A stretch of 64,000 bases of DNA. Origin: an uncultured bacterium. Lineage in GTDB: Bacteria; Acidobacteriota; Aminicenantia; UBA2199. A program made the position numbers and the translations under genes. Below are positions 1-64,000 of this stretch, in pieces. Location: positions 14,183-78,182 of the forward strand of contig CBFDCR010000014.1 of the NCBI GenBank assembly GCA_965603365.1, written 5' to 3'. How positions within the stretch are numbered: position 1 is the stretch's first letter; the number at the start of each line of letters is the position of its first letter. The notes beneath the pieces were generated by a model. That model had not been told where the DNA came from. It ran no database searches and saw nothing but the letters and a program-made list of their open reading frames with translations.

Positions 1-164
1 TCTTTCAGAGTGGCATTGGTGGTTACTTGCGGGCTGCAAAAAATACATTGCTTCCCGGTCATATAACAGCGTCGAATTCGGTGAGGGAACTCTTGTTCCT
101 CTCCACTGAATTTTTTATAAAATCTCGTTCTTGCTGATTCTTTTCCAACGTCTTGAGTATTCAT
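1..164 (-). CDS. hypothetical protein, N-terminal part only (gene runs off window start)
   Basis: ATG at 162-164 (minus) with AGGAGGAAAG Shine-Dalgarno at 171-180. The frame stays open to position 1. Translation MNTQDVGKESARTRFYKKFSGEEQEF... matches no family I recognise. Confidence 0.4.
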   Translation of the reverse strand, partial: MNTQDVGKESARTRFYKKFSGEEQEFPHRIRRCYMTGKQCIFCSPQVTTNATLK

Positions 165-326
165 AACTTACTTTCCTCCTCTCAAATCATCCAAAAATTT
201 CCAACAAATTAACCATTCTCTTCACCGCTTAAATTAATTATATCAATTAACTTTTTCAAGTGGATATTATAAAGAAAATATTTAAATATTTCAAGTCAAT
301 AGAGGCAAAAAAATATTTTTGTTACA

Positions 327-920
327 CTACTTGTTGAGTTTGAGTTTGCCGATGACTTTGACCAGTTCTTCGTGGAGGATGTGGGAGAGTTCCATGGGTA
401 CCAGGTGGGTCTTTTTGTCTTTTAAGGCCTTCTTGCGGTTGAAGGTATGGGAGAGGATGAGTCGATTGGACTCGAATTCCCGGATCTCGATCTCCATGGC
501 CAGCCTGGCATACCACACCCTGATGGCATCCACCTCCTCCAGGGTCAGCACCCTTGCCTGCATGGTCCACTGGGGCGTGCCTTCGGAAAACTGGCGGATC
601 ACCCGCTTAAATACATTATTCTTATTCAGGAACTCCACCACCGTATCCCGGATCAACTCGCCCGGCTTCTTGATCCAGAAACTGTAAGAGTAGTAGTTCA
701 ACTCAAAGGGAGATTCCCGGTACACCAGCCGGTAGTCGTCGTAGATCCGTTCCACCTTCACCCGTTTGACCAACAACACCCGGTCAATCGGTGTTAGCCC
801 CTTACTCTCCCCCACCGGCAGCTTTAGTTGAAAATAACGCTTGTAAGGGGAGGTCATGCAGCCCCCCAAAAAGATGGCGATTAAAACAAGACAACAAGAG
901 TATCGGGAAAAACGTTTCAT
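327..920 (-). CDS. ABC-transport auxiliary lipoprotein (PqiC/YmbA-like)
   Basis: 197 aa with lipoprotein signal ...LIAIFLGGC. ATGA start/stop overlap with the upstream MCE gene. Last gene of the Mla-like operon. Confidence 0.7.
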   Translation of the reverse strand: MKRFSRYSCCLVLIAIFLGGCMTSPYKRYFQLKLPVGESKGLTPIDRVLLVKRVKVERIYDDYRLVYRESPFELNYYSYSFWIKKPGELIRDTVVEFLNKNNVFKRVIRQFSEGTPQWTMQARVLTLEEVDAIRVWYARLAMEIEIREFESNRLILSHTFNRKKALKDKKTHLVPMELSHILHEELVKVIGKLKLNK

Positions 921-1852
921 TTTTTTCTCCTCTTTTCTTTCCGGGTACGAATAAGGATGGTGGGGTCCTCGCTTAAATTCCGGGAAAACCGGGCCAGATT
1001 CTCCAGTGATTCCCGCAGGCCCACCAGGGTCTTGTTGAGTTCATCCTTTACATCCAGGAAGGTGCCTTCTATTTTGCGAATGCTGGTGGTGGAGGTCTGG
1101 AAAAAGGCATCCACATCTTTTAGAGTCTTACCCAACTCCTCATCGGAAAAACGGGCCGACAGGTTATCGACCAATTTTTCCGTCTTTTCTACGATCCTAA
1201 CGATGTCCAGCCGACTCAGACTGTCGGAAAGGCGGTTGACCTTTTGGGAAAACTTCTCTATATTTTCCAGGGAACGGGCCATTGACATTCGCTGCTCCTG
1301 GATAAAGGATTTCAGCACAGCCGTACTCTCTTCAATATTTCCCAGGATGCGGGAGATCTCCTCTTCCCGGTCCTCACCGAGCAATTTATTGATATTCTTC
1401 ACCGCCTTATCGATATTGGAAACGATGTCTTCGGCCTTTTCCCCCAGACCCCTCTTCATGGGAATCACGCCCCCGGGTTCGAGGTTTTCCGAGGCCGATT
1501 TACCGCCGGATAATTCCACGAACTTGAGCCCGGTAATACCGGCATACGACAATTGGGCCCGCATGTCTGTCTTAACGGGAAAGCCCTTATTGATCCTCAC
1601 CTCCACCAGGATGGAGCTCAAATCCTTCGAGTTGACCTCGATTTCCCGTACCTTGCCGATATCCACCCCCTGGTACTTCACATTGGAGCCTTCATTCAGC
1701 CCATATACGGAAATGCCTTTAAAGCTAATGAAATACTTATTGCCCTCTTCTTTCAACTTGGGCAGGATAAAGATGCCCAAAATCACGATTAGCAGGACAA
1801 TGGATACCACCAAAAAAATACCCAGCCTCTGTTTTTGTTCTCTGGTTAACAT
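917..1852 (-). CDS. MlaD/MCE-family substrate-binding protein
   Basis: 311 aa. N-terminal TM helix, then MCE motifs (GLNEGSNVKYQGVDIGKV...YAGITGLKFVELSGG) and a long helical C-terminus. Overlaps the ATPase gene by 7 nt. Confidence 0.85.
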   Translation of the reverse strand: MLTREQKQRLGIFLVVSIVLLIVILGIFILPKLKEEGNKYFISFKGISVYGLNEGSNVKYQGVDIGKVREIEVNSKDLSSILVEVRINKGFPVKTDMRAQLSYAGITGLKFVELSGGKSASENLEPGGVIPMKRGLGEKAEDIVSNIDKAVKNINKLLGEDREEEISRILGNIEESTAVLKSFIQEQRMSMARSLENIEKFSQKVNRLSDSLSRLDIVRIVEKTEKLVDNLSARFSDEELGKTLKDVDAFFQTSTTSIRKIEGTFLDVKDELNKTLVGLRESLENLARFSRNLSEDPTILIRTRKEKRRKK

Positions 1853-2598
1853 TTTTCCTCATTCCTCATAAAAAAAGTGTCGATAAAAGAATCATTGGCG
1901 GAGAAAAGCTCGGTTAAAGTCCCATTAAAATACATGCTGCCGGCCTTCAACACAATGGCCCGGTCGGCAATCTTTTCAATCGACCGCAGTTCATGGGTGA
2001 CCACCACAAAGGTAATCCCAAACACCTGCCGCAGGTGCAGCATCAATTCATCCAGTTCGGCAGCGGTGATGGGGTCGAGTCCGGAGGATGGCTCATCGCA
2101 AAAAATAATTTCCGGGTCCAGGATCATGGCCCGGGCCAACGCGCCCCTCTTGCGCATGCCGCCGGAGAGCTCGGCGGGAAACTTGTGGCTGTTCTCGGCC
2201 AACCCCACCCCCGCCAGCCTCGAATGCACCATCTCCTGCTCAATCTCCCGGGGCAATTCCGGGTACTGCATGTTGAGGGGCAGGGCCACGTTATCATACA
2301 GGCTCAATGAATTAAGCAAGGCGCCGCCCTGGTATAATACCCCGATCCTTTCATACACATGGTGTACGGCATGTTCGGATAAGAAATCCAATTGCCGACC
2401 CCAAAAATAGACATGACCCTGCAGCGGCGGAATCAAGCCGATCAGGGTCTTTAAAACAGTAGATTTGCCGGAACCGCTTTTACCCAGTATGACACAGATT
2501 TCCCCCCTGTTGATGGTAAAACTCAAATCCCGCAGCACCGCGCTCCGCTCATAGCCCACATCCAGCCTGTCGGTTCTAATGATCTCTGCCCCTTCCAT
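1846..2598 (-). CDS. ABC transporter ATP-binding protein (MlaF-like)
   Basis: Walker A GKSGSGKST, signature LSGGMRKR, Walker B IIFCDEPSSGLD. I prefer the ATG at 2598 (MEGAEIIR...). The ORF-track start at 2637 would overlap the permease gene by 28 nt. Confidence 0.85.
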   Translation of the reverse strand: MEGAEIIRTDRLDVGYERSAVLRDLSFTINRGEICVILGKSGSGKSTVLKTLIGLIPPLQGHVYFWGRQLDFLSEHAVHHVYERIGVLYQGGALLNSLSLYDNVALPLNMQYPELPREIEQEMVHSRLAGVGLAENSHKFPAELSGGMRKRGALARAMILDPEIIFCDEPSSGLDPITAAELDELMLHLRQVFGITFVVVTHELRSIEKIADRAIVLKAGSMYFNGTLTELFSANDSFIDTFFMRNEEKC

Positions 2599-2609
2599 GT
2601 TCTTCACAT

Positions 2610-3680
2610 TTAGTATAAAAGTATGGCAAAGATGCAATCCAGCACGATAATAAGGGATATGGAGAGTACTACCGAGCGGGTGGTGGCCACCCCCACCTCC
2701 CGGGCACCCCTTTCCACGGAAAAGCCCTTGTAACCGGCACTCACCACCACCACCCAGCCAAAGGCGATGGTCTTGCCCAGCCCGATCAACACATCCCCCA
2801 GACCGACGATCAAGAACATCTCATCTAAAAAAACCCTGGGCACTATACCCAGGAAAAAGCGGGCCACCAGCATGCCGCCGAATATACCCACAAAATCGGC
2901 CAATGCCACCAGCAGGGGAATGGCCAACGTGATGGCTATTAACCGGGGCACCATTAAAAACTGTTCCGGCTGAAGGCCCATGGTCTTCAGGGCATCCACC
3001 TCCTCCATGACCTTCATGGAAGAGATCTCGGCGGTAATGGCGGCCCCGATTTTTCCCGCCAGGATTATGCCGGTCATCAGGGGCACCAGTTCCCGGATCA
3101 TGCCGAAGCCCACCAGATCGGCGATGTAGATGTCGGCGCCAAAAAGTTTCAACTGCTGGGCCGAGGTCACGGAGATGGTCACCCCCACCAGGAAGGAGAT
3201 GAAGCAGACAATGGGAGCCGAATCATAGGCCATAAAATAGAGTTGATGCAGGATCTCGCCGGGATAGACGCCCCGCCTCCTCACCAGGTATTGAAAGGTG
3301 TAATAAATTTCATCGGTCAGCAGTGACAGGTATATCCTGGCCCTGTTTTTGAATTTCCAGAAGCGGTCCCCCAATTTTTCGATCCGTTCGGCCACAACGG
3401 TTACGGGTTCCTCTTTTTGGGGTCGAACCTTTTCCTCTGAAAGATACTTTTCAAAAATCCGGCTGAACTCCGGCCTGACATTCTCAAAGGCGACATTTTT
3501 AAAGTGTTTTTTCACATAATTTAAAAAGGCGATTCCGGCGGAATCAAACTTCTCCACCTCGCCAAAATCCATCACCAATGCAGTCGATTTATCTCTGCTC
3601 TTGAGATCTTTAAATAACACCGCTGCATTGCCGATGACGAGTTCTACAGGCAGAAGAAGTTTTTCACCTTTTTTTTCCAT
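2610..3680 (-). CDS. MlaE-family ABC permease with N-terminal STAS-like domain
   Basis: About 100-aa STAS-like N-terminus (FDSAGIAFLNYV) fused to a multi-TM MlaE-type permease (MIRELVPLMTGIILAGKIGAAITAEISSMKVMEEVDAL). The track start at 3692 is TTG; the ATG at 3680 has GAAGG upstream. Confidence 0.85.
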   Translation of the reverse strand: MEKKGEKLLLPVELVIGNAAVLFKDLKSRDKSTALVMDFGEVEKFDSAGIAFLNYVKKHFKNVAFENVRPEFSRIFEKYLSEEKVRPQKEEPVTVVAERIEKLGDRFWKFKNRARIYLSLLTDEIYYTFQYLVRRRGVYPGEILHQLYFMAYDSAPIVCFISFLVGVTISVTSAQQLKLFGADIYIADLVGFGMIRELVPLMTGIILAGKIGAAITAEISSMKVMEEVDALKTMGLQPEQFLMVPRLIAITLAIPLLVALADFVGIFGGMLVARFFLGIVPRVFLDEMFLIVGLGDVLIGLGKTIAFGWVVVVSAGYKGFSVERGAREVGVATTRSVVLSISLIIVLDCIFAILLY

Positions 3681-3731
3681 AATAACCTTCAAGCCCCTAT
3701 TTTAATACAAATCGCCCCATCTATTCAAGGC

Positions 3732-3788
3732 AAATTGCAGAATAACCATTTGGTTGTTGGCTGTTGGTTGTTGGTTATTTTGCAATTT
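3732..3788 (-). other. long stem-loop (17-bp arms, one mismatch) just downstream of the peptide-precursor gene
   Basis: AAATTGCAGAATAACCA (3732-3748) pairs with TGGTTATTTTGCAATTT (3772-3788). The loop is a TGGTTG-type microrepeat. No U-run follows, so it is not a canonical intrinsic terminator. Confidence 0.55.
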
Positions 3789-3821
3789 GCAATGGACAGA
3801 CGAAAGGAAACAGGCAAAAAA

Positions 3822-4001
3822 TCAGGGACAGGCGTATATTCCCGTGATGCAAAAGTTTGTGCACCAGTTTGTGCAATACGGAGGAAGTATCGTTATATGG
3901 TCGTGCTCTCCTCCTTTAACGTCCTTCATCTGGGATTCGTCCAAATTGGCTACAGTTGCTTTGTTTAATGAAAGTTTCCTTGAAACTTCTCTTGTTTTCA
4001 T
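3822..4001 (-). CDS. GG-leader peptide precursor (RiPP/bacteriocin-like), 59 aa with a Cys/Thr-rich 28-aa core
   Basis: The leader MKTREVSRKLSLNKATVANLDESQMKDVKGG has the (K)LSLNKxTxxNL...VKGG pattern of GG-motif natural-product precursors. The core is EHDHITILPPYCTNWCTNFCITGIYACP. AAGGAGG lies 7 nt before the ATG at 4001, and the gene has its own promoter. Confidence 0.75.
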   Translation of the reverse strand: MKTREVSRKLSLNKATVANLDESQMKDVKGGEHDHITILPPYCTNWCTNFCITGIYACP

Positions 4002-4037
4002 TTCATTTCCTCCTTTAATTATTTTCATTTAGCCAAC

Positions 4038-4066
4038 ATTCTATCATGCCGATATAGCCTTGTCAA
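4038..4066 (-). promoter_or_regulatory. sigma70-type promoter of the peptide precursor
   Basis: On the minus strand: TTGACA (4061-4066), 17-nt spacer, TAGAAT (4038-4043). It lies about 35 nt upstream of the ATG. Confidence 0.7.
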
Positions 4067-4264
4067 AATAAAGAACACAGGAGATTTTCTTTAGTCCCGG
4101 AGATGAAAAACAGGACAGGGGGATGAGCCAGTCCGGCACCAATAGATGCCCCTGTAAACGAAAATTCTCCTGTTCCCTACCCCCATCTATTTTTTACATC
4201 CCTCCATTATTCCACCTTCCCATTATTCCATCTCGAAAGCAAAGGGAACGGAGTAAAAAAGGTC

Positions 4265-4369
4265 GATATCGGAGCTCGAAGCTGTGATATCGGAGCTCGA
4301 GGCTGTGATATCGGAGCAAAAAGGGTCGCGATCGGAGCTCGAGGCATCGATATAAGAGCTCGAAGGGTC
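4265..4369. repeat. five tandem copies of a ~21-bp unit (GATATCGGAGCTCGARGCTGT)
   Basis: Units at 4265-4285, 4286-4306, 4307-4329, 4330-4348 and 4349-4369. Each carries GAGCTC, and most carry GATATC. The total length is 105 bp, i.e. 5 x 21. Confidence 0.9.
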
Positions 4370-4384
4370 AAAATCGCAATGATT

Positions 4385-4412
4385 GTAGGGGGCGCAGATC
4401 TGCGCCCCCTAC
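4385..4412 (-). terminator. GC-rich perfect hairpin downstream of the MauE-like gene
   Basis: GTAGGGGGCGCAG-AT-CTGCGCCCCCTAC is a perfect 28-nt palindrome lying 20 nt after the stop at 4432. The tail is only moderately U-rich on the minus strand. Confidence 0.6.
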
Positions 4413-4431
4413 CCACCGTGCCCTCCCCCAT

Positions 4432-4899
4432 TTATTGAGAGACCGAGGGATGGGGGGTGCTGGGTTTGTGGAAGAAGATGATGATCAGGCCGGGGAGGAG
4501 CATGAGGAGGTCGCGGAAGGCATCCACGATGAAGTTGCCTTCCCCCGCTTCACTGGAGGTGGTAAAGCAGCCGCAGTTGAAATTGAAACCCCGGATGGCA
4601 TTAACGACAAGGGTAATCATGAATACTGCCAGTAGAGAGGAGAGAAGAATCGCGGCGGTGCGGGGAAAAATGCCGATGACCAGGAAAATCCCGGTGACCA
4701 TCTCCAGCCAGGGCAGTGCCACCGCCATAAAATGGATGAATAGATCCGGTACCAGGCGGTACTGGTAAATAATATCGGCAAAGGCCTGGGGGTGGGCGAT
4801 CTTGTCCAGGCTGGCGTAGATAAAGAGGCCCCCCAGGATCAACCGGCAGAGGACCTGAACGGGACGGGAACTTAAGAAGCGGGCGATCCCGGTTTTCAT
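4432..4899 (-). CDS. MauE/DoxX-family redox-associated membrane protein
   Basis: Four or five TM helices and the NCGCF motif typical of MauE. I take the start at MKTGIARFL (4899), 1 nt after the rhodanese stop. The longer track ORF (to 5055) overlaps the rhodanese gene. Confidence 0.75.
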   Translation of the reverse strand: MKTGIARFLSSRPVQVLCRLILGGLFIYASLDKIAHPQAFADIIYQYRLVPDLFIHFMAVALPWLEMVTGIFLVIGIFPRTAAILLSSLLAVFMITLVVNAIRGFNFNCGCFTTSSEAGEGNFIVDAFRDLLMLLPGLIIIFFHKPSTPHPSVSQ

Positions 4900-4900
4900 C

Positions 4901-5410
4901 TTAATATCCCCCTCCAACCGGCGCCATATCCGGCGAACCGGCGCTCTCAATGGGATTGCCCAGGGCCTGCCAATCATCAAAGCCGCCTTTATATACCAGG
5001 ATATCGGTATACCCCTTCTCATGGAGCTTATTCGCCAGGAAGGTGGAATCCTCACAATTGAAGTCGATACAATACGTCACAATGGTCTTGCCTGAATTCA
5101 ACAGATCCTGCAGCCGGGCAAAGGCCTCGTCAAATTCAAACAGGGAGAAACTGTAGGCACCGGGGATATGCCCCTCGTTATAGGCATGTTGCTGCCGGGC
5201 ATCCAGCACAATGGCCATGTCGCCCTGGATCAAACTCCTCAAAAAATCGGCATCGACGTGCTGGAAGTAGACGTCCGTCTTGTTCTCCCCTTTAGCCGGC
5301 GTGTAGGTCTTAAAAATCGGCACCCCCGACGAAAAAAACTGATTGTAGACCATCCCACTGGCCAATGTCAAAAACACAATGATGGTTGTTTCAAGAATAA
5401 ATTTCTTCAT
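4901..5410 (-). CDS. membrane-anchored/secreted rhodanese-domain protein
   Basis: 169 aa. N-terminal hydrophobic anchor, then a rhodanese fold (VLDARQQHAYNEGHIPGA...IVTYCIDFNCEDS active-site loop...GGFDDW). Confidence 0.8.
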   Translation of the reverse strand: MKKFILETTIIVFLTLASGMVYNQFFSSGVPIFKTYTPAKGENKTDVYFQHVDADFLRSLIQGDMAIVLDARQQHAYNEGHIPGAYSFSLFEFDEAFARLQDLLNSGKTIVTYCIDFNCEDSTFLANKLHEKGYTDILVYKGGFDDWQALGNPIESAGSPDMAPVGGGY

Positions 5411-5544
5411 GGTTCAGATTGTACCCGATTCAAAATAATATTCAATGGTATTACTTTTCCCCCCTCCTGTCAATAGCCTGATTTTTATGGCATCGGCAGT
5501 GAGGGGATGAAACTTTTTAACGATCAACGGGCATTAAGTAACGA

Positions 5545-6072
5545 TCAGAAGGCCCCCCATTTCTGTTTGCCGGGGATGTAGTTACTGGGGCAGATGAAGC
5601 GAAAGAGACGGGCAACTTTTTTCGATTTCTCCAGTTTTTCCTGGCTCTGGGCCTGCATTGCCCCCAACTTTTCCCCGAAGATTTCATCAAAATAGGCGCC
5701 CGCCGCGTTTTTGCGTTCCTTTTCAGTAGCAAATTGCCGGCGAATTTTTTTCAACTCCCCGGCATCCAACCAGAAGCCGCCGCAGCCGGCACACTCATCC
5801 ACTTCCACCTCCCGTTTAACGCTGAAGAAATGGCGCAGCAGCACAAAATCCTGACATTTGGGACACTTTCTCCGCTCGGCGGGATCCAGCCGGACACTTT
5901 CATCCCTTTCGATGTCAAGCAATTCCTGGCCCAAAGACTCATGCTGCTCGTCAAATTTATGCAGTTCAAATTTATCGAACCAGATGCCGCCGCAGCCGCC
6001 TTCACAGACATCCACGGTGATATCGCCAATCGTCTTCTCTGTCAATGATCTTCCACATGCCGGACAATACAT
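5545..6072 (-). CDS. tandem TFIIB-type zinc-ribbon protein (zf-TFIIB family)
   Basis: Two repeats of CPxC...VDxCxxCGGxWxDxxEL (CPACG...CEGGCGGIWFDKFEL and CPKCQ...CAGCGGFWLDAGEL). Confidence 0.7.
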   Translation of the reverse strand: MYCPACGRSLTEKTIGDITVDVCEGGCGGIWFDKFELHKFDEQHESLGQELLDIERDESVRLDPAERRKCPKCQDFVLLRHFFSVKREVEVDECAGCGGFWLDAGELKKIRRQFATEKERKNAAGAYFDEIFGEKLGAMQAQSQEKLEKSKKVARLFRFICPSNYIPGKQKWGAF

Positions 6073-6162
6073 CGTTCTGCCTCCTCACATTTATCGATGA
6101 TTTGAATGAGACACATTAACATGATCTCATCTTTTATCACAATCCGCTAATGAAATCAACCG

Positions 6163-7869
6163 TCATTTGATCCCCAATTTTTTCATCTTTTTATACAATG
6201 CCGTGCGGCTGAGACTCAACCGTCTGGCGGCCCGGCTTTTATTCCATTTACTCTCTTCCAGCATAGTTTGAATTTCTTTTTTTTCATTTTTATAACCGGC
6301 AGTCACCTCCGGTTTTAATACCGACAGGTCGATCCTGCCGCCGCTGCTGGTCTGATTGACGGCACTCTTGATTTCATTCTCCAGTTCCCGGACATTGCCG
6401 GGCCAATCGTACGTTTCCAGGGCCTCCAGCGCTTCGGCAGAGAATCCCTCCACCTCCACCTGATTCAACCAGGCAAACACTTCGGTGAAATGGTGGGCCA
6501 ACGGGACAATGTCAGCCACCCTCTCCCTTAAAGGGGGAATAACGAGACTGACCGGGGCGACCTGGTAATATAGATCCTGGCGGAAACGGTTCTCCTCGAT
6601 CAATCCCCTGACATCTTGCCTGGACAGGGAGATGATCTTCAAATCCACCGGCAGCGGTCGATCCTCCCCCAGCCGATATAATTCCCTCTCCTGGATGACC
6701 CGCAGGATTTTGGCCTGTAAATCCAGGGGCATTTCACCGATCTCGTCCAGCACCAGTGTACCTTCGGAGGAGAGCTCTATTTTGCCCGGGCGCTCCTGCC
6801 GGCCAAAGAGTTCAACCTCCAGCAAACCTTCGCCCAGGCCGGCACAATTTACCTTCACATATGTATCTCTCCGGCGATCCGAATGGAGATGGAGCCATTG
6901 GGCCAACAGATCCTTGCCCGTGCCCATCTCCCCCTCGATGAGCACAAACAGATCGCTTCGGGCGATCTTCCTGCACTTTTCCCGCAGCCGGATCATGGCT
7001 TCGTCTTCGCAGACAATGGTTAATCCTACCTCCCCCTCTGCCAACGACTCTTCCGGTAATCGATTCTGTTCGATGAGGCTGTGGATCAGGGAAAACTCCC
7101 TGGAAAGGTCCCGCAAAAGCTGGATGGTGCTGTCGGGCAAATCGGCCCCGGTGTTGTCCAGGTAGATCAAAGAGACCGGCAGTCCCTTGACCTCCAGGGG
7201 AAACGCATACCAACAGACTTCATCTTTACCCTGGGTGGTCTGCCGGAGTACTTCCTGATCCGATATCTCCAACTGGCCGATGACCTGATCTAAATCCAGG
7301 GGGGGATCTTCAGCGAAATTTTGGGCCGTCAGGATCTTGTTCTCATCTTCCACGGCGGTGGCAATCAGCAGGCTTCCCTGCTTGAAAATGTTGGTCAGGG
7401 GCTCTTTGATCTGATCCAGGATATCCGAAAATTTTTGAATTCTAAATCCCTGGTGCAGCGCGGTGATCACTACCCGGTCAAACTCATCCAGCCGGGTTCT
7501 GGCCTCTCCCCAGGAGGAGGAGATCAAATCGGATACTTTCCAGACAATGGGTGCCGATTCCGGCGACAGCACGAACTCTTCCGGATTGCCCCTTTTCATA
7601 AAAAACTCAATGTAGCCGATGCGGAAGGATTCGTTCAACTTGATCCGCATCTTGCTGACCTTCATATTTTCATAAAAAATGCCGTTTTTGGACTGCAAGT
7701 CCTCGATGAGGATCTCATCCCCCAGCACGGTAAGCCGGGCATGCCTCTTCGATACAAAACCCTCCCGGATACACAGATCGTTTTTGCTGCTCCTCCCCAG
7801 ACCGATACTCTCCCTATCCAGCGGAAACTTCTGAATCGACCCGTTGTACAGATACAACAAATACTTCAT
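6163..7869 (-). CDS. FHA-domain, Fis-type AAA+ transcriptional regulator (sigma54-EBP family, GAFTGA loop missing)
   Basis: N-terminal FHA (LGRSSKNDLCI...VSKRHARL...SKNGIF). AAA+ core (IEGEMGTGKD, LVLDEIGEM, WPGNVRELEN). C-terminal HTH (NKSRAARRLSLSRTALYKKMKKLGI). Confidence 0.85.
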   Translation of the reverse strand: MKYLLYLYNGSIQKFPLDRESIGLGRSSKNDLCIREGFVSKRHARLTVLGDEILIEDLQSKNGIFYENMKVSKMRIKLNESFRIGYIEFFMKRGNPEEFVLSPESAPIVWKVSDLISSSWGEARTRLDEFDRVVITALHQGFRIQKFSDILDQIKEPLTNIFKQGSLLIATAVEDENKILTAQNFAEDPPLDLDQVIGQLEISDQEVLRQTTQGKDEVCWYAFPLEVKGLPVSLIYLDNTGADLPDSTIQLLRDLSREFSLIHSLIEQNRLPEESLAEGEVGLTIVCEDEAMIRLREKCRKIARSDLFVLIEGEMGTGKDLLAQWLHLHSDRRRDTYVKVNCAGLGEGLLEVELFGRQERPGKIELSSEGTLVLDEIGEMPLDLQAKILRVIQERELYRLGEDRPLPVDLKIISLSRQDVRGLIEENRFRQDLYYQVAPVSLVIPPLRERVADIVPLAHHFTEVFAWLNQVEVEGFSAEALEALETYDWPGNVRELENEIKSAVNQTSSGGRIDLSVLKPEVTAGYKNEKKEIQTMLEESKWNKSRAARRLSLSRTALYKKMKKLGIK

Positions 7870-8070
7870 ACCCCCATTTTAGTGCAAGGTTTACATCCTG
7901 TCAACTTCAAAAACCACACTCTTATTTCTCCTTTTCATCAATTTAAAATACAGAATACCCCTGTGAAGAAAGTAATCAGGGCACATGCTTTACCGATATC
8001 CCTTACCTCTATGCAAGTTTTGATACCATAGGGAACCACTTCCCAGTCTTTGGACACGCCCCAGAAGCCG

Positions 8071-8547
8071 TCATATTGATTGATCGATGAATTGAATGAA
8101 TCTCTCTATGTCTGCCCTATAGTTGTCTGCCAATTTCAGGGCCCGCGAGGCCACGATAGTGAATTTTTCGGGATCAATGTCCTGGCCATAACCGTGGCGA
8201 AAAAAATGCCGGAAGGTTCTCAATTCATTGCAATATTTAAAATTATCTTCATCAATGACGGCGGGTCGGATGTTTTCTATACTTAGCGTCATTTTCTCCA
8301 GTAGTGATCGGTGCCATTCGATTTCATCGATCGTATTTTCGAAGGTGAGGGCAATATCGGAAAAAATCCTTTCAAATCCGGTGTAGATTTGATTGACATA
8401 AAAGGCAGCTTCCACCAGATAAGCGTGGATCTGGGAGTCTTTATACTGATTATAAGAAAGCTCAAAGCTTTCAAACAAATGCTCAAGTTTTTCCATATCT
8501 TTCAAAATCTTACTCTTCAGGATAGCCAGTTTATTGTTCATAGACAA
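8071..8547 (-). CDS. HepT-like HEPN ribonuclease toxin
   Basis: 158 aa with an Rx4-6H-type motif (LRTFRHFFRHGYG). Overlaps the upstream MNT gene by 17 nt. Confidence 0.65.
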   Translation of the reverse strand: MSMNNKLAILKSKILKDMEKLEHLFESFELSYNQYKDSQIHAYLVEAAFYVNQIYTGFERIFSDIALTFENTIDEIEWHRSLLEKMTLSIENIRPAVIDEDNFKYCNELRTFRHFFRHGYGQDIDPEKFTIVASRALKLADNYRADIERFIQFIDQSI

Positions 8548-8932
8548 GTACTCCTGTTTTCAGGATCTCCTCTTTAAAGGGAATATCCTCTAAACGGCGC
8601 ACATCTACCTGCCGGCTGAAATGGCGGTCCACTTCGGCAAATAGATGAAGCAGGTCCAGGTAATCGATCTCCCCCTGCACGGCGATATCGATGTCCGAAC
8701 AGTTATGACCCCGGGCCCGGGCCATCGACCCGTAGAGGTAAATTCTGGAGATCCGATATTTTTCCCACAAAGGGACCAGACCCTGGAGGGTGTCAATGAT
8801 GTGCCGGGTTTCAGCCTGCCTCTTTTGCCGGGCCCGCCGCTCCTTTTCCTCCAAAAAGAGCTTGACCTTCTCGATATCGATATCCCTGACTTCCATCCCC
8901 TTTAGTATAGTATGAATTTCCTCCCCTGTCAA
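8531..8932 (-). CDS. MNT-type nucleotidyltransferase antitoxin
   Basis: Minimal nucleotidyltransferase motif YLYGSMARARGHNCSDIDIAV. The start is uncertain: TTG at 8932 or ATG at 8896. Confidence 0.7.
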   Translation of the reverse strand: MTGEEIHTILKGMEVRDIDIEKVKLFLEEKERRARQKRQAETRHIIDTLQGLVPLWEKYRISRIYLYGSMARARGHNCSDIDIAVQGEIDYLDLLHLFAEVDRHFSRQVDVRRLEDIPFKEEILKTGVLVYEQ

Positions 8933-9114
8933 CCAACAACCGACAGTTCCATCACTGTTCCGAGCAGCTAAATCGCGCCTCTGGGAGATGAAACGGATTA
9001 GGGGCCAAGCAAAGATTCTTAGCCTTTAAAATTTTGGGGGAACTCCTGTTTTGAGACTTATTCTTGACTTTTCGGTGGTCCTGGATTAAACTAAGGTCGA
9101 TTGAGGATAAGATA

Positions 9115-9342
9115 ATGATACAGGTCAACACCCATGAAGCAAGGGTCAATTTATCGGCACTCCTGTCTAAGGTGGAGAAGGAACAGGAAAAAATAAAAAT
9201 CTGTCGGAATGGCAAACCGGTGGCGCTGTTGGTGCCATTAGTGCCTCCGCCGGACCCTCTCAAGCAGCATGCAAAACTAATGGGGGTAAAAATTCATGAG
9301 GACCCCACCGCGCCCCTGGATGACGAAGACTGGCCCTGTTAG
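9115..9342 (+). CDS. Phd/YefM-family antitoxin (orphan)
   Basis: MIQVNTHEARVNLSALLSKVEKEQEKIKICRNGKPVALLVP is the typical Phd N-terminus. No toxin gene follows. The ATG at 9115 is preferred over the track start. Confidence 0.7.
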   Translation: MIQVNTHEARVNLSALLSKVEKEQEKIKICRNGKPVALLVPLVPPPDPLKQHAKLMGVKIHEDPTAPLDDEDWPC

Positions 9343-9346
9343 TGTG

Positions 9347-10261
9347 TTAAACGGATAATGTCTTCTCAAGTTTTTTGGTGGCTGCCAGTCGTTTGTTTTT
9401 ATCCATTCTTTTGATATTCAGAATTTTCCATTTCACCCCGGGGAGGTGAGAAAAATCCCCGAGCCCGAGTTTCTCCCATTCGGGATCTCCCCTTTTAACC
9501 GACAACAGGAACTCTTTTTCATCACCTGTTAAATCTTCTCTTAATCTCAATATCAGTTGCTCCCGTATCTCACACAAGCGATCTAAATCGATATTCTCTT
9601 TCACCATGCCAATAAATTCTCTGTTAAAAGTCAGACTGAAATCAATCTTATTGGGATTCAGTAATTCAGAAATCGGACGATTAGATTGAATGAGGTAAAC
9701 CAGGAATACTTTCCGTATCTCATCTGAAAATAAATCATTTCTAAACATCATGTGAATATCAAATAAATCTCTGGGATGCTGTCTATCAAGAGCCGCGCAG
9801 ATCTTCCCACCGAATAAATCGGCCGGCGAAAGAATTTGAGCTTCGGGATAGATATTAAAAATTTCGGCAATTCCTCTCTTAATCCTCATTGAAACAGGTT
9901 GCTTGACGCTTCCCCTCAACAATTCATTGGGTTCAATTTTTATTGGCCCCTGCATACTGAAAATATTCAATTTACCTACATTTGCATTTCTACCCCTACT
10001 CATATTCACGGAGTATTCAGGAAATCTTTTATTGATGTCTTCTTTTAAATTGGCCATCACTTCGTTCATTATTTGAAAAGATGCTTCTCTCGGCTTAATG
10101 GGAAGATAGCAAAGATCAATATCCACCGAAAGCCGTGGGGCTTCAAATACAAAAAAGTTTATAGCAGTTCCTCCTTTGATGGCAAAGTCTTTGTACCTAT
10201 TAAATAGAGGAAGTATCTTTAATAGAACGCCTACTTGATTGAGATACTTCCTGTCAAACAT
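9347..10261 (-). CDS. AbiEii/AbiGii nucleotidyltransferase toxin (type IV TA/abortive infection)
   Basis: FAIKGGTAINFFVFEAPRLSVDIDL motif, 304 aa. Overlaps the upstream AbiEi gene by 8 nt. AT-rich relative to its neighbours. Confidence 0.85.
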   Translation of the reverse strand: MFDRKYLNQVGVLLKILPLFNRYKDFAIKGGTAINFFVFEAPRLSVDIDLCYLPIKPREASFQIMNEVMANLKEDINKRFPEYSVNMSRGRNANVGKLNIFSMQGPIKIEPNELLRGSVKQPVSMRIKRGIAEIFNIYPEAQILSPADLFGGKICAALDRQHPRDLFDIHMMFRNDLFSDEIRKVFLVYLIQSNRPISELLNPNKIDFSLTFNREFIGMVKENIDLDRLCEIREQLILRLREDLTGDEKEFLLSVKRGDPEWEKLGLGDFSHLPGVKWKILNIKRMDKNKRLAATKKLEKTLSV

Positions 10262-11009
10262 GAAAACCTCGGGGGATGACCAGGTTATAGTTTTTTAGAT
10301 ACTTGCCGCCTTTCTCAACCGTAATGATTGAATGGCCTGAATTAAGTATCCCTGGATCGACTTCTTTTTTCCAGGGAGGATCAAAGAGATCGAAAAAGAA
10401 AAAGAAGATCCTTTTGGCCTTGAACGAAGCCTTAACGAGTATTTCGTTTATCAATTCAGGATTCAGGCTGTCCAGAATCTCAAAAAGCTGGGCCGTTTCA
10501 TCAAAACTTTCACCCCGACCGATAAGTTCAATCTGTTGGACAATTGCCAATTCTCTAGTGGCGATGAAAAAATCAAATTCCTTCGTATTGGGATTAAATA
10601 GAAGTTGTTTCCCCTTCCATTTTGAAGATTTGATGAAATGGATATCTTTTCCCCATTGAAGGTGCCTTACCCAGGAAGGCAGTGTGGTCTTACTATCTGA
10701 AAACATGTAGACTCTCTCTCTTTCGCGATAATACTGCCTGATTCCGGCCATCTCAAGGGCTGTTTTGGCACCGGCATGCAAATCGAGTGACATATCAATC
10801 TGGAGCGCGTGCAGTGTACCTTCAAGCGTTATTGGGGCGTCGGGAAATTTGAAAGCCCCGACACCAATTGACTCAATCCATCCGCTCTCTTTGTATTTCC
10901 TGGCCAGGGAAGAAGAGATGCCCAGGCGATTTAATTTTTGCGTAGTAATCGGCACCTCTTTATTTAGAAGCATCAATCTCTTGAGATTTTTTGTTCTCGA
11001 TGTACTCAT
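10254..11009 (-). CDS. AbiEi-family antitoxin/transcriptional regulator
   Basis: N-terminal LNRLGISSSLARKYKESGWIESIGVGAFKF pattern. The ATG at 11009 is preferred; the track start at 11024 is TTG. Confidence 0.8.
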   Translation of the reverse strand: MSTSRTKNLKRLMLLNKEVPITTQKLNRLGISSSLARKYKESGWIESIGVGAFKFPDAPITLEGTLHALQIDMSLDLHAGAKTALEMAGIRQYYRERERVYMFSDSKTTLPSWVRHLQWGKDIHFIKSSKWKGKQLLFNPNTKEFDFFIATRELAIVQQIELIGRGESFDETAQLFEILDSLNPELINEILVKASFKAKRIFFFFFDLFDPPWKKEVDPGILNSGHSIITVEKGGKYLKNYNLVIPRGFHV

Positions 11010-11132
11010 GGTACAATCATACAATATTTTTTAAAGTGTTTCAAGCAAATATTAAGGAGAAAGGGGGCGATTATTGAAATAGAAGCGCAGGGGGCGTTGG
11101 GGGAAACGCCCCTTGCGTTTATGTTGTGTGGT

Positions 11133-14100
11133 TTAGGGGTTGGCTTTTTTGGGGATCTTGATTTTGGAGAAGTAGGAGTAGAGGATGGGCACGATGAAGA
11201 GGGTGAGGAAGGTGGAGGCAAACAGGCCGCCGATCAGGGCGATGGCCATGGGGGAGCGCATCTCCGAACCCTCGGTGGCCGATAGGGCCATGGGCAGCAT
11301 ACCGCAGATGGTGGACAGGGCAGTGATGAGAATGGGCCGCAGCCGGACCACGGCGCCATCTACCAGGGCCTCGTATTTATCCTTACCCCGGCCGATCAAC
11401 TGGTTGATATAATCCACCATGACGATGCCGTTGTTGACCACGATACCCCCCAGCATGATAAAGCCCATGATGGCCGGCAGGCTGACATTTTTACCGGTGG
11501 CAGCCAGGAGTATCGCCGTGCCGATAAAGGCAAGGGGGAAGGTAAACATGATGATGAAGGGGTATTTTAAACTCTCAAACTGGGAAGCCATGACCGCATA
11601 GACCAGGACTATGGCCAGCAGCAGGGCAAACAACATGGTGGTAAACGACTCCATCATCTCTTTGTACTGGCCGCCCATCTCGTAAAAATAACCCTCCGGC
11701 AGGTTGTCGGTAATTTCTTTCGATTTCGCCATGATTTCCTCGACAATACTGCCCAGATCCCGATCCACGTAGTTGGCGGTCACGCTGACCTTGCGTACCT
11801 GGTTTTCCCGGTCGATCTTCACCGCGCCGAAGGACTCTTTAAAATCCACCACCTGGGACAGGTAGACTTTGGCACCGGTGGGGGTCATCAGGGGGAGTTT
11901 CTTGAGCGCTTCCAGGGTATCCCGGTCCTTTTCCATGAGCCGTACCCGGATGTTACGCTCTTCACCTTCCAGCATCATGCGGGAAACCACGGTACCGATG
12001 GTAAAGGTCTGGACCTGCCGGGAAATGTCATAGGGCGTCAGTCCCAATTTGGATGCCTCTTCCTTCTTGATCTTCAACTGGATCTCCGGTTTTCTCTTTT
12101 CTAAGGTAATCTCCACATCCCGGATGCCTTCGATAGCGGAAATTTTCTCCTTCACCTCTTCGGCGATGGTTTCCAGCCTATCCAGCTCCCGGCCAAAGAA
12201 ACTGAATTCAATGGGGCTGGAAATCGAGCTTCCCATAGAGGCAGAGGCAATATCGATAAACTGCACTTTGCCCTTTTGCAAATCCGGGAAATACTGGCGC
12301 CAATGTTCGATGATTTGTTTATCGGAGATATCCCGCTGGCTGCTGGTGGTCAGATAAGACCAGAGGGTGGCCTCATAGGAGCCACCGGGGTTAAAGCCGG
12401 AGGCCGAATCCTGGGCATTCTCCTGGCTTAAGCCAACAGACACCATGGTGGAAATCACATTGGAGTCCTTTAACGCTTGCTCTTCCATATATTTGATAAT
12501 GCGGTTGGTCTCCTCTAAATTGGTGCCCACCGGCATAGAAAGCTTCAGAAAAATCATGGAGCGATCCACATCGGGCATGAACTCGGTGCCCATCATGGCG
12601 GACAGGACAATGGCAACGACGAAGATCACCAATACCGCCAACAAAACCAGTTTCCTTCTCCTGAGCGCCCCTTGCAGGTACTTTTCATACAGGTTCCTGA
12701 ATTTTACGAATTTATCTTTTCCCAACCTTAGCCTGGAGGCATTGCTGTCGGTTTTGGTTTTAAACAGACGGGCGGCCAGCATGGGGATAATGGTGAGAGC
12801 CACAAACAGGGAGGAGAGCAGGGAGAAGGAGACGGCCAAAGCCATTCCCCTGGACATGTCGCCGGCAATGCCTCCGGCAAACATCATGGGAAAAAACACG
12901 GCAATGGTCGTCAGGGTAGAGGCGATGATGGCGGTACCCACCTCGGAGGTGCCCAGCATGGCGGCCTCAGTCGAGGACTTACCCTCTTCCAGGTGCCGGA
13001 AGATATTCTCGATCACCACCACCGCATTGTCCACCAACATACCGACCCCTAAGGCCAGCCCCCCTAAGGTTACCAGGTTGAGGGTGTAATCGGCCAGGTA
13101 GAGGGCGATAAAGGTGGTGACCACCGATAAGGGAATGGCAATACCGATGGCTAAGGTGGGCCGGAGATTTCTCAAAAACAGCAAGATGAGCAGCATGGCC
13201 AGGATACCGCCTACCAGGATATTGTTGGCGCTCTTGTTGGCCATGATCTCGATGATGCGGGAGAAATCCATGGCTACGGTGAAATTCAGATCCGGATCCA
13301 GGGTGGGCCGGATCATCTCTAAGGCCTTCTTTACCTCCCGGGCCACCAGTACGGTGTTGGCACCGGAACTCTTGGTAATGACCAGACCGACGCCTTTGGT
13401 GCCCTCGATCCGCACCAGGTTTCGAATCTCTTTGGAGGCCTCCTTCACATCGGCGATATCTCTTAAAAATATGGGTTCACCCCGGCGTCCCACACCCACG
13501 ACTACCTCTTTGATCTCCCCAACCTTCTTGAACTCGCCGATGGTCCTGATCAGGTACTCCTTGTGCCGTTCATCCAGGTAACCGGAGGGCAGGTTGATGT
13601 TGGAGGTCTGAATGGCCCCCTCCACCTGGGAGATGGATATACCGCGAGATTCCAGCTTGCCTTTATCTACATTGACCAGTATCTCCGCCTCTTCGGAGGT
13701 GAAGACGATGGCCGAGGCCACACCTTCGAGTCTTTCCAACCGGGTGGCCACCTCGTTGTCGATGTAATCCTTCAGGCTCTTCAAGTCCCGCTTACCGCCG
13801 GTGATGCCGTACATCATGATGGGCATGTCGGCAAAGTTGAATTTCACCACCAACGACTGATCGGCCCCTTCGGGCAGGAATTGCTCAAACACCCCGATCT
13901 TGTCCCGTACATCCTGGGCGGCAAAGTCGAGGTTGGTGCCGGATTCGAACTCCACCATGATGATCGATATACCCTCCTGGGAGATGGACTTCAGTTCCTT
14001 CACGTTGGAAACGGTGGAGATCCACTGCTCCAGCGGGCGGGTGAGGGTCTCCTCGATATCCTCCGAAGAGACACCGGAATAGGCGGTAATGACCGAAATA

Positions 14101-14231
14101 TAAGGCAAATCGACATCGGGCATCATATCCAATCCCAATTTGCCGAAGGAGATAAAGCCGAAGATCACGATTACCGCCACCACCATGCCTACCGTGACCC
14201 GTCTCTTTAGCGAAAATTCAACGATCTTCAT
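11133..14231 (-). CDS. RND efflux transporter permease (AcrB/HAE1-type)
   Basis: 1032 aa with 12-TM architecture and two large periplasmic loops. Typical N-terminus (FSLKRRVTVGMVVAVIVIFG). Co-oriented with the MFP and OMF genes. Confidence 0.9.
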   Translation of the reverse strand: MKIVEFSLKRRVTVGMVVAVIVIFGFISFGKLGLDMMPDVDLPYISVITAYSGVSSEDIEETLTRPLEQWISTVSNVKELKSISQEGISIIMVEFESGTNLDFAAQDVRDKIGVFEQFLPEGADQSLVVKFNFADMPIMMYGITGGKRDLKSLKDYIDNEVATRLERLEGVASAIVFTSEEAEILVNVDKGKLESRGISISQVEGAIQTSNINLPSGYLDERHKEYLIRTIGEFKKVGEIKEVVVGVGRRGEPIFLRDIADVKEASKEIRNLVRIEGTKGVGLVITKSSGANTVLVAREVKKALEMIRPTLDPDLNFTVAMDFSRIIEIMANKSANNILVGGILAMLLILLFLRNLRPTLAIGIAIPLSVVTTFIALYLADYTLNLVTLGGLALGVGMLVDNAVVVIENIFRHLEEGKSSTEAAMLGTSEVGTAIIASTLTTIAVFFPMMFAGGIAGDMSRGMALAVSFSLLSSLFVALTIIPMLAARLFKTKTDSNASRLRLGKDKFVKFRNLYEKYLQGALRRRKLVLLAVLVIFVVAIVLSAMMGTEFMPDVDRSMIFLKLSMPVGTNLEETNRIIKYMEEQALKDSNVISTMVSVGLSQENAQDSASGFNPGGSYEATLWSYLTTSSQRDISDKQIIEHWRQYFPDLQKGKVQFIDIASASMGSSISSPIEFSFFGRELDRLETIAEEVKEKISAIEGIRDVEITLEKRKPEIQLKIKKEEASKLGLTPYDISRQVQTFTIGTVVSRMMLEGEERNIRVRLMEKDRDTLEALKKLPLMTPTGAKVYLSQVVDFKESFGAVKIDRENQVRKVSVTANYVDRDLGSIVEEIMAKSKEITDNLPEGYFYEMGGQYKEMMESFTTMLFALLLAIVLVYAVMASQFESLKYPFIIMFTFPLAFIGTAILLAATGKNVSLPAIMGFIMLGGIVVNNGIVMVDYINQLIGRGKDKYEALVDGAVVRLRPILITALSTICGMLPMALSATEGSEMRSPMAIALIGGLFASTFLTLFIVPILYSYFSKIKIPKKANP

Positions 14232-15312
14232 TGGCGTTCTCCTCCACGGCGATCAATGATCCCTCTCTCAAGTCGTAATTACCTTCCATTACTACGGGTG
14301 TGCCTTCGGACAGACCGGATACGACTTCAAACTCACTCTCATTGCGGTCACCGACTTCCACGGTCACCCACTTAGCCTTGCCGTTGTCGTAGACTACCAC
14401 CTGGTTTTCACCGGTTAAGGCCGAAAGGGGCAGTATGAGCGTATCCTCCTTACGGGCAAACTCAATCGATACTTCGGCAAAGATGCCGGCCTTGATTTTA
14501 ATCCCCGGATTTTTCACCTTGACTTCGACCTGGAAGGTTTTAGAAATCAAATCCGCGGCCAGGTTTTTCGTATACACTTCGCCGCTAAACTCCTCGTCGG
14601 ACAACGAGGAGATCCGAACCAAACAGGGCTGGCCCACCTGGACTTTTTCGATATCCTCGGCCGGGATATTCAGGATGATCTTCACCTGAGTCAAATCCAT
14701 TAAGGTCAGCACCCCGCTGCTCATCCCCATCATGGGATTGATGGTGTCCCCCTCTTCGTGGTTCTTAGACGTAATGATACCGTCAAAAGGGGCCCGCATG
14801 TAGGAGTTTCCCAGGGTGTGTTTGATCACGTTCAGGTTGGCTTCGGCGCTCTTATTCTGGGTCTCCACCACCTCGAGGGCCAACTGGGTTTTCTCATACT
14901 GCATCCGGGAAACCGCCTTCTTTTCATACAGGCTGGCGATGCGGTTAAAATTCAGTTCCGCATCCTTGTACGAAGCCAGGGCCACGGCCAGCGCGGCCTC
15001 TGCCTGCTTCTTTTGCAGGTTCATATTGGTGGTATCCAGTTCCGCCAACAGCTCGTCCTTCTTGACCCGGTCCCCCTGTTTTTTATAAATCTTCCAGATC
15101 CGGCCCGATATATCGGGACCGATATTGGCCCTCTGCCAGGGGTGAACCGTGCCTTTATAGGTCAATGTCCGGGTAAATATATCCCTCTTCACTTTGGCGA
15201 CCTTGACATGGATCGGTTTCTTTTCCAGGTTGTACTGCTGGTCGTTCCCCTTGCGACATCCGACCCAACCGACAATCATCACTGAAAACACAATTAAAAC
15301 GAATCTTTTCAT
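14218..15312 (-). CDS. RND periplasmic adaptor (MFP) subunit
   Basis: 364 aa. Lipoprotein-like signal (VGWVGC), coiled-coil hairpin, and barrel-sandwich motifs (RAPFDGIITS). Confidence 0.85.
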   Translation of the reverse strand: MKRFVLIVFSVMIVGWVGCRKGNDQQYNLEKKPIHVKVAKVKRDIFTRTLTYKGTVHPWQRANIGPDISGRIWKIYKKQGDRVKKDELLAELDTTNMNLQKKQAEAALAVALASYKDAELNFNRIASLYEKKAVSRMQYEKTQLALEVVETQNKSAEANLNVIKHTLGNSYMRAPFDGIITSKNHEEGDTINPMMGMSSGVLTLMDLTQVKIILNIPAEDIEKVQVGQPCLVRISSLSDEEFSGEVYTKNLAADLISKTFQVEVKVKNPGIKIKAGIFAEVSIEFARKEDTLILPLSALTGENQVVVYDNGKAKWVTVEVGDRNESEFEVVSGLSEGTPVVMEGNYDLREGSLIAVEENANEDR

Positions 15313-16634
15313 CTTTGTCCTCCGTTTATTTGAACACCTGAGATCTTCTCTAATCCCGCCAGGGCGATGGAATAATTGTAGACCGCCTGCAGGTAGGCGA
15401 CCTTTGCCTGGGTGAGTTCGTTATACGAGGCATTCAATTCCAGGATGGAGATCATGCCCTCTTGATAATTGAGTTCGGCAATCCGCACCCCCTCCTGGGC
15501 GGTCTCGGTATTCTTTTCCCCGGTCAGGATATTCTCATACTCCTGGCCTATAGTCAATACCAGGTTCTGCACCTGCAGCCGGGTGGCATCGTCCAACTCC
15601 TTAGCCCTCAATTTCATCATCTTCTTCATCACCCGCAGCTCCCCCACCTGGCCACTGCGCTTCAGACCCGTAAAAATCGGGAAACTGATACCCAGGTTGA
15701 TGGTGTAAAAATCCTCCCAGTTATCCTTACGCAGCTTTAACAGATCTGAACGGTAGCTGTAACTGGCAATGATGGAGAAATCGGGCACGAATTGGGCATA
15801 GGCGATCTTGAGTAAATTATTCACCTTCTTCGCTTCCATCTCCATCTGTTTGATTTCAGAACGATTTTGCAAGGCCCTCTGGATGAATTCAGACACCTCC
15901 AGTTCATGCCGGTCATAACTCAGTTTCCCCTGGATGTTTAGCTCGGTACTCTCGGGCAGCGCCAGCATGATCTTCAAATTGAACAGCGACAGTTCCAGCA
16001 TCTTGCGGGCATTGAGAATATTGGGCTTAATCGCGGATGCAGTCAACTCCGCCCGCAGCAGGTCGTATTGGGACACCATGCCCAGTTCAAACCGCTCTTT
16101 GACATTCTTATAATTATTCTCTGCCAGGTCCAGGACCTCCTGGTGGGCCTTGAGCAGCTCCTCCAGCACCAGGATATTGTTGAACACCTTCTTGACATTC
16201 AGGGTCACCTCATCCCGGGTATTCCGCTCCTTCTCCCGGGAAATCTTGAGATCCAGCCGGGCATTCCGGAAGGCGTGCCATATCTTGCCGCCGGTAAATA
16301 CCGGCTGCACGATCTGCAAGGTGAATTCGTAATCTTTGGTAAAATCGAGGGTGATGCGCTGCGGCTCGCCGCCGGGAACCATGGGGGGCATCTCCAGGAC
16401 CATCAACTTTTCATCCAGATTTTTACTCCCCCCCAGGGTCACCTGGGGCAAGAAGCCCATGTTCTGCATTACGCGGTATTTAGATTGCTTTACCCCCTGC
16501 TGGCTGATCAGGTAGTTGTTGTTGTTTTGCAGTGCCAGCGAGATGGCCTGGTCCAATGTGAGATCCATCTTCTCTTGAGGGTAGGCAAATTGACATAACC
16601 CAGTGATCAAAACGATGATCCAAAACTTTTTCAT
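15309..16634 (-). CDS. TolC-family outer-membrane efflux protein
   Basis: Signal peptide plus two OEP repeats. The ATG at 16634 (MKKFWIIVL) has GGAGG 5 nt upstream; the track start at 16646 is TTG. Confidence 0.85.
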   Translation of the reverse strand: MKKFWIIVLITGLCQFAYPQEKMDLTLDQAISLALQNNNNYLISQQGVKQSKYRVMQNMGFLPQVTLGGSKNLDEKLMVLEMPPMVPGGEPQRITLDFTKDYEFTLQIVQPVFTGGKIWHAFRNARLDLKISREKERNTRDEVTLNVKKVFNNILVLEELLKAHQEVLDLAENNYKNVKERFELGMVSQYDLLRAELTASAIKPNILNARKMLELSLFNLKIMLALPESTELNIQGKLSYDRHELEVSEFIQRALQNRSEIKQMEMEAKKVNNLLKIAYAQFVPDFSIIASYSYRSDLLKLRKDNWEDFYTINLGISFPIFTGLKRSGQVGELRVMKKMMKLRAKELDDATRLQVQNLVLTIGQEYENILTGEKNTETAQEGVRIAELNYQEGMISILELNASYNELTQAKVAYLQAVYNYSIALAGLEKISGVQINGGQR

Positions 16635-16676
16635 GTGTGCCTCCAAGAGTATATCTTTTCCAAAAACATATTCAAT

Positions 16677-17297
16677 TTATCCTCCTGTTGAATCCTTAAA
16701 AATGCCATCCGTTAAGATTCCCATGATGCTGTCGGTAAAAAATTCTAGATCGAAGCCGGCCGACTGCTCCTCGCTCATGATATGGCCCAGGGCGTACTCG
16801 CCGATGATGCCGGTCACAAAATAGGCCATCATTTCAACCGGGATATCGCTGCGTATGCACCCCTCTTGCCGACCGGTTTCGATAAAATCCTTCATGACCT
16901 TCACCCGCTCTTTTTTTCTCTCCATGAGACGCTTAAATACCCCGGAATCCTCCTTTTCGAAGGCTTCAAAAAACATGCGGGATTCGTAGAAGACAATCTT
17001 CAAGATGCCCCTGTTGGCGCTGATATGATCGAGCAGCGTGGCGATCAGGCTCTTTAATCTCTGGGGGAACGGTTTTTTTTCCGTTAGAATCGGTTTGATG
17101 AGTTCATTGATTTCGCTGTTGGAGGCATCCACGACAGCCCGGAAGATGTCGTCCTTGCCGGAAAAATAGTTGTAGAGGGTGGGCTTGGATACAGCGGCGG
17201 CCGCGGCAATCTCCTCGATGGTGGTGGCGCTGTAGCCCTTCTGGCCGAAGATGGTCCTGGCTTTTTCAATAATAAAATTCCGTACAGCCTCTTTCAA
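16677..17297 (-). CDS. TetR/AcrR-family transcriptional regulator
   Basis: TetR HTH (GYSATTIEEIAAAAAVSKPTLYNYFSGKDDIF). TTG start with GGAGGT 8 nt upstream. Lies upstream of the RND operon. Confidence 0.85.
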   Translation of the reverse strand: MKEAVRNFIIEKARTIFGQKGYSATTIEEIAAAAAVSKPTLYNYFSGKDDIFRAVVDASNSEINELIKPILTEKKPFPQRLKSLIATLLDHISANRGILKIVFYESRMFFEAFEKEDSGVFKRLMERKKERVKVMKDFIETGRQEGCIRSDIPVEMMAYFVTGIIGEYALGHIMSEEQSAGFDLEFFTDSIMGILTDGIFKDSTGG

Positions 17298-17312
17298 TTT
17301 TCCTTACCTCCG

Positions 17313-17327
17313 GTTAAATTGTTTAAC
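17313..17327. promoter_or_regulatory. candidate TetR operator palindrome
   Basis: GTTAAA-TTG-TTTAAC is a perfect 15-bp dyad immediately upstream of the tetR ribosome-binding site. Confidence 0.45.
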
Positions 17328-17414
17328 TGGCGGTTAATTATACTTAATACGGGTAAACCTGTCAATAGTTTCAAAAAAAATTTGTTAACATAAAAAATTT
17401 TTTGAAACTAAAGC

Positions 17415-17443
17415 TTGACTTATCGCTTCCGTTTTTTTATATT
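17415..17443 (+). promoter_or_regulatory. sigma70-type promoter for the 17469 gene
   Basis: TTGACT (17415-17420), 17-nt spacer, TATATT (17438-17443). Confidence 0.6.
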
Positions 17444-17468
17444 GAGTCTTAAAAAGGAGGTTATTATC

Positions 17469-18563
17469 ATGAAAAAGATTCTCTCAACTCTTATTTTAAC
17501 GGTCCTGGTTTTCTGCACGGTCGGCTACGCCGGTTCGCCCGATCCCGATTGGCCGGACGCCCTGCATGGGGAAGGGGAATTCATGATCTTTTTGCACAAC
17601 GATTTAAGGTCCAGTTTATACAAAGTGGTGGTCACCATTAAAAAATTGAGCGGCACTACCCTCTATACCGGTTCCACCTATAAAGAGGTAAACGATATCT
17701 ACCTATTGGACTATCCCTTCTCCTGCACCGATTATTTAACGGAAGAGACCATTACCTTTACCCGGGATTCATACTACATCCAGAACCATTCCCAGTTGAA
17801 TCGATACGACTATGAAGCCGGCCATATCGGCCACTCCTACGATACGATTCTCCAATACGGCAGTTCCAGTAGACCGATTATGCTGGGTTATGGAACCTAC
17901 GAAATCAGCATGAAGTATTATGATTCCCCTTACAGTTACTCCAATCAGCGCTGGTATGTGGATTTGAAAGATCCCTACTACCCCTACGACACCCACGGCT
18001 TTCCCACCTATTACGACATTTGCCTGTGTGTCAATGAAGGCAACGGCAACGACTACAGTGCCAGCGCTTATCTGACCAACAAGAGTTGGAATGCCTGGAA
18101 ACTGATATATGGCGACACCACCGGCAGATTAACCGATGCTTTTTACGGCCTTAGAAGCCATCGATTGGAGGCACTGGGATTGGGGGCCAGTTCCTTCCAC
18201 CACGTACCGCTGTCGGTTTACGTGTCCGGGCCTTCGACCTTGATTGCCCGCTACTTATCCAGCCCCAGAAGCTTCGGTGAAAACCGTCCTAACGGTGGAG
18301 ATATCGATTTGCCGGCAGCCCATGCTCCCACCGCCACCGGAACGTACACCGCCAATCCCAGTTGCGGCACCCAGCAGTACACCTACCAATGGCACCTGAA
18401 AAAGCCGGGGTGGACCAACTGGATCTACCAGGGCAGCAGCAAGAGTGTTACCATCACCCAGACATCGGATTTTTATATCCGCTGCACCTGTACCTCAGGC
18501 ACCGAAACGGACACGGATACCAAATTCGTGGATGTGATTATCGACGACGATCCCCTACCTTAA
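17469..18563 (+). CDS. secreted Tyr-rich hypothetical protein
   Basis: ATG at 17469 after AAGGAGG. Signal peptide MKKILSTLILTVLVFCTVGYA. No family recognised; the C-terminal ~90 aa look Ig-like (YTYQWHL...). Confidence 0.7.
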   Translation: MKKILSTLILTVLVFCTVGYAGSPDPDWPDALHGEGEFMIFLHNDLRSSLYKVVVTIKKLSGTTLYTGSTYKEVNDIYLLDYPFSCTDYLTEETITFTRDSYYIQNHSQLNRYDYEAGHIGHSYDTILQYGSSSRPIMLGYGTYEISMKYYDSPYSYSNQRWYVDLKDPYYPYDTHGFPTYYDICLCVNEGNGNDYSASAYLTNKSWNAWKLIYGDTTGRLTDAFYGLRSHRLEALGLGASSFHHVPLSVYVSGPSTLIARYLSSPRSFGENRPNGGDIDLPAAHAPTATGTYTANPSCGTQQYTYQWHLKKPGWTNWIYQGSSKSVTITQTSDFYIRCTCTSGTETDTDTKFVDVIIDDDPLP

Positions 18564-18569
18564 AAAAGA

Positions 18570-18639
18570 TCCGGCAAACATGCCGTGGGCCCGGATGGTC
18601 CGCTCGTCAGCGTTTAGAGGGACGGGCATGTTTGCCGGA
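18570..18639 (-). terminator. long hairpin between convergent genes
   Basis: TCCGGCAAACATGCCGT (18570-18586) pairs with ACGGGCATGTTTGCCGGA (18622-18639). On the minus strand it is followed by TCTTTTTT. Confidence 0.5.
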
Positions 18640-18677
18640 ATCTGTTAATCGTTACCTATGTATGGGTCATATGGGTT

Positions 18678-20465
18678 TCATGTTGAACTTTTGTGCTCCA
18701 GTTTGGTTTTCAATTCCTGGCGTATCTGTTGGAGTTTTTTGAGTTTATCCTGCTCTTCTTGAGTGCGTTCTCCCTCTTTGGCCTCCAGGTCCTCAATCAT
18801 AACCATTACCTGCTGCAACTTCTTCTCCAATTCCATCCTCTTCTGCTTCTTGAACTCTTCAATCTGCAGCTTCTGCTCCTCCTTCTGTTTTTGCTTCTCC
18901 TTCTGGTATGTTATTTGCTCCTGCTTATACTTCTCTTCCTGTTTTGCCTTCAAAACTGCTTCCAACTTCGCCAGCATCTCTTCCTTCTTTTTGGCCACAG
19001 TCAGCAGTTCCGCCAATTTCTTCTCTCTATCCTCCTCGGGGATCTCATTCTTACCCTCTTTGGACAGGGCCCCGATCTTCTGCTTTAGTACAACCAGCTC
19101 CTTTTTGGCATTTTCTATTTTGTAGCGGATGTCCGGCTCTTTGGCCTTGACCTTCATTTTGGCCCGGCAATTGTCGGTAAAATAGAGCAGGTAATTCCCG
19201 GGTCCCAGTTGCAAATTCGTCTTGACGGCCAGTTCTTTGCCTTTGATCTTATCCTCAAACTTCCACAGTATTTTGCCTGTGTCCGGCTCCTCAATCCAGA
19301 ATTTAACCGGGTCCCCTTCCTTACCCGCTGCCCGCAGTTCTAATAAAATCTTCTGGGCAGACTTCAATTCCACCTTTTTGGAAGAGATACCCTCGGCCGG
19401 TTGAACCTCATCGGCCGCCTCATCCAGATAATAGCCCAAAATGCCGGTCGTACCGGCGCTCAACCCAAATGCAATACATAATAAACCCAATACACAGGCA
19501 ACAACCAATCCTTGTACGGATGTTGTGCCTTTGTTTTTCATCTTTGTTATCCTCCTTATACGATGAAATAATTTATGATCATTTCTGGCCAGATTCATGG
19601 CGAAACCGGGCTGGGCAAATCCCCAGCCGTGAATATTGGTAAGGGCCCGGGCAAAACTCCGCGAATTGCCCATGGTGACCACCGCCATATCGTCGCAGCA
19701 GTGCTCCCGCTCGTGACGCACAAACGAGGAGATCCAGTGGACCGCCGGATGATAGAAGAAGACAATATCGACGACGCTCTGGAAGATGTTGACCAGGTAA
19801 TCGCGGCGGGCAATATGGGCCAACTCATGGGCCAGTAAGGCCTCCACCTGGTCCTGGGGTAAGCCGGTCAACAGTCCCATTGGCACAAAGACAATCGGTT
19901 TTAGATAGCCGATGGTCATGGGCAGCCGGGCAATGGCCGACTCCTTGAGCAGCACCGCCTTTTTCAGGTTGATCTTCCGGCCCAGGGTTTTCAGGCGCGC
20001 CTGCCAGTATGGCGGCGCTTCGGTCGTGTGCTTCGCTTTAATGCGGGCGTTCACCAAAAATCCCCCGGCCAGGCGCAGAACCAGCAGGAGTACCCCCAAC
20101 AGCCAGACACCGACAATCAACGGCATATGCCGGTTAAAGTATTCCTGTAAGACGTTCAATAAGGATACTCCTTCTTGACCGACCGCGGCAGCGGCAGTCA
20201 CCGCTTTGTCCGATTTGGCCGCGGCCGTCAGCCCCGAAGAGTAAGAGTTGTAGGCACTGACAAAGGTAGCGGCAGCCATCACCACAACCAGGAGTAATGT
20301 TAAAATTCCCGTATAATAGCGCAGCCGGGAACTGCTCTTTCTTAAGAACAGCATCAACGCGAAAAACAGGCCAGCCGCCAGGGTCGCCTGCCACAACGAG
20401 TGTACAATCGTCCAGCCCAACGAGTGGGTCACCTGTTCCGCTACGATATCATTCAGCAGAAACAT
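18678..20465 (-). CDS. M56-family (BlaR1/MecR1-like) membrane metalloprotease sensor with Lys/Glu-rich coiled-coil tail
   Basis: HELAHIARRDY zinc motif and N-terminal TM helices. No penicillin-binding sensor domain. The C-terminal ~150 aa are K/E/Q-rich. Overlaps blaI-like by 17 nt. Confidence 0.85.
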   Translation of the reverse strand: MFLLNDIVAEQVTHSLGWTIVHSLWQATLAAGLFFALMLFLRKSSSRLRYYTGILTLLLVVVMAAATFVSAYNSYSSGLTAAAKSDKAVTAAAAVGQEGVSLLNVLQEYFNRHMPLIVGVWLLGVLLLVLRLAGGFLVNARIKAKHTTEAPPYWQARLKTLGRKINLKKAVLLKESAIARLPMTIGYLKPIVFVPMGLLTGLPQDQVEALLAHELAHIARRDYLVNIFQSVVDIVFFYHPAVHWISSFVRHEREHCCDDMAVVTMGNSRSFARALTNIHGWGFAQPGFAMNLARNDHKLFHRIRRITKMKNKGTTSVQGLVVACVLGLLCIAFGLSAGTTGILGYYLDEAADEVQPAEGISSKKVELKSAQKILLELRAAGKEGDPVKFWIEEPDTGKILWKFEDKIKGKELAVKTNLQLGPGNYLLYFTDNCRAKMKVKAKEPDIRYKIENAKKELVVLKQKIGALSKEGKNEIPEEDREKKLAELLTVAKKKEEMLAKLEAVLKAKQEEKYKQEQITYQKEKQKQKEEQKLQIEEFKKQKRMELEKKLQQVMVMIEDLEAKEGERTQEEQDKLKKLQQIRQELKTKLEHKSST

Positions 20466-20850
20466 GGTCTTCCTCCTCCAATTGATCTAAAAACGCCCTG
20501 ATCCGGGCGATCTCTTCCCGGGAGGCCTGATGGTTTCCCAGGGCCTGCATGACCAACCTGGCGGCCGAGCCGCCGAATGCGCTCTCCAGGAATCGATTCA
20601 GGAGTATTTGTTGGGTCTCCCTCTCCTTTATGACGGGACTGTACAGATGGCTGCGCTGGCGTTCGTCTCGTCTCAGCAGCCCCTTATCGTGCATGATCTG
20701 CATCATCTTCAAGGTAGTGGTATAGCCCACCGGCCGTTTTTCGTTGAGCCTGTCGTTCACCAGGCGCACGGTGGCGGGACCGGATTGCCACAATACCTGT
20801 AAAATCTCCAGCTCCGCTTCCGTGGGCCGGGGAGTCTCTTTCTTCTTCAT
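20449..20850 (-). CDS. BlaI/MecI/CopY-family transcriptional repressor
   Basis: 133 aa. Winged-helix N-terminus (LEILQVLWQSGPATVRLVNDRL...YTTTLKMMQIMHDKGLL). GGAGG 6 nt before the ATG. Confidence 0.85.
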   Translation of the reverse strand: MKKKETPRPTEAELEILQVLWQSGPATVRLVNDRLNEKRPVGYTTTLKMMQIMHDKGLLRRDERQRSHLYSPVIKERETQQILLNRFLESAFGGSAARLVMQALGNHQASREEIARIRAFLDQLEEEDHVSAE

Positions 20851-20867
20851 GCCGGGCCTCCTAAACC

Positions 20868-20955
20868 TACGAATGTTATCGTAATACGAATCATCTCGTA
20901 ATTAAATATACATCAAAAATCTTTTTTGTCAACTATTTATACGAATTTTTTCGTA
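20868..20955. promoter_or_regulatory. three TACGA-N6-TCGTA dyads bracketing the blaI-like promoter
   Basis: Dyads at 20868-20883, 20885-20900 and 20940-20955. Minus-strand promoter TTGACA (20927-20932), 16-nt spacer, TATATT (20905-20910) lies between them. Confidence 0.6.
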
Positions 20956-21114
20956 TTTCTTCCCCAAAAAAATTTTTTTCCCTCCCCACCGCCTCCCCAC
21001 CCACAGTGGGCCGCCATTTACCACCCCAAAAACAAGACAAACAACTTGACACAAAGTCACAAAGTCTTGCACCGTGCAGTTTTGGGACAGATCTATATAT
21101 GGTTGACAAAATAG

Positions 21115-21143
21115 TTGCAAAACATAGTCATTTAGACTATAAT
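21115..21143 (+). promoter_or_regulatory. sigma70-type promoter of phd-vapC
   Basis: TTGCAA (21115-21120), 17-nt spacer, TATAAT (21138-21143). GGAGG at 21151 and ATG at 21161. Confidence 0.6.
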
Positions 21144-21160
21144 TTTCCCTGGAGGTTAAA

Positions 21161-21436
21161 ATGAATGGCTCGGTTACGATTACATTAACTGAAGCAAAAG
21201 CAAAATTCTCAGAACTTATTAACCGGATTATCTATAATAAAGAGAAGATCTATATTTCAAAGAAGGGAAAGAATGTTGCAGCTCTCGTCCCCCTGGAAGA
21301 GGTGGAAGAACACAAAGAAGAAGGATTAATACTGGCCAAACAGGGATTAGCAGACCTGGGTGATGAGATCGATATGATGGAAAAATGTATCTTTGAAGCA
21401 AGGGAAAAGGAAATAAGCAGGGAGGTAGACATTTAA
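21161..21436 (+). CDS. Phd/YefM-family antitoxin
   Basis: VTITLTEAKAKFSELINRI...GKNVAALVP pattern. The stop overlaps the toxin start. Confidence 0.8.
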   Translation: MNGSVTITLTEAKAKFSELINRIIYNKEKIYISKKGKNVAALVPLEEVEEHKEEGLILAKQGLADLGDEIDMMEKCIFEAREKEISREVDI

Positions 21437-21840
21437 TGTATTTGTTTGACACGGATATATTAAGCAATATAGTAAAACCACAACCATCAGGGCATTTGAT
21501 GAAAAAGCTTGAAGATTTACCCAAACGGTTTCAGTATACCACCTCGATTAGCATCGGCGAAATATATTATGGTGTCTATCGAGCACCCCATAAAATGCGC
21601 ATACTTGATTTCTACAAGAAAAATGTATTTCCCCATATTAACATATTATTTTTTGATGATGTTAGTGCTGAGATTTATGGGAAAACAAAGGCTTATTTGA
21701 ATAAAAAGGGAATTGGCTGCAGTGAACCCGATTTAAGAATTGCCAGTATTGCACTTCGACATAAATTAACCCTGGTAACCGGGAATACCAGGCATTTTAA
21801 AGTGATCCCCAAACTAAAAGTAGAAAATTGGATCAAATGA
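21436..21840 (+). CDS. PIN-domain VapC toxin
   Basis: MYLFDTDILS... acidic PIN residues and LVTGNTRHF near the C-terminus. 134 aa. Confidence 0.85.
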   Translation: MYLFDTDILSNIVKPQPSGHLMKKLEDLPKRFQYTTSISIGEIYYGVYRAPHKMRILDFYKKNVFPHINILFFDDVSAEIYGKTKAYLNKKGIGCSEPDLRIASIALRHKLTLVTGNTRHFKVIPKLKVENWIK

Positions 21841-22725
21841 CAGGTTCAATTAAAAAAAATAGAAAGACCATGAACACTCTTGAAGAGAAATCCCATCAGG
21901 CAAACATTACTTCGCACGTAAACAGCCTGCACCCTGACCGCAGCACACCGTTTGCACTGGCATCATTGGGCAACTGGCTGCACATCAAGCGGGTGTTTGG
22001 CGGTGTCGAGCCGGCCTTTAAGAAACGGGAGCGCTTTATCACCCTCGTCAGCGCCCTAATCACGCCGCTGCGCTGGTATGAACGCATCCGCTACGGCCAT
22101 CTCCTGGCTCAAACCACCATCACCCAACCCATTATCTTCATCCTGGGACACTGGCGCAGCGGTACGACGCGGCTATCAGGCAATGGCCCCACGATTCTCC
22201 CTGGTCTGGCCTGAGGTGCTGCAGCCGCTGATTGTCAAAAACCCGGCGCACACAGGGCGCATCAAGCTCATCCTGGATATGTTCCCCGAGGCCAAATTCA
22301 TCTACATCCAGCGCCACCCTTACCACACCTACCTCTCGATCTGCCATTTATACAGCATCCTGCTGCGCTATTTCAGACTGCAAGACATCCAGGAACACCA
22401 GATGAAAGCCCACATCCTGTTGTTTTATGAGGGTATTTTGAAACGCTATCTAAAGGAGCGCAGCCTGATTCCAGAGGGTAATCTTGTAGAAGTGCGCTTC
22501 GAGGACATGGAGCGCGACCCCTTCACCCTCTTGCAACATATCTAGACCGGCTGCAATTACCCGGGTTTGGCAGTGCGGCGGCAAAGTTCCGCGCCTACAT
22601 CACGGCCACTGCCGACTATCGCAAAAACAGCTACACATTGAGCGAACAGGATCGCCAATAGATCGACCGGCAGTGGGCATTTGCCTTCAATACCTGGAAC
22701 TACACCAGAAAAAAAACACAAAAAT
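21837..22725 (+). pseudogene. sulfotransferase-family gene, degraded
   Basis: PAPS-loop motif ILGHWRSGTT, then a frame change. The downstream motifs (VKNPAHTGRIKLILDMFPEAKFIYIQRHPY, VEVRFEDMERDP) sit too close to the PAPS loop, implying an internal deletion. A second frame change occurs near 22540, and there is an in-frame TAG within ...YTLSEQDRQ*IDRQWAFAFNTWNY. Confidence 0.75.
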
Positions 22726-22740
22726 AGATTGATGTCAGGA
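22712..22740. repeat. left copy of a ~29-nt direct repeat flanking the ATPase gene
   Basis: AAAAACACAAAAATAGATTGATGTCAGGA matches 24002-24030 at about 24 of 29 positions. Confidence 0.7.
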
Positions 22741-22845
22741 ATAAGAATATCTGCGATTATAGCTGAAAGAAACCAAACTTGCCTAATTTATATAAATTAG
22801 GGAGGTTTGGTTGCAATAATCATGGAAATATGGTAAATAGCCTTC

Positions 22846-23982
22846 ATGGAAAAATGGTATAATCGATTTTACCAGCAAAAACTTGCCGGGTTATTGAAAG
22901 CGGGAAAAGTCCTGCTGGTTTACGGCCCCAGGAGAGCAGGCAAAACCTCCTTAATTAAACATTTTCTCTCCAACTATGAGGGCAAATTCTATTCAGGTGT
23001 GGGCGAGGATATGGCACTGCGTGAAGTAATCCGTTCACAGGATGTGCGTCGAATCACCGGCGCGTTTCAGGGCTACCAACTGGTCGTCATCGATGAGGCC
23101 CAGAAAATTCCCGACATTTCCACCGGTTTAAAGATATTGGTGGATCATCTGCCCCGGCTGCAAATCATCGCCAGCGGTTCTTCATCCTTTAAATTGTCCA
23201 GCCAGTTGGGTGAACCACTGACCGGTCGCTATCGCTCCCTGTTTTTGTACCCCCTGGCAATGCTGGAACTGAATGAACAATTTGGGGGAATGGATATCCT
23301 GGAACGACTGGAAGAGTTTCTTGTTTTTGGCACCTACCCGGAGGCAATGCTGGCGGAAAACCACCTGGATAAGCAAGAGTTATTGGTCAATTTGAGGGAT
23401 TCATACCTGTTCAAAGATATATTGGAACTCGACAATATTCGCAATGCCGACAAGCTGTCCGACCTTCTCAAGCTGCTGGCATTTCAAATAGGCAAGGAAG
23501 TGTCCCTCAATGAACTGGGCAATACCCTCGGGCTTGCCAAACAGACCGTGGAGCGCTACCTGGAACTCCTGGAAAAAACATTTGTTATCCGCAAGGTGCG
23601 GGGATTCTCCAGGAATCTTCGTAAAGAGATCGCTAAAAGCTCCCGTTATTATTTTTTAGATAACGGTGTCCGCAATGCCTTGATTAATAATTTTAATGAT
23701 CTCTCTACCCGGGACGATACAGGCATGTTGTGGGAAAACTTTCTCTTTGTGGAGCGATTGAAAAAACGGCATTATTCAAGGATTTTTGCCAATGAATATT
23801 TCTGGCGCACCTATGACCAGCAAGAGATCGACCTGGTGGAAGAGAGGGAAGGCCAACTATGGGGTTATGAATTCAAGTGGGGCAAAAAACGGCCCAAAAT
23901 CCCCAAAGCCTGGCTCGAAACCTATGAAAATGCAACATTCGAATGTATCAATAAAGAGAATTTCCTTAATTTTATCACTTAA
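22846..23982 (+). CDS. AAA_14/DUF4143-type ATP-binding protein
   Basis: Walker A YGPRRAGKTSL, Walker B LVVIDEAQK, and a C-terminal DUF4143-like region (YYFLDNGVRNALI). Confidence 0.85.
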   Translation: MEKWYNRFYQQKLAGLLKAGKVLLVYGPRRAGKTSLIKHFLSNYEGKFYSGVGEDMALREVIRSQDVRRITGAFQGYQLVVIDEAQKIPDISTGLKILVDHLPRLQIIASGSSSFKLSSQLGEPLTGRYRSLFLYPLAMLELNEQFGGMDILERLEEFLVFGTYPEAMLAENHLDKQELLVNLRDSYLFKDILELDNIRNADKLSDLLKLLAFQIGKEVSLNELGNTLGLAKQTVERYLELLEKTFVIRKVRGFSRNLRKEIAKSSRYYFLDNGVRNALINNFNDLSTRDDTGMLWENFLFVERLKKRHYSRIFANEYFWRTYDQQEIDLVEEREGQLWGYEFKWGKKRPKIPKAWLETYENATFECINKENFLNFIT

Positions 23983-24001
23983 GAAAACGTGCTGAATGGG
24001 T

Positions 24002-24030
24002 AAAAACGGAAAAATAGATTGACGTCGGGG
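24002..24030. repeat. right copy of the flanking direct repeat
   Basis: AAAAACGGAAAAATAGATTGACGTCGGGG. See 22712-22740. Confidence 0.7.
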
Positions 24031-24143
24031 ACTCGATAGAGTGGATAAAGGGCAGGGGGAGAAGTCATGAAAAGGCGTACATGGGGGAATTGAAATGCGT
24101 ACGTATTTATGGTATGATAAATAAGAATAATAATGGAGGTCAC

Positions 24144-24377
24144 ATGAGAGTATCGGCCACTACATTAAGACAGAATCTTTACCAGATCCTGGATGAAGTG
24201 CTGGATAAGGGCATTCCGGTGGAGATCAAGCGAAAGGGCCAGATCCTTAAAATCGTACCGGAAAAGCCCAAAAGCAAACTGGACAACCTGGAGCCCCATG
24301 ATACAATTGTCGGAGACCCTGAAAGCATTATTACTATCGACTGGTACAAAGAGTGGCAAGAGGAGAAAAATCTATAA
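24144..24377 (+). CDS. Phd/YefM-like antitoxin
   Basis: GGAGGT 3 nt before the ATG at 24144. MRVSATTLRQNLYQILDEV... TAATG overlap with the PIN gene. Confidence 0.75.
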   Translation: MRVSATTLRQNLYQILDEVLDKGIPVEIKRKGQILKIVPEKPKSKLDNLEPHDTIVGDPESIITIDWYKEWQEEKNL

Positions 24378-24751
24378 TGTATTTTTTAGATACTCACGTT
24401 GTGGTGTGGTTGTACCAGAAATCCCTTAACCGGCTGTCGAAAAAGGCAATCCAATCCATCGATCATCATGATATCTTCATCTCTCCCATAGTATTACTTG
24501 AATTGGAATATCTCTTTGAAATCGGCAGAATAAAAGATAACATCGAGACTATCGTTCAATATCTAAAACCCAGGGTCGGTTTAAAAATAGACAATGAATA
24601 TTTCCAGGAAATCATCAACGTTGCTGTAAAAGAGAGCTGGACCCGTGATCCCTTCGACCGCCTCATCGTAGCCCACGCCAGATACAAAGACGCCTACTTG
24701 ATCTCTAAAGACGAAAACATTGCCAAAAATTACGCCAAAACCATCTCTTGA
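24377..24751 (+). CDS. PIN-domain toxin
   Basis: MYFLDTHVVVWLY... and DPFDRLIVAHA motifs. About 124 aa from the ATG at 24377. Confidence 0.8.
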   Translation: MYFLDTHVVVWLYQKSLNRLSKKAIQSIDHHDIFISPIVLLELEYLFEIGRIKDNIETIVQYLKPRVGLKIDNEYFQEIINVAVKESWTRDPFDRLIVAHARYKDAYLISKDENIAKNYAKTIS

Positions 24752-24785
24752 TGATGGGAACGAGAGTATCAGATTGTCGGGGCGG

Positions 24786-26588
24786 TCAGGTGGGAGGGGT
24801 GAAGGGGCGGGCCAGGCGCATCTCGCAGAGGGCAGTGGGATAGGCCAGGCCGAAGTTGTTCAGCACCTGGGGGTGGATCTCTCCCAGCCGGGCCCACAAA
24901 TCGTCCTGGATGGCGACCTCGGCGCAGCGGCCGTCGATAAAGGTGGGATGTTCGGCGCTGCGGTACTCGGCCAAAAGACCCAACTCTCTTAACACCGAAT
25001 CCAGGACCGCCCGGACTTCGGCATAGCCGGTCTCCGGCCCGATCACGGCGAACGCCAGGTGGCGGTACTCATCGACCCCGGTCTCGGCCCCGGGATTGAG
25101 AAAGGTGACGGGCCCGATCTCGAAGATTTTCTGGGGAAGCGCTTTTTTCTTATTCTTTACAAAGGTCTCCATGATACCCGTCATCAGATGGGACCTCAGT
25201 ACCCGCTGGTTGACGGTCTTGGGATTATCTACGCGAACATAAGATGGGTCCACTTCCATTCCCAGCCGGTTGTAGTGGCTCTCTTCGGACTGCAGGTTCA
25301 GGCTCATGATCTCGGTAAATCCCATGCCTGTCATGATACTGCGTACCGTGTTGGCGATCCGTTCTTCGGGCCGTTCCCGGCCCACGGTCATGGTGGGCAC
25401 CAGCTCCATCTGCACCCTGTCCACGCCGTAACCGATAAGCACATCCTCGAAGATATCCACCTCGTGGCGGATATCACTGCGAAACGCAGGATAGTGAACA
25501 GTGAATGTATCGTCGTCGTGCCCGGCGGGGACAGCATCCAGGCGCATCTTCTCCAGGCAGTGAACAAATTCGCCGCGGTCGAGTCGGATGCCCAGCCACT
25601 TCAATGCCCCGCGGAAACTGACCGCGATCTGTCGCGCCGTCAGATCCGGGGTGGCCAGGGAGCGGTCGGGGTAGTTGATCTGAACGGTTTCCAATTTGCC
25701 GCCCAGGTCGGCGACGGAACAGGCCAGGATGTCGAGGGCATCGGACACGGCATGTGTGCCGGTGCCGGTCACATCGATAAAGAGGCGGCTGGTACCGAGT
25801 CGGCACCTGGTCTCATGGCTGTTGATGATGGGGGGCATGGACAGGGTCAAACCGCCGGCATCGATCAGCAAGGGATAACGGGGCAGTGTTTCCAACAAAT
25901 GGGCATAGGCCATTCCTTTGGGGTGCTGGGTTAAAATCTCCGCCGGGGTCATGTCTACATCCGGCATGGTGAGGGGATGAAATGCCAAACCGGTGGGTTC
26001 CACACTCTTATACACAATGGGGGGCGTCAGGCTGTCCAGGTCGTAAATACCGATGGAGGCCAATTTACGGTCACGGCCCACCCCCCAATGGAGATTTTCC
26101 TGGAGTTTCATCAACTCCCGCAGCACGGTATGGTCCAGGGGGGGGAGTTCGGCCGCGGCACATACGATATAAGGGCGAATCTCTATAACCGACGGGTCCA
26201 CGTTGACCTGGATACCGCTCTCTCGGCAGGCATAGACCGGCAGGCCTGTTTCGACTTCCAGGTAACCTCTCAACGCCCTGGACAGGCCGGCCACGTCGAA
26301 AAGGTCGGGCCGGTCGGCCAACAGGTCGATGCGGATCACCGAATCGGCCGCGAACTTCTCAAATCCTTCTTCGGTCTCATGGCCGCAGAAGGTGCAGCGG
26401 TTGGCCGGTTCTTCGCCGGCCAATTTATCGTTTAAGGCCTCACACGCGGGGCAGCGGTACAGGCTGATGTCGGCTGCCTCTTCCACATCGCAGCCCAATT
26501 GTCTCACCGATTCCACGATCTCTGTCAGGGGACGGTCTTCGCCCAACAGGCGGTTCAATTGTTTTACGCTGTAATTGACTATTGGCAT
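24786..26588 (-). CDS. pheT: phenylalanine--tRNA ligase beta subunit, short archaeal/eukaryote-type
   Basis: 600 aa. MPIVNYSVKQLNRLLG start, Cys4 ribbon insert (CPACE...CTFCGH), B3_4/B5-like middle. No N-terminal tRNA-binding domain and no C-terminal FDX-ACB domain. Overlaps pheS by 10 nt. Confidence 0.85.
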   Translation of the reverse strand: MPIVNYSVKQLNRLLGEDRPLTEIVESVRQLGCDVEEAADISLYRCPACEALNDKLAGEEPANRCTFCGHETEEGFEKFAADSVIRIDLLADRPDLFDVAGLSRALRGYLEVETGLPVYACRESGIQVNVDPSVIEIRPYIVCAAAELPPLDHTVLRELMKLQENLHWGVGRDRKLASIGIYDLDSLTPPIVYKSVEPTGLAFHPLTMPDVDMTPAEILTQHPKGMAYAHLLETLPRYPLLIDAGGLTLSMPPIINSHETRCRLGTSRLFIDVTGTGTHAVSDALDILACSVADLGGKLETVQINYPDRSLATPDLTARQIAVSFRGALKWLGIRLDRGEFVHCLEKMRLDAVPAGHDDDTFTVHYPAFRSDIRHEVDIFEDVLIGYGVDRVQMELVPTMTVGRERPEERIANTVRSIMTGMGFTEIMSLNLQSEESHYNRLGMEVDPSYVRVDNPKTVNQRVLRSHLMTGIMETFVKNKKKALPQKIFEIGPVTFLNPGAETGVDEYRHLAFAVIGPETGYAEVRAVLDSVLRELGLLAEYRSAEHPTFIDGRCAEVAIQDDLWARLGEIHPQVLNNFGLAYPTALCEMRLARPFTPPT

Positions 26589-28126
26589 AGGGCAATCTCT
26601 TTAGTGCGGTCCAGGTCACTCCAGTAAAGTTCCCGGATATCTTCAATATTGTAACGCATCATGGCCAGGCGTTCCAGGCCCAGCCCCCAGGCCAGCACCG
26701 GTACGCGGCAGCCGAAAGGCCGCGTCACCTCGGGCCGGAAAATCCCGGAACCGCCCAGTTCCAACCACTTGTTCCTGGATTCCATGAACCCGGACACCTC
26801 GATGCTGGGCTCGGTGTAGGGGAAGAAGTCGGGTTTAAATTTTACCTTCTCGAACCCCATCTTGGCGTAGAACTCCTTCAAGGTGCCCAGCAGGCTGGCC
26901 AGGTTGGCCTGCTCATCGATGACGATGCCGTCTACCTGGAAAAATTCCGGCAGGTGTTTGTAACTGATGGCCTCGTTGCGGAAAACCTTCCCCACACAGA
27001 ATACCTTGCGCGGCGGATTGGGATCTTCGGCCAGGGCGCGAATGCTGGCCGCGGTGGTATGGGTGCGCAGCACCAACTGGCGTGCCCTGTCATGGCTCCA
27101 CTGGTATCCCCAGCCCCTGGAACCGGTCTCCCAGCCGTCCTGGTGGGTTCGCCTGACCCGGTCCACGGTATCGCTGTCCGGCAACCGGGACAGGTTCGGC
27201 CGGGACAGGTAAAAGGTATCCTGCATATCCCGGGCCGGGTGGTCCTGGGGCTGAAACAGGGCATCGAAGTCCCAAAAAGCCGATTCCACCTGGGGGGAGA
27301 CCACTTCGGTAAACCCCATCTCCAGGAACGCCTTACGGGCTTGCTGGATGATTCGCTGCAGCGGGTGGACCTTGGTGGGATAGACTTTTTCGGCCTCCAG
27401 GGTGATATCGTAGCGGCGCAACTTAATGTTCCGCCACTCAGCGGACACGATGTCTTCGCTGGTGAGCTGGTTTTTCTCACGGATAATCTTGATATCCTGG
27501 GCCAATGTCTGCTTTCCCGCGGGCAGGAGCTCCACGTAGCGGAACATCCGCGGCTTGATCCTGGCGAAGGCCGGACGGTTTTTCAGCAGTTGCCGGACCC
27601 TGTCGCCGTCGATGCCGTGGGACGCCAACTCATCCAGGAACACGGCGGGGCTCTGGGGATTCAATTCAAACGCCAGTTGCACGGCCAATTCATCCTCCGC
27701 CGGTTGACCGAGCGCCTGTTTACCGGCAGCGGTCACCAGGATTTCATCCTTTTGTTTATCCAGCCACTCCCTGGCCTTGCCCCATTTGATCACTTCGTTC
27801 AGTTGGATGCCTTTTTCTTTTAAGGTTCCCGCCAGGTCACGGATTTTGATGCTGTCGTTCCCTTTTTTGACGATTAACGACAGCGCCTGTCTTTCCGGGA
27901 GTCCTGTCTCTACCTGCCTGGCGGCATCCTGGGAAAACACCAATTCTTCCCGCTCCCTCTCTTCGACGGTGAGCCACCCCTGGTCCCGGCAGTGTTGAAG
28001 GGTGGCCGTAACCAGGGGAAGATCCACGCCTGTTTGGGCTGAAATATCACGGATACTGACAACTTCCTGTTTTTTTAGAAGAAGCTCAAATATCTTACCC
28101 TGATCTTCCGTAAATTCGAGTGCCAT
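26579..28126 (-). CDS. pheS: phenylalanine--tRNA ligase alpha subunit, long archaeal/eukaryote-type
   Basis: About 515 aa from the ATG at 28126. An N-terminal extension of ~230 aa with winged-helix-like repeats, then a class II core (LRTHTTA..., GKVFRNEAISYKHLPEFFQVDG, GGSGIFRPEV, AWGLGLERL). Confidence 0.85.
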   Translation of the reverse strand: MALEFTEDQGKIFELLLKKQEVVSIRDISAQTGVDLPLVTATLQHCRDQGWLTVEEREREELVFSQDAARQVETGLPERQALSLIVKKGNDSIKIRDLAGTLKEKGIQLNEVIKWGKAREWLDKQKDEILVTAAGKQALGQPAEDELAVQLAFELNPQSPAVFLDELASHGIDGDRVRQLLKNRPAFARIKPRMFRYVELLPAGKQTLAQDIKIIREKNQLTSEDIVSAEWRNIKLRRYDITLEAEKVYPTKVHPLQRIIQQARKAFLEMGFTEVVSPQVESAFWDFDALFQPQDHPARDMQDTFYLSRPNLSRLPDSDTVDRVRRTHQDGWETGSRGWGYQWSHDRARQLVLRTHTTAASIRALAEDPNPPRKVFCVGKVFRNEAISYKHLPEFFQVDGIVIDEQANLASLLGTLKEFYAKMGFEKVKFKPDFFPYTEPSIEVSGFMESRNKWLELGGSGIFRPEVTRPFGCRVPVLAWGLGLERLAMMRYNIEDIRELYWSDLDRTKEIALCQ

Positions 28127-28217
28127 TTTCTTTACCTTGTTTTTTTTTGAATAATAAACGTAAATGATATCCTGAAAAGCCGATAATGGCAAGTTTTTTT
28201 GCCTGGTTTTCTTTTAG

Positions 28218-28949
28218 TTATTCGATTCTTTTGCCGGTTCGGTGCCAGCGGGTGCAGGGGAAAAAGTGAATGAGGGTGATGAAGAGGTTTTTCATTTTGG
28301 GGAAAAATCCGCTGGCCAGATAATTCTCGGAGGTGGAGCGGAAGGACCAGTAGATGCGCCACGGTGCGCCGACAATGTTGGCCCGGGGCACGGCTCCCCA
28401 GCGTCTCGAATCGGCACTCTTGTCCCGATTATCCCCCATTAAAAAGTAATGGTCTGCCGGCACCCGGTACTGGGGGAAATTATCCCGGCCCGGCACATTC
28501 GTTTTATGGTCTTTATAATAGACATAAGGCTCACTCAAGGGAATGCCATTGATGTAGACCTTCTTGTAAAGGATTCTGACGGTGTCGCCGGGAAGGCCGA
28601 TCACCCGCTTGACGTACAATTTATCCATCTCCGGCGGTGCCTTAAAGGTTACGATCAGGCCCCGCTCGATCTCTTTCTGGGGGAACCAGAGCCCATCCAG
28701 GAAGCCGAGAGAGCGGGAAAATACCACCCGGTCCAGCAAAATATGGTCGCCCACCAGCAGGCTGTCCTCCATAGAGCCGGTGGGAATGACAAAGGGTTTC
28801 AGCAAAAATGTGGTGACAAAAAAAATATATACCAACAGTTCCAGGATAACCGCAATACGCTCTCCTTGTTTCAGTCTACCCCTTGTTGCCTTTTTTTTAT
28901 GATGTTCGGGCTTCCCATTATCGCTTTTTTTCAAGTCACTCAGTCGCAT
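28218..28949 (-). CDS. lepB: signal peptidase I
   Basis: S26 motifs PTGSMEDSLLVGDHILLDR, YVKRVIGLPGD and GDNRDKSADSR. Confidence 0.9.
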   Translation of the reverse strand: MRLSDLKKSDNGKPEHHKKKATRGRLKQGERIAVILELLVYIFFVTTFLLKPFVIPTGSMEDSLLVGDHILLDRVVFSRSLGFLDGLWFPQKEIERGLIVTFKAPPEMDKLYVKRVIGLPGDTVRILYKKVYINGIPLSEPYVYYKDHKTNVPGRDNFPQYRVPADHYFLMGDNRDKSADSRRWGAVPRANIVGAPWRIYWSFRSTSENYLASGFFPKMKNLFITLIHFFPCTRWHRTGKRIE

Positions 28950-29081
28950 TCGCTATTATATAAAAAAAAGACGATAAATACAATTTTCGGAACCCTGGAG
29001 GAATTTTTTTCGTTATAGAGATATGAAACAAAAAGGATTAAAGTTAGAAAATAAAAAAGATTATCTGTGTCAGGAGGGATC

Positions 29082-29543
29082 ATGAGACGGTTATACCGCA
29101 GTAAAAAAGACAGGGTCATTTCGGGTATCTGCGGCGGTATCGGCGAATACTTCAAGATTGACCCGGTCATTGTTCGGGTCATTGCCGTTGCCCTTTTGTT
29201 TATGGGGGGGGCAGGTATTATTGCCTACATCATCGGTATCTTTATCATCCCGGAAGCGCCGAATGGCGAAACCGCGGAAGAGAAGAGGCCGGAAAAAATG
29301 GCAGTCGACACCAAAGGGGAAGTGGCCCCGGCCGGGGAAGAGCCCCGGCGAAATTCCGCCAGCACCGGTGCCCTGGTTATCGGGATCATCCTGGTGGTAC
29401 TGGGAGGACTTTTCCTGATGCGAAACTTTCCCTTATTTGACGATTATTACTGGTGGGTCCGCACCCAGTTGCACCACTTCTTCTGGCCCGGCATCCTGGT
29501 ACTGGTGGGCATCTTCATGATCTTCAAAAGCACTAAAAAATAA
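29082..29543 (+). CDS. PspC-domain membrane protein
   Basis: LYRSKKDRVISGICGGIGEYFKIDPVIVRVI. The ATG at 29082 follows GGAGGG; the track start at 29067 is GTG. Confidence 0.8.
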   Translation: MRRLYRSKKDRVISGICGGIGEYFKIDPVIVRVIAVALLFMGGAGIIAYIIGIFIIPEAPNGETAEEKRPEKMAVDTKGEVAPAGEEPRRNSASTGALVIGIILVVLGGLFLMRNFPLFDDYYWWVRTQLHHFFWPGILVLVGIFMIFKSTKK

Positions 29544-29546
29544 TGC

Positions 29547-30635
29547 TTAAATACCGCAGGTGGCCAGGCCTTTTTTCTCCAGGTACTGTTGATGATAGTC
29601 TTCGGCCCGGTAGAAGGCGGAGGCGGGGACAATTTCAGTCACGATGTCTCGCTTAGCGAACCGGCCCGACTGTTTCAACTCTTCCTTAGAAGCAATGGCT
29701 GCTGCCTGCTGAGCCGGGTTGTGGTAAAAAACGGCAGACCGGTATTGGCTGCCGATGTCCGGTCCCTGGCGGTTCAAGGTGGTGGGATCGTGAGTGTTCC
29801 AGAATACATCCAGCAGTTCCCCATAGGAGACCACCGCCGGATCGTATTCCACCAGCACCGCCTCGGCATGCCCGGTGGTGCCGGTGCAGACCTGTTTGTA
29901 GGTGGGATTCTCAGTGGCACTGCCGGTATACCCCACAGCGGTGGCCCGGACTCCTTTGACCTGGCGAAAGGCCGCCTCTATACCCCAGAAGCAGCCGGCG
30001 GCAAAGGTGGCTTTTTCCAGAGTGCTCACCGGCCGGTCCTGCAACTTTTCCCCTTTCAAGTCCTGATGGGAGACAAAATTTAAGGCAGCGGAGTTGACGC
30101 AATACCGCTGGCCCGTAGGTTGTGGGCCGTCGTCAAACACGTGCCCCAGGTGGGCATCGCAGCGGGCACAGAGTACCTCCGTCCGCTGGCTGAACAGGCG
30201 GTTGTCCTCTTCATAGCGAAAGTTGTGTTTGGAGACGGGTTCCCGGAAACTGGGCCAGCCGGTACCGGAATCAAACTTTGCCTGCGAACGGAAAAGGTCG
30301 GTGCCGCAGGCCGCACAGCGGTATATGCCCTCTGCCTTATGATTGTGATAGTCGCCGGTAAAGGCCACTTCGGTACCCTTTTTCCGGGTCACATGGTACT
30401 GCAGGGGGTCTAACCGGTCCTGCCACTCCCGGTCCGATTTACGAATCTTCTCTACCAACTTTACATTATCGGTGACACTATCAAAGAGTAAAACCTTCTC
30501 ACCATCATTTGTGCCTTTTGAGTCTTCCATGTCCACCACCTTATGTTTATTGTATACATTCAAGGAGACAAAGTTAAACACGATGAAGGTCAGCGCCAAC
30601 ACCAGCAAGAATAAAACGAATCTATTTTTAAACAT
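29547..30635 (-). CDS. msrAB: bifunctional methionine sulfoxide reductase MsrB-MsrA, membrane-anchored
   Basis: N-terminal TM helix. MsrB ([11 protein letters not shown]...GWPSF...[16 protein letters not shown]), then MsrA ([15 protein letters not shown]...GHAEAV). Confidence 0.9.
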
Positions 30636-30901
30636 CCTGATTTCTCCTTATTTTTTCAAAACTCTTAAATAATAATATAGTTTATTTTTAACATTTTTTC
30701 AACTGCTTTCTTGATTTTTTTTTATTTTTCTGTCCGCCGGCAATCCCCAGCCGGCTATTTCTCCCTCAGATAATTGAAGGTGCGGTTCCAGACCACATAC
30801 AGGTCAACCCTCATATCCTGCCTCACTCTCACCTGATCGTGAAAAAACGAAATTACCCTCGTAAAACTCCATAATATAGTTAACCATTTGGCAAAGAAAT
30901 A

Positions 30902-30930
30902 TTGACTTTGGAGCCTATTCCCTCTAAAAT
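30902..30930 (+). promoter_or_regulatory. sigma70-type promoter of lpxA
   Basis: TTGACT (30902-30907), 17-nt spacer, TAAAAT (30925-30930). Confidence 0.6.
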
Positions 30931-30972
30931 GTATCTATGACTACAAAAGAATCCTCTACCGGTAAGGGCAAA

Positions 30973-31749
30973 ATGATCCCTGGCATTCACCCCTCCGCGG
31001 TCGTCGATCCTGCTGCCAGAATCGGCCGGGGTGTCACGATTGGCCCCCATGCGGTTATTGAGCACGACACCGAAATCGGCGGCGGCAGCCGCATTGATTC
31101 CAGCGCCAAAATCTGCTGCGGTGCCCGAATCGGGCAGGACTGCCATATCTTCCACGGCGCAGTCATCAGCGAAATTCCCCAGGACCTGAAATTCCACGGC
31201 GAAGAGACCGTTGCCGTCATCGGCGACAGGACAAAGATTCGGGAGTATGTGACCGTTCACCGGGGAACAGAAAATAGAAAAAAGACCGAAGTCGGCTCCG
31301 ACTGCCTGTTAATGGCCTACTCCCACGTGGCCCACGACTGCCTGGTGAAAGATCATGTTATCCTGGCCAACATCGTGCAGCTTGGCGGGCATGTGACGGT
31401 GGACGACTGGGCCTATATCGGCGGCATGACGGGCATCCATCAATTCAGCCACATCGGCAAACATGCCTTCGTGGGCGGCGGTTTCCGCTGCACCCAGGAT
31501 GTCCCCCCCTACATCCTGGCTTCCGGCGAGCCCTTGAAATACAGCGGCTTGAATGTGGTGGGACTGCGGCGGCGGGGCTTCAGCAACGAGACCATCAACC
31601 TGTTGAAAGAGGTGTACCGGCTGATATACCGCTCAGAATTCAACATTTCCCAGGCCCTGGAACAAATCCAGTCCGCCTTCGAGCCCACCGAGGAGATCCA
31701 GGAAATCGTCGCCTTCATCAAACACTCCGAACGGGGAATCGTCTATTAA
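30973..31749 (+). CDS. lpxA: acyl-ACP--UDP-N-acetylglucosamine O-acyltransferase
   Basis: Left-handed beta-helix hexapeptide repeats starting MIPGIHPSAVVDPAARIG, and a C-terminal helical domain. The ATG at 30937 would be almost leaderless given the promoter, so 30973 is preferred. Confidence 0.85.
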   Translation: MIPGIHPSAVVDPAARIGRGVTIGPHAVIEHDTEIGGGSRIDSSAKICCGARIGQDCHIFHGAVISEIPQDLKFHGEETVAVIGDRTKIREYVTVHRGTENRKKTEVGSDCLLMAYSHVAHDCLVKDHVILANIVQLGGHVTVDDWAYIGGMTGIHQFSHIGKHAFVGGGFRCTQDVPPYILASGEPLKYSGLNVVGLRRRGFSNETINLLKEVYRLIYRSEFNISQALEQIQSAFEPTEEIQEIVAFIKHSERGIVY

Positions 31750-31819
31750 CCATTCACAACATTTCCAATCGCCGCTATTTTTTAAAAAGCGTCGTGACAT
31801 AAAAAGAGCCTATTGCTCC

Positions 31820-31848
31820 TTGACAAGAAAATGAAAAATAGATATATT
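31820..31848 (+). promoter_or_regulatory. sigma70-type promoter of the HEPN'/MNT locus
   Basis: TTGACA (31820-31825), 17-nt spacer, TATATT (31843-31848). Confidence 0.55.
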
Positions 31849-31874
31849 TATGGGGCAATCAAAGTAAAAACGAG

Positions 31875-31994
31875 ATGATGAATGTAGATGAAAAAATAGA
31901 ATATTGGCTTGATATCGCCTCATATGACCTCAAAACTGCCCAGGCGATGCTGAAAACCACAGGGAGCTTTATCAATGGATCGAGAAGTTGTTGA
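31875..31994 (+). pseudogene. truncated HEPN-domain gene (39 codons)
   Basis: MMNVDEKIEYWLDIASYDLKTAQAMLKTTGSFING... is the first helix of a HEPN domain. It then ends, overlapping the MNT start. It is too short to appear in the ORF track. Confidence 0.45.
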
Positions 31995-32277
31995 AAAGGT
32001 AAAAAAATACGCAGAAGTTGTCAGAAAAGATATGCCTGTTAAAATGGTTGTATTATATGGGTCCTATGTCAGGGGTACGGAGAACTCGGCCAGCGATATT
32101 GACGTAGCCGTAGTAGTGGATAAAATCGAAGGCGATTACCTGGAACAAAGCGCTCGATTATTTCATCTTGTCCGCAAAATCGACACCAGGATCGAACCCG
32201 TGCTTTTGAGTAGTGATGAGGATAGAAGCGGTTTTCTCAGCAGCATACTGAATTACGGGGAAATAATATATCAATAA
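31975..32277 (+). CDS. MNT-type nucleotidyltransferase
   Basis: VLYGSYVRGTENSASDIDVAVV motif, 100 aa. AGGGAG lies 8 nt before the ATG. Confidence 0.8.
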   Translation: MDREVVEKVKKYAEVVRKDMPVKMVVLYGSYVRGTENSASDIDVAVVVDKIEGDYLEQSARLFHLVRKIDTRIEPVLLSSDEDRSGFLSSILNYGEIIYQ

Positions 32278-32346
32278 ACAAAAAAAAGGTTATAAATAGA
32301 TAGAGATTAAGAGTCTTGAGGTCGCTGATAATAAGGAGAAATTAAC

Positions 32347-34695
32347 ATGGATAGAGATGTTAGCCGTCTGAGTATCGGAAGGCCGGTGATACTCCTGGTA
32401 ATAGCAATTATCGGTATTACCCTCATGCCGGGGGACATCGTTGCCAGAGTGGTAAAGGTAGACATCGCCAGTCGGGAAGTGGTATCACCCTCCCTTGAGC
32501 ACAGCCGCTCCGGTCCATACGAAGTCCTCAAGGGCATCATTTACCTGGAGGTCGATCCATTGGACCCGGCCAACGGAAAGATCGCCGACTTAAAATTGGC
32601 CAAACGGAATGATCGCGGCCGGGTGGCGTTCTCCAGCGAATTCGAATTGCACAAGCCGGTGGAGGCGAAACTGGGCAATCGTCGGCTGATATACTTTGTC
32701 AACAACCGCGGCAATAAAATAGGAACATGGCACTTCAATCACCAGGCCGACAAAAATTGGCTCTACAGCCGGGGTTATTCATATTTATGGTGCGGCTGGA
32801 ATGCCGACGTGATAGAGAGCGACCGCAGATTTAATATCGATGTACCCACGGCAGCAGAAGACGGCAAACCAATAACCGGCAAGATCTATGCAGAAATAAT
32901 CTCTTTTGCCGACGATATTACTTATGTGCATCCCATTGTCTGGGGCGGCTCTATCGCCTACCCGCCGGTAAATATGGATAAGTCAGATGCAACATTAACG
33001 ATGCGTCAATATCGCCGTGAGGCGCCGATAGAGATACCCCGTGAAGAGTGGGAGTTTGCCCGTTTGGAAGACGGTAAGATCGTGCCCGATCCGGGCACCA
33101 TTTATATTAAAAAGGGATTCAAGCCCGGTTGGTTATATGATCTCGTTTACGTGGGCAAAAATCCCAGGGTGACCGGCCTGGGACTGGCGGCCATTCGCGA
33201 TGTGGTCTCCTTTTTCAAATATGAAAAAACGGATGAACATCACAACGGCAATCCTCTATATGGTGTCATCGACAATGCCTATGCCTGGGGGCACTCCCAG
33301 TCGGGACGGCTCTTAAATCACTTTGTCTACCAGGATTTCAACGGGGACGAAAAAAAACGAATGGTATTTGACGGCATCATGGCCAACTGTCCCGGAGCCG
33401 GAAAGGGCCTGTTTAATTCCCGCTTTGCCCAGCCCACCCGTCACGGCAGTCACCACGAAGACAACCTCTTCCCGGTCGATTTTTTCCCCTTTACCACAGT
33501 CGAGCAGTACGACCCTATTACGGGAGAACGGGGTGACGGCCTGGCCGCGGCCCGCCGGTCCGGTTTTTTAGCCAAAATGTTTTTTATCAATTCAGCCACG
33601 GATTATTGGACCCGGGCCGCTTCACTGCTTCATACCGATGTCGAGGGGAAGAGGGATGCCGGGATCGACCCCCATGTACGCATTTATGCCATAGCCGGTA
33701 GAGCCCATACCGACTCCCGCATCGGCATTATCGGACGGGCCTTATTGACTGCCCTGGATCAATGGGTGAGTCACGGTGCAGAGCCGCCGAAATCGCAAAT
33801 TCCGAAAATCTCCGACGGCACCCTGGTTACCCTGGAGGCATTCCGCCAGAAGTTTCCCGGTATCCCCGGCGTCCAGATGCCGGACTCTTTTTATCATCCC
33901 TTTCGGCTGGATATGGGGCCTCGCTGGCATACAGCGGGCATAGCCGATCAGGTGCCGCCCAAAACAGGAGCCCGTTACGTGTGTCTGGTTCCCCAGGTCG
34001 ATGAGGACGGAAACGAAACAGCGGGTATTCGTCTGCCTGAAATAGCGGTGCCACTGGCCACCTATACAGGTTGGAGTATGCGTTCGCCGTCTTTCTCCCG
34101 CACCTTGAGGCGCAATGCCGGCCGGGTCTGGCCTTTAGCCGTTACCGTTGAAGAGCGTAAAAAGAGCGGCGATCCCCGGAAAGCCATATTGGAACGGTAT
34201 CCCACCAAAGCGGATTATATCTATCAGGTGACAAAGTCCCTGTTAAGTTTGAAACATCAACGATTCTTACTCGACGACGACGTCGCCATGTTGCTCAAGG
34301 AGGCTGCCGAACAGAACTACTGGCCGATAGATGAGGATGCAGGCCTGGTCTCCATTCAGGCCGCTGCGGCCCAACCCCAGGTGGTAAAACGCGGCCAGTC
34401 GTCCATACTGACAGTCCGCTTTACCGGAAAGCCGGACCACATAATCAGTGTCAAAGCCATTGTCCGGGAAGCTCCCCATGTGCACTATGTGTTCAACGAC
34501 AGTGGCCAAAACAAAGACGAAACCGCCGGAGATAATGTATGGACGAGTAAACTCGACATAGTATCCGATGCTGTCCCCGGAGAGTACCATTTAGATATCC
34601 AGGCCCTCGACATCAATTGGAACCCCATCTACCTCACCGGCACCATCAAAGAGGGCAAAGGCAAAACCCCCTCCCTCCCCATCACCGTAAAGTAA
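32347..34695 (+). CDS. large secreted protein, probable alpha/beta-hydrolase-type with C-terminal Ig-like domain
   Basis: 782 aa. N-terminal anchor/signal, a GxSxG-like elbow (WGHSQSGRLL), and a C-terminal beta-sandwich-like ~120 aa. The family assignment is tentative. Confidence 0.5.
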   Translation: MDRDVSRLSIGRPVILLVIAIIGITLMPGDIVARVVKVDIASREVVSPSLEHSRSGPYEVLKGIIYLEVDPLDPANGKIADLKLAKRNDRGRVAFSSEFELHKPVEAKLGNRRLIYFVNNRGNKIGTWHFNHQADKNWLYSRGYSYLWCGWNADVIESDRRFNIDVPTAAEDGKPITGKIYAEIISFADDITYVHPIVWGGSIAYPPVNMDKSDATLTMRQYRREAPIEIPREEWEFARLEDGKIVPDPGTIYIKKGFKPGWLYDLVYVGKNPRVTGLGLAAIRDVVSFFKYEKTDEHHNGNPLYGVIDNAYAWGHSQSGRLLNHFVYQDFNGDEKKRMVFDGIMANCPGAGKGLFNSRFAQPTRHGSHHEDNLFPVDFFPFTTVEQYDPITGERGDGLAAARRSGFLAKMFFINSATDYWTRAASLLHTDVEGKRDAGIDPHVRIYAIAGRAHTDSRIGIIGRALLTALDQWVSHGAEPPKSQIPKISDGTLVTLEAFRQKFPGIPGVQMPDSFYHPFRLDMGPRWHTAGIADQVPPKTGARYVCLVPQVDEDGNETAGIRLPEIAVPLATYTGWSMRSPSFSRTLRRNAGRVWPLAVTVEERKKSGDPRKAILERYPTKADYIYQVTKSLLSLKHQRFLLDDDVAMLLKEAAEQNYWPIDEDAGLVSIQAAAAQPQVVKRGQSSILTVRFTGKPDHIISVKAIVREAPHVHYVFNDSGQNKDETAGDNVWTSKLDIVSDAVPGEYHLDIQALDINWNPIYLTGTIKEGKGKTPSLPITVK

Positions 34696-34696
34696 A

Positions 34697-34950
34697 GGTG
34701 ATCTTTGGTGTAATTTGGTGCAAATTTGATGCAAATGGGCACATGATTGATACATGGAGTGTGGATGGTGGAGAAATAGGGTGCAATGTTGAGTGAATTG
34801 GGTGCAATTTTGCACCTATTTTGTCCATTGATGGAGCTTTTAGGTGCAATTTTGTGCGAATTTTCTCCGGCATCGGAGAAAATAGGTGCAACTTTGAGCA
34901 AATTTTGTTCGACAAAGGAGAAATCAGGTGCAAACTTGTACTTATGGCGA
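34697..34950. repeat. phased array of GGTGCAA half-sites / degenerate 16-bp palindromes
   Basis: GGTGCAA occurs at 34717, 34780, 34801, 34843, 34885 and 34927, with spacings of 63, 21, 42, 42 and 42 nt. 34801-34816 is the perfect palindrome GGTGCAATTTTGCACC. A GGAGAAA(A)T motif precedes three copies. A 9-bp hairpin lies at 34860-34883. Confidence 0.85.
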
Positions 34951-34964
34951 TAATAGTTAAAAGT

Positions 34965-44037: not shown

Positions 44038-45678
44038 ATGCCTTCATCACAAACAGGATCAAGATATGCGTCATCGTTTCGTCGGCAGTGCACGGCCCGG
44101 GCATTGATACTGGGTATTATCGGCTCGGTGGTGATTACCACCAGTTCCATGTACGTGGCCCTGCGCATGGGCAGTCTGCCCTGGCCCACCATCTTTGTGG
44201 CGGTGATGTCCATGGCAGTATTGAAACTACTGAAACACACCAACCTCAACGAGATCAACGTGGCCCACACCGCCATGTCCTCGGGCAGCATGGTAGCCGG
44301 GGGACTGGCCTTTACCATCCCGGGAATCTGGATGGTGAATCCCAACGCCCAGGTGAGCCTGTTGTCGCTGCTGGCAGTCACGGTGTCGGGAACCCTCCTG
44401 GGTGTCCTATTTACCGCCGCCATCCGCAAGTACTTTATCGAAGAAGAGAGGCTGCCCTTCCCCATCGGCAAGGCCGCGGCAGAAACCGTGCTGGCCGGGG
44501 ATGAAGGAGGACGGAAGGCCCGGACACTGTTTTCCTCACTGGGGTTCACGGCGGTATTTGTGGCCCTGCGGGACGGTTTCAAGTTGATCCCCGGGGCCCT
44601 TTCCTGGCCCGGCCTGGCCACCAGGAATATATTTGTCGGCCTCTGGCTCTCCCCCATGGCCCTGGCCATCGGTTATATTATCGGGCCGCTGTTTACCGGC
44701 GTGTGGTTCCTGGGGGCCGTGATATCACACCTGTTTATCGTGCCGCTGGGTCTTGCCGCTGGCTGGTTCACTGATATAGCCGCGGCCAATGCCTTCAAAG
44801 ACAGCCTGGGCATCGGGCTGATGATCGGCACCGGCCTGGGTATACTATTCAAAGGCATGATCCGGCGGGCCCGGGAGATCTACGGGCCGATCATCAACAA
44901 AAAACGGGCTGAAGGCCGCAGCAGCCTGGTTCTCAAAATTTCGCCCCTCCTGCTGACAGCGGTGGCGTTTTTGCTGACAGTCTTCACCGGCATGGGGGTC
45001 TGGGTGAGTATCATCACCATCGCCGGTGTCTGGCTCACCACGGCCATGGCCGCCTCCATCACCGGCCAGACCGGTATTAATCCCATGGAGATCTTCGGCA
45101 TACTGGTATTACTGGCGGCCAGGGCCATCACCGGTATCGGCGGGCCGGAGGCTTTTTTTGTGGCCGGGGTGGTGGCGGTGGCCTGCGGCCTTACCGGGGA
45201 TGTGCTCAACGATTTCAAATCGGGGCATATTTTAAAAACCAGTCCCAGGGCCCAGATTGCGGCCGAGGCTGCCGGCGGCCTGGTGGGGGCTGTTGTGTCG
45301 GTCCTGGTTCTGCTGGCCATGCTCAAGGCCTTTGGCGCAGTCGGGCCGGGCAGCGAATTGATTGCACCCCAGGCCTATGCGGTATCGACAATGGCCACCG
45401 GCCTGCCCCACACCGGGGCCTTCTTCTTCGGCCTGGCCATCGGCCTGACACTTTACCTGTTCAATGTACCGGGCATGACATTGGGGCTGGGGGTATTTCT
45501 GCCCATGAAGATATCCGCCACCGTGTTTTTGGGCGGCCTGTTGGGCCTTATATTTAAAAAACGGCTGGCCCGCAGCCATCAAAACGATCACATTGCCATC
45601 ATCGCCGCCGGCCTGTTAGGGGGCGAAGGCATCGCCGGTGTCCTCATCGCCCTCCTCCACCTCCTCACCCCGGGTTAA
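44038..45678 (+). CDS. OPT-family oligopeptide transporter
   Basis: About 546 aa and about 15 TM helices. N-terminal CTARALILGIIGSVVITTSSMYVALRMG pattern. The ATG at 44038 is preferred over the GTG at 44017. Confidence 0.75.
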   Translation: MPSSQTGSRYASSFRRQCTARALILGIIGSVVITTSSMYVALRMGSLPWPTIFVAVMSMAVLKLLKHTNLNEINVAHTAMSSGSMVAGGLAFTIPGIWMVNPNAQVSLLSLLAVTVSGTLLGVLFTAAIRKYFIEEERLPFPIGKAAAETVLAGDEGGRKARTLFSSLGFTAVFVALRDGFKLIPGALSWPGLATRNIFVGLWLSPMALAIGYIIGPLFTGVWFLGAVISHLFIVPLGLAAGWFTDIAAANAFKDSLGIGLMIGTGLGILFKGMIRRAREIYGPIINKKRAEGRSSLVLKISPLLLTAVAFLLTVFTGMGVWVSIITIAGVWLTTAMAASITGQTGINPMEIFGILVLLAARAITGIGGPEAFFVAGVVAVACGLTGDVLNDFKSGHILKTSPRAQIAAEAAGGLVGAVVSVLVLLAMLKAFGAVGPGSELIAPQAYAVSTMATGLPHTGAFFFGLAIGLTLYLFNVPGMTLGLGVFLPMKISATVFLGGLLGLIFKKRLARSHQNDHIAIIAAGLLGGEGIAGVLIALLHLLTPG

Positions 45679-45701
45679 ATAGAGATAATGGTAATCCCGG
45701 C

Positions 45702-46331
45702 TTAACGGTTACAATATTTATTTAATTCGGTTACCAGTTGGTGGACCGTAGTGGATGGATTGTCTTTTCCCGGATTCGGGGGATTGTAGCGGTTTAACAG
45801 CCTTTCGGCATTTTTTATTGCTTCTTTCTGCTTGTTTAACAATTCCCGGTACATGGATGGATGATTCTTTTTATAGGGATGGTTTAAAAGCTGAGAAAGT
45901 TTCTCTATATATTGTTGCCTGGACATGGCCGTCTGGTAATAATGAAAGTGCAGCAGGTACCACAACTCGAAGGCCTCGTTGGAGTATGCGACCTTAATGC
46001 CCTGCCTAACGGCAAATGTGATGGCTTCACTAAAATTCTCCAGGGTGAAACCATTGCGATCGAATACGCACCACACTTGATCGTAAACCTCCTCATTGAT
46101 TCGGGCCCTGTCTCTGATCGCCAATGCCTTTCTTACCAGATTCACGGTATTATCCCCGGCTCCGATGACCTTGACTGTTGCCGAACTCAGCCGAAAAGAG
46201 TTAAAATAATTCGGTTCCGTTTTTTGCCCCTCGCAAACGATCAGAAAACTCTTTGGCGGCCTGCCTCTAAGCCTCGATTTTCTCTTAAGCGATCTGTTTT
46301 TTTTCTTCCAGAATAGGTTATCCGTTCCCAT
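45702..46331 (-). CDS. RloB-family (Toprim-like) protein
   Basis: FLIVCEGQKTEPNYFNSF motif, 209 aa. TAATG overlap with the upstream ATPase gene. Confidence 0.85.
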   Translation of the reverse strand: MGTDNLFWKKKNRSLKRKSRLRGRPPKSFLIVCEGQKTEPNYFNSFRLSSATVKVIGAGDNTVNLVRKALAIRDRARINEEVYDQVWCVFDRNGFTLENFSEAITFAVRQGIKVAYSNEAFELWYLLHFHYYQTAMSRQQYIEKLSQLLNHPYKKNHPSMYRELLNKQKEAIKNAERLLNRYNPPNPGKDNPSTTVHQLVTELNKYCNR

Positions 46332-47584
46332 TAAACCTTATCATTATCAGTGCTGTCCTCAAACAGAGATTCAATATTACCGATAAACGGGATGGCTCCG
46401 TATTTTCCCATGATGTAATCTTTATTGAATGAGGCATCCTTGCGGACTTTGTATTCCTCCAGGGAGTAAAGTTCCGACGCCCCATATTCATCTTTCTGGA
46501 TAAACCAGATCTGGTCTCTCCTGAAAAATTGATTGGACAGGATGTTGGTATCATGGCTGACGAATATGAGCTGTGATTTGGGCCTCCAGGCGTTATCTTT
46601 TTTTGGTTTGTAATGATGAAACATCTCGATGAGTGCCCTCGTTAAAAGAGGATGAAATTTCGATGTGAGTTCGTCTATTACCAACACATCGTCATTTTTT
46701 AAAGCTTGATAAATGGGCTGTGAGAGTTCGAAAAGAGCCTGAGTCCCGGCCGATTCGTCTCTAAGAAGGTCGAACTTTTCCTCCGATAACGGGTTGTTAT
46801 GCTGATCGTATATTTGATGTATAACCCTATAACAGGATGACTGGTCATATACCCTGCCATCGTTTCGATCCTTCCAAATATCTTCCTTCTTGATGTTTTT
46901 TAATCCCATATCGGCAACCTTTAAAAGTTTTAGTACAAATTCCTTGAATTCATGATGCTCAAGTTCATAATCACACCAACAATCCGATTCAATATCAATA
47001 ACAATAACAAGATGATCGAACCATTCCAATATCTTTTTGGCGGTCTGACCATTAAATTGATCGACCACAGAAAGGAAAAGGGCGTTTGCCCTTGTCTTGC
47101 TTGCTAATCCTTTTCCTTCTTTAAAACCGGGACCTATCTTAATTTGATCTTTTTCTCTGGTAAAAAGGGTGGCCTCCCTGATGGTGGGAACATAATAGAG
47201 CCATTCATGGTAAACCCGTTCCCTGTCTACCTGGAATCCATATCTATAGCGTATCCCGTCAATTAAAAAAGTAACCTCAAAGGTCGAAGGCACGGTCTTT
47301 GTTTCAGTACTTAATCGAAATTCATCAACCTTTTTTATTTTGTTTGCAGAACTTTCCTTAGAAGAAGTTAATACAAGCTCCTTCATTAATTTAAGGGCTT
47401 TAACCAGGTTCGATTTTCCACTGGCATTGGCCCCATAAAGGGCAGCACTTTTTAGCAGTCTCAGCTTATCGTTCACCCGGATAGTGTTGGTATCACGATG
47501 CTCTCTGTCTGCTGAAGCCACCATGCTCAGGGTAACAATATCCTTGAAGGAGAGGAAATTTCCTACTTTAAATTCTATCAACAT
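46331..47584 (-). CDS. AAA_21/ABC-type ATPase (RloA / OLD-ATPase-like)
   Basis: MLIEFKVGNFLSFKD start, Walker A GANASGKSNL, and C-terminal LVIDELTSKFHP and QLIFVSHDT. The ATG at 47584 follows GAGAGG. AT-rich. Confidence 0.85.
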   Translation of the reverse strand: MLIEFKVGNFLSFKDIVTLSMVASADREHRDTNTIRVNDKLRLLKSAALYGANASGKSNLVKALKLMKELVLTSSKESSANKIKKVDEFRLSTETKTVPSTFEVTFLIDGIRYRYGFQVDRERVYHEWLYYVPTIREATLFTREKDQIKIGPGFKEGKGLASKTRANALFLSVVDQFNGQTAKKILEWFDHLVIVIDIESDCWCDYELEHHEFKEFVLKLLKVADMGLKNIKKEDIWKDRNDGRVYDQSSCYRVIHQIYDQHNNPLSEEKFDLLRDESAGTQALFELSQPIYQALKNDDVLVIDELTSKFHPLLTRALIEMFHHYKPKKDNAWRPKSQLIFVSHDTNILSNQFFRRDQIWFIQKDEYGASELYSLEEYKVRKDASFNKDYIMGKYGAIPFIGNIESLFEDSTDNDKV

Positions 47585-47717
47585 CTTTAGCCTCTCTTTG
47601 TTCTTATAATCTATTATCAAATTAAAGTCAAGTTTTTTGAGAAAATTCCTCAAAAAAGTGTCTTTTGCAACCAAATCCTGCTGGCGAATAGGGCAAAGGA
47701 GTGCGGTTTGTTCTCAT

Positions 47718-48557
47718 TTAAATCGGCATGGGGGGGTGATTTTCGGTATGGCGGTCGATTTTCAGGGAGGGGAGATCTATGGTGACATAGGTGAAATCTC
47801 GCAGTTGGCCCGGCTGGATGGAGAGGGTGTCGCCAATTTTGTTAAACCAACTGCCGGTCATCAGCGGCGACTCGTGGATGTGGCCGTGAAGCGACAGCAG
47901 GGGTTGATGGGTCTCCAGGAACCGATACACGGCTATAGAACCCACCTCCCGGCCGTCGGAGCAGCAATCCAGGCCCACAAAGGCGGGGGGCATGTGCATC
48001 ACATATATACTGCGCCGAAAATCCGTCGGTTTTACCAACTGCCCCAACTCATCCTGGAGTGTGGCTAAGGTCAGGGCATAACTGAACCAATCGTCGATAT
48101 AGGCCAGGCCGTCTTCCGTAGACAATACTCCACGGCCATGCTGCTGGGGAAAGATAAAATCCCGGGTATCCATGCGGCAGCGGTCCTTCAACTGGAAGGG
48201 ATAATCCGCCACCCAGTTCATGCCGATAAATTCGTATCCCCCAATTTCCACCCTCTTCTGGGCCAGGTCTTTAACAAAGGCGTATTTCCCGCAGGTCGCC
48301 TCGTACAACGAATCGAATATCCGCAAGTCGTCGTTGCCCAGGCAGCCCAGGTAATAAATTCCCGCACTCTCTAATTTCTTAAAATAGGGGCCCAGGTATT
48401 CGACGATAAACTGGCTCTGCTTTTTCAACGCGCCGCCAAAGGGCAGGGCATCGCCGCCGTTGATTACGATGTCGGCCGCCATCTCCCGGGCCAGTTCAAA
48501 AAGCCGCTCGTATTTCCACCAACTGCCGTGCAGATCAGTCACATAAATGATTGTCAT
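47718..48557 (-). CDS. calcineurin-like metallophosphoesterase
   Basis: YVTDLHG, GGDA, GNDD, HMPP and GHIHE metal-ligand motifs. 279 aa. Confidence 0.8.
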   Translation of the reverse strand: MTIIYVTDLHGSWWKYERLFELAREMAADIVINGGDALPFGGALKKQSQFIVEYLGPYFKKLESAGIYYLGCLGNDDLRIFDSLYEATCGKYAFVKDLAQKRVEIGGYEFIGMNWVADYPFQLKDRCRMDTRDFIFPQQHGRGVLSTEDGLAYIDDWFSYALTLATLQDELGQLVKPTDFRRSIYVMHMPPAFVGLDCCSDGREVGSIAVYRFLETHQPLLSLHGHIHESPLMTGSWFNKIGDTLSIQPGQLRDFTYVTIDLPSLKIDRHTENHPPMPI

Positions 48558-48688
48558 CGTCCCAAAAAGAGTACCATTCTACACCATCGTACTCCCCAAC
48601 ACAAGAGCAAAACCAACCAGAACGAAACCGGAGAAGCGGGAACAGATCCCGGAATGCTGGATTTGTGGAATTATTTTTCTACAACTTA

Positions 48689-48717
48689 TTGAAATATTAG
48701 AATATTTCCTCTAAAAT
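48689..48717 (+). promoter_or_regulatory. sigma70-type promoter of the three-gene operon, with a palindrome in the spacer
   Basis: TTGAAA (48689-48694), 17-nt spacer, TAAAAT (48712-48717). The spacer contains AAATATT-AG-AATATTT. Confidence 0.55.
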
Positions 48718-48784
48718 TAGACCTATGGAAAAAACGATCTTCCCGTCAGTTGTGCATAAAAATGGCTGGTAAATTAAAAGTAAA

Positions 48785-49342
48785 ATGAGGGTAAATAATT
48801 TTAAATCTCTTAAAGGGAACAAAGACCTTTTAAAGGCCAAAAAAGTGGGCATTTTAGCATCCAGGCACATTCTCCCCGGTCTTACCCAATTTGTGATGGA
48901 GTCTATGCAAAGGCTAGCCAGATTGGAAACCGTATTCATTGGCGGCTGGCATGCACCGATTGAAAAAGAGATTCATAAATTTTTGGTTAAGCGTCAAGTA
49001 TCACACATTCATGTTTGTGCCCAAACCGTTGATAAAACATACTGTGCTTTAAACCCAACTAAAACCCTGTTTATATCGCACTGCCATCCCGGTATTACCC
49101 GCATATCGAGGGAAAATGCTCTTAAAGGAAACAGTGTCTTATGTGAATTATCGGACGTTATGTTAATCCCCTGGTTAGATCCTTATGGCAAAACGCATAA
49201 AATTGTTCTTGACTTCTGTAACAGGATGCCGGTCTTTGTTTTTGATACAGAATTCAATTCTGGTCTAATTGAGGCAGGGGCCCTCTCTTATCATTGCAAC
49301 AAAGTAATATCTACTCTGGAGAACGATCATGCGAACAATTGA
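48785..49342 (+). CDS. DprA/Smf-like (SLOG superfamily) Rossmann protein
   Basis: 185 aa. VGILASR...TVFIGGWHAPIEKEIH...SRENALKGNSVLCELSDVMLIPW...GKT...PVFVFD follows the DprA Rossmann pattern without its flanking DNA-binding domains. 14-nt overlap with the next gene. Confidence 0.6.
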   Translation: MRVNNFKSLKGNKDLLKAKKVGILASRHILPGLTQFVMESMQRLARLETVFIGGWHAPIEKEIHKFLVKRQVSHIHVCAQTVDKTYCALNPTKTLFISHCHPGITRISRENALKGNSVLCELSDVMLIPWLDPYGKTHKIVLDFCNRMPVFVFDTEFNSGLIEAGALSYHCNKVISTLENDHANN

Positions 49343-52300
49343 AGAGATCATAAAAACTCAATCCCATCTGGTGGTGCGCCAGATTCGAGAGGCGACGAGC
49401 TGGACCGAATCCGAAGAGGATTTACGAATAGCAACAGAAAGAATACTGGGAGAATTCAAAAACCAGGCAAAATTACAAGATTTTAGAGGACATCACGAGG
49501 TTACGATTGGCAAGGGAAGAGCAGATTCTGTTTACAATTACGTGGTTATAGAATATAAAAAACCCAAACGGCTAAGTGAATCAAATACTGCCCCGGGAAA
49601 CCGGGAAGTTATCGAGCAGTTAAAGACACGCCTGTATGACCTGGAAAAAGAAGAGAGGAGAAAAATCACGAAATTATTCGGCATCGGTTTTGATGGCCAC
49701 TGGTTTATCTTTGTTCGGTTCCGAAATAACAGTTGGGAAATCAGCAATCCTCTTCCTGTCACCCCCCAGACTACAGAGAGATTCTTACGGGCATTGTTAT
49801 CGCTTGCCGCAACCGGTAAAGCATTTCAACCGGCCTATCTTTCCGGGGACTTTGGTGCCGATTCGCTGTTATCGGGGGAAGGTATAAAGACATTTTATAA
49901 AGCCATCACCAACTCCGAAAATCCCAAAGCACAGGTTCTTTTTGATGAGTGGAAAATTCTTTTCGGTGAAGTGGGGGGCTATGACGTAAAAGCCTTTGAG
50001 GAAAAAATACAGGTTCTGGCCGATTTCTATCATATCAAGGGGAAACCCGATCCTTCCGCACTCCTCTTCTCCGTACATACCTATTATGCCCTATTCATGA
50101 AGTTGCTGGCTGCCGAAATCATGAACTACTTTAATCCCATGTTCCCATCTATTCTCAGTCGTCTTCATCAGATTGCCACCGGAGAAAAGCTTTTGCGCGA
50201 ACTGCGAGAACTGGAAAAGGGTGGAATTTACCGACAGATGGGGATTACGAACTTCTTAGAGGGCGATATGTTTTTATGGTATCTGGAGGCCTGGGATACC
50301 AAAGATAAAAAAGGAGAAAAGATTGATCTGGAGCGAGTCATCCGTGACATGATCGGTAGATTGGATGAATATGACCCGGTAACCCTCTCTATCGAACCCG
50401 GCGAATCGAGAGACCTGCTTAAAGAACTGTACCAGAACCTCTTCCCCCAAAAAATACGGCACGATCTCGGCGAATATTATACTCCAGATTGGCTTGCCCA
50501 ATGGGTGATTGAAAAAGTCGGGATCAAAGGAAATCCGGATGAACGCATACTCGACCCGGCATGCGGCTCCGGCACATTCCTGGTGCTGGCGATTCAGAAG
50601 GTACGTGAATTTGCCGACGAAAAAATGATACCGGAAAAGGAGCTTTTAAAAAAGATTAATGAAAATGTGATCGGCTTTGACTTGAATCCTCTGGCAGTTA
50701 TCGCCGCCCGGCTCAATTATCTCATCGCCATCAGAGATTTAATTAAATACGGAAATCAGATCGAAATCCCCGTCTACCTGTGCGATTCGGTCATGACACC
50801 ATCCGAATATGGAGAACTTTTTACAAATAACAAAGGCGTTGCTGCCCCGGGCGGAAGACGAGGGGCAGTGAAGGAGCTTAAAACCAGCGCTGAAACCTTT
50901 TACATCCCTACAGAGATCGCTGCCTCCCGCGGACTGGTGGCCAGATATGCCGAAGAGTTGGAATACTGTGTACAGCATGAATTTAGTCCCGAAGAGTTCA
51001 TCCAGAGGCTAAAGGAAGAAGACCTGCCGGTTCTTCATGAAGATTTGCACAAAGATCTGTTCAATATGTTAACCAGTCTAAATAAACGGGACAAAAACGG
51101 TATCTGGGCGCGCATTATAAAGAATGCCTTTGCCCCCCTCTTCATCCAGCCGGTGGACTACGTGATCGGTAATCCACCATGGGTAAACTGGGAGAGCCTG
51201 CCGGGAGAGTACCGGCAGGACAGTAAAGAGTTATGGTTTAAATACAACCTGTTTCCCCACAAAGGCATGGATGCCATCCTGGGTAAAGGGAAGAAAGATA
51301 TTTCTATGATTATGACGTATGTTGCCATGGACAAATATTTGAAGGCTCACGGCCGTCTGGGATTCGTAATTACCCAATCGGTGTTTAAGACCTCCGGGGC
51401 TGGCCAGGGTTTTCGACGATTTCGGATCAATAACGAAATCCCCATCGCACCGGTGTACTGCGACGACATGGTAAAAATCAAACCCTTTGAAGCGGCCAAT
51501 CGCACCGCAGTCATCGTGCTGGAACGGGACAAAGAGTTAGAGTACCCGGTTCCCTACACGGTCTGGAAAAAGAAGGAGCGACAGAAAATAGACAGCCACA
51601 CCCCGCTATCGGCTGTGCTGGAGAGGACGCTGAGAGATCCATTTGTAGGAAAACCGGTGGATGGCAGGGACAAAACTTCCGCCTGGATAACAGGCAAAAC
51701 GAAGGCACTCGAGGCCGTAAACAAAGTACTCGGGAAATCCGCCTACAAAGCCCATGAAGGTGTAAATACCGGTGGTGCCAATGGAGTCTATTGGGTCGAA
51801 ATCCTGCAGGAGTTGGCGGAAGGCAAGGTACTGGTGCGAAACATCACCGAAGGGGCCAAACGAAAAGTCAGGCAGGCAGAAGCGGTGATTGAAAAGGATT
51901 TACTGTATCCCCTGGTGCGGGGGCGCGACGTCAGACGCTGGCAGGCCAAACCTTCGGCCCACATCATCATGGTACAGGACCCCCAAAAACGGCGGGGCAT
52001 CGACGAATCCATAATGAAACAAAAATACCCCCTCACTTATACTTATCTTAAACAATTTGAGAGAGTATTAAAGTCACGGGCAGCGTACAGGCGCTATTTC
52101 AAAGAGAGCGATCCGTTTTATTCAATGTTCGATGTGGGCAGCTATACATTGGCCCCCTGGAAAGTAAGCTGGCGATACATTGCCAGTGAATTCACCTGTA
52201 GTGTGATATCTGCCGATCAAGATTATAGCAACAATCTTATTATCCCGGATCACCGTTTAATTGTGGTCTCCTTTCAAACCCCAGAAGAAGCCCACTACCT

Positions 52301-52601
52301 ATGCGCAGTATTAAATTCAGCACCGTCACGCTATCTGGTCAATAGTTATGTGATAAGCACCCAAATATCTACCCATGTTCTCCATAATATCTATGTCCCC
52401 CGATTTGATCTATCTGTTCCCGGCCACCAGGAACTGGCAAGTCTCTCAAAACAGGCCCACCAGGTTGCGAAGACAGGAGATGGCACCCGCCTGAGAAAAG
52501 TGGAAGCGGAAATCGATAAGCTTACAGCCCCATTATGGAATCTCACCGCGAAAGAGTTACGAGACATCCAGGCATCGTTGAAAGCAATAGTGAGTCAGTA
52601 A
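49329..52601 (+). CDS. single-chain restriction-modification enzyme: PD-(D/E)xK nuclease + N6-adenine MTase + TaqI-like specificity domain (type IIG-like)
   Basis: HsdR-N/Mrr-like GRADSVYNYVVIEYKKP (49518-49562) and GFDGHWFIF. Motif I DPACGSGTFL (50553). Motif IV NPPW (51171-51182). C-terminal TRD-like ~350 aa. Confidence 0.8.
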   Translation: MRTIEEIIKTQSHLVVRQIREATSWTESEEDLRIATERILGEFKNQAKLQDFRGHHEVTIGKGRADSVYNYVVIEYKKPKRLSESNTAPGNREVIEQLKTRLYDLEKEERRKITKLFGIGFDGHWFIFVRFRNNSWEISNPLPVTPQTTERFLRALLSLAATGKAFQPAYLSGDFGADSLLSGEGIKTFYKAITNSENPKAQVLFDEWKILFGEVGGYDVKAFEEKIQVLADFYHIKGKPDPSALLFSVHTYYALFMKLLAAEIMNYFNPMFPSILSRLHQIATGEKLLRELRELEKGGIYRQMGITNFLEGDMFLWYLEAWDTKDKKGEKIDLERVIRDMIGRLDEYDPVTLSIEPGESRDLLKELYQNLFPQKIRHDLGEYYTPDWLAQWVIEKVGIKGNPDERILDPACGSGTFLVLAIQKVREFADEKMIPEKELLKKINENVIGFDLNPLAVIAARLNYLIAIRDLIKYGNQIEIPVYLCDSVMTPSEYGELFTNNKGVAAPGGRRGAVKELKTSAETFYIPTEIAASRGLVARYAEELEYCVQHEFSPEEFIQRLKEEDLPVLHEDLHKDLFNMLTSLNKRDKNGIWARIIKNAFAPLFIQPVDYVIGNPPWVNWESLPGEYRQDSKELWFKYNLFPHKGMDAILGKGKKDISMIMTYVAMDKYLKAHGRLGFVITQSVFKTSGAGQGFRRFRINNEIPIAPVYCDDMVKIKPFEAANRTAVIVLERDKELEYPVPYTVWKKKERQKIDSHTPLSAVLERTLRDPFVGKPVDGRDKTSAWITGKTKALEAVNKVLGKSAYKAHEGVNTGGANGVYWVEILQELAEGKVLVRNITEGAKRKVRQAEAVIEKDLLYPLVRGRDVRRWQAKPSAHIIMVQDPQKRRGIDESIMKQKYPLTYTYLKQFERVLKSRAAYRRYFKESDPFYSMFDVGSYTLAPWKVSWRYIASEFTCSVISADQDYSNNLIIPDHRLIVVSFQTPEEAHYLCAVLNSAPSRYLVNSYVISTQISTHVLHNIYVPRFDLSVPGHQELASLSKQAHQVAKTGDGTRLRKVEAEIDKLTAPLWNLTAKELRDIQASLKAIVSQ

Positions 52602-52602
52602 A

Positions 52603-55278
52603 ATGGATGAAACGGACTTTCGGGAATCGGATATCGTTGTTTCACAGGACGATCTGCTGCGGCCCTACGGCAAGGCGCGCCTCATTAAAATCAAAAGAGG
52701 GTTGGCCGAAGCAGAGTACGTACCCCATATTTTCAGCCGGCCGCCCTACTTTACCCATATCAAATTTCTCCGACTGGAAGAGACCGAGAAGTTCCTTTCA
52801 CCGGTTGACAGGTTACAAAATCGCCGATTCGAAGAAACCTGGAAATTTGACATGCGGCAAATGGCCGCCAGGTTTCTCACGGCCAACAAGGGCGGTCAGC
52901 TTTCCTGTATCCGCGCCGAATTGTTACCCCATCAAATCTTCACCGCCTATGAAGTCATCAAAAGTAAACGGCGCCGCTTTCTGCTGGCCCACGCAGGGAA
53001 AACGGGGAAAATCATAGAAGCGGGTCTGATCTGGGAGGCCCTTTTCCAGCGGAGAGTGGCAGACCGTACCCTGATCATTTGCCCCGCCGGATTAATGCTG
53101 CAGTGGCAGGAGGAGATAGAGGAAAAATTCGGTACCTTTTTCGAAATATTTAACCGCAACTTCCTTACCATCAATCCCCGCATGTGGGACTTAAAAACCA
53201 CCGTCATCGTCTCTATCGAAGGTTTGAAGCAGGCAGAGGCAAAACTGCTAAAAGATCGCCAGTGGGATTTAATTATAATCGACGAGGCCCACAAACTGAG
53301 TGCCGGAGAGCATAGATCCACATTGGCGGAGCAGCTAAAAGACCACACCGATGCCCTGATTTTACTTACCGCCACCCCTCATCAGGGAGAAGACAACCAC
53401 GCCCGTTTTATCAATTTGATGAAACTGCTGGATGAAGAGATCGACTTTAATCCCCTGTTCCATGGAGATCTCCCTCTTTTTAAAACGAAGACCGACCCGG
53501 GCAAGGTTCCCTTTTATCAGTATATCCTGGGTACCCCCAAAATGGCCGTGACCGACGCCTCGGGCCGCAAACTCCTCAAAGGGCGCAAAACCCATAATTA
53601 TACATTTGAGATGTTCCCTGACGAAAATGAGTTTTATAAGGCAGTAACAAATTATATTAAAAAAGGCTATTCCTGTCTCGAACGGCTCAGGGATAAACAG
53701 GATCGCCAGGCCCTCTGCCTTGTCCTCTCCCTATTCCAGAAAATCGCGGCCAGCAGCACCGCCGCCATCAAAAATTCACTCCGCAACCGCAAGCTGGCCC
53801 TGGAATACAAGAACGGTATCGTAAGAGAAAAAAGTAAATTTGAAGATGAACGGTTCAGCGGAGAATACGAAGAGTCTCAAGTTCCATTTGAATTCGAAAA
53901 ACAATTTATCAAAGACGAAGTCAAAGAGATCGATTCCCTCCTTGACATGGAAGTCCGGCAGGATACTAAATCCGTTGAACTTCTAAACCTCATCCACTCA
54001 ATATTTGACCCGATAGCAGATGAAAAAGAGGGCAAAATTGTCATTTTTACCGAATATCTCGCCACCCAGAAGCACCTGGTGGACATACTGGAACATGAAT
54101 ATGGCCAGGATTGTACAATTACCATAAACGGCAACCTGGATGTGGACCAGCGGCGTCTCAATCAAAGAGAATTTCGGGATAATCCCAGGATTCATTTTCT
54201 CGTATCTACCGAATCCGGGGGAGAAGGCGGTAACCTTCAGTGTTCCCACATCCTGTTTAACTACGACATGCCCTGGAATCCGAGGCGGATCGAGCAGCGG
54301 GTGAGAAGAGTCTACCGATATGGCCAGGCGCAGGTGGTACAAATCCACAATTTTCGAACAAAAGGGACAAGCGAAGATAAAATTTATGGGTATATAGAGG
54401 AAAAAATCGAGCGGGCAGCCAGCGCACTCACCAGGGTGACCGGTGAAGATGTGGAAGGGATCATGGCCGCCATGTACGACGAAATGGAAAATGAGATCGA
54501 TTACAATGAAATATACAAAAGGTCTCTGGTTGAAGGCGATATCGAAGAAGCAAAAGAGGAGATCGACCGGGGCGTTGCCCGGGCAAAGCGGGCGTATGAA
54601 TTAGCCGCAGAGAAATTGTTTAAGGATGTCTCCGCTTATTCACCCGATTATTATGAAAAATACGTGCAGTCAGACATAACATTACAGGATCTGGCAGTAT
54701 TCACCAGGAGATATCTGGAATCCAAACGAAAAAAGTCACAAAAAACAGACGGTATTTTTTCTTTTATCACTCCCGAAGAATTCTGTGATAGAGAAGTTAA
54801 AGACAGGTATGAAAATGTCACCTTCGACCGCAAAAAAGCCGGCGATCAGCCGGAATTAGAATTACTCGCCCTGGGTCATCCATTCATAGACAAAATGGTC
54901 AACTCATGCGGAACCGTCGATTTTGGTGGGTATGCAACCACTCGAATCATAAAAAATAAAAAATTTTCCGGCACAAAAGGAATTCAATTTAATTATGTTG
55001 TCTCTCATCGTATCGAACGAGGTGAAAAAGAAGAATATCTTTTTGATATGTATACCATTTTTATCGATGAATCTTACCAGATCAACGACGATATAGCCCA
55101 TATCTGCCGGAGATACTATTCGGAAAATGACCATCCAATTGTGGACAACGGAATCGATGTCGATATAAAAAAAGCCGAAAAAATTGCCGAGAATTATTTG
55201 CGTAAAAATATCGACATTATCCGGGGCTGGCAAGAGGATGTAGAATTATTGAATGCAGCCCTTGTCCAGGTACAATAA
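52603..55278 (+). CDS. SNF2-family (RapA/HepA-like) helicase/translocase
   Basis: LIIIDEAHKL, ILLTATPHQG, FLVSTESGGEGGNLQ and NYDMPWNPRRIEQRVRRVYRYGQ. Motif I is atypical (AHAGKTGKIIEAG). It starts 1 nt after the R-M gene stop. Confidence 0.85.
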   Translation: MDETDFRESDIVVSQDDLLRPYGKARLIKIKRGLAEAEYVPHIFSRPPYFTHIKFLRLEETEKFLSPVDRLQNRRFEETWKFDMRQMAARFLTANKGGQLSCIRAELLPHQIFTAYEVIKSKRRRFLLAHAGKTGKIIEAGLIWEALFQRRVADRTLIICPAGLMLQWQEEIEEKFGTFFEIFNRNFLTINPRMWDLKTTVIVSIEGLKQAEAKLLKDRQWDLIIIDEAHKLSAGEHRSTLAEQLKDHTDALILLTATPHQGEDNHARFINLMKLLDEEIDFNPLFHGDLPLFKTKTDPGKVPFYQYILGTPKMAVTDASGRKLLKGRKTHNYTFEMFPDENEFYKAVTNYIKKGYSCLERLRDKQDRQALCLVLSLFQKIAASSTAAIKNSLRNRKLALEYKNGIVREKSKFEDERFSGEYEESQVPFEFEKQFIKDEVKEIDSLLDMEVRQDTKSVELLNLIHSIFDPIADEKEGKIVIFTEYLATQKHLVDILEHEYGQDCTITINGNLDVDQRRLNQREFRDNPRIHFLVSTESGGEGGNLQCSHILFNYDMPWNPRRIEQRVRRVYRYGQAQVVQIHNFRTKGTSEDKIYGYIEEKIERAASALTRVTGEDVEGIMAAMYDEMENEIDYNEIYKRSLVEGDIEEAKEEIDRGVARAKRAYELAAEKLFKDVSAYSPDYYEKYVQSDITLQDLAVFTRRYLESKRKKSQKTDGIFSFITPEEFCDREVKDRYENVTFDRKKAGDQPELELLALGHPFIDKMVNSCGTVDFGGYATTRIIKNKKFSGTKGIQFNYVVSHRIERGEKEEYLFDMYTIFIDESYQINDDIAHICRRYYSENDHPIVDNGIDVDIKKAEKIAENYLRKNIDIIRGWQEDVELLNAALVQVQ

Positions 55279-55289
55279 GTTTCAAAGTC

Positions 55290-55562
55290 GGTCAAATCGG
55301 GTCTAGTGGCGGGCCAGTTGGATGGCTTTGTCGAGGAATTCGTCGCGGCCCTCTTTCACCCCTTTGATGGTTCTGTTGAGGGGGATGTGGGGGATGATGC
55401 CCACGCCGTGAGGTGAGGCTCCAGGGGTTCTAACTTCCAGGAGCGGTTGGCGTATGTGACCTGTTCATAATCGGGATAGGCGATTTTCCACCAACTGCCG
55501 TGCAGATCAGTCACATAAATGATTGTCATCATGCCAAAAAAAACACCATTCTACACTATCTA
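55290..55562 (-). repeat. chimeric duplicate: S41-peptidase 3' fragment fused to the metallophosphoesterase 5' fragment plus its upstream DNA
   Basis: 55290-55410 matches 58304-58425 with about 3 differences. 55411-55488 matches 58634-58707 with about 3 differences; the intervening ~208 nt are missing. 55487-55562 matches 48512-48590, with the first 46 nt identical. Confidence 0.9.
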
Positions 55563-55576
55563 AGATGATCTAAGGA

Positions 55577-55951
55577 TTATCTCTTTTCAGTATACTTAAC
55601 CCCTTCAATGCCTTCAAAATCAGCATCTTGTGTCCACAGGACGGCACCGAGGAGCAAAGAGGTTGCCAATATTATACTATCTGCCATGGGCAATTGATGA
55701 TCCACCGAGATTCGGGCCGCATGAATAGAAATTTCGGTATCAAGATCTATGACCTTGCCCTGCCGCATCAATGCTACCGCTTCAAGGGCTTGATTCTCGT
55801 CTCTCTGCTGAAGTACTCTCTTGAAAACTTCATATAAAGTAATGGAAGGGACCAATAACTCGGCAACATTTTCAATAGCAGGGATGAAGAATTCACAATT
55901 TGGACCATCGGAAAAATATTCCAGCCAACCACAAGAATCAACAATATTCAT
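55577..55951 (-). CDS. PIN-domain VapC toxin
   Basis: MNIVDSCGWLEYF..., ADSIILATS and WTQDADF motifs. ATGA overlap with the antitoxin gene. Confidence 0.85.
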   Translation of the reverse strand: MNIVDSCGWLEYFSDGPNCEFFIPAIENVAELLVPSITLYEVFKRVLQQRDENQALEAVALMRQGKVIDLDTEISIHAARISVDHQLPMADSIILATSLLLGAVLWTQDADFEGIEGVKYTEKR

Positions 55952-56154
55952 ATTCGATCTTTCTCCCGGGTTACGGTGGTATCAATTCCCTTCAAGAATC
56001 CCCTCGCTTCCTTGATGGGTTTGACCGGGATCATTTCGATCCGATTCCCATATAAGAAAACCTGTACCTTTTGGCCGGGGAGAATACCTAAAGATTTCCG
56101 AATTGATCGGGGGATAACCACCTGAAATTTTGGCGATACTGTAATAGTCTCCAT
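55948..56154 (-). CDS. AbrB/MazE/SpoVT-family antitoxin
   Basis: TVSPKFQVVIPRSIRKSLGILPGQKV swapped-hairpin motif. 68 aa. Confidence 0.85.
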   Translation of the reverse strand: METITVSPKFQVVIPRSIRKSLGILPGQKVQVFLYGNRIEMIPVKPIKEARGFLKGIDTTVTREKDRI

Positions 56155-56295
56155 ACGTTCTCCTTATCGATCAAGCTTTCGTATTACAAATAAATATATT
56201 ATCACATAATTCCCCCCATTTCAAACACAATTCCTGCCCGCCGACTTCCTATCCTTCCTACTTTCTTGTTGACAGGGAAATTACTTTTATTTATA

Positions 56296-56556
56296 ATGAA
56301 TTTGATGGCAATACAAATTCACCCCCATGCTCTGGATCGAATGAAAGAACGCGGCACCAATGCAGAAGAGATAAAAAAAACCATTGAATTTGGAGAAAGT
56401 TTCCCGGCAAAATTCGGCAGAACCGGCTTTAGACGCAATTTCCCATTTAACAGCTATTGGAATCAAAAGAAATACAACACCAAACAGGTTGAAGTTATTG
56501 CCATCCGGGAAGACAATAATTGGATCGCAGTAACGGTATTAGTGAAATACTTTTAG
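56296..56556 (+). CDS. DUF4258-family protein (putative toxin)
   Basis: IHPHALDRMKERGTNAEEIKKTIEFGE...VEVIAIREDNNWIAVTVL pattern. The ATG at 56296 is preferred; the track start at 56266 is TTG. Confidence 0.65.
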   Translation: MNLMAIQIHPHALDRMKERGTNAEEIKKTIEFGESFPAKFGRTGFRRNFPFNSYWNQKKYNTKQVEVIAIREDNNWIAVTVLVKYF

Positions 56557-56566
56557 GAGAAAAAAA

Positions 56567-56800
56567 ATGAAAATAAGTTACGATCCCAAATACAACATTG
56601 CTTATATCAAAGTGAGAGATAAAGCCGCTGACGTCGAAACCCTTCGAATCAGCGATGAAATCAACATTGATCTTACACCTGATGGGAGGGTTTACGGCAT
56701 TGAATTGATGAATGCCAACGAACAACTGGATTTTGAGAAAACCAGGGAATTGATATTCATCAATGAATCCACCGGCCAAAAAGCAGAGCTGAGGATATAA
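56567..56800 (+). CDS. DUF2283-family protein (putative antitoxin)
   Basis: MKISYDPKYNIAYIKV...IDLTPDGRVYGIELMNANE pattern. Confidence 0.75.
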   Translation: MKISYDPKYNIAYIKVRDKAADVETLRISDEINIDLTPDGRVYGIELMNANEQLDFEKTRELIFINESTGQKAELRI

Positions 56801-57071
56801 TTTGACGAGTACTTAATCTTTGCCTGTCACCTATCTCCTACCTACTAATAGCTAAAACAAAGACAGCCAGATTTCCCCTTGTATGGGACGCAGTTCTGCG
56901 TTCCCCACAACAACCTTTCAGAGGAAAACAAGGGGGACGAAAAAAATGAAAAATTGTCAAAAGGAAAAAAGAATTTGCGCTTCTGAAATTCAAATTTGTT
57001 TGCTCCAGACTGGAAAAGACTGGATATTATTGAATTGTTAAATGTTCGCCTTCATGCACCTTAAGGCAATT

Positions 57072-58136
57072 CTACTTTTTATCTTTGCCTGTATCACTAT
57101 ATAATTTTCGGATATCTCCATATTCTAAAATATAATCATAAATATAATAACCTCCAACTTTTGAATTAAAATAATGCCCGGGACTCCTACCTGGCCATCT
57201 CCCAATAAAAGCGAACTTCTCGATTTTCTCGGGCCAGAGAAAACTATTATAACTTCCGATATATTTGTCATCAATATAAAACTTAACGAAATCATAATTT
57301 TTTGACCACATTACTGTAAATAAATGCCAGCCTATATCGATCTTTTTATCAGTTGAAATTGCATCCCTTCTTATCCCATCACTACTACCAAACCTCCAAT
57401 AGATTTTGCCAGTTTCTTTGTTATAGAATTTGCCTATATGACAGGCATTGATATATATTTTTTGAAATTGCGGATGACCATCTTCATCCTCATATTCAAT
57501 TTTTTTCATCCGCCCCTTATTCCCAGAGTGACTTAAAATGTATTGATTATCTCTATTCTTAGTGTTATAGTGGTCATCGTTAATATAAGCCCAAATAGAA
57601 AATGTTCCCTCATTTCGCCCTAAAAAATCACACGGTATCCGCAATTCATTTCCTTTATATGCAGTTATATCATGCGTCTCTTCATCGCTAATAAAAGGCT
57701 TTTTAAAATCATCCAAAAATTTTCGTAAATAATTCTCAAAATTCAAAATCCCATCAGAATTAGAAAACTCGTATTTATAATATCTATGTGCTTTCAAATC
57801 TGTGGGTACATCATCACCATTTTGAGTAATTAACAGAACCTTCTTATTTAAAGCATGAGCTAATCCTAATTCATAGAATACATTAGGATTTCGATTAGTC
57901 AAATCTGCAACGATAATCCCGGCCTGTTTAATTAGATTTGCAACACCTTGCATTATTGTTGTAGAAAACATATCATCCGCTTTTAGAATTTCATATCCAT
58001 ACTCTTCAAATATTGGTTTTAAAACTTTTTCAAAAATCAATATGTTTTTAAAAGGTAGAATAACAAAGGCCAATTTAGGCTTCACTGTTATTTCTTCATA
58101 TTCGAGCATGAAAAATTGAGTTTCTTGATAGTCCAT
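57072..58136 (-). CDS. NDT/TIR-like Rossmann domain fused to a LamG (ConA-like lectin) domain
   Basis: N-terminus: AFVILPF...ILKADDMF...IKQAGIIVADLTNRNPNVFYELGLAHALNKKVLLI. C-terminus: GTFSIWAYIN...WHLFTVMWSKNYDFVKFYIDDKYIGS...VGGYYIYDYILEYGDIRKLY. Markedly AT-rich. GGAGG before the ATG. Confidence 0.65.
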   Translation of the reverse strand: MDYQETQFFMLEYEEITVKPKLAFVILPFKNILIFEKVLKPIFEEYGYEILKADDMFSTTIMQGVANLIKQAGIIVADLTNRNPNVFYELGLAHALNKKVLLITQNGDDVPTDLKAHRYYKYEFSNSDGILNFENYLRKFLDDFKKPFISDEETHDITAYKGNELRIPCDFLGRNEGTFSIWAYINDDHYNTKNRDNQYILSHSGNKGRMKKIEYEDEDGHPQFQKIYINACHIGKFYNKETGKIYWRFGSSDGIRRDAISTDKKIDIGWHLFTVMWSKNYDFVKFYIDDKYIGSYNSFLWPEKIEKFAFIGRWPGRSPGHYFNSKVGGYYIYDYILEYGDIRKLYSDTGKDKK

Positions 58137-58305
58137 TTTATGCCTCCATCAACGTATATTCTTTCCGAAATCATATTATATCAAAGTCTTTCACTTTCTT
58201 CTACTTGAAGAACCATGACTTCAGAAATAAACCTTAAATCAATTCTTTTTTTTCATCCTTCTGGCAATTTTTTTGTCCCTCTTTGGGTATGAAAATGTCA
58301 CATGG

Positions 58306-60600
58306 TCAAATTTGGGTCTGGTGGCGGGCCAGTTGGATGGCTTTGTCGAGGAATTCGTCGCGGCCCTCTTTCACCCCTTTGATGGTTCTGTTGAGGGGGA
58401 TGTGGGGGATGATGCCCACGCCGTGGTGCTGAGAGCCGTCGTGTTTGACCACCCGCATACCGGTAAAGGTGACGCGGTAGCCGCCGGGCAGGCGGATGGC
58501 ATTCACATTGCCGTTGGTACCGGCAGTGGGCTGGCCGATGATGGTGGCCAGTTTGTAGTGTTCGATAAAGCCCATGAAGGATTCGGCATAACTGATGGCC
58601 CGGCCATCCACGATAAAAATCACTTTTGCCGTCAGGTGAGGCTCCAGGGGTGCTAACTTCCAGGAGCGGTTGGTGTATGTGACCTGTTCATAATCGGGAT
58701 AGACGATCTGGGGAATCCGCATCCAGGAGGTGGAGGTGTCCTTCTCCTTGAGCAAATGGCAGATCAAACGGTGATTGCCCATGGGGTAGCCCCTTAAATC
58801 GCAGATGATGCTTTTGGCCTTCTCCAGTTGGGGCATCAGTTTTTCGATCTCCGGCCAGGTGATTTGCCCCAGGTTCAGGTACAGGATGCCTTCCCCTATT
58901 TTTTTATACCTGTCCTCCCGAAAACTGATCTGCCGTTGATACTTCCTGCTGCAAACGATCTCCCGCAGAAGGATTTGATCTCCCCTGAGGATCTTCAAAC
59001 TCTTTTTGGAATTTTCTGTCCCCATCAGCAAATTGCCCAGTGTCCGGTACTGCTTCCAGCCGGGGGTGGCGGCGGAGATGTATTGGCCCTCGTTGGCCAG
59101 CGCATCGCCGGCTTTTAGGCCATCGATTTCCAGGATGATATCACCGGGCCTGATGTCAAGTTTCTGATCCAGCACCCGGGTCACCACCAGTTGCTCTTCC
59201 AGCCACTCCCAGTCGAGGGGCGCATAAAAAAGGCGGGGCGCGCCCTGTAGAGAGACCCGGACATGGCCGTCTTTCAAGGCGGCGGTGAATTTTTGCAGGG
59301 TTTTAAGGAAATCAAATTGATCCTTATCCCGGTAGGCCCATTCAAGGGCCCTGGTTAACTGGGCCGGCCAGTCGGCCTGGACTGCGTCGAAATAGGGAAA
59401 GAAGTGCTGAAAGATATTCCAGCTTATGACAATATCGGCCAGCCGGGTATACAGATCATCACCGGAAAACTCTTTTGAGACTTCCTGCTCAACCGCGGCA
59501 CGCAGCCGGGCCAACGCCTCTCCAGGAGAGGGCGGATAGGTATGCTCCCGGCTGCCGTAGAGGGCCAGGGGCACGATGCACGATAGGCCGCCGCCCAGTT
59601 CCTTGCTCACCGTCTCCCCCACCCGGGGAACCTGTTCAAAAATGGGGTCCCGGTACACCAGGGTTTTGTGTTCGATCAACAGACTCTTATTTCCCTTGGC
59701 CGCCGTCTGGTCTGTGACCTGAAAAGAGTAGACGGCATCGGCAAACATCCACTCCTTGGGCGACCCGCCGGGGCCAGCGACTTCAAAATCGGCATTCGGT
59801 ATTTCCACCGGCTGCCAGGCATCGGCCTCCTTGAGGTAAATTTGAAAATCATCGGCCCAGACCTTGCCCAAACCGACCAGGAAGCAGCCAAAGAAAATAT
59901 CTTCGGCATCATCGGCCACCGTACCGATAATTTCATAGTATTGCCAATCGGATGATCGAATGGGGCGGTCATCCATGTTGTCAAAAAATCCCAACTGTCG
60001 CCCGGGGCGGTCCACCCGCAGCCACAACTGGCTCTGGCCGGCCTTTTTTTGTACCTCCGCTTTGACGGCGGCACGCAATTTGATCTCCTTTCCCCGAAAG
60101 GGGGCGGAGTCAACTTTGCTGCTGATAGCCCCAAAATCATTGGCGGGAACGATCACGTTTTCCCGGTTAACCCGGATACTCTTGTAGATACTCCGGGGCC
60201 TTCCCAGGGCCACGCCCAGGTGCTGCCAGGCCACCTCTTTCATACCTTCCATCTCCGGCGGGGTGATGCTGGCTTTAGAAAACGCCACCGACTCTTCGGA
60301 ATCGTGGATCACCAGCGCAGGGGCAATGGGCATGAACAACCCCTGCAATGCCTGTTTAAGTTCGGCTCTATTTCGGGCCGACTCGACCGTTTTGATCCCG
60401 TAGACGGCAAACTTCTGCCAATCCATCCGGGCCGCCTCATCAGTGGGATGAAAGAAGCGCACATAGCCGTACAACCGGGCAAAGGTTTCGATGTTGGCCG
60501 CCGCCTCTTCATGGGAAGTTTGCCCCGGTAAATAACCGGCGGTACAAATCCCCATCAGAACCAGGATGAATAATACTACTCCGCTAACATTTCGCCTCAT
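58306..60600 (-). CDS. S41-family (tail-specific/tricorn-core-like) peptidase
   Basis: 764 aa. Signal peptide, PDZ-like segment (IRPGDIILEIDGLKAGDA), and S41 core (ICDLRGYPMGN...FIVDGRAISYAESF). Confidence 0.8.
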   Translation of the reverse strand: MRRNVSGVVLFILVLMGICTAGYLPGQTSHEEAAANIETFARLYGYVRFFHPTDEAARMDWQKFAVYGIKTVESARNRAELKQALQGLFMPIAPALVIHDSEESVAFSKASITPPEMEGMKEVAWQHLGVALGRPRSIYKSIRVNRENVIVPANDFGAISSKVDSAPFRGKEIKLRAAVKAEVQKKAGQSQLWLRVDRPGRQLGFFDNMDDRPIRSSDWQYYEIIGTVADDAEDIFFGCFLVGLGKVWADDFQIYLKEADAWQPVEIPNADFEVAGPGGSPKEWMFADAVYSFQVTDQTAAKGNKSLLIEHKTLVYRDPIFEQVPRVGETVSKELGGGLSCIVPLALYGSREHTYPPSPGEALARLRAAVEQEVSKEFSGDDLYTRLADIVISWNIFQHFFPYFDAVQADWPAQLTRALEWAYRDKDQFDFLKTLQKFTAALKDGHVRVSLQGAPRLFYAPLDWEWLEEQLVVTRVLDQKLDIRPGDIILEIDGLKAGDALANEGQYISAATPGWKQYRTLGNLLMGTENSKKSLKILRGDQILLREIVCSRKYQRQISFREDRYKKIGEGILYLNLGQITWPEIEKLMPQLEKAKSIICDLRGYPMGNHRLICHLLKEKDTSTSWMRIPQIVYPDYEQVTYTNRSWKLAPLEPHLTAKVIFIVDGRAISYAESFMGFIEHYKLATIIGQPTAGTNGNVNAIRLPGGYRVTFTGMRVVKHDGSQHHGVGIIPHIPLNRTIKGVKEGRDEFLDKAIQLARHQTQI

Positions 60601-60775
60601 CTTCTTCTCCTTATCGTTCCATAGTCTTTAATATTTTAATACGTTTGCCCCCAAAAGAAAAGGATCGGGAATTTTTACTCCATAACCCAAATAGCAGGCT
60701 GTTTTTCTCTGTTTCGCCTTGACTTCAAGGGGAAAATAGGAGAGAATTACAAATTATTATTTAGCGGAGAAAAGA

Positions 60776-64000: not shown

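What the first reader, a model, noticed from the sequence alone, without database searches (positions are those of the whole stretch)
3822..5410. GG-leader, 4-Cys peptide precursor downstream of a rhodanese + MauE/DoxX pair (possible minimal sulfur/disulfide RiPP locus)
Seen in sequence:
- The 59-aa ORF has a strong ribosome-binding site and its own TTGACA-17-TAGAAT promoter.
- Its leader, KLSLNKATVANLDESQMKDVKGG, matches the GG-cleavage leader class.
- Its core, EHDHITILPPYCTNWCTNFCITGIYACP, has four Cys (spacing C-x3-C-x3-C-x6-C) and four Thr.
- A 17-bp stem-loop follows the stop codon.
- On the same strand upstream lie a membrane-anchored rhodanese (active-site loop YCIDFNCEDS) and a MauE-family membrane protein (NCGCF). 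They are separated from the peptide gene by a terminator-like hairpin and a repeat tract.

Established knowledge:
- MauE is needed for disulfide-rich methylamine dehydrogenase small-subunit maturation.
- GG leaders are normally removed by C39-peptidase ABC exporters.
- None of the usual maturases (LanB/C/M, rSAM, YcaO) and no C39 exporter is in this window.

Inference: the peptide may be oxidatively folded or sulfur-modified by the adjacent pair, or matured by distant genes.
Basis: partly seen in the sequence, partly recalled or inferred. Interest (0 to 1): 0.65.

Follow-up and report, generated by a model that had tools for sequence, protein, structure and literature searches.

The report
Orphan lanthipeptide-type precursor peptide gene
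A real 59-residue precursor gene of a known family of ribosomally made natural-product peptides sits alone in a small insertion that splits an unrelated operon, so its rhodanese and MauE neighbours look like bystanders rather than its maturation enzymes.

Summary
The 59-aa ORF (3822-4001) is a genuine RiPP precursor. Its leader matches NCBIfam NF038153 (class I lanthipeptide leader, 47.8 bits against a cut-off of 22), Pfam PF28317 Lant_leader_dom and, more weakly, TIGR04149. It carries the published LxLxKx5L...GG motif. One 78%-identical orthologue keeps all four Cys.

The proposed link to rhodanese and MauE is not supported:
- In 42 loci with family precursors (386 kb) there is no MauE and no rhodanese.
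- In 11 rhodanese-MauE loci (7 distinct contexts) there is no such peptide.
- In two relatives the order is rhodanese-MauE-MlaE-MlaF-MlaD-aux, with MauE and MlaE overlapping by 4 nt. The window has the same six genes, with a 739-bp insert between MauE and MlaE. The insert holds a palindrome, 21-bp repeats and the peptide gene with its own promoter and stem-loop.

No LanB, LanC, rSAM-SPASM or C39 exporter lies in the 64 kb. In Bacteroidia the same leader family sits in LanC-LanB-C39 clusters. In Aminicenantes-like contigs it is usually orphan.

Best reading: an orphan precursor matured in trans, most likely to a four-ring methyllanthionine peptide. It is a new member of a known kind, of modest interest.

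The parts
3822..4001 (-). Precursor peptide CDS, 59 aa plus stop. The leader is residues 1-31 (3909-4001) and ends in GG. The core is residues 32-59 (3825-3908): EHDHITILPPYCTNWCTNFCITGIYACP.
   Evidence: NF038153 scores 47.8 bits against a cut-off of 22; TIGR04149 scores 34.7 against 25. PF28317 is precomputed for this protein. Orthologue P0002 is 78% identical.
4009..4015 (-). Ribosome-binding site AAGGAGG, 7 nt before the ATG at 4001.
   Evidence: Read from the sequence. Family members also start at MKTKK, which supports the 59-aa start.
4038..4066 (-). Sigma-70-like promoter TTGACA-17-TAGAAT with an extended -10 TG.
   Evidence: 11 of 12 matches.
3720..3800 (-). Long stem-loop downstream of the peptide stop. 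The arms are 29 nt and the loop is made of CCAACAA-type repeats.
   Evidence: -35.8 kcal/mol, z = -4.3. There is no canonical T-run directly after it.
3693..4431 (.). 739-bp insert between the MauE stop and the mlaE start. It is absent from the syntenic relatives L049 and L050.
   Evidence: The peptide gene and its upstream stretch are 42% G+C, against 50-56% in the flanking genes.
4385..4412 (.). Perfect 28-nt palindrome GTAGGGGGCGCAGATCTGCGCCCCCTAC, a terminator-like hairpin after MauE.
   Evidence: the 72-nt stretch 4360-4431 that contains it folds at -38.5 kcal/mol, z = -4.4.
4249..4376 (.). Tandem repeat with a 21-bp period, about 5 copies. Its function is unknown.
4426..4436 (-). Copy 1 of the direct repeat AATA(A/G)ATGGGG. 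It overlaps the MauE stop codon.
4181..4191 (-). Copy 2 of the direct repeat. It lies between the repeat/hairpin module and the peptide-gene module.
3715..3725 (-). Copy 3 of the direct repeat. It lies just after the peptide stem-loop, about 35 nt before the mlaE ATG at 3680.
   Evidence: An exact pair plus a third copy with at most 1 mismatch occurred in 0 of 1000 shuffles.
4432..4899 (-). MauE/DoxX membrane protein, 155 aa, with the NCGCF motif. It is a neighbour, not part of the peptide system.
   Evidence: PF07291 E 3.7e-25. The CGC motif is conserved in 8 homologues.
4901..5410 (-). Rhodanese with an N-terminal membrane anchor, 169 aa, active-site loop YCIDFNCEDS. It is a neighbour and is translationally coupled to MauE.
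   Evidence: PF00581 E 1.2e-18. The C-x4-C motif is conserved in 8 homologues.
327..3692 (-). STAS-MlaE, MlaF, MlaD and an auxiliary lipoprotein. This is the downstream part of the operon that the insert split.
   Evidence: The proteins are 45-66% identical and in the same order as in L049 and L050.

Best explanation
The 59-aa ORF is a functional but orphan RiPP precursor of the Bacteroidota-type 'LxLxKx5L...GG' lanthipeptide leader family (NCBIfam NF038153, Pfam PF28317). The host is an Aminicenantes-like bacterium.

Shown:
- Family membership of the leader.
- A conserved leader with a variable Cys/Thr core, including an orthologue that keeps all four Cys.
- Its own promoter, RBS and flanking hairpins.
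- Its position inside a 739-bp lineage-specific insert that splits a conserved rhodanese-MauE-MlaEFD operon.
- No statistical linkage with rhodanese or MauE.
- No maturase or exporter in the 64-kb window.

Inferred:
- These are most likely a LanB dehydratase and a LanC cyclase.
- They would dehydrate Thr37, 44, 48 and 53 and close four successive methyllanthionine rings onto Cys43, 47, 51 and 58. Every Thr lies 3-6 residues N-terminal to a Cys.
- A C39-peptidase ABC exporter would then cut after Gly-Gly31 and export the 28-residue product.

This would resemble prochlorosins, where one enzyme serves many dispersed precursors. The rhodanese-MauE pair is an independent thiol-redox or sulfur module.
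For: Leader family:
- NF038153 E 1.2e-12, 47.8 bits against a cut-off of 22. This is as high as the L009 peptide (50.6 bits), which lies in a LanC-LanB-C39 cluster.
- PF28317 Lant_leader_dom is assigned to this protein.
- The LxLxKx5L + GG motif of Bacteroidetes class I LanAs is described in PMC7268733.
- The family has a conserved leader and hypervariable Cys/Thr/Ser cores: 66 representatives and 236 proteins.
- Cores of P0002, P0124 and P0128 share YCTxxCTxxC.

Genomic context of the family:
- Bacteroidia loci L009, L010 and L046 carry LanC, LanB and a C39 ABC exporter; L038 carries LanC and LanB.
- Orphan precursors between housekeeping genes are the rule in 40-52% G+C contigs, including the Aminicenantes MAG loci L008 and L011.

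No linkage to rhodanese-MauE:
- hmmsearch found 0 MauE and 0 rhodanese in 42 leader loci (386 kb), and 0 leader peptides in 11 rhodanese-MauE loci.

Insertion:
- In L049 and L050 the MauE stop overlaps the MlaE start by 4 nt. All six genes are syntenic with the window at 39-66% identity.

Own transcription signals.
Against: - No LanB, LanC or C39 gene was seen in the window. The rest of the genome could not be read, so the trans enzymes are assumed.
- The peptide also passes the TIGR04149 (rSAM-modified RiPP) cut-off.
- Some relatives sit next to LanC without LanB, or next to rSAM-SPASM plus LanC (L018, L025). LanB-less rSAM+LanC clusters are common in Bacteroidales (PMC10352776). The chemistry may therefore not be classical lanthionine.
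- Contigs of the closest relatives (L001-L004) end at the hairpin. The age of the insert is therefore unknown, and so is whether those relatives carry the peptide.
- Only one orthologue exists in 5.8 billion proteins.
Confidence: 0.55

Rival explanations
1. The peptide is matured in trans by a radical-SAM/SPASM enzyme, alone or with a LanC-like protein and no LanB. This would be the TIGR04149 / Bacteroidales rSAM+LanC type. The product would carry sactionine- or ranthipeptide-like Cys-to-Thr/Asn thioethers rather than lanthionines.
For: - TIGR04149 scores 34.7 bits against a cut-off of 25. P0002 scores 39.8.
- L025 has rSAM-SPASM, a precursor and LanC. L018 has LanC with no LanB in the held DNA, which ends 387 nt upstream of the first precursor.
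- rSAM+LanC clusters lacking LanB are frequent in Bacteroidales (PMC10352776).
- The core has a repeated CTN(W/F) motif.
Against: - NF038153 scores higher than TIGR04149.
- Every Cys has a Thr 3-6 residues upstream, the classical lanthionine geometry.
- No rSAM-SPASM gene is in the window.
- Only 1 of about 36 non-redundant loci showed an rSAM relative of the L025 seed.
Confidence: 0.17
2. The peptide is an unmodified or disulfide-only double-glycine bacteriocin or signal peptide. It would be cleaved and exported by a distant C39 ABC transporter, and its four Cys would form two disulfides through the general periplasmic machinery.
For: - The GG leader and the even number of Cys.
- No maturase lies nearby.
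- Many family members are orphan.
Against: - The leader family is the one curated for modified peptides.
- Where the genomic context is informative, it is LanBC.
- The Thr positions co-conserve with the Cys in P0002.
Confidence: 0.1
3. One reading: the adjacent membrane rhodanese and MauE oxidatively fold or sulfur-modify this peptide, forming a minimal three-gene RiPP locus.
For: - Same strand and physical proximity (about 430 bp).
- Both neighbours carry conserved redox-type Cys motifs: C-x4-C in the rhodanese and CGC in MauE.
- MauE is needed to mature the disulfide-rich methylamine dehydrogenase small subunit (established knowledge).
Against: - Co-occurrence is 0 of 42 and 0 of 11.
- The pair is followed by unrelated genes elsewhere: M29 peptidase, EamA, SpoIIE or MlaE.
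- The peptide lies in an insert that interrupts the pair's own operon.
- A strong hairpin and a separate promoter lie between them.
- The leader type is recognised by LanB/C39 systems.
Confidence: 0.04
4. The gene is a stranded relic. A precursor cassette moved into a genome that lacks the cognate enzymes, so it is expressed uselessly or is decaying.
For: - Only one orthologue is known.
- It lies in a low-G+C insert.
- No partner genes are in 64 kb.
Against: - The ORF, RBS and near-consensus promoter are intact.
- The orthologue keeps the leader 28/31 identical and all four Cys, while the core varies at 11 of 28 positions. That is the pattern of a selected RiPP precursor.
- Orphan precursors of this family are common in the same kind of genomes.
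Confidence: 0.1

Closest known systems
Bacteroidota class I lanthipeptide precursors with LxLxKx5L...GG leaders (NCBIfam NF038153 lant_leader_L1a, Pfam PF28317; pinensin-type family; Walker et al. 2020, PMC7268733)
   Same: - The leader HMM match is well above the cut-off.
- The leader has the LxLxKx5L motif (L10, L12, K14, L20) and a Gly-Gly end.
- The core is short and rich in Cys and Thr, with Thr N-terminal to each Cys.
   Different: - No LanB, LanC or C39 exporter lies within -3.8/+60 kb.
- The host is an Aminicenantes-like bacterium, not Bacteroidota.
- The gene stands alone in an intergenic insert.
TIGR04149 rSAM-modified GG peptides and the LanB-less rSAM+LanC clusters of Bacteroidales (PMC10352776)
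   Same: - The peptide passes the TIGR04149 cut-off.
- The leader architecture is related.
- One relative (L025) sits next to rSAM-SPASM plus LanC.
   Different: - No rSAM gene is near the window peptide.
- The score is lower than for the lanthipeptide leader model.
Prochlorosins (one promiscuous ProcM enzyme and many dispersed precursors; PMC10783134)
   Same: This is a 'works like' comparison only: a conserved leader, hypervariable cores, and precursor genes scattered away from the enzyme gene.
   Different: - A different leader family (Nif11/NHLP).
- A class II enzyme.
- Cyanobacteria.
- Here, trans maturation by a single enzyme set is inferred, not shown.
DoxX-SseA(rhodanese)-SodA membrane-associated oxidoreductase complex of M. 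tuberculosis (cited in PMC6930017)
   Same: For the neighbour pair only: a DoxX-family membrane protein working with a rhodanese-type thiol or sulfur protein, with no RiPP involved.
   Different: - The window pair is a MauE/DoxX protein with a CGC motif plus a membrane-anchored single-domain rhodanese with C-x4-C.
- No SodA is present.
- Homology to the mycobacterial proteins was not tested.
MauE of methylamine dehydrogenase gene clusters
   Same: The Pfam PF07291 domain.
   Different: No methylamine dehydrogenase (mauA/mauB) or other mau genes appeared among the ORFs scanned. Here the gene is paired with a rhodanese and, ancestrally, with the Mla lipid-transport genes.

Membership tests
Class I lanthipeptide precursor, LxLxKx5L-GG leader family (NF038153 / PF28317) | Leader matches the curated HMM above its cut-off | tested here: met
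   47.8 bits against a cut-off of 22, E 1.2e-12. PF28317 is precomputed for the protein.
Class I lanthipeptide precursor, LxLxKx5L-GG leader family (NF038153 / PF28317) | LxLxKx5L motif and a Gly-Gly cleavage site at the leader end | tested here: met
   L10-S-L12-N-K14-ATVAN-L20 ... K29-G30-G31, read from the sequence. The motif is defined in PMC7268733.
Class I lanthipeptide precursor, LxLxKx5L-GG leader family (NF038153 / PF28317) | Core with Ser/Thr and Cys placed so that thioether rings can form | tested here: met
   The possible pairs are T37/C43, T44/C47, T48/C51 and T53/C58. The Cys are all conserved and the Thr largely conserved in P0002.
Class I lanthipeptide precursor, LxLxKx5L-GG leader family (NF038153 / PF28317) | LanB dehydratase and LanC cyclase encoded with the precursor | tested here: not met
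   None in the 64-kb window. The rest of the genome was not available.
Class I lanthipeptide precursor, LxLxKx5L-GG leader family (NF038153 / PF28317) | C39-peptidase ABC exporter (PCAT) for GG cleavage | tested here: not met
   There is no PF03412 hit and no phmmer hit to C39 seeds in the window.
Class I lanthipeptide precursor, LxLxKx5L-GG leader family (NF038153 / PF28317) | Dehydrated residues and (methyl)lanthionine rings in the mature peptide | not testable with these tools
   Needs mass spectrometry of the native or co-expressed peptide.
TIGR04149 rSAM-modified RiPP | HMM match above the cut-off | tested here: met
   34.7 bits against a cut-off of 25.
TIGR04149 rSAM-modified RiPP | Adjacent radical-SAM/SPASM maturase | tested here: not met
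   No Radical_SAM or SPASM hit among the window ORFs scanned, and no phmmer hit to the L025 rSAM seed.
   0 of 42 leader loci have MauE or rhodanese. 0 of 11 rhodanese-MauE loci have a leader peptide.
   A strong hairpin, a repeat tract and a separate near-consensus promoter lie between MauE and the peptide gene. The peptide lies in an insert that is absent from L049 and L050.
MauE of methylamine dehydrogenase maturation | PF07291 domain | tested here: met
   E 3.7e-25.
MauE of methylamine dehydrogenase maturation | Location in a mau (methylamine dehydrogenase) gene cluster | tested here: not met
   The neighbours are a rhodanese, a Zn-ribbon protein, a sigma-54 activator and Mla genes. No mau-type family appeared in any Pfam scan.

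The most novel reading that the evidence does not exclude
Aminicenantes-like sediment bacteria may run a 'class I prochlorosin-like' system. Many orphan Lant_leader_dom precursor genes with hypervariable cores would be scattered among housekeeping genes. One distant enzyme set (LanBC, or rSAM/LanC-like) would mature them all. New precursor cassettes would spread by insertion into intergenic sites. In the window, the mark of such an event would be the triplicated 11-bp repeat AATA(G/A)ATGGGG, which flanks two inserted modules that split an operon.
Probability: 0.2. Interest if true: 0.55.

Novelty: new member of a known kind. Interest (0 to 1): 0.3.

Why it matters
If the trans-maturation reading holds, it adds an uncultivated phylum (Aminicenantes and relatives) to the producers of lanthipeptide-type RiPPs. 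It also shows that precursor-centred mining finds many orphan precursors that cluster-centred tools such as antiSMASH would miss. No paper in the held library mentions both Aminicenantes and lanthipeptides.

The negative result is useful too. It removes a tempting but unsupported 'rhodanese + MauE RiPP' model. It shows instead that the rhodanese(C-x4-C)-MauE(CGC) pair is a separate conserved module, ancestrally joined here to the Mla lipid-transport operon.

Tried and rejected
- Paralogous GG-leader peptides in the window: none, by tblastn and regex.
- Close relatives of the peptide in GTDB genomes and JGI metagenomes, using the two-sequence alignment: none.
- The 59-sequence alignment was too diverse to make search patterns. 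A 12-sequence subset worked.
- Exact-sequence look-ups of the window peptide, of P0002 and of a gene at the window edge found nothing. The rest of the 84.7-kb contig and the P0002 contig could not be read.
- Mobile-element idea: the insert has no DNA similarity to other loci or to the rest of the window, apart from the leader-coding part. Flanking direct repeats are significant in only 4 of 14 orphan loci, so this is inconclusive.
- Multi-copy REP-like element idea for the GTAGGGG...CCCCTAC hairpin: there is only one copy in the window. The contig breaks in L001-L004 are more simply explained as assembler failures at perfect palindromes.
- Rfam: no family matches the insert. The two chance miRNA hits have E > 0.5.
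- HvfX (Cu-binding RiPP maturation DoxX protein): 24 bits against a cut-off of 80, so MauE is not a member.
- The 74-aa ORF across the tandem repeats (4207-4431) was judged an artefact of the repeats.
Full report
OBSERVATION

All three genes lie on the minus strand.
- The peptide ORF is 3822-4001 (59 aa): MKTREVSRKLSLNKATVANLDESQMKDVKGG | EHDHITILPPYCTNWCTNFCITGIYACP.
- An in-frame ATG at 4028 would add 9 residues. However, GGAGG sits 7 nt before the ATG at 4001, the -10 box ends at 4038, and all relatives begin MKTKK. The 59-aa form is therefore the real one.
- The promoter-like site TTGACA-17-TAGAAT (4066-4038) has 11 of 12 matches and an extended -10 TG.
- A long stem-loop follows the stop codon: arms 3720-3748 and 3772-3800, -35.8 kcal/mol, z = -4.3.
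- Rhodanese (4901-5410; PF00581 E 1.2e-18; loop YCIDFNCEDS) and MauE/DoxX (4432-4899; PF07291 E 3.7e-25; NCGCF) are separated by one nucleotide.
- Between MauE and the peptide gene lie a perfect 28-nt palindrome (4385-4412; the 72-nt stretch 4360-4431 that contains it has z = -4.4) and a 21-bp tandem repeat (4249-4376).

WHAT THE PEPTIDE IS

The leader matches NCBIfam NF038153 'lant_leader_L1a, class I lanthipeptide' (47.8 bits, cut-off 22, E 1.2e-12). It also matches TIGR04149 'rSAM-modified RiPP', more weakly (34.7 bits, cut-off 25). The precomputed Pfam assignment is PF28317, Lant_leader_dom.

It carries the LxLxKx5L motif followed by Gly-Gly. Walker et al. described this motif for class I LanAs of Bacteroidetes whose clusters encode C39 proteases (PMC7268733).

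A full HMMER scan of 1.84 billion representatives gave 66 hits. A profile search gave 236 proteins. All have the conserved leader MKTKKfxKKLxLNKxTVANL..GG and hypervariable cores rich in Cys, Thr and Ser. JGI names many of them 'natural product precursor'.

Only one close orthologue exists, P0002 at 78% identity. Its leader is 28/31 identical and its core 17/28. All four Cys and three of the four Thr are kept, and the fourth Thr is replaced by a nearby Ser/Thr. That is the signature of a selected RiPP precursor. Cores of P0002, P0124 and P0128 share YCTxxCTxxC.

In the window core, every Cys has a Thr 3-6 residues upstream: T37/C43, T44/C47, T48/C51, T53/C58. This fits four consecutive methyllanthionine rings. 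That is an inference from established lanthipeptide chemistry.

WHAT IS AROUND IT

No LanB, LanC, LanM, rSAM-SPASM, YcaO or C39 exporter is in the window.
- Pfam scans covered all ORFs of 300 aa or more.
- phmmer with LanB, LanC, C39 and rSAM seeds was run against every six-frame ORF of 60 aa or more.
- There is no paralogous precursor either.

The named MauE homologues come from Candidatus Aminicenantes (62% and 52% identity), Zixibacteria and Thermodesulfobacteriota. The host is therefore probably Aminicenantes-like.

IS THE RHODANESE-MauE PAIR LINKED TO THE PEPTIDE?

Three independent tests say no.

(1) Contexts of the pair. In 11 loci (7 distinct contexts) the rhodanese gene always directly precedes MauE, but the next gene varies:
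- M29 peptidase in L005-L007;
- EamA in L048;
- SpoIIE in L051;
- MlaE in L049 and L050;
- the contig end in L001-L004.
None of these loci has a leader-family peptide.

(2) Contexts of the peptide family. There are 42 loci, about 36 non-redundant, totalling 386 kb. HMMs for this MauE and this rhodanese find nothing in them.

(3) Synteny. L049 and L050 have rhodanese-MauE-MlaE-MlaF-MlaD-aux with MauE and MlaE overlapping by 4 nt. The window has the same six genes in the same order at 39-66% identity, but with 739 bp (3693-4431) inserted between MauE and MlaE.

The insert holds the palindrome, the tandem repeats, and the peptide gene with its own promoter and stem-loop. The peptide gene and its upstream stretch are 42% G+C, against 50-56% for the flanking genes.

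An 11-mer, AATA(A/G)ATGGGG, occurs three times: at the MauE stop, before the peptide promoter, and before mlaE. An exact pair plus a third near-copy was seen in 0 of 1000 dinucleotide shuffles. This suggests two successive insertions or duplications at one site.

The adjacency is therefore recent and incidental.

HOW THE FAMILY IS MATURED ELSEWHERE

- In the Bacteroidia loci L009, L010 and L046 the precursor sits next to LanC, LanB and a C39 ABC exporter. L038 carries LanC and LanB.
- In 40-52% G+C metagenome contigs, and in the Aminicenantes MAG CS4-C025 (L008, L011), precursors are usually alone between housekeeping genes. Examples of neighbours are RNase Y, EF4 and arginine-biosynthesis genes, by my reading of the ORFs.
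- A few loci have LanC next door. L018/L023 has three tandem precursors, then LanC, then another precursor. L025 has rSAM-SPASM, a precursor and LanC.
- LanB-less rSAM+LanC clusters are known from Bacteroidales but are uncharacterised (PMC10352776).

MECHANISM

Most likely (0.55): the gene is transcribed from its own promoter. The leader is bound in trans by a distant LanB/LanC pair that installs four MeLan rings. A distant C39 PCAT cleaves after GG31 and exports a 28-residue peptide. This resembles prochlorosins, where one enzyme serves dispersed precursors (PMC10783134).

Shown: family membership, orphan status, the insertion, and the lack of linkage.
Inferred: the enzymes, the rings and the export.

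Rivals:
- rSAM(+LanC-like) thioether chemistry (0.17);
- a disulfide-only GG bacteriocin (0.10);
- a stranded relic (0.10);
- rhodanese/MauE-dependent maturation (0.04).

THE NEIGHBOUR PAIR

The rhodanese keeps a C-x4-C loop (YCxxxxCxDS) and MauE keeps CGC in all eight homologues aligned. This suggests a membrane thiol-redox or sulfur relay. The nearest precedent is the DoxX-SseA-SodA complex of M. tuberculosis (PMC6930017). Homology to it was not tested.

LIMITS

- The remainder of the genome, the P0002 contig and the regions downstream of MauE in the closest relatives could not be read.
- The contigs of L001-L004 all stop at palindromic hairpins. This is probably an assembly artefact.

VERDICT

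This is a real precursor gene and a new member of a known family. The proposed rhodanese/MauE RiPP locus is not supported. Interest is modest (0.3). The main open point is whether Aminicenantes-like bacteria run a dispersed-precursor lanthipeptide system.

Noticed in passing
window 34965-36434 (-): A 489-aa protein matches Pfam Endotoxin_N, the delta-endotoxin (Cry-type) N-terminal pore-forming domain, at E 1.8e-31. This is unexpected in a probable Aminicenantes-like sediment bacterium.
   Followed up: no
window 4385-4412; L001 6469-6510, L002/L003 ends, L004 3230-3262: Three independent assemblies of the 97%-identical relative end at or inside the perfect palindrome GTAGGGGGCGCAGATCTGCGCCCCCTAC. 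The 81% relative's contig ends at a similar GTAGGGGCG...CGCCCCTAC hairpin. The likely cause is de Bruijn assembly breaking at palindromes, which hides what lies downstream.
   Followed up: partly
window 3715-3725, 4181-4191, 4426-4436: The direct repeat AATA(A/G)ATGGGG is triplicated and brackets two modules of the insert (0 of 1000 shuffles). Flanking direct repeats are also significant at L029 (14 nt), L044 (15 nt) and L052 (12 nt), but not at 10 other orphan precursor loci. Whether precursor cassettes are mobile is unresolved.
   Followed up: partly
window 4249-4376: A 21-bp tandem repeat (GATATCGGAGCTCGAAGCTGT, about 5 degenerate copies) lies between the MauE hairpin and the peptide promoter. 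It has no Rfam match and no similarity elsewhere. Its function is unknown.
   Followed up: partly
window 4432-5410 (-); L049/L050 4517-8822: The membrane-anchored rhodanese (conserved YCxxxxCxDS) and MauE/DoxX (conserved CGC) form an invariant two-gene module. In L049 and L050 it is translationally fused to a STAS-MlaE/MlaF/MlaD/aux lipid-transport operon. A thiol-redox module tied to Mla has not been described, to my knowledge.
   Followed up: partly
L018 388-3058; L025 161-3702: L018 has three tandem family precursors, then LanC, then a fourth precursor, with no LanB in the 8 kb held downstream. L025 has rSAM-SPASM, a precursor and LanC. These may be LanB-independent variants of the system.
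   Followed up: partly
window 9347-11024, 45702-47674, 49329-55278 and several small gene pairs: The window is dense in defence and toxin-antitoxin genes: AbiEii next to a possible AbiEi partner (not scanned), an AAA_21 ATPase next to a possible RloB-like gene (not scanned), a 1090-aa N6_Mtase/Eco57I-like enzyme followed by an SNF2-type helicase, and several VapBC-like pairs by my reading of the ORFs.
   Followed up: no
window 6163-7869 (-) and 5545-6072 (-): An FHA-domain sigma-54 activator and a double Zn-ribbon (TFIIB-type) protein lie directly upstream of the rhodanese. They are conserved there in the 97% relative. I saw no convincing -24/-12 promoter upstream of the peptide gene by eye.
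   Followed up: no

Follow-up and report, generated by a model that had tools for sequence, protein, structure and literature searches.

What is the array of helically phased repeats that fills the space between two convergent genes in an uncultivated Aminicenantes bacterium? The array covers 34697–34950 (254 nt) of the window, by which we mean the whole 64-kb stretch of DNA that was analysed. A sequence-only reading had described it as a set of GGTGCAA half-palindromes and offered iterons, a parC/parS-type centromere or a multi-operator array as explanations, with a small structured RNA or a 3′-UTR element of the neighbouring Cry-like gene as the fallback. The explanation that we favour, with about even confidence, is that the array is a non-coding tandem repeat of higher order, specific to this lineage (a minisatellite/VNTR), which grew from a 10/11-nt seed and whose effects, if any, are probably structural. 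The array is young and confined to a single locus, and its copy number differs between strains of this bacterium.

ORF calls confirmed the placement of the array in a 3′-3′ spacer. Upstream lies a + strand gene for a 782-aa alpha/beta-hydrolase (32347–34695; Abhydrolase_10, Pfam PF20091, E 2e-32), whose stop codon ends 1 nt ahead of the array and whose nearest named homologue is from Candidatus Aminicenantales. Downstream, on the − strand, is the gene for a 489-aa Cry-like protein (34965–36434, stop at 34965; Endotoxin_N, Pfam PF03945, E 2e-31), homologues of which occur across phyla. The surroundings consist of chromosomal housekeeping genes (pheST, lpxA, lspA, lgt), and the window is chromosomal, not plasmid or phage. 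A Pfam scan covering every predicted ORF of 80 aa or more in the window, plus a 69-aa ORF at 37778–37987, found no Rep, ParA/ParB/ParM/ParR, integrase or transposase in the 64 kb, and no Y1/IS200-like transposase (RAYT) was present among the window proteins. The closest HTH genes are several kb away, in toxin-antitoxin or efflux modules. DnaA boxes match at chance level in the window with none clustered at the array, no parS consensus was found, and PADLOC and NCBIfam returned no defence-system match for the hydrolase, the Cry-like protein or a 348-aa protein encoded beyond it.

The repeat itself is as regular as first described. Six + strand GGTGCAA cores (34717, 34780, 34801, 34843, 34885 and 34927) are separated by 63, 21, 42, 42 and 42 bp, all multiples of 21, and a seventh match, on the − strand at 34810–34816, is the second half of the perfect palindrome GGTGCAATTTTGCACC at 34801–34816. 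We likewise recovered GGTG at 34697, 34707 and 34717, the element GGAGAAA(A)T/GGAGAAATC upstream of three cores (34770, 34875 and 34917), and a 9-bp hairpin formed by ATTTTCTCC (34860–34868), GGCATC and GGAGAAAAT (34875–34883). TRF reports the main array with period 42, 2.2 copies, 80% matches and 0% indels, and a separate period-11 repeat at 34704–34736 in the leader stretch. As a whole, the array comprises 5–6 in-register head-to-tail copies, with repeat families spaced at 21/42/63, and forms a higher-order tandem repeat in which a 42-nt imperfect palindrome (GGAGAAAAT-AGGTGCAA-nn-TTGnGCnAA-TTTTCTCC plus a 6-nt linker) holds a 21-nt module (TAGGTGCAAnnTTGnGCnAAn), itself with a 10/11-nt sub-period. 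All units share one orientation, with the six array cores all on the + strand. The 17-nt unit arms (GGAGAAAATAGGTGCAA / TTGnGCnAATTTTCTCC) pair at 109 of 160 cells (10 units × 16 pairs), 86 by Watson-Crick and 23 by G-T pairing, against 4 A-C and 47 other combinations, and the dyads are mostly degenerate in one half.

Read along the + strand, the array opens with a leader or seed (34697–34736) of 10/11-nt direct repeats (GGTGATCTTT / GGTGTAATTT / GGTGCAAATTT / GATGCAAAT), evident both from the sequence and from TRF, followed by a degenerate stretch (34737–34769; GGGCACATGATTGATACATGGAGTGTGGATGGT) that lacks an intact core and is conserved between the window and the related strain L052. The main array begins with a 63-nt unit (34770–34832), whose outer arms GGAGAAAT...TTTTGTCC enclose two 21-nt inner modules and which includes the perfect palindrome as well as a terminator-like hairpin with a T-run (34799–34828). 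A 42-nt unit (34833–34874; GGAGCTTTTAGGTGCAATTTTGTGCGAATTTTCTCCGGCATC) comes next and is the top nhmmer match to a unit profile built from the array's own units (E 2.5e-11). The hairpin at 34860–34883 spans the junction to the following unit and forms between the right arm of the first and the left arm of the second. That following unit, again of 42 nt (34875–34916; GGAGAAAATAGGTGCAACTTTGAGCAAATTTTGTTCGACAAA), has the same sequence in L052, and the final unit (34917–34950; GGAGAAATCAGGTGCAAACTTGTACTTATGGCG) is truncated and degenerate.

Six + strand GGTGCAA sites in 254 nt have a Poisson P of about 1.7e-14, and the 64-kb window overall is not enriched for the motif (10 matches vs 7.6 expected). 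The 21/42-bp phasing of the dyads had been recognised correctly, and it extends beyond what was noted: sequence-identity autocorrelation peaks at lags 10/11, 21, 31/32, 42, 63 and 84 in both strains (peak height 0.40–0.57 vs 0.27 for shuffles), and the 10.5-bp power of AA/TT/AT is 8.9 in the array, higher than in every other stretch of the window (background mean 0.62, maximum 5.97, 1265 windows), and 14.2 in the L052 array. Because A/T tracts recur every 10.5 bp, the array DNA is predicted to be very strongly curved, with a wedge-model end-to-end/contour ratio of 0.35 in the window and 0.12–0.22 in L052 vs ~0.90 for background (Bolshoy/Trifonov wedge parameters). A literature search for curved DNA between convergent genes found nothing directly usable.

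Comparison of strains shows how the array varies. Exact look-ups of window proteins found none on record, so relatives were located by way of homologues. L052 and L053, whose flanks are 97–98% identical to the window, have 10 cores vs 6, at spacings of 63, 42, 42, 21, 42, 42, 21, 42 and 42, and what separates the window and L052 arrays is an 84-nt and a 63-nt block, both in register; an extra 74-nt indel lies upstream of the repeats, immediately past the hydrolase stop. Head-to-tail copies of one unit together with whole-unit number differences between strains place the array among VNTRs. Two further strains, L048 and L049 (flank 96.5–98% identical), have neither the array nor the Cry-like gene: blastn homology breaks at 34696 and restarts at 36572–36638, and array and gene are co-present or co-absent among the strains compared. 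The Cry-like gene is strain-specific and horizontally acquired. From blastn, gene tables and alignment, the strain-variable segment spans 34697–36571 and comprises the array, the Cry-like gene and an AT-rich region upstream of that gene. Its right edge is a 67-bp block shared with L048 (36572–36638, + strand), which contains 11-nt direct repeats (GTTACCGTTT/GTTTACGATTT) and TTGACG and lies upstream of the gene for the 348-aa protein. No inverted copy of the repeats was found at the far end of the segment (36435–36571), and the alignment contains no clear target-site duplication around it. In L048 an ATPase_2 plus MqsA-like gene pair sits between the hydrolase stop and a retained leader-like sequence (ATCTTTGGTGTAAAGTGGTGCC), and the beginning of the same insert is visible in L049. 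The leader is the sole part of the array also found in the array-less L048 (L052 leader vs L048 9651–9680: 90% over 30 nt). The sequence-only reading had named homologous loci without the array, together with no detected transcript or binding protein, as evidence against itself, and this evidence has materialised in part: L048, L049 and homologues from other species are without the array. Across the arrays of the window and L052 the core GGTG-A--TTG is intact in all units and other positions vary in ~25% of cells, in a comparison whose units are not independent and were located by motif pattern.

The array is non-coding. The sequence-only reading had seen all three minus-strand frames open and took this as a sign of repeat composition rather than coding; only two frames are in fact open across the array, the third containing several stops. 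With two minus-strand frames open and every indel a multiple of 3, we considered a protein-coding repeat, which could extend the Cry-like ORF (by read-through or otherwise) or specify a small repeat peptide. The Cry-like frame indeed stays open for ~100 codons past its TAG stop in the window and ~150 in L052, and the 63- and 84-nt indels keep the frame. However, in this extended frame the window departs from L052 by 5 differences, every one of them non-synonymous, the checked Cry-like homologues share the same C-terminal end position, and the absence of TTA, CTA and TCA from the unit is shared by ~15% of random 42-mers (our own estimate) and inherited by all copies. We regard a coding role as extremely improbable, and the reading is effectively refuted. 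On the + strand, the window and L052 have no mini-ORFs conserved in common, and GTG mini-ORFs preceded by SD-like GGAG/AGGTG were dropped from consideration, their peptides lacking conservation between strains.

Searches for further copies point to a single locus. Self-blastn of the 64-kb window revealed no second copy of the unit, and a unit HMM (nhmmer, E<0.1) matched nothing outside the array in the window and seven related loci. GTDB genome contigs scanned with GGAGAAANNNGGTGCAANNTTG yielded 47 single chance matches and no arrays; metagenomes scanned with a two-core pattern yielded 94 loci, none with GGAGAAA/TTTCTCC arms or blastn similarity; and two scans of viral contigs yielded no array. 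Within these collections and the 64-kb window, a dispersed REP/MITE family is not supported. Hydrolase homologues at 75% identity have other neighbours and no such array, and at Cry-like loci of other species nucleotide homology is limited to the CDS, with no tandem repeat downstream; homologues without the array rule out a conserved 3′ appendage of either flanking gene. On three unrelated metagenome contigs (L107, L127 and L125), sites spaced 21 bp apart do carry either the same 16-bp dyad or the core together with TTGATGC; the pattern with which the L107 and L127 arrays were picked already contained a partial palindrome.

Several known repeat systems resemble the array in part. The REP/BIME elements of enterobacteria are repetitive extragenic palindromes of ~35–40 nt that form tandem clusters with short linkers in transcribed 3′ intergenic spacers, also between convergent genes, with strain-variable cluster size; REP hairpins can protect upstream mRNA, REP DNA binds gyrase and IHF, and the clusters are thought to insulate convergent transcription units. 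The array shares the imperfect palindromes, short linkers, 3′ spacer position and strain-variable size. REPs are, however, dispersed in hundreds of copies and BIME units alternate in orientation, whereas the array is of unrelated sequence, occupies a single locus with no other copy in the 64 kb or the scanned collections, has all units head-to-tail, and has no RAYT transposase in its window. Mycobacterial MIRUs and the boxB modules of pneumococcal BOX elements are intergenic head-to-tail repeats of ~40–50 nt, of which boxB forms hairpins, and they match the array in these respects as well as in whole-unit strain differences and the lack of a dedicated partner gene. Unlike the array, these families occupy tens of loci or more (BOX more than 100, with end modules boxA and boxC), and the internal 10.5/21-bp hierarchy with phased A/T tracts sets the array apart from them.

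Among partition sites, the sopC centromere of the F plasmid consists of twelve repeats of 43 bp, and SopB binds the 16-bp inverted repeat within each; R1 parC has 10 repeats of 11 bp. The array parallels them in its 42-bp period, one 16-bp dyad per unit, 6–10 units, 11-bp leader sub-repeat and presentation on one helical face, and departs from them in its chromosomal context, its degenerate dyads, its dispensability in a close strain and a window without sopA/sopB, parA/parB or parM/parR. Plasmid and phage iterons (e.g., R6K, P1 incA) are direct repeats of 17–22 bp at a spacing of about 22 bp, and in P1 incA the array lies downstream of a gene. Direct repeats, 21-bp phasing and a downstream position are likewise found here, unlike an initiator gene, a DnaA-box cluster or an adjacent unwinding region, none of which was identified, and the locus is not on a plasmid or phage. 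Other resemblances were set aside by eye: a sigma-54 promoter at 34738–34754 (GGGCAC-N4-TTGA is wrongly spaced and has no −12 GC), a Xer/dif-like site (GGTGC... plus TTATGG in the last unit, with arm and spacer lengths other than 11-6-11), an integron attC (no RYYYAAC/GTTRRRY pair) and a LacI-type operator (half-site spacing 2 bp short).

None of the binding-site classes first proposed passes its defining tests. The absence of Rep/Par genes, of a DnaA-box cluster and of parS, together with the missing array in a 96.5%-identical strain and the varying copy number, speaks against iterons and centromeres, and a multi-operator array is contradicted by the 3′-3′ position, the lack of a promoter-like site and the lack of a nearby regulator gene. 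A broader form of the idea, which we consider unlikely, is that the phased sites serve a DNA-binding protein whose gene lies elsewhere in the genome, such as a regulator, a nucleoid-associated protein, a silencing protein or the partner of an orphan centromere-like site; its dimers would occupy each 21-bp module on one helix face and wrap or bend the DNA. It would account for cores at exact 21-bp multiples in a register that no indel breaks through 6 and 10 modules, for an invariant core between variable flanks, for A/T phasing and predicted curvature that are extreme within the window, and for the likeness to sopC, and the dyads at 21-bp spacing in L107, L127 and L125 are consistent with it. 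Yet in-register phasing arises automatically from tandem duplication, the search pattern behind L107 and L127 already included a partial palindrome, one half of most dyads is degenerate, and the element is dispensable (absent from L048 and L049) and free to vary in copy number, with no Rep, Par or suitably placed DNA-binding gene within 64 kb and no promoter-like site, parS or DnaA-box cluster. We see only a slim chance that phasing, the invariant GGTGCAA-N2-TTG core and predicted curvature have all been selected, making the array either a dedicated protein-wrapping site in an uncultivated phylum (for instance a nucleation element of the chromosomal centromere-like, chromatin-organising or xenogeneic-silencing type) or a landing pad for cargo genes such as the Cry-like gene, recognised by a putative DNA-binding factor.

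Improbable, too, is a recombination or mobile-element junction, in which the array would mark one end of the element that delivered the Cry-like gene, serve as its attachment or landing site, or act as a hotspot for the insertion of different cargo genes. The array starts exactly at the homology break with L048 and L049 (34696/34697), array and Cry-like gene come and go together, the leader-like copy in L048 borders another insert (ATPase_2 plus MqsA-like) at its opposite junction, and the 74-nt indel between the window and L052 falls directly past the hydrolase stop. Against this, the far end has no inverted repeat copy and no clear target-site duplication, neither transposase, integrase nor RAYT was found in the window, Cry-like genes of other taxa occur without such repeats, and by inspection the array is unlike attC or Xer/dif architecture. 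That the + strand gives rise to an independent small structured RNA, or to a specific RNA element regulating in cis, is very improbable in our view. The + strand RNA folds far better than the − strand RNA (−81.5 vs −48.5 kcal/mol), and its hairpin mismatches are mostly G-T (23 vs 4 A-C). However, both strands have similar z-scores (−4.3 and −3.6), so the energy gap is mostly compositional, and the G-T pairs are common to the units by descent and therefore not independent events. No family in Rfam 15 reached its gathering score (best match mir-92, a microRNA family, at 16 bits vs a gathering score of 47, E 1.9), no promoter-like site was found at 34400–35300, units vary in number, and one close strain lacks the element entirely. 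As for the original fallback, the array may be a 3′-UTR element or structured RNA, but it is not a conserved appendage of the Cry-like gene, homology stopping at the CDS and Rfam being negative.

We therefore return to the minisatellite. A seed of 10/11 nt (TTGGTGYAAAT-like), present in the ancestral spacer, would have been amplified, presumably via replication slippage or unequal recombination, first to the 21-nt module and then to the 42-nt imperfect palindrome, with in-register gain and loss of units continuing between strains. Growth from such a seed is inferred, and any effect is probably structural rather than one of sequence-specific recognition by a dedicated partner. Against this, the invariance of GGTG-A--TTG hints at sequence-specific constraint, which a purely structural or neutral model does not predict.

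If the tandem-repeat explanation is right, this is an ordinary, neatly organised bacterial minisatellite, of practical use as a VNTR strain marker for an uncultivated Aminicenantes population, and it illustrates how, next to a gene gained recently, an 11-nt seed can give rise to a repeat that is higher-order, helically phased and, by prediction, strongly curved. It would gain in importance only if a specific binding protein lay behind the invariant core and exact phasing, or if the array proved to be a hotspot of gene insertion; either case would open a way into chromosome organisation or gene capture for a phylum without genetics. Were the site under selection, the dyads of L107, L127 and L125 would point to a widespread, undescribed site-protein pair.

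At the level of transcripts, the array may act as a terminator, stabiliser or insulator, candidate roles that are purely inferred. The + strand RNA would form the 3′ end of the hydrolase transcript, a G/U-rich series of hairpins that could stop transcription or protect the end, and the − strand RNA would form the 3′ end of the Cry-like transcript, C-rich and G-poor like Rho-loading (rut) regions; hairpins, C-rich tract and predicted curvature together could insulate the two convergent units, in the manner supposed for REP/BIME clusters. The hydrolase gene of L048 does without the array, an observation that counts against a termination role. Canonical hairpins followed by a T-run are not clearly more frequent than in shuffles: one + strand site occurs in the array (34799–34818 plus TTTTGTCCAT), and the region has two vs 1.1 expected. 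Past the Cry-like stop, the − strand RNA has 73 C and 31 G over 254 nt, which fits rut regions (C-rich, G-poor, at least 80 nt) in composition only. The + strand accordingly counts 73 G and 31 C, and its GC skew of +0.40 lies in the top 0.75% of windows.

The array of phased GGTGCAA repeats at 34697-34950 is confirmed as a real feature. Direct reading agreed with the description given by the sequence-only reading: it recovered the core spacings (63, 21, 42, 42 and 42 nt), the GGAGAAA(A)T prefixes before cores, the hairpin with a 9-bp stem (34860-34883) and the stepwise GGTG (34697, 34707 and 34717). GGTGCAA shows no excess window-wide (10 occurrences in 64 kb vs. 7.6 expected from shuffles); six of the 10 are the plus-strand cores between 34717 and 34933, and one more, on the minus strand, makes up half of the perfectly palindromic GGTGCAATTTTGCACC (34801-34816). 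The probability of finding six same-strand copies within 254 nt by chance is ~2e-14. The array is flanked by the stops of two convergent genes, a 782-aa Abhydrolase_10 gene (hydrolase; 32347..34695, plus strand) and a 489-aa Endotoxin_N gene (Cry-like; 34965..36434, minus strand).

The repeat structure is hierarchical. Tandem Repeats Finder reports a period of 42 with 80% matches and zero indels, as well as a period-11 repeat at 34704-34736; simple direct repeats of 10/11 nt open the array. Each 42-nt unit consists of the imperfect palindrome GGAGAAAAT-AGGTGCAA-nn-TTGnGCnAA-TTTTCTCC and a 6-nt linker; owing to this symmetry, its right arm also pairs with the left arm of the following unit, forming the hairpin noticed earlier. 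In some units the inner 21-nt module (TAGGTGCAAnnTTGnGCnAAn) is doubled within one outer-arm pair, giving 63-nt units (e.g., 34770-34832). Sequence identity is also elevated at lags of 10/11, 31/32 and 52/53 nt, and the 21-nt module therefore consists of two diverged ~10.5-nt copies.

Comparison of close strains shows that the array varies in length and presence. Two strains (L052 and L053) share the gene order of the window, with 99% identity in the Cry-like protein and 97-98% nucleotide identity in the flanks, and have a spacer of 490 bp vs. 269 bp in the window. This spacer holds 10 cores (spacings 63, 42, 42, 21, 42, 42, 21, 42 and 42 nt) and differs from that of the window by a 74-nt indel directly 3′ of the hydrolase stop and by in-register blocks of 84 nt and 63 nt in the array. 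Two further strains (L048 and L049), with a 98% identical hydrolase protein and a hydrolase-side flank at 96.5% and 98% nucleotide identity, respectively, lack both the array and the Cry-like gene; an ATPase_2 and MqsA-like pair lies 3′ of the hydrolase stop in L048, and the start of this insert is seen in L049. Their homology to the window ends at 34696 and restarts only at 36572-36638; immediately left of this restart, L048 keeps ...GGCACATCTTTGGTGTAAAGTGGTGCC..., which matches the array leader (34697-34736). The Cry-like gene is strain-specific and horizontally acquired, and the array is linked to it. Its variable presence among strains and its homologues (61-67% protein identity) in Methanosarcina sp. 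T3, several Paenibacillus species and Tahibacter indicate wide transfer, also between domains. Among other Cry-like loci (L179-L184) we observed a split, pseudogenised copy.

Searches for further copies found none related to the array. Self-blastn of the window gave no match elsewhere, and a unit profile HMM gave none beyond the array at E<0.1 in the window and related loci. Around hydrolase homologues of 75% identity the neighbouring genes differ, and at Cry-like loci of 71-81% identity nucleotide homology is confined to the CDS, with no tandem repeat 3′ of the gene. A single-unit pattern gave 47 isolated matches, attributable to chance, in 185,579 representative genomes; a two-core pattern gave 94 loci in a metagenome collection, none (0/94) with outer arms or blastn similarity to the array; and the viral contigs scanned yielded nothing relevant. 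Nothing in the window, related loci and collections scanned, a scope short of the complete genome, points to a low-density dispersed family. Unrelated metagenome contigs (L107 ~1130-1290, L127 ~3250-3600 and L125 ~1230-1328) have, at 21-bp steps, 4-7 copies of either the 16-bp dyad GGTGCAA-N2-TTGCACC seen in the array or AGGTGCAAnnTTGATGC; these lie upstream of a ~470-aa gene in L107 and L127 (a TPR protein in L127) and after a terminator hairpin in L125.

The 10.5-bp AA/TT/AT periodicity of the array exceeds that of all 1265 other windows (power 8.9; background mean 0.62, maximum 5.97), and a wedge model with the Bolshoy/Trifonov parameter set predicts an end-to-end/contour ratio of 0.35 vs. 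0.90 ± 0.08 for the window. Both periodicity and predicted curvature are stronger still in the L052 array. The plus strand is G/T-rich (G 73, C 31; GC skew +0.40, top 0.75% of windows). RNA folding gave -81.5 kcal/mol (z -4.3) for the plus strand and -48.5 kcal/mol (z -3.6) for the minus strand; as the z-scores are similar, this asymmetry is largely compositional. Within-unit mismatches on the plus strand are mostly G-T (23 vs. 4 A-C), and, being common to units by descent, represent few independent events; either G-U tolerance in a plus-strand RNA or C-to-T mutation with a strand bias would fit this excess. Of the minus-strand frames, two stay open across the array, rather than all three as had been claimed, because the unit lacks TTA, CTA and TCA. 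The Cry-like frame remains open beyond its TAG stop; a coding extension was rejected, as 5/5 differences between the window and L052 past the stop alter the amino acid and the homologues checked share the same end position.

These features are consistent with a higher-order tandem repeat that is young and lineage-specific; it would have grown from a 10/11-nt seed in the ancestral spacer, the leader still seen in L048, and its whole units are still gained and lost. Palindromic minisatellites (VNTRs) between genes are a known kind of feature, and this one stands out chiefly for its predicted curvature and its clean nesting of 10.5, 21 and 42 bp. A putative 3′-UTR or structural role is plausible: the hydrolase transcript would end in serial G/U-rich hairpins, a C-rich, G-poor rut-like tract would follow the Cry-like stop, and the DNA is predicted to be strongly curved. 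Together these could insulate the two convergent transcription units, on the analogy of REP/BIME clusters.

The iteron, partition-centromere and operator-array readings proposed earlier match the array in repeat geometry and in no other defining feature, and iteron or centromere function is not supported. No Rep, Par, integrase, transposase or RAYT was found among the Pfam-scanned window ORFs (at least 80 aa, plus a 69-aa ORF at 37778-37987), and we found no DnaA-box cluster or parS. The array has no Rfam match; its region lacks promoter-like sites, and the single terminator-like hairpin there does not exceed chance expectation. Protein binding is nevertheless the main rival, unlikely as we judge it, since the GGTG-A--TTG core is unbroken in 16/16 modules while other positions vary, an invariance that speaks against a purely neutral or structural view. 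More doubtful still is a recombination junction, retained because the array edge coincides with the strain breakpoint.

By its closest named homologues, the organism belongs to Candidatus Aminicenantes. Pfam identifies chromosomal housekeeping genes in the window (mla, RND efflux pump, pheST, signal peptidase, lpxA, msrAB, lspA, lgt and pseudouridine synthase), with numerous toxin-antitoxin and defence modules between them. The neighbourhood is highly plastic, as ~300 bp between msrAB and lpxA in the window correspond to a 1392-aa BcrAD_BadFG/DUF2229 gene in L048 (323-4501), absent from the window. A small ORF and PIN-domain toxin pair (37778-38402), another strain-specific insertion <3 kb from the array, is missing in L052, where an S15 peptidase gene directly follows the 339-aa gene. 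A 67-bp block (window 36566-36638; L048 9694-9759), kept between strains although the L048 genes differ on either side, contains 11-nt direct repeats (GTTACCGTTT/GTTTACGATTT) with a TTGACG hexamer close downstream and may be a response-regulator-type promoter module of the 348-aa gene. On the minus strand, L048 9765-9810 adjoins an IS66 fragment and resembles a tRNA gene 3′ half (TGGCGCGATTCGAACGCGCGGCC...); as ARAGORN calls no tRNA there, it is probably a leftover integration site. The sole other 254-bp segment of the window with array-like predicted curvature (~47551-47804; wedge model, ratio 0.34) covers the junction of AAA_21 and metallophosphoesterase genes. The spacer between SNF2-helicase and PIN genes (55290-55560) is pieced together from three fragments with duplicates elsewhere in the window at 92-97.5% identity (48513-48588, 58304-58425 and 58628-58707); they look like scars left when a defence island (type IIG restriction-modification enzyme and helicase) was inserted.

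Follow-up and report, generated by a model that had tools for sequence, protein, structure and literature searches.

Within the 64,000-nucleotide window (the whole stretch of DNA that was analysed, from an uncultured bacterium), three open reading frames are encoded on the + strand, each full length and without stops or frameshifts. The open reading frames are packed as tightly as described in the initial annotation, with a 14-nt overlap between g1 and g2, a layout compatible with translational coupling, and a gap of 1 nt between g2 and g3. The features of the locus are the following:

48689-48717, + strand: promoter-like site TTGAAA-17 nt-TAAAAT (10 of 12 matches), with the g1 start codon 68 nt downstream
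48785-49342, + strand: g1, a stand-alone DprA-like (SLOG/Rossmann) protein of 185 aa, without the SAM and winged-helix domains that competence DprA carries
48941-48970, + strand: GGWHAPIEKE motif of g1 (family signature GG(F/W)HSPxE; E60 invariant)
49127-49129, + strand: codon 115 of g1, Gly in place of the "RN" motif Arg that is near-invariant in the family and present in the sister strains
49329-52601, + strand: g2, a Type IIG enzyme of 1090 aa (PADLOC PDLC03630 REase_MTase_IIG, 1161 bits, residues 16-1086)
49515-49565, + strand: PD-ExK nuclease motif of g2, GRADSVYNYVVIEYKKP (D66 ... E75-x-K77), with G63, D66, E75 and K77 invariant in 27 relatives
50553-50582, + strand: MTase motif I of g2, DPACGSGTFL (residues 409-418, AdoMet binding), invariant in the 27-relative alignment
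51171-51182, + strand: MTase motif IV of g2, NPPW (residues 615-618, catalytic), invariant in the same alignment
52603-55278, + strand: g3, a RapA-like SNF2 (SF2) ATPase of 891 aa (SNF2-rel_dom, Helicase_C, ResIII; weak RapA_C-like C-terminal match)
52981-53025, + strand: motif I (Walker A) region of g3, degenerate (LLAHAGKTGKIIEAG versus the canonical LLADEVGLGKTIEAG of relatives)
53281-53292, + strand: motif II of g3, DEAH (residues 227-230), intact in the sequence
55294-55560, - strand: recombination scar at the cassette boundary, a chimeric pseudogene of a metallophosphoesterase 5' end and two S41 peptidase gene fragments

The promoter-like site is indeed present and is the top + strand match within 48400-55700, in a location that is position-consistent with the g1 start. 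Sites of this kind are nevertheless no commoner here than in shuffles (9 counted, with 11.2 +/- 2.5 expected), and the site is unproven as a promoter. The recombination scar described downstream is real. Its S41 peptidase part consists of copies of 58309-58425 and 58628-58707, its metallophosphoesterase part of that gene's first 45 nt plus the upstream region (a copy of 48513-48588), the repeat families involved (D1-D3) are 92-97% identical, and its translation gives fused and frameshifted reading frames.

By all its sequence hallmarks, g2 is a full-length Type IIG enzyme, predicted to recognise its site through a TRD, to methylate adenine and to cut with a PD-ExK nuclease. Pfam domains N6_Mtase, Eco57I and MmeI_Mtase are assigned to it, and its fold matches include CamA/M.BseCI, BrxX/PglX, DrdV, MmeI and BpuSI. 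The nuclease residues and both MTase motifs named in the initial annotation are all in place and unchanged across the 27 relatives, which span 48-79% identity, while the proposed "TaqI-like" TRD receives support of an indirect kind, from its resemblance to M.BseCI and CamA in sequence and fold. With Type IIG/IIL enzymes of the Eco57I, MmeI, DrdV and BpuSI class, g2 shares the order of PD-ExK nuclease, helical region, gamma N6A-MTase and TRD, a full-length match on the REBASE-derived profile and folds like those of DrdV, MmeI and BpuSI. Characterised Type IIG enzymes are not known to need ATP or partner proteins. They are usually solitary, as are the remoter members of the g2 family, but the g2 sub-clade is fixed beside an SNF2 ATPase, in some cases together with a DprA-like gene. 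The earlier idea that nuclease-MTase and translocase form one R-M system split over two genes was not upheld, as g2 alone maps onto an ordinary Type IIG family. Its remoter relatives stand alone and presumably need no partner, which makes the helicase and the DprA-like gene add-ons and not a missing half.

Some g2 relatives reside on IMG/VR contigs, as might be expected of an MTase-helicase module, like P1 DarB, that a phage or plasmid carries for anti-restriction or self-protection. This origin is extremely improbable for the window cassette, whose neighbours are those of a chromosomal defence island (AbiLi/AbiLii, a TIR-like protein and TA pairs) and not phage genes, whose conserved nuclease triad favours restriction, and whose three separate genes are unlike a DarB-like fusion.

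The description of g1 as no more than the Rossmann core of DprA/Smf agrees with its weak profile matches (22 bits on Pfam PF02481, under the cut-off; 18 bits on TIGR00732 versus a cut-off of 191; 20.8 bits on the PsyrA model) and with its AF2 model (pLDDT 94.4), which has a DprA fold. The best Foldseek matches of this model were H. pylori and S. pneumoniae DprA (4ljl and 3uqz, TM about 0.75) and ShosA (8zva), which superposes with it. Competence DprA/Smf has the Rossmann (SLOG) fold and the GG-x-H-x-P-x-E and RN motifs in common with g1, but g1 is only 185 aa long, is without the SAM and C-terminal winged-helix domains, and lies in a defence cassette and not in a competence locus. The g1 family comprises 94 representative clusters among 1.84 billion proteins, and relatives of g1 match the PsyrA and ShosA profiles. 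The Arg of the RN motif is present in the sister strains and in over 90% of the family as a whole; G115, which the initial annotation passed over, is unique to the window strain.

For g3, the PADLOC scores were 299 bits for BrxHI, 259 for HmaA and 225 for DrmD. The NCBIfam scores fell below the cut-offs for DrmD (259 bits versus 610), RapA (176 versus 576) and DpdE, and the best PDB sequence matches were RapA structures. The initial annotation of a RapA-like SNF2 ATPase with an intact DEAH box and motifs III, V and VI was correct for those motifs (DEAH, TATPHQ, STESGGEG and QRVRRVYRYGQ are present) but missed the degenerate Walker A, the core of which reads HAGKTGKI instead of the canonical DEVGLGKT. 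Four of its five residues differ from sister strains of 98% identity, and comparison with the L171 locus reveals six nucleotide substitutions inside 18 nt with identical flanks. Walker A is hypervariable among these strains, being degenerate in two different ways. The dN/dS values, based on 3-18 substitutions per class, are 0.61 for g3 residues 1-320, 0.11 for residues 321-891 and 0.29 for g2. The g3 motor is probably inactive in the window lineage, and the degenerate Walker A, together with the DDAH that replaces DEAH in the L001-lineage helicase, shows that the motor is not strongly selected in at least two of the six trio lineages. Nuclease-MTase-TRD and SNF2 ATPase do occur in one unit, as the proposal of a translocation-coupled R-M system had it, but because of the degenerate Walker A such coupling is doubtful in the window genome.

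These observations bear on whether the window cassette is a decaying R-M system, with restriction disabled via the P-loop and perhaps by R115G in g1, and mainly adenine methylation left as an orphan-like epigenetic mark or residual protection. R-M decay usually proceeds by loss of restriction with methylation kept, and the two modes of Walker A degeneration in 98%-identical strains, the relaxed constraint on g3 residues 1-320, the restriction of R115G to the window strain and the intact MTase motifs of g2 are all in line with this course. We regard it as unlikely, given that all three open reading frames are full length, that the nuclease triad D66/E75/K77 is intact, that the C-terminal two-thirds of g3 is under purifying selection, and that g2, should it act alone as its solitary relatives do, would restrict without any need for g3.

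The trio was found with unrelated flanks in five other lineages with g2 52-79% identical, at loci L001/L002 (79%), L086/L087 (72%), L084/L085 (65%), L088 (54%) and L176 (52%); at a further locus, L003 (80% over the on-contig part), the contig stops inside g2. At L088, three defence-type genes are embedded between g2 and g3; embedded defence genes inside multi-gene defence systems are among the arrangements described by Payne et al. Identities of g2 and g3 fall in parallel (79/65, 72/64, 65/62, 54/54, 52/48 and 49/45). In this census of about 20 loci, in which metagenome contigs were often short, the pair without the DprA-like gene occurs at L175, L177, L004, L013 and L178, and a solitary IIG gene at L174, L005, L012, L180 and L181 and in plasmid homologues. 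No DprA-like gene without a helicase was seen among the g2-clade loci surveyed. Judged from these sequences, the trio is one conserved unit, with genes that diverge in step and travel together between unrelated sites, and its recurrence with unrelated flanks points to a complete mobile cassette. As no gene beyond these three recurs with them in this way, the loss of further genes at the scar, raised in the initial annotation, is unlikely. Homologues of g1 are thus co-conserved with the MTase/helicase pair across six lineages of a sub-clade in which g2 is 52-100% identical, and a DprA-like gene also accompanies a second, more remote helicase and MTase backbone.

This second, non-orthologous trio contains a distant branch of the g1 family with a PLD-SNF2 helicase and a PglX-like methylase. 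Of the 18 metagenomic loci that retain 4.5 kb or more of upstream sequence, 15 have the DprA-like gene (25-28% identical) downstream of another IIG/PglX-like MTase, and in 13 of the 18 the PLD-SNF2 helicase also lies upstream. As the MTases and helicases of the two backbones are alike at the motif level only, the DprA association could have arisen by convergence, with the genes brought together in defence islands, and not from a single mechanism.

In PsyrTA/RqlHI and ShosTA, a helicase or PRTase toxin is partnered by a minimal Rossmann protein of the DprA type, and the cassette shares with them a DprA-like protein and a helicase in a defence setting. The DprA homologues of shosTA, psyrTA and rqlHI are antitoxins (PMC9122126), and the antitoxin ShosA binds ssDNA and RecA (PMC12961424). 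By this model, g2 would be an ordinary stand-alone Type IIG enzyme, with g1 and g3 as a separate module (DprA-like antitoxin or sensor, helicase toxin) around or beside the methylase. The PsyrA and ShosA matches of g1 and its relatives, the lack of helicase-free DprA-like genes in the g2 clade, the solitary g2 relatives and a Halomonas BREX locus in which PsyrT/PsyrA directly adjoin PglX (PMC11232893, Table 1) would fit such a module. We nevertheless consider it improbable, as g3 is SNF2/RapA-like where the PsyrTA/RqlHI helicase is RecQ-like, the IIG gene separates g1 from g3 in all trios, window-type and PLD-SNF2-type, g1 overlaps g2, g2 and g3 co-diverge and occur as pairs without g1, and window g1 reaches just 20.8 bits on PsyrA.

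Neither the window-type nor the PLD-SNF2-type trio matched a system model in PADLOC or NCBIfam, and no description of either was found in the literature searched. This agrees with the initial annotation, which could not match the trio to a named system; the trio is neither BREX, DISARM nor Type ISP. Type ISP enzymes (LlaGI, LlaBIII) have the same four activities as the cassette (Mrr/PD-ExK-type nuclease, SF2 motor, gamma MTase and TRD) in a single polypeptide with an HsdR-like motor between nuclease and MTase, whereas the cassette motor is RapA-like SNF2 and separately encoded after the MTase-TRD, and a third, DprA-like gene is added. Type ISP is a plausible candidate functional analogue for translocation-coupled cleavage (PMC3874165). 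Hma and the DUF499-centred BREX-related (BR) systems likewise consist of helicase, methylase and a third protein, with an SNF2 helicase and often embedded defence genes (PMC8565338, PMC12839542, PMC11232893). Their third component, however, is a DUF499/BrxC-like ATPase (HmaC), where the cassette has a DprA-like protein and no DUF499 gene, and the Halomonas Hma methylase HmaB is a DUF1156 protein, unlike g2. The metagenomic c2-c1-c0 loci resemble Type-2 BR (HKD(PLD)-SNF2 effector and N6-MTase). Class 1 DISARM (DrmD and DrmMI) and BREX type 3 (BrxH and PglXI) also join a large PglX/IIG-fold N6A MTase to a RapA-like SNF2 helicase, but DrmA/B/C, PglZ, BrxC, BrxA and BrxB are absent from the cassette, g2 has its own nuclease and g3 scores far under the family cut-offs.

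A remnant or minimal form of one of these systems (BREX type 3, class 1 DISARM or Hma/BREX-related), with its other genes lost at the scar, would account for BrxHI, HmaA and DrmD as the top PADLOC matches of g3, for the PglX/BrxX-like fold of g2 and for the scar immediately downstream. It is very unlikely, since no PglZ, BrxC, DrmA/B/C or DUF499 gene was detected in the roughly 4 kb before and 5 kb after the cassette, nor in the trio and pair loci with Pfam-assigned called genes, where flanks are unrelated. In addition, g3 is far under the NCBIfam DrmD cut-off, g2 scores 40-45 bits on PglX models versus 1161 on Type IIG, and its conserved PD-ExK nuclease is unlike PglX and DrmMI.

On balance, and with slightly better than even confidence, we favour an R-M-like defence cassette of three genes that moves horizontally and has an autonomous Type IIG enzyme at its core. 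Its pattern of occurrence is one of apparent nested gain, in which a g2 sub-clade acquired a RapA-like SNF2 protein and a subset of that sub-clade also a minimal DprA-like protein. By analogy with Type I, Type ISP, DISARM DrmD-DrmMI and BREX-3 BrxH-PglXI, the SNF2 motor would probably couple the enzyme at its site to ATP-driven translocation or to the remodelling of protein-DNA complexes, for communication between distant enzyme molecules or unmodified sites, or for obstacle clearance. The g1 protein probably binds ssDNA or ss/ds junctions and would tune the choice between restriction and methylation, by protecting host DNA while it is temporarily unmodified or by permitting attack on invader DNA that is replicating or entering the cell. 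Analogues for this role are ShosA and PsyrA in toxin-antitoxin defences and H. pylori DprA, which inhibits REases and stimulates MTases (PMC3597690). As a counterpoint to a joint system, g1 and g3 may function independently of the Type IIG enzyme, given that many g2 relatives do without the helicase and the DprA-like gene. In the window genome, the degenerate, freely evolving helicase P-loop and the lost Arg of g1 indicate that the motor-dependent layer of the cassette is probably switched off or decaying, while the catalytic motifs of g2 are still intact.

The cassette consists of three genes on the forward strand, which the ORF listing places as follows, together with the sequence features at its two ends.

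48689-48717: promoter-like match, TTGAAA-17-TAAAAT
48785-49342, forward strand: g1, DprA-like protein, 185 aa
49329-52601, forward strand: g2, nuclease-MTase-TRD protein, 1090 aa
52603-55278, forward strand: g3, SNF2 ATPase, 891 aa
55294-55560: chimeric pseudogene (recombination scar), repeat copies and fused reading frames with a frameshift

All three genes are co-directional, and the listing bears out the tight packing described in the initial annotation, with a 14-nt overlap between g1 and g2 followed by a 1-nt gap between g2 and g3. The motifs quoted there for the nuclease and MTase of g2 and for g3 (DEAH, III, V and VI) were all located at the residues assigned to them. The promoter-like site is likewise present in the sequence, but it is not distinguishable from a chance occurrence, as the region holds 9 such matches against 11.2 +/- 2.5 in shuffles and therefore no excess.

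In sequence, g2 is a textbook case of the Type IIG class, aligning its residues 16-1086 with positions 12-1097 of the 1100 in PADLOC profile PDLC03630 (REase_MTase_IIG) at 1161.5 bits, and it contains the Pfam domains N6_Mtase, Eco57I and MmeI_Mtase. The g2 family numbers roughly 6,000 proteins. Its catalytic motifs are listed here by residue.

D66, E75 and K77: N-terminal PD-(D/E)xK nuclease motif, GRADSVYNYVVIEYKKP
409-418: MTase motif I, DPACGSGTFL, gamma-class N6-adenine MTase
615-618: MTase motif IV, NPPW, gamma-class N6-adenine MTase

An alignment with 26-27 relatives of 48-79% identity shows no variation at G63, D66, E75 or K77, anywhere in the DPACGSGTF block, or in NPPW. The AF2 model of g2 (pLDDT 79) superposes in its MTase and TRD on CamA and M.BseCI, which match g2 both by sequence and by fold, TRD included, and over its whole length the model aligns with BrxX/PglX, DrdV, MmeI and BpuSI as fold matches. 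For the N-terminal nuclease, the model places E-x-K in the strand at residues 71-76, pLDDT is low around residues 54-68, and the Pfam PDDEXK_9 match is weak (E = 0.01). Since a PDB profile search with the g2 alignment matched MTase domains only, and no solved homologue of the nuclease, the nuclease fold rests on motif conservation. With this set of motifs, g2 could in principle recognise, methylate and cut alone.

The g1 protein is predicted to be the DprA Rossmann core alone, with a SLOG fold, in agreement with the initial annotation. Its sequence matches are weak (PF02481, 22 bits; PsyrA, 20.8 bits), and a PDB sequence search returned no match. An AF2 model built with the family alignment reached a pLDDT of 94.4 and a pTM of 0.90, and the top Foldseek matches of this model were the DprA proteins of H. 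pylori and S. pneumoniae (4ljl and 3uqz; for 4ljl, E = 3e-10 and TM 0.75), followed by ShosA (8zva) and then by LOG and Moco-carrier SLOG proteins. An exhaustive HMMER search of 1.84 billion proteins found only 94 cluster representatives related to g1, and only two of them are close. The window copy carries a glycine at position 115, where the sister strains (contigs L171-L173, with g2 99% and g3 98% identical) keep a near-invariant arginine.

The assignment of g3 as a RapA-like SNF2 ATPase follows its Pfam domains (SNF2-rel_dom, Helicase_C, ResIII and a weak RapA_C), and its best PDB sequence matches are RapA structures. Its top scores in the defence library were to BrxHI (299 bits), HmaA (259) and DrmD (225), and against NCBIfam both DrmD (NF038317, 259.5 bits with a cut-off of 610) and RapA (176 with a cut-off of 576) remained well below the level required for a name.

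Several named systems combine comparable parts, and each differs from the window cassette in features that define it. Type ISP enzymes carry nuclease, SF2 motor, MTase and TRD in one chain with a Type I (HsdR)-like motor, whereas here the motor is SNF2/RapA-like and is a separate protein encoded after the MTase-TRD gene. For class 1 DISARM, g3 falls short of the DrmD equivalog score, and no DrmA (DUF1998-associated helicase), DrmB or DrmC (PLD) was found in the flanks of the cassette (about 4 kb on the upstream side and 5 kb on the downstream side), nor in those homologous loci, with or without the DprA-like gene, whose called genes have Pfam assignments. No genes for PglZ or BrxC lie near the cassette, and the PglX models of BREX types 1-3 score 40-45 bits on g2 against cut-offs of at least 400. 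Hma and BREX-related systems are defined by a DUF499/BrxC-like ATPase (HmaC) with a DUF1156-type methylase (HmaB) (PMC11232893, PMC12839542), and neither DUF499 nor DUF1156 occurs in the window cassette or the homologous loci. PsyrTA/RqlHI places a RecQ-family helicase toxin beside its DprA-like antitoxin, whereas here the helicase is SNF2, g2 separates it from g1, and g1 has only its 20.8 bits on PsyrA. Competence DprA/Smf proteins have SAM, Rossmann and winged-helix domains, in contrast to the single Rossmann domain in the 185 aa of g1, which scores 18.2 bits on TIGR00732 with a cut-off of 191.

Membership in BREX, DISARM, Hma/BR or Type ISP was accordingly rejected, because the defining genes or architectures are absent and the scores lie below cut-offs; with PsyrTA excluded by the same kind of comparison, the trio (g1, g2 and g3 together) falls outside all five. 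Phages also encode anti-restriction proteins of the DarB type in which MTase and helicase are joined; a reading of the cassette in that sense was weighed and set aside, given the locus context and the conserved nuclease triad. PADLOC and NCBIfam leave the trio unnamed, as did the initial annotation. A literature search, with thin coverage of subscription journals, found no description of a system combining a DprA-like protein, a IIG enzyme and an SNF2 ATPase. The trio is real and conserved, and it appears to be an unnamed three-gene variant of helicase-coupled R-M-like defence.

Further loci with the trio were found, listed here with the identity of their g2 homologue to that of the window.

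L001/L002: 79%, with PmbA/TldD and sulfatase genes as neighbours
L003: 80% over the on-contig part, the contig ending inside g2
L086/L087: 72%
L084/L085: 65%, with genes for EPSP synthase and a tRNA synthetase on either side
L088: 54%, three genes inserted between g2 and g3
L176: 52%

The order g1-g2-g3 is kept across these loci between unrelated neighbours, and the comparison demonstrates, at the level of sequence, inheritance of the trio as one unit. The identities of g2 and g3 drop together (79/65, 72/64, 65/62, 54/54, 52/48 and 49/45), and g1 diverges faster than either (61, 50, 42, 27 and 26%). The genes inserted in L088 (11237-17149) encode an ABC/AAA_15 ATPase resembling AriA/NsnB/AbiLi, a 686-aa protein matching no family and a Schlafen/AlbA_2 protein with HATPase_c_4. 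These are candidate embedded defence genes, an arrangement that resembles the defence genes embedded inside multi-gene systems reported by Payne et al. (10.1101/2024.01.29.577857).

Among g2 relatives at 42-50% identity, five loci hold g2 and g3 homologues as a pair lacking the DprA-like gene (L175, from an archaeon, L177, L004, L013 and L178) and five hold the g2 homologue alone (L174, L005, L012, L180 and L181), and plasmid homologues about 30% identical to g2 are solitary 'N-6 DNA methylase' genes. No DprA-like gene turned up when the genome-collection loci of g2 relatives were queried by tblastn with g1. In L004, from a Pyrinomonadaceae MAG, a 172-aa ORF (3155-3673) shares 8 nt with the 5' end of the g2 homologue; considered as a counterpart of g1, it proved unrelated (BLASTP E = 11, no Pfam or PADLOC match), indicating that the slot upstream of g2 is not always occupied by a DprA-like gene. 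The components occur in a nested pattern, from solitary IIG through IIG with SNF2 to the full trio, and among the loci of g2 relatives the helicase was never missing where a DprA-like gene was observed.

This nested pattern indicates that the window cassette is complete, contrary to the suggestion that further genes may have been lost at the downstream scar. The scar itself is real, a chimera of metallophosphoesterase and S41 peptidase sequence. One part copies the first 15 codons of the metallophosphoesterase gene directly upstream of the cassette, together with the region preceding them (48513-48588, 92% identical), and the other is made up of two separate fragments from the S41 peptidase gene about 3 kb downstream of the cassette (58628-58707 and 58309-58425, 95-97% identical). 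The scar identifies the stretch between the phosphoesterase gene and the peptidase gene as a recombination hotspot and does not imply lost components. It also separates the R-M cassette from a TA/TIR block, each of them an insertion.

The cassette sits in a strain-variable defence island. Downstream of it lie two gene pairs, PIN/MazE and DUF4258/DUF2283, and a gene for a protein of 354 aa whose N-terminus is TIR/nucleoside-deoxyribosyltransferase-like and whose C-terminus resembles LamG. Two blocks of the island are placed as follows.

45702-47674, reverse strand: AbiL-type abortive-infection pair two genes upstream of the cassette, made up of AbiLi (an AAA_21 ATPase of 447 aa; 327 bits) and AbiLii (RloB, 209 aa)
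56266-58136: DUF4258/DUF2283 and TIR-like block, absent from sister strains L171 and L172

The second block falls within the lowest-GC kilobase of the window (32.5%). In the sister strains the genes for the OPT transporter and AbiLii flank a BrnT/BrnA (CopG) toxin-antitoxin pair (L171, 5657-6215); the window, where only 23 nt separate the two flanking genes (45678-45702), lacks it. The source annotation of the sister strain gives the proteins unspecific names ('DprA/Smf', 'type I R-M methylase subunit', 'superfamily II helicase'). Relative to L171, dS is 0.01-0.04 in the cassette (48785-55278) and 0.11 in the metallophosphoesterase gene (47718-48557), with small counts; the lower value in the cassette hints that it was swapped between strains more recently than the flank diverged.

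The DEAH box of g3 (motif II, residues 227-230) and motifs III, V and VI are present, and motif I departs from the canonical form as listed here.

Window g3: LLAHAGKTGKIIEAG, reading KTGKI, G-x-G-K-T absent
Sister strains L171-L173: HAGNPEKT, G-x-G-K-T absent (NPEKT)
L001: ADQVGPGKT
L086, L084, L088, L004 and L013: LLADEVGLGKTIEAG, canonical comparison

The canonical Walker A is thus missing from motif I in window and sister strains alike, and six more distant g3 homologues have GLGKT or GPGKT. Window and sister strains differ here by 6 nt substitutions within 18 nt, with identical surrounding sequence. The dN/dS ratio between window and L171 is 0.61 for residues 1-320 of g3, 0.11 for residues 321-891 and 0.29 for g2, on small counts. 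The initial annotation, otherwise largely correct in its observations and supported in part in its interpretation, had passed over this degenerate motif. We infer from these differences a motor layer that is relaxed or inactivated in the window lineage. In L001, the closest non-identical trio, the helicase (6905-9610, 65% identical) has DDAH for DEAH, PCNP for PWNP and ESVGEG for ESGGEG, so the motor layer may be decaying in more than one lineage. The catalytic motifs of g2 are untouched in the window while motif I of g3 is degenerate, and the window copy of the cassette is probably partly inactive. If cutting needs the motor, the degenerate P-loop would fit the usual route by which R-M systems lose restriction and retain methylation. 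As a natural experiment, the degenerate, strain-variable Walker A could show if restriction, or the avoidance of self-toxicity, requires the motor.

DprA-like proteins also accompany a second backbone. Metagenome contigs were scanned with a profile of a distant DprA-like branch ('GGFHSPxE', 25-28% identical to g1) and the neighbouring ORFs were clustered. Eighteen loci offer 4.5 kb or more of upstream sequence; in 15 of them an IIG/PglX-like methylase of about 1100 aa is encoded upstream of the DprA-like gene, and in 13 a PLD(HKD)-SNF2 helicase of about 1125 aa is also encoded, further upstream. Between methylase and DprA-like gene lie 0-5 variable genes, for example for an OLD-type ATPase-TOPRIM or an Mrr_N protein. 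The methylase belongs to another REBASE-type family (PDLC03628, 1212 bits) and resembles g2 at the motif level only, the helicase resembles g3 in the ATPase core only, and the nuclease (PLD) is carried by the helicase and not by the methylase. One DprA-like family therefore accompanies two non-orthologous backbones of SNF2, N6A methylase and nuclease, and in both the DprA-like gene is encoded on the methylase side. PADLOC v2 and NCBIfam r20 hold no name for this second arrangement either. In this recurrent operon (L096, 356-13267, and L097-L158 in general) the DprA-like protein, of about 210 aa, comes last; in L096 genes for a protein with HSP70 and TPR parts (HSP70-TPR), a UvrD-like helicase and a ZorA-like protein follow.

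In the mechanism we propose, a site-bound Type IIG enzyme would gain ATP-driven translocation or remodelling from its SNF2 partner, as a functional analogue of Type ISP (PMC3874165) and of DISARM DrmD-DrmMI and BREX-3 BrxH-PglXI (PMC12839542). Binding of ssDNA or junctions by the DprA-like protein would tip the enzyme towards either methylation or cleavage, the effect being either host protection or invader licensing. This role is suggested by three precedents: in H. pylori, DprA associates with MTases, and it enhances methylation while preventing Type II cleavage (PMC3597690), the DprA-like antitoxin ShosA binds ssDNA and RecA (PMC12961424), and psyrTA/rqlHI employ DprA homologues as antitoxins with a helicase partner (PMC9122126). 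It is conceivable, though on balance doubtful, that two non-orthologous backbones have recruited the minimal DprA-like proteins as a dedicated third subunit, so far overlooked, of helicase-coupled methylase/nuclease immunity, in which they would serve on both backbones as an ssDNA-sensing switch between methylating and destroying DNA. If so, the loci would form a DrmAB-less 'mini-DISARM' class, through which the biochemical properties of DprA from H. pylori and of ShosA and PsyrA would connect to restriction-modification. The interaction of H. pylori DprA with MTase and REase has been known since 2013 without a genomic counterpart, and the mechanisms of the DprA-like antitoxins ShosA and PsyrA are only now emerging. 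With the family found beside two unrelated helicase and MTase backbones, its role is genetically testable in homologues with intact motifs. Current annotation tools probably label the locus 'RM type IIG' and overlook both partners.

Type IIG enzymes are regarded as self-contained, ATP-independent R-M systems. A Type IIG sub-clade travelling with an SNF2 motor would be another evolutionary route to motor-coupled immunity of the Type I, ISP, DISARM or BREX kind, with the stages on that route visible as the solitary enzyme, the enzyme with its helicase, and the pair joined by a DprA-like protein.

Follow-up and report, generated by a model that had tools for sequence, protein, structure and literature searches.

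Probable additive exchange between haplotypes, recorded by a fused two-gene scar inside a defence island that carries no recombinase gene

The window analysed here is a 64-kb stretch of a metagenome-assembled contig of 84.8 kb, which is present in NCBI, ENA and Logan. It contains an island of defence genes bounded by an OPT-family transporter gene and an S41 peptidase gene. Genes were identified from Pfam and PADLOC matches, and are arranged as follows.

44017-45678, + strand: OPT-family transporter gene, one of the two true core flanks
45702-47674, - strand: AbiL system, comprising AbiLii/RloB (45702-46331; PADLOC, 3e-31) and AbiLi/AAA_21 (46331-47674; 2e-98)
47718-48557, - strand: metallophosphoesterase gene, called side a (Pfam), judged below to be island cargo
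48589-55289, + strand: cargo X, 6.7 kb, holding the next three genes
48785-49342, + strand: DprA/SLOG-like gene, a weak match (Pfam)
49329-52601, + strand: Type IIG restriction-methylase of 1090 aa, a fused REase-MTase (PADLOC REase_MTase_IIG, E=0; Pfam N6_Mtase and Eco57I)
52603-55278, + strand: SNF2 helicase (Pfam; BrxH/HmaA/DrmD-like matches in PADLOC)
55561-58303, mixed strands: cargo Y, 2.7 kb (Pfam and PADLOC), holding the next five genes
55577-55951, - strand: VapC
55948-56154, - strand: VapB/MazE-fold protein
56266-56556, + strand: DUF4258 protein
56567-56800, + strand: DUF2283 protein
57072-58136, - strand: NDT/TIR-like plus LamG protein (weak matches)
58306-60600, - strand: S41 peptidase gene, called side b, the other true core flank (Pfam)

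The peptidase and phosphoesterase genes have a GC content of 55-58%, X of 39-54% and Y of 30-47%. Neither Pfam nor PADLOC identified an integrase, transposase or recombinase domain within the island, and there is no gap in it large enough to hold such a gene. A tRNA scan found none within the 64-kb window, and no terminal inverted repeats were found at X. An integrase-driven island is characterised by a recombinase gene together with an att-type target, for which a tRNA often serves; this island does not show that combination.

X and Y are separated by a scar of 271 nt (55290-55560), in which a 3' fragment of the peptidase gene (b') is fused to a 5' fragment of the phosphoesterase gene (a'), giving the overall layout a-X-b'|a'-Y-b. 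The parts of the scar and the functional copies to which they correspond are listed here.

55290-55410, - strand: distal piece of b', the last 39 codons, stop codon and following 2 nt of the S41 peptidase gene
55405-55484, - strand: proximal piece of b', peptidase codons ~632-656
55485-55560, - strand: a', 31 nt of upstream sequence and the first 15 codons (45 coding nt, ATG included) of the metallophosphoesterase gene
55356-55532, - strand: chimeric ORF of 58 aa, phosphoesterase residues 1-15 in frame with peptidase residues ~632-656, then a frameshifted tail
48513-48588, - strand: a, functional copy of the duplicated 76-nt target, covering the phosphoesterase start and leader
58304-58707, - strand: b, the functional peptidase 3' end copied by b'

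Self-blastn and a repeat finder, applied to the 64-kb window, matched 55290-55410 to 58304-58425 (97.5% identity, E 1e-54), 55405-55484 to 58628-58707 (95% identity, E 9e-32) and 55485-55560 to 48513-48588 (92% identity, E 7e-27), and found no further match of the scar with E <0.05 in the window. The two peptidase pieces overlap by the 6 nt GCCGTG at 55405-55410. This overlap is the microhomology of an internal deletion of 208 nt in b', which is bounded by GCCGT(G), and the scar consequently lacks 58426-58627 along with one of the two microhomology copies. At 55484|55485, b' and a' meet bluntly, with 0 nt common to the two sides. Homology to the peptidase stops 2 nt beyond the stop codon in both copies, and homology to the phosphoesterase extends upstream of the ATG for 31 nt; X and Y both abut the repeats at these identical boundaries. 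The chimeric ORF shows no sign of function and is probably a dead by-product.

We note that much of this had been described in a sequence-only reading of the same DNA. The layout that it proposed, with X of 6.7 kb and Y of 2.7 kb, agrees in its coordinates; the gene identities that it named are in accord with the Pfam and PADLOC matches; and its description of the island as free of recombinases holds for both searches. The three self-blastn matches reproduce its scar, including the start at 55290 and the copy of the S41 peptidase 3' end (58304-58707) minus ~208 nt at GCCGT. It had placed the junction with the phosphoesterase start at ~55487 and counted 14 codons: the direct joining stands, and the position is corrected to 55484|55485 and the count to 15 codons including the ATG.

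The same structure was found outside the window. Both the b'|a' joint and the 208-nt deletion recur in a sister strain, L081 (ENA ERZ27291558), which shares 98.4-98.8% identity with the window. One substitution in the L081 scar is private to it, and Y is also shorter in L081 than in the window. L168 and L170 (JGI 3300038338) are 100% identical to L081. L081 and L168 may share source data, and the independent support is counted as two strains and one fragmentary contig. The latter, L171, comes from a third sample (Logan, ERR1811634), is 6.8 kb long and carries X at 99.1% identity. One end of it lies about 30 nt inside b' and the other 29 nt inside a; these are the positions at which a 31-mer graph must branch if the repeats sit in two contexts. 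At least some of the related assemblies derive from sediment metagenomes. Because the joint is common to an independently assembled sister strain it is a true recombination product, and the 271-nt segment is genuine and inherited.

Related genomes hold other contents at the same site. Peptidase orthologues with 97%, 89% and 63% identity occupy the same position; synteny is lost in more distant orthologues (55-57% identity), and the nearest named homologues of the peptidase are from Aminicenantes, at ~55% identity, a weak pointer to the lineage. In L082 and L083 (peptidase 89% identical) the order is peptidase-DUF2283-VapB-phosphoesterase-AbiL-BrnTA-OPT, without X. The phosphoesterase and peptidase genes are here 660 nt apart, with Y-type cargo only; its DUF2283 segment matches Y of the window at 98.4% identity and its VapB segment at 96.7%. 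The boundary between VapB and the phosphoesterase follows the Y-a' boundary of the window for 16 nt beyond the a/a' homology. It follows that there is a single-cargo Y allele whose phosphoesterase is intact, and a' is a remnant of that arrangement.

In L084 (peptidase 63% identical) the peptidase gene faces the OPT gene with ~60 nt between them and the phosphoesterase gene is absent, which makes this an empty site. The OPT gene of the window is 95-96% identical to the PF03169 OPT genes of L082 and L169 and 78.5% identical to that of L084. The interval between peptidase and OPT measures 12.6 kb in the window and ~4.2 kb in L082; in L081 it has a variant content, with BrnTA present and Y shortened, and in L084 it is empty. 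Among the four haplotypes sampled, the same two flanks enclose differing cargo and in one case none, as is expected of a core defence hotspot. The AbiL system is present in L081, L082 and L083, and Y occurs in reduced form in L081 and L082.

Scans of genome and metagenome collections found phosphoesterase homologues outside the lineage at no more than 64-66% identity, scattered among Desulfobacterales, Nitrospirota, Methanosarcinales, Asgard archaea and others. These comparisons show that the phosphoesterase is island cargo and not a core gene, because it is absent from the empty site of L084 and its homologues outside the lineage are patchy. The hotspot is the peptidase|OPT interval, and the phosphoesterase and the AbiL system are older cargo inside it. 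The earlier description of the phosphoesterase and peptidase as two core genes fails at L084, where the peptidase directly faces OPT; the idea of an intergenic hotspot for exchangeable cargo survives in that the cargo is variable and no recombinase is present, with the real flanks being peptidase and OPT. The two genes had been expected to be neighbours in related genomes, and in L082/L083 they are. Two single-cargo alleles had also been predicted, of which peptidase-Y-phosphoesterase occurs in L082/L083 and a-X-b was not found.

The search for an X-only allele (peptidase-X-phosphoesterase) was made via SNF2 homologues, and the next-best of these are 60-67% identical and lie in other contexts; the closest X outside the lineage is 67% identical. 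In those other contexts the DprA-like, Type IIG and SNF2 genes are contiguous again. One example is L166 (GCA_964456985.1, 5796-13412), where the trio is 64% identical and is flanked by HNH and Mrr-domain genes. The trio may represent a discrete type of defence module, which PADLOC names only gene by gene. When plasmids were searched with the Type IIG protein, no match exceeded 32% identity and no vector emerged.

Two other parts of the region attracted our attention. The NDT/TIR-like plus LamG (LamG/ConA-like) gene at 57072-58136 (- strand) is absent from L081 and L082; its 354-aa product is the sole member of its 90% cluster, its GC content is ~30-33%, and it is a candidate single-gene defence effector. 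Beyond the OPT gene, 41500-43900 is a further stretch of low GC (37-42%), the L169 counterpart of which includes a homologue of a HicB-like antitoxin, and it may be a second variable region.

A second footprint is present at the OPT end of the island. In L082 and in L081/L169, the final 48 nt of the OPT gene occur twice, at 98% identity, on either side of a 650-nt BrnT/BrnA cassette.

45632-45679, + strand, in the window: OPT 3' end, a single copy of 48 nt, without the cassette
15843-15890 and 16541-16588, in L082: OPT-end repeats bracketing BrnT/BrnA

Since the sister strain and the outgroup both carry the cassette, the single-copy state of the window is most simply explained as a precise loss of BrnT/BrnA, which would have occurred by recombination between the repeats. 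This shows that insertion with duplication of the end of a flanking gene recurs in the island, and that the repeats serve as deletion substrates. No further duplications were found at the boundaries of NDT-LamG, DUF4258 and VapC or at the deletions in L081, all of which are plain deletions with 0-3 nt of microhomology.

A separate deletion is seen beside lspA, where a 100-aa ORF (60776-61078, + strand) is a remnant of isoleucyl-tRNA synthetase consisting of ~60-80 N-terminal residues and the last 14. L082 and L083 have a full 927-aa ileS at that site. The window and L081 are without ~2.5 kb of the gene, and a second ileS must therefore exist elsewhere in the genome.

The differences between the duplicated copies were examined by aligning all copies with the three functional peptidase alleles. 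In the window, b' differs from the resident peptidase at 7 positions, all of which are among the 9 sites in ~200 nt that are polymorphic between functional alleles. At every one of the 7, b' carries an allele seen in a functional gene, and it has no private change. The probability that random decay would produce 7 allelic differences out of 7 is roughly 1e-13. A codon-position analysis had suggested that the b' mismatches were random decay; this was overturned when the alleles of other strains were aligned.

The two pieces of b' differ in their affinities. The proximal piece of 80 nt has 4 mismatches, 3 of L082 type and 1, at the end of the piece, of L081 type. The distal piece of 121 nt has 3 variants of L081 type, which include an earlier TAG stop, and is 100% identical to the functional L081 peptidase 3' end, TAG stop included. 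All four combinations of two linked blocks of sites in the b segment exist, and recombination within this segment is therefore frequent. In the comparison of a' with a, 6 of the 31 leader bases differ and none of the 45 coding bases; the six differences set a' apart from the functional leaders of both the window and L082, and L082 itself differs at 3 synonymous sites within the same 45 coding nt. There is thus an apparent breakpoint at the phosphoesterase ATG.

Because the copy differences are allelic, a merger of two haplotypes, from which the duplicated pieces would separately stem, fits better than duplication followed by loss. This argument rests on three functional alleles, and the pattern could also result if recombination afterwards overwrote the 3' end of the resident peptidase gene. 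The functional peptidase of L081 ends 4 codons early (760 aa, compared to 764 aa) by way of the TAG that is found in the scar (L081 12176-12296 against window 58304-58425). The resident 3' ends of the sister strains are different alleles, which implies that recombination took place again once the scar existed.

The identity profile of the window against L082 is a mosaic: 87-95% over most of the peptidase gene, 95-96% over its last 500 nt, 97-98% in the Y genes, 94-95% in the phosphoesterase and 97-100% in AbiL. Both 45632-48588 and 55952-56809 of the window are closer to the L082 lineage than the peptidase is, which suggests that the island has been exchanged more recently than its flanks.

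We consider it probable that the scar arose by additive allelic exchange between haplotypes, in which one homologous exchange and one illegitimate join added X together with its peptidase tag. This reading rests on features that are observed: how the scar is built, the fact that the joint is inherited, the existence of a Y-only allele, copy differences that are allelic, and an island lacking mobility genes. For the donor, the order of events and the enzymology, we infer the following. The resident haplotype would have been peptidase-Y-phosphoesterase, and the incoming DNA would have come from the same locus in another haplotype, with the arrangement peptidase-X-phosphoesterase. Such an X-only donor is predicted to have a junction in which the peptidase gene, including 58426-58627, continues past its stop codon into GACTTTGAAACTTAT. 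An illegitimate blunt join would have connected phosphoesterase codon 15 to peptidase codon ~632, and the homologous exchange would have taken place in the flanking repeat, most simply in the identical block of 45 nt at the phosphoesterase start. The product would be X plus peptidase tag, bracketed by the 76-nt target duplication and stacked beside Y. In the window, direct repeats do flank a b'+X insert of about 6.9 kb (48589-55484).

Any model with two alleles requires both an illegitimate join, seen as the blunt b'|a' joint, and a homologous exchange, and two routes would give this identical product. A circle, b'-X-leader-a45, could integrate by a crossover in the 45-nt block (Campbell-type), or one end of a linear DNA could pair with homologous sequence of the phosphoesterase or peptidase gene while its other end is joined illegitimately (homology-facilitated illegitimate recombination, HFIR). 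Because no dedicated recombinase is involved, host RecA-type recombination and end joining would presumably be responsible. Between a and a', divergence is 19% across the leader and drops sharply to 0% over the 45 coding nt, a change that purifying selection or gene conversion could mimic. This switch at the ATG would fit a crossover within the 45-nt block and mildly favours the geometry of a circle or long target duplication.

Other observations bear on this origin. X is portable, in that the same three-gene module is found elsewhere, and X and Y have a low GC content compared to the flanking peptidase and phosphoesterase genes; both count in favour. Against it, a homology of 45-76 nt is short for RecA-dependent exchange, the joint is without microhomology, and no X-only donor was found.

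The rival that survives best is a tandem duplication of the interval from the peptidase end to the phosphoesterase start, made by illegitimate exchange between sister chromosomes, after which the cargo copies would have diverged into X and Y by deletion or allelic replacement. In its favour, the resulting b'|a' joint would be no different, and the island has many small illegitimate deletions whose microhomology is 0-3 nt. However, X and Y have no sequence in common, and to arrive at identical boundaries would demand several base-precise deletions. Moreover the copy differences are allelic and not random, kilobase tandem repeats are unstable, and the Y-only allele stands as an independent haplotype. 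We therefore regard a duplication as improbable. The sequence-only reading had allowed both Campbell-type integration and duplication with differential loss as sources of the junction: the b'|a' joint does fit either, but the second is disfavoured by the allelic differences, the boundaries and the dissimilarity of the two cargos.

X might instead be a self-mobile element that inserted into the phosphoesterase start by site-specific recombination or transposition, with the peptidase fragment as an incidental passenger. Its conserved three-gene module does recur in unrelated contexts, and it includes a DprA-like protein; canonical DprA loads RecA. However, at E 8e-5 the DprA match falls below the Pfam cut-off; this weak match spans a truncated domain, of a type that a defence-system model, PsyrA, also hits weakly. 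Searches for an integrase, a transposase, terminal inverted repeats and a tRNA target found none of them, and the 76-nt duplication far exceeds the target duplications made by transposons. Furthermore, the peptidase tag ends exactly at the boundary used by Y, which points to an allelic locus and not to random passenger DNA as its source. In our view a self-mobile X is very improbable.

A chimeric assembly, created by a metagenomic mis-join between co-occurring strains, has a negligible chance of being the explanation: the contig is metagenome-assembled and its repeats could mislead assemblers, but mis-joins arise inside shared sequence and could not make the novel codon-632|codon-15 junction plus a 208-nt deletion, and the same junctions are present in another strain and other assemblies with ~1.5% divergence around them and a private substitution in that scar.

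If additive allelic exchange did produce the stack, the remaining direct repeats could mediate a later precise loss of either cargo, and recombination at a/a' or at the distal b/b' block could resolve it into either single-cargo allele. A more far-reaching idea, which we consider unlikely, is that the island acts as a recombinase-free cassette store working in both directions, by means of homology-tagged circles excised at a/a' or b/b'. Excised circles could then re-integrate at the same hotspot in any strain with shared flanks, defence cassettes would circulate in the lineage without machinery encoded by an element, and the loss of BrnT/BrnA would be one observed half of the cycle.

Defence islands at integrase-free hotspots are common. 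The steps by which they gain cargo can seldom be seen, since an allele that is cleanly replaced leaves nothing behind; here a physical record of the gain survives. On the reading that we favour, the fused flank remnants would mean that the corresponding locus in another strain supplied the cassette, through a homologous event and an illegitimate one, and that the resident toxin-antitoxin cargo was kept, with X placed next to it. An inward-displaced gene-end fragment together with a long target duplication would then be a footprint of additive exchange that can be sought in metagenomes, and the mechanism suggests how the long target duplications seen around R-M genes, so far without explanation, could have arisen. 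The type of event, a gain of genes without a recombinase, has been described already, and this is no new kind of system. This locus contributes a tag from the far flank within the insert, which identifies the donor as an allelic locus and exposes the illegitimate joint.

Insertion of R-M genes with long target duplication was reportedly recognised by Nobusato and Kobayashi in 2000. The published criteria are that restriction and modification functions are in the insert, that the insert is <20 kb and has no mobility genes, that there is a unique duplication of >30 bp, and that there is a single-copy comparator (PMC2853133). The X insert contains R and M functions (PADLOC E=0; Pfam N6_Mtase, Eco57I), and is about 6.9 kb long without mobile-element genes. 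Its target is present as two 76-nt copies, 92% identical, with no third copy in the 64-kb window, and L082/L083, in which the phosphoesterase is intact after Y-type cargo, provide the uninterrupted single-copy target. By these sequence features X qualifies on all the published criteria as an R-M insertion with long target duplication (PMC2853133). In the published cases the repeats often overlap the 3' ends of genes, and the mechanism was left open (PMC2853133). The likeness to the cases of Furuta, Abe and Kobayashi (2010) extends to the R-M insert, the direct duplication and the single-copy relative, and our OPT case likewise overlaps a 3' end. It differs from them in that the X insert also carries a gene fragment from the far side of the same locus, and in that the lineage is uncultivated and comes from sediment metagenomes.

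HFIR joints that have been studied experimentally usually show a few bases of microhomology. The joint at 55484|55485 has 0 nt, in contrast to this, and it is the separate 208-nt deletion that uses 6 nt; the product here is moreover the same as that of single-crossover integration of a circle. As HFIR is described in PMC5361080 and PMC3240628, which refer to de Vries and Wackernagel (2002), Prudhomme et al. (2002) and Meier and Wackernagel (2003), it shares with our locus one homologous and one illegitimate end, and the placing of foreign DNA beside resident DNA without a dedicated recombinase.

Additive displacement, attributed to HFIR, has been proposed for the orphan immunity arrays of the Vibrio cholerae T6SS and for Rhs/CDI C-terminal displacement (Kirchberger et al., 2017; PMC5361080). 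There too, modules from an allelic locus are added and not substituted, old cargo and 3'-end remnants are pushed inward, and the results are mosaics of several donors. The T6SS/Rhs arrays are made of effector-immunity pairs anchored in one conserved upstream gene, whereas the cargo here is anti-phage and toxin-antitoxin, and both flanks have left remnants, which are fused together. Finally, core defence hotspots without mobility genes resemble this locus in having conserved flanks, variable defence content and no integrase, and in the account of Johnson et al. (2023; PMC10250203) their turnover is attributed to recombination in the flanks. That account, as far as it concerns us here, is a catalogue of content, whereas at this locus the physical joint of one addition is preserved.

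Follow-up and report, generated by a model that had tools for sequence, protein, structure and literature searches.

The NDT-LamG gene lies on the reverse strand of a 64,000-nt stretch of DNA (the window), and the features of the locus are collected in Table 1. The gene encodes a single polypeptide in which a domain resembling nucleoside 2-deoxyribosyltransferase (NDT) is followed by a β-sandwich of the LamG type. The peptide strings quoted in an earlier reading of this DNA, made from the sequence alone, are recovered exactly from the open reading frame (ORF), including the re-translated NPNVFYELGLAHA. A search of 5.8 billion proteins yielded 16 full-length homologues with 38–44% identity and E-values of 1e-91 to 4e-65, and the alignment of the fusion-protein family contains 36 invariant columns spread over both halves. 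Judged by this conservation, the ORF is a genuine gene and not a chance reading frame. The protein lacks a hydrophobic N-terminus (the highest Kyte-Doolittle 19-residue window, at 1.42, is the first β-strand), and we therefore take it to be cytoplasmic; secretion signals are likewise absent by hydropathy. A TATAAT element and a Shine-Dalgarno sequence can be read by eye upstream of the start codon. The promoter is a putative one, since a consensus promoter scan called no full -35/-10 pair upstream of the gene, and the promoter and terminator counts were at chance level.

Table 1. Features of the NDT-LamG locus (positions are those of the window).
Feature	Position	Strand	Details and basis
NDT-like/LamG fusion CDS	57072..58136	-	354 aa; ATG at 58136, TAG stop 57072-57074; ORF list and 16 full-length homologues
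NDT-like (DrHyd/TIR-related) Rossmann-like domain	57702..58082	-	Residues ~19-145; AF2, Foldseek, PDB profile, Pfam, PADLOC
Signature motif NPNVFYELGLAHA	57852..57890	-	Residues 83-95; NxNVFYELGxAHA; predicted catalytic Glu89 codon 57870-57872
Concanavalin-A-like/LamG-type β-sandwich, proposed sensor	57102..57674	-	Residues ~155-345; AF2, Foldseek, Pfam
Own expression signals	58143..58180	-	TATAAT 58180-58175; GGAGG Shine-Dalgarno 58147-58143, 6 nt 5' of ATG; read by eye from sequence
Cargo module B	55561..58305	.	~3 kb; NDT-LamG gene and two TA pairs; Pfam, GC 0.31-0.43, duplicated-fragment borders
VapC(PIN)/MazE-AbrB-type pair	55577-56154	-	Pfam
DUF4258/DUF2283 pair	56266-56800	+	Pfam
Chimeric junction scar, left edge of module B	55294..55560	.	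Three duplicated gene fragments (repeat families D1-D3)
Scar piece: copy of S41 peptidase gene 3' end	55294-55410		97% identical to 58309-58425
Scar piece: copy of internal S41 piece	55405-55484		95% identical to 58628-58707
Scar piece: copy of metallophosphoesterase gene 5' end	55485-55560		92% identical to 48513-48588
Pseudo-ORF in scar	55356..55532	-	MTIIYVTDLHG... fused to ...YPDYEQVTYANRSWKLEPLEPHLTA

The NDT-LamG gene lies in a defence hotspot and was horizontally acquired. It is far richer in AT than the flanking core genes, as first noted from the sequence: its GC content is 0.315 (31.5%) and its GC3 0.265, compared with 0.556 and 0.690 for the adjoining S41 peptidase gene and about 55% GC for core genes. 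The two TA pairs seen alongside it in the same reading are identified by Pfam as a VapC/MazE-AbrB pair and a DUF4258/DUF2283 pair. The hotspot is flanked by the metallophosphoesterase and S41 peptidase genes and, in addition to the TA pairs, holds a type IIG RM enzyme (PADLOC, E = 0) and a BrxHI/DrmD-like SNF2 helicase (PADLOC, 3e-89), with AbiLi/AbiLii just to its left. The locus clearly illustrates how recombination has stacked two modules of defence cargo within one pair of core genes. No tRNA genes are present in the window, and no reverse transcriptase gene was found by Pfam and PADLOC among the ORFs scanned from 49.3 to 60.6 kb. A weak S_4TM match occurs at 42668-43141 (E 0.005), without PADLOC support.

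The N-terminal domain was modelled on its own because Foldseek with the full-length model returned only matches to the C-terminal domain. The AF2 model (pLDDT 88.8, pTM 0.83) has five β-strands alternating with helices in β-α-β order, and a long last helix (residues 127-145) forms the link to the C-terminal domain. The arrangement fits a flavodoxin-like/Rossmann-like three-layer α/β fold by both AF2 and Foldseek. The closest Foldseek matches are NDT (2e-6) and DNPH1 (2e-5, TM-score up to 0.65), followed by TIR domains including the SPARTA TIR (1.3e-4) and SfSTING (Cap12; 2.2e-4). A profile of the family compared with the PDB matches DNPH1/Rcl at 9.7e-6 and Cap12 at E 0.049; this search used a trimmed N-domain alignment, because the helical C-terminal parts of other carrier proteins drew coiled-coil matches to the untrimmed one. 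In Pfam, the protein matches Nuc_deoxyrib_tr (PF05014) at E 4.6e-5; the whole protein scores 24.0 bits and its isolated domain 26.4 bits, both under the gathering threshold of 28.8 bits, and no TIR-family match appears at E <= 0.1.

In the wider clade of N-domain relatives, PF05014 matches 40 of 43 members at E <= 0.01 (best 8e-9), and PF10137, the CAP12/Pycsar TIR family, weakly matches seven (best 7e-4). The PADLOC model for a CBASS "Effector/TIR" protein, PDLC00733, matches the fusion protein at E 2.5e-10 and all members of the clade at 1e-9 to 1e-12. By sequence profile and model, then, the fold is nearest to NDT and DNPH1, with TIR domains next. Pfam, PADLOC, the PDB profile and Foldseek all bear out the sequence-only reading of this half as NDT/TIR-like. 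That reading had also considered membership in an unrelated housekeeping family. NDT and DNPH1 are themselves housekeeping enzymes, but the clade found here is separate from them and promiscuously fused, so we do not assign the domain to such a family. For both domains the calls draw on profiles, on the family as a whole and on the fold, both Pfam matches of the protein itself being sub-threshold.

The signature motif of the N-terminal domain resembles an active site. N83, N85, V86, Y88, E89 and H94 are invariant in 85 proteins with unrelated partner domains. The YELG sequence aligns with the catalytic, nucleophile-bearing YELG of DNPH1/Rcl, and the conserved glutamate thus sits in an NDT/DNPH1-type context, NVFYELG. 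This glutamate is the catalytic nucleophile of the family, corresponding to E104 of human DNPH1 and E98 of Lactobacillus leichmannii NDT. The latter residue is cited in the available part of PMC3710099. Glu89 is accordingly a catalytic-type residue and the predicted nucleophile of the fusion protein. The phosphate-binding Ser98 of DNPH1 is replaced by Asn83 in the sequence alignment and Asp80 by Val65, with an adjoining column that varies within the family (D/G/V/K/N); the DNPH1 numbering is that of the human sequence, and Asp80 of DNPH1 and Asp72 of NDT are the second catalytic acid. Because of the Asp80 to Val65 change and the variable neighbouring column, the active site is not a copy of that of DNPH1, and its competence for catalysis is uncertain.

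The missing acid raises the alternative that the NDT-like domain is a non-catalytic module for nucleotide binding or oligomerisation, with some other role in conflict or regulation such as exclusion of plasmids or mobile elements, or as a partner of the adjacent TA genes. The available part of PMC9503650 includes inactive nucleotide sensors in the TIR-DrHyd-SLOG class, and two TA pairs share the gene's module. We nevertheless consider this quite unlikely, given that an active site would be expected to show just this invariance of the glutamate and its motif in 85 proteins whose partner domains are unrelated, and that TA pairs do not adjoin the homologues in the other contexts examined.

The NDT-like module is itself found in many architectures. 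It occurs at 586 or more genomic loci, at either end of the protein, and its distinct partner regions number at least 35; they include AbiJ_NTD5 (8 loci), TIR_2, FGE-sulfatase, Hsp70, REC and pentapeptide repeats. In the plasmid and phage collections, only relatives of the N-terminal domain are present, annotated as hypothetical proteins. AbiJ-NTD-NDT fusions have already been read as Abi toxins (Anantharaman et al. 2013, PMC3710099), and PMC9503650 counts the NDT ("DrHyd") superfamily among the immune effectors that target NAD+. From this range of partners we infer that the module behaves like an immune effector.

The C-terminal domain is well defined in the full AF2 model, with about 13 β-strands at pLDDT 87–95 (84 for the whole model). 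Its Foldseek neighbours, all between 1e-8 and 1e-6, are CBM40 (1e-8), the lectin-like NTNHA/BoNT Hc-N domain (NTNHA, 1.6e-8), pentraxins (C-reactive protein, 1.7e-7) and collagen IX NC4 (6.8e-7). Together with the AF2 model, these matches fit a jelly-roll β-sandwich. Pfam Laminin_G_3 is matched at E 2.3e-5 and 25.0 bits, below its gathering threshold of 27.6 bits; relatives of the domain score 26–30 bits, and several homologues are already annotated with PF13385. The LamG/ConA-like assignment made from the sequence therefore stands, on a sub-threshold Laminin_G_3 match and β-sandwich structural neighbours. By sequence, the C-domain profile has no significant PDB match, the best being a GH16 laminarinase at E 0.31. 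A GH16-type glycosidase role was rejected because no acidic residue is invariant in the domain across the family.

Other proteins that carry the LamG-type domain give the clearest indication of its role. A word-indexed search with the C-domain profile returned almost only the fusion family, and the remaining architectures emerged from an exhaustive phmmer search. It identifies 113 cluster representatives, in all of which the domain is C-terminal. The modules that precede it are NDT-like in about 11 representatives and comprise one to four transmembrane helices in at least 25. In others, it follows TIR_2 (P0134, P0145, P0155 and P0163), DUF4062 (P0125, 2.3e-28), Guanylate_cyc (P0132 and P0168), a KAP NTPase that matches PifA (4e-49) or a YobI NTPase that matches Tmn (8e-16). 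Two of the TIR-LamG fusions match SpbK in PADLOC (5e-17 and 2e-22). The C-terminal domain also diverges faster than the N-terminal domain in all 105 pairs compared, at 41% versus 60% identity. On this comparative basis we propose that the LamG-type domain is a sensor common to these proteins, a constant C-terminal module placed behind swappable N-terminal modules.

The same set of partners can be read in a second way, in which the protein supplies the effector arm of a signalling system encoded by several genes. The LamG-type domain would then bind a small-molecule second messenger from another enzyme and would not sense the phage directly, following the logic of CBASS, Pycsar or Thoeris. The best defence-database match of the fusion protein is the CBASS effector model, and the TIR and transmembrane partners of the LamG-type domain mirror the effector sets of Pycsar and CBASS. 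Yet none of the ORFs scanned with PADLOC and Pfam across ~32-63 kb of the window is a cyclase, CD-NTase or ThsB-like gene, and eight homologue neighbourhoods have no common neighbour gene. Moreover, the LamG-type domain is itself fused to cyclases and PifA-like NTPases, which fits an upstream sensor better than a messenger receptor. We regard a signalling arm of this kind as unlikely, and assignment as a CBASS/Pycsar effector was rejected because the scanned ORFs nearby include no cyclase.

The fusion is rare. A clear full-length relative is present in only 1 of 185,579 species-representative genomes, and the GC content of the gene falls 6–17 points below that of its flanks in every host examined. 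Its sporadic occurrence and its foreign composition, seen in each of the eight contexts, show that the NDT-LamG gene is not a core gene; conservation in core-genome contexts, a possibility raised in the sequence-only reading, was not what we found. That reading had also suggested looking for co-occurrence with defence islands. Within the window the association is clear, with the RM enzyme, the SNF2 helicase and AbiL close by, but elsewhere it is only moderate: several homologues stand alone between housekeeping genes, and others adjoin cas1/cas2, AAA_14 and Fic, or HNH, PIF1 or IS110.

This distribution bears on whether the protein might instead be a metabolic enzyme, an NDT or DNPH1-like dNMP hydrolase working in salvage or detoxification with a carbohydrate-binding accessory domain. 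LamG/ConA-like domains mostly bind carbohydrates and do so extracellularly; sugar binding is common among LamG/CBM40-type domains, and the nearest solved structures and nearest Pfam family are those of NDT and DNPH1. We nonetheless judge a metabolic role very unlikely in view of the extreme sporadicity of the fusion, its foreign composition in every host, its location in a defence hotspot and the loss of the DNPH1 Asp80 equivalent. Both domains are, in addition, common to TIR, AbiJ, PifA, Tmn and 2TM immune architectures.

Overall, the product of the NDT-LamG gene is probably a cytoplasmic immune protein that works on its own by abortive infection, its LamG sensor switching on an N-glycosidase. 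The mechanism that we infer for the fusion protein covers the sensor role of the LamG-type domain, the trigger, oligomerisation as the activating step, the substrate and the phenotype. The C-terminal β-sandwich would act as the sensor by binding an infection-linked molecule from a phage or mobile element, most plausibly a phage protein. Ligand binding would then release or assemble the N-terminal NDT-like domains. Active sites in the NDT enzyme class form between subunits. Once active, the NDT-like domain would break the N-glycosidic bond in an essential nucleotide by means of the invariant Glu89 of NVFYELG, with NAD+ or purine (deoxy)nucleosides and nucleotides as candidate substrates. Loss of this nucleotide would halt growth of the infected cell and block phage replication. 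The sensor-plus-effector interpretation offered in the sequence-only reading thereby gains comparative support from modules that are swappable at both ends and from the defence hotspot, with function predicted from sequence.

The architecture had been described as unrecognised, and we found no curated model or paper that describes it. An NDT-like/LamG combination is absent from PADLOC 2023, NCBIfam June 2026 and Pfam, and a literature search that took in a minority of subscription journals found no paper on LamG with TIR in anti-phage defence or on a ConA-like abortive-infection sensor. A broader proposal, which we hold as possible though doubtful, joins two claims. The LamG-type β-sandwich would be an unrecognised cytoplasmic infection sensor of prokaryotic immunity with at least seven outputs (NDT-like, TIR, DUF4062, 2TM, nucleotide cyclase, PifA-like KAP NTPase and Tmn-like NTPase) and a bacterial counterpart of the ConA-fold SPRY sensors in animal TRIM proteins, and NDT-LamG would be a new single-gene family that applies NDT/DNPH1-type chemistry to deoxynucleotides or purine nucleosides, not TIR-type NAD+ hydrolysis. 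If this is true, a new LamG-type sensor module that is re-used with many effectors joins the catalogue of phage-detection domains. Because the outputs are interchangeable, identifying the ligand in one case would reveal what triggers a large group of uncharacterised proteins. The fusion would also provide a stand-alone NDT-type effector distinct from canonical TIR; in the parts of the literature available, this effector class has been predicted since 2013 and experimental study was found in retrons only. The single-gene, 354-aa format makes a practical test system.

Several known systems share parts of this design. DNPH1/Rcl and NDT (PF05014) share their fold and their (F/Y)-E-L-G nucleophile motif with the fusion protein. 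The latter differs in scoring below the family threshold, in having N83 and N85 in place of the Ser and Gly of the DNPH1 phosphate loop, and in carrying Val65 at the Asp80 position; because it is fused, sporadic and found in a defence island, we do not consider it an orthologue of metabolic DNPH1 or NDT. The SPRY/B30.2 domain of TRIM5α is an intracellular ConA-like β-sandwich that senses a pathogen protein and is coupled to an effector module. This likeness is an analogy only: SPRY was matched neither by sequence nor by a specific fold, and the Foldseek results are headed by CBM40, BoNT/NTNHA, pentraxin and LamG-type domains. The protein is distinguished from CBASS and Pycsar by the lack of a CD-NTase or pyrimidine cyclase in the scanned ORFs (~32-63 kb) and in the eight homologue contexts. 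It also has no SAVED, STING or cNMP-binding sensor domain, the LamG-type β-sandwich being its only non-catalytic domain. Proteins whose N-terminal parts match SpbK, ThsB-type TIR, PifA and Tmn carry the same LamG-type C-terminal domain, although all of these matches belong to the relatives and not to the NDT-LamG gene.

In AbiJ-NTD-NDT/"DrHyd" proteins (PMC3710099 and PMC9503650, in the parts available), the same superfamily is used in a single-protein combination of sensor and toxin, and the N-domain clade described here is also fused to AbiJ_NTD5. Their sensor is N-terminal and helical, however, no LamG partner is mentioned in those parts, and the proteins are themselves predictions. Retron Ec86 (Retron-Eco1) uses an NDT-like domain with a conserved glutamate as an abortive-infection effector; Glu106 is needed for defence and the effector forms a dimer or filament (preprint). 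The preprint gives adenine nucleosides as its substrate, and Carabias et al. 2024, which PMC13276650 cites, give NAD+. RT-msDNA keeps the retron effector inactive, and its C-lobe is a different one, whereas the partner in the fusion protein is LamG; the CBASS "TIR" effector model was the sole match of the fusion protein in a PADLOC scan at E <= 0.1. Swarozyc is a single-gene DUF4062 TIR-like NADase whose C-terminal auxiliary domain senses the phage portal and is required for defence (bioRxiv 10.64898/2026.05.01.722283). Its text describes helical stalks and no lectin or β-sandwich auxiliary domain, the two domains being compared by description, and the fusion protein belongs to a separate NDT-like clade with no DUF4062 (PF13271) match at E <= 0.1. 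Both are nonetheless single polypeptides from defence islands in which an N-terminal N-glycosidase-type domain of the TIR/NDT superfamily, with its glutamate, is followed by a second, C-terminal domain, and in the LamG-type relative P0125 it is DUF4062 that takes the place of the NDT-like module.

The open reading frame at 57072..58136 on the minus strand begins with ATG and encodes 354 aa, as the sequence-only reading had it. Among 5.8 billion database proteins are an exact copy and 16 homologues that align over the full length (38-44% identity, E 1e-91 to 4e-65), and the alignment of full-length homologues has 36 invariant columns across both halves. Judged by this conservation, the ORF is a real gene. 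Upstream, a TATAAT hexamer and a GGAGG Shine-Dalgarno sequence 6 nt ahead of the ATG can be read; a generic promoter scan of the region was uninformative. The AT-richness noted earlier holds, at 31.5% GC (GC3 26.5%) versus 55.6% (69.0%) for the adjacent S41 peptidase gene and 54.2% (69.3%) for the metallophosphoesterase gene. The protein (NDT-LamG) has an acidic N-terminus and no segment sufficiently hydrophobic for a signal peptide or membrane helix, and is therefore treated as cytoplasmic.

The N-terminal domain (residues ~19-145) scores just under the threshold of Pfam Nuc_deoxyrib_tr (24 bits against 28.8, E 4.6e-5), and the single PADLOC match of the protein is a CBASS 'Effector' model described as TIR (2.5e-10). 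A profile of A3, our trimmed alignment of 43 NDT-like N-domains, matches Rcl/DNPH1 in the PDB (9.7e-6 to 3e-4) and, more weakly, T. brucei NDT (0.041) and the TIR domain of Cap12/SfSTING (0.049). Scanned singly, 40 of the 43 members match PF05014 (best 8e-9) and seven match the CAP12/Pycsar TIR family (best 7e-4). The nearest Foldseek matches of an AlphaFold2 model of the domain (85 sequences, pLDDT 88.8, pTM 0.83) are NDT (2e-6) and DNPH1 (2e-5), followed by SPARTA TIR-APAZ (1.3e-4, with the top TM-score of 0.66), SfSTING (2.2e-4) and TIR-1. The NDT/TIR-like character first proposed is thus borne out by profile and fold searches, with NDT/DNPH1 nearest and TIR next. Sequence and predicted fold together place the domain in the NDT ('DrHyd') branch of the TIR-DrHyd-SLOG class, near the TIR border.

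Across 85 proteins with otherwise unrelated domains, the motif N83-x-N85-V-F-Y-E89-L-G-x-A-H94-A is fully or almost fully conserved, and its YELG aligns on that of DNPH1, which bears the catalytic Glu. DNPH1 residues Asp80 and Ser98 are not kept, being replaced by Val65 and Asn83. With the Glu motif retained and DNPH1 residues partly lost, N-glycosidic cleavage is plausible, and the substrate cannot be read from sequence. A non-catalytic or other conflict role could accommodate the replaced residues; set beside the conserved Glu motif, we think it quite unlikely.

The NDT-like module occurs at no fewer than 586 loci in bacterial and archaeal collections that hold one genome per species. It is found at either protein end, with at least 35 unrelated partner regions that include AbiJ_NTD5 (eight loci), canonical TIR_2, FGE-sulfatase and DUF1883; partners in metagenomic proteins also include Hsp70, receiver domains, β-propellers and pentapeptide repeats. 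All sampled carriers match the same PADLOC effector model (1e-9 to 1e-12). Anantharaman et al. (PMC3710099) read AbiJ-NTD-NDT fusions as abortive-infection toxins, and later work lists the NDT ('DrHyd') superfamily among NAD+-targeting immune effectors. A metabolic NDT/DNPH1 enzyme would share the nearest structural relatives of our protein; alongside these partners and the effector-model matches, we hold it to be very improbable.

The commonest NDT-like architecture among the 80 loci fetched is a ~280-aa protein, mostly from Proteobacteria (L024 9578-10414 and 23 other loci, e.g. L039, L053, L066 and L086), with the module at its C-terminus behind an uncharacterised ~146-aa domain that gave no Pfam match in the one representative scanned (L024). 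Distant relatives (26-38% identity), annotated as hypothetical proteins, appear in 47 phage records, mostly of Streptococcus and Staphylococcus phages; records H16-H30 include Streptococcus phage SM1 gp11, Enterococcus phage phiEf11 and Staphylococcus phage SAP-26. Possible roles for them are nucleotide metabolism of the phage, exclusion of superinfecting phages or counter-defence.

The C-terminal domain (residues ~155-345) had been called LamG/ConA-like, and this assignment stands on a Laminin_G_3 match just under threshold (25 bits against 27.6) and on fold. The region is modelled in the full-length protein at pLDDT 87-95, and its Foldseek matches are ConA-like β-sandwiches throughout, with a sialic-acid-binding CBM40 at the top (1e-8) and lectin-like domains of botulinum NTNHA and neurotoxins, pentraxins and the collagen IX NC4 domain also present. 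Sequence profiles found no solved relative. A GH16-like enzyme role is disfavoured because the domain has no invariant acidic residue. Within the fusion family, it diverges faster than the N-domain in 105 of 105 pairs (41% versus 60% identity).

Run exhaustively over 1.84 billion cluster representatives, phmmer returned 113 proteins with this LamG-type domain, C-terminal in every one. It is preceded by NDT-like modules (~11 representatives), one to four predicted TM helices (at least 25), TIR_2 (four), DUF4062, nucleotide cyclase (two), KAP NTPase (two) or YobI NTPase. PADLOC matches two TIR fusions to SpbK (5e-17 and 2e-22), a KAP fusion to PifA (4e-49) and a YobI fusion to Tmn (8e-16). From these architectures we infer a sensor, since a constant C-terminal domain behind swappable immune output modules is the pattern expected of one.

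A family of ~290-350-aa proteins (P0121 and its relatives P0126, P0136, P0139, P0142, P0148 and P0150) carries two N-terminal TM helices ahead of this LamG-type domain, and the two scanned (P0121, P0126) match no PADLOC model. P0121 (L087 2572-3501) is present on 32 contigs and neighbours putAbiC, a Vsr-like (DUF559) endonuclease and an MmeI-type RM enzyme. A strongly basic stretch follows its second helix and places its LamG-type domain in the cytoplasm. In such 2TM-LamG proteins the same putative sensor may be coupled to a membrane effector.

The two TA pairs reported beside the NDT-LamG gene are confirmed by Pfam to its left (DUF2283/DUF4258 and MazE-AbrB/VapC), and an intact S41 peptidase gene is its right flank. 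Because of the repeat structure of the scar listed below, it appears that two alternative cargo modules of one metallophosphoesterase-S41 hotspot were joined in tandem by recombination. The three-gene module in the list might by itself constitute a defence system that pairs RM with a helicase. The second cargo module is followed on its left by the intact metallophosphoesterase gene and, directly beyond that, by the AbiL-type pair, of low GC (0.39-0.44).

Features of the hotspot and its surroundings
Feature	Coordinates	Strand	Content
Cry-like ORF	34965-36434	-	489 aa; Endotoxin_N (delta-endotoxin N-terminal pore-forming domain), E 1.8e-31
Toprim-domain ORF	41969-42526
ORF with weak S_4TM match	42668-43141		E 0.005
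HicAB-like ORF	43406-43891	+	161 aa; HicA-toxin-like start (residues 3-28), HicB/UPF0150-like segment, HTH_3
AbiL-type pair, complete	45702-47674	-	AbiLi (AAA_21 ATPase, PADLOC 2e-98), AbiLii (RloB, 3e-31)
Second cargo module	48589-55293		Left of scar
Three-gene module	48785-55278	+	Frames overlapping or abutting: 185-aa DprA/PsyrA-like protein (Pfam 8e-5, PADLOC PsyrA 4e-5); 1090-aa type IIG restriction-methyltransferase (PADLOC E = 0); 891-aa SNF2 helicase resembling BrxHI/DrmD (3e-89)
Chimeric scar, 267 bp	55294-55560		Left of TA pairs, between the cargo modules; copies of S41 3' end (97%; 58309-58425), internal S41 piece (95%; 58628-58707), metallophosphoesterase 5' end (92%; 48513-48588)
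Pseudo-ORF created by scar	55356..55532	-
Module with NDT-LamG gene and TA pairs	55561-58305
Synthetase-like ORF	60776-61078	+	100 aa; first ~80 residues like class I aminoacyl-tRNA synthetase N-terminus (tRNA-synt_1 positions 1-48, E 2.8e-4, sub-threshold)
lspA	61062-61550

Three further observations concern this surrounding DNA. The Cry-like domain is unexpected here; the HicAB-like ORF may represent a HicAB module that has fused or decayed; and the synthetase-like ORF, which runs directly into lspA, may be what is left of a truncated ileS, or mark a frameshift, upstream of lspA-lgt-rluD.

The nearby ORFs that were scanned include no cyclase, CD-NTase, reverse transcriptase or ThsB-like gene. 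The CBASS model match is what an effector of a multi-gene signalling system would give; with no such partner among these ORFs, we regard that role as unlikely.

Eight different neighbourhoods of the fusion have zero genes in common. In some, the gene is accompanied by cas1/cas2, AAA_14 and Fic, or by HNH, PIF1 or IS110; others are plain housekeeping surroundings. The link to defence islands holds in the window (RM enzyme, SNF2 helicase, AbiL) and is only moderate elsewhere. In all eight contexts the gene lies 6-17 GC points under its flanks, at host GC of 34% to 59%. Among 185,579 species-representative genomes, a clear full-length relative is present in just one, a Paludibacteraceae MAG.

Considering the folds, motif conservation, modularity and context observed here, we favour a single-protein abortive-infection system as a reasonably probable reading. 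Its predicted sensor, trigger, subunit assembly, substrate and phenotype would fit together as follows. The cytoplasmic LamG-type domain would recognise an infection-specific ligand, the NDT-like domains would be activated, probably by being brought together, and Glu89-dependent cleavage of an essential nucleotide would ensue. A precedent is Swarozyc, a single-gene defence in which a DUF4062 TIR-like NADase carries an auxiliary domain that binds phage portal (bioRxiv 10.64898/2026.05.01.722283). A second precedent, the NDT-like effector of retron Ec86, depends on E106; adenine-nucleoside depletion has been reported for it or, alternatively, NAD+ depletion (Carabias et al. 2024, cited by PMC13276650).

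No model for the NDT-LamG architecture exists in PADLOC 2.0 (2023), NCBIfam 20.0 (June 2026) or Pfam, and the sole NCBIfam match, GapS1, is non-significant. A full-text literature search, which left out most subscription journals, found no LamG or ConA-like sensor in anti-phage proteins. NDT-LamG scores below the thresholds of both PF05014 and Laminin_G_3. Unlike Swarozyc it has no DUF4062 and is set apart by its catalytic domain, and unlike cyclase- or RT-partnered systems its gene has neither partner among the nearby ORFs scanned. Its way of working would resemble that of Swarozyc, SpbK-type TIR proteins and AbiJ-type fusions, and it belongs to none of these groups. We classify it as a putative one-gene defence that couples a sensor to an effector of TIR-superfamily type, in which the LamG-type domain, as a proposed shared sensor, would be the more novel element.
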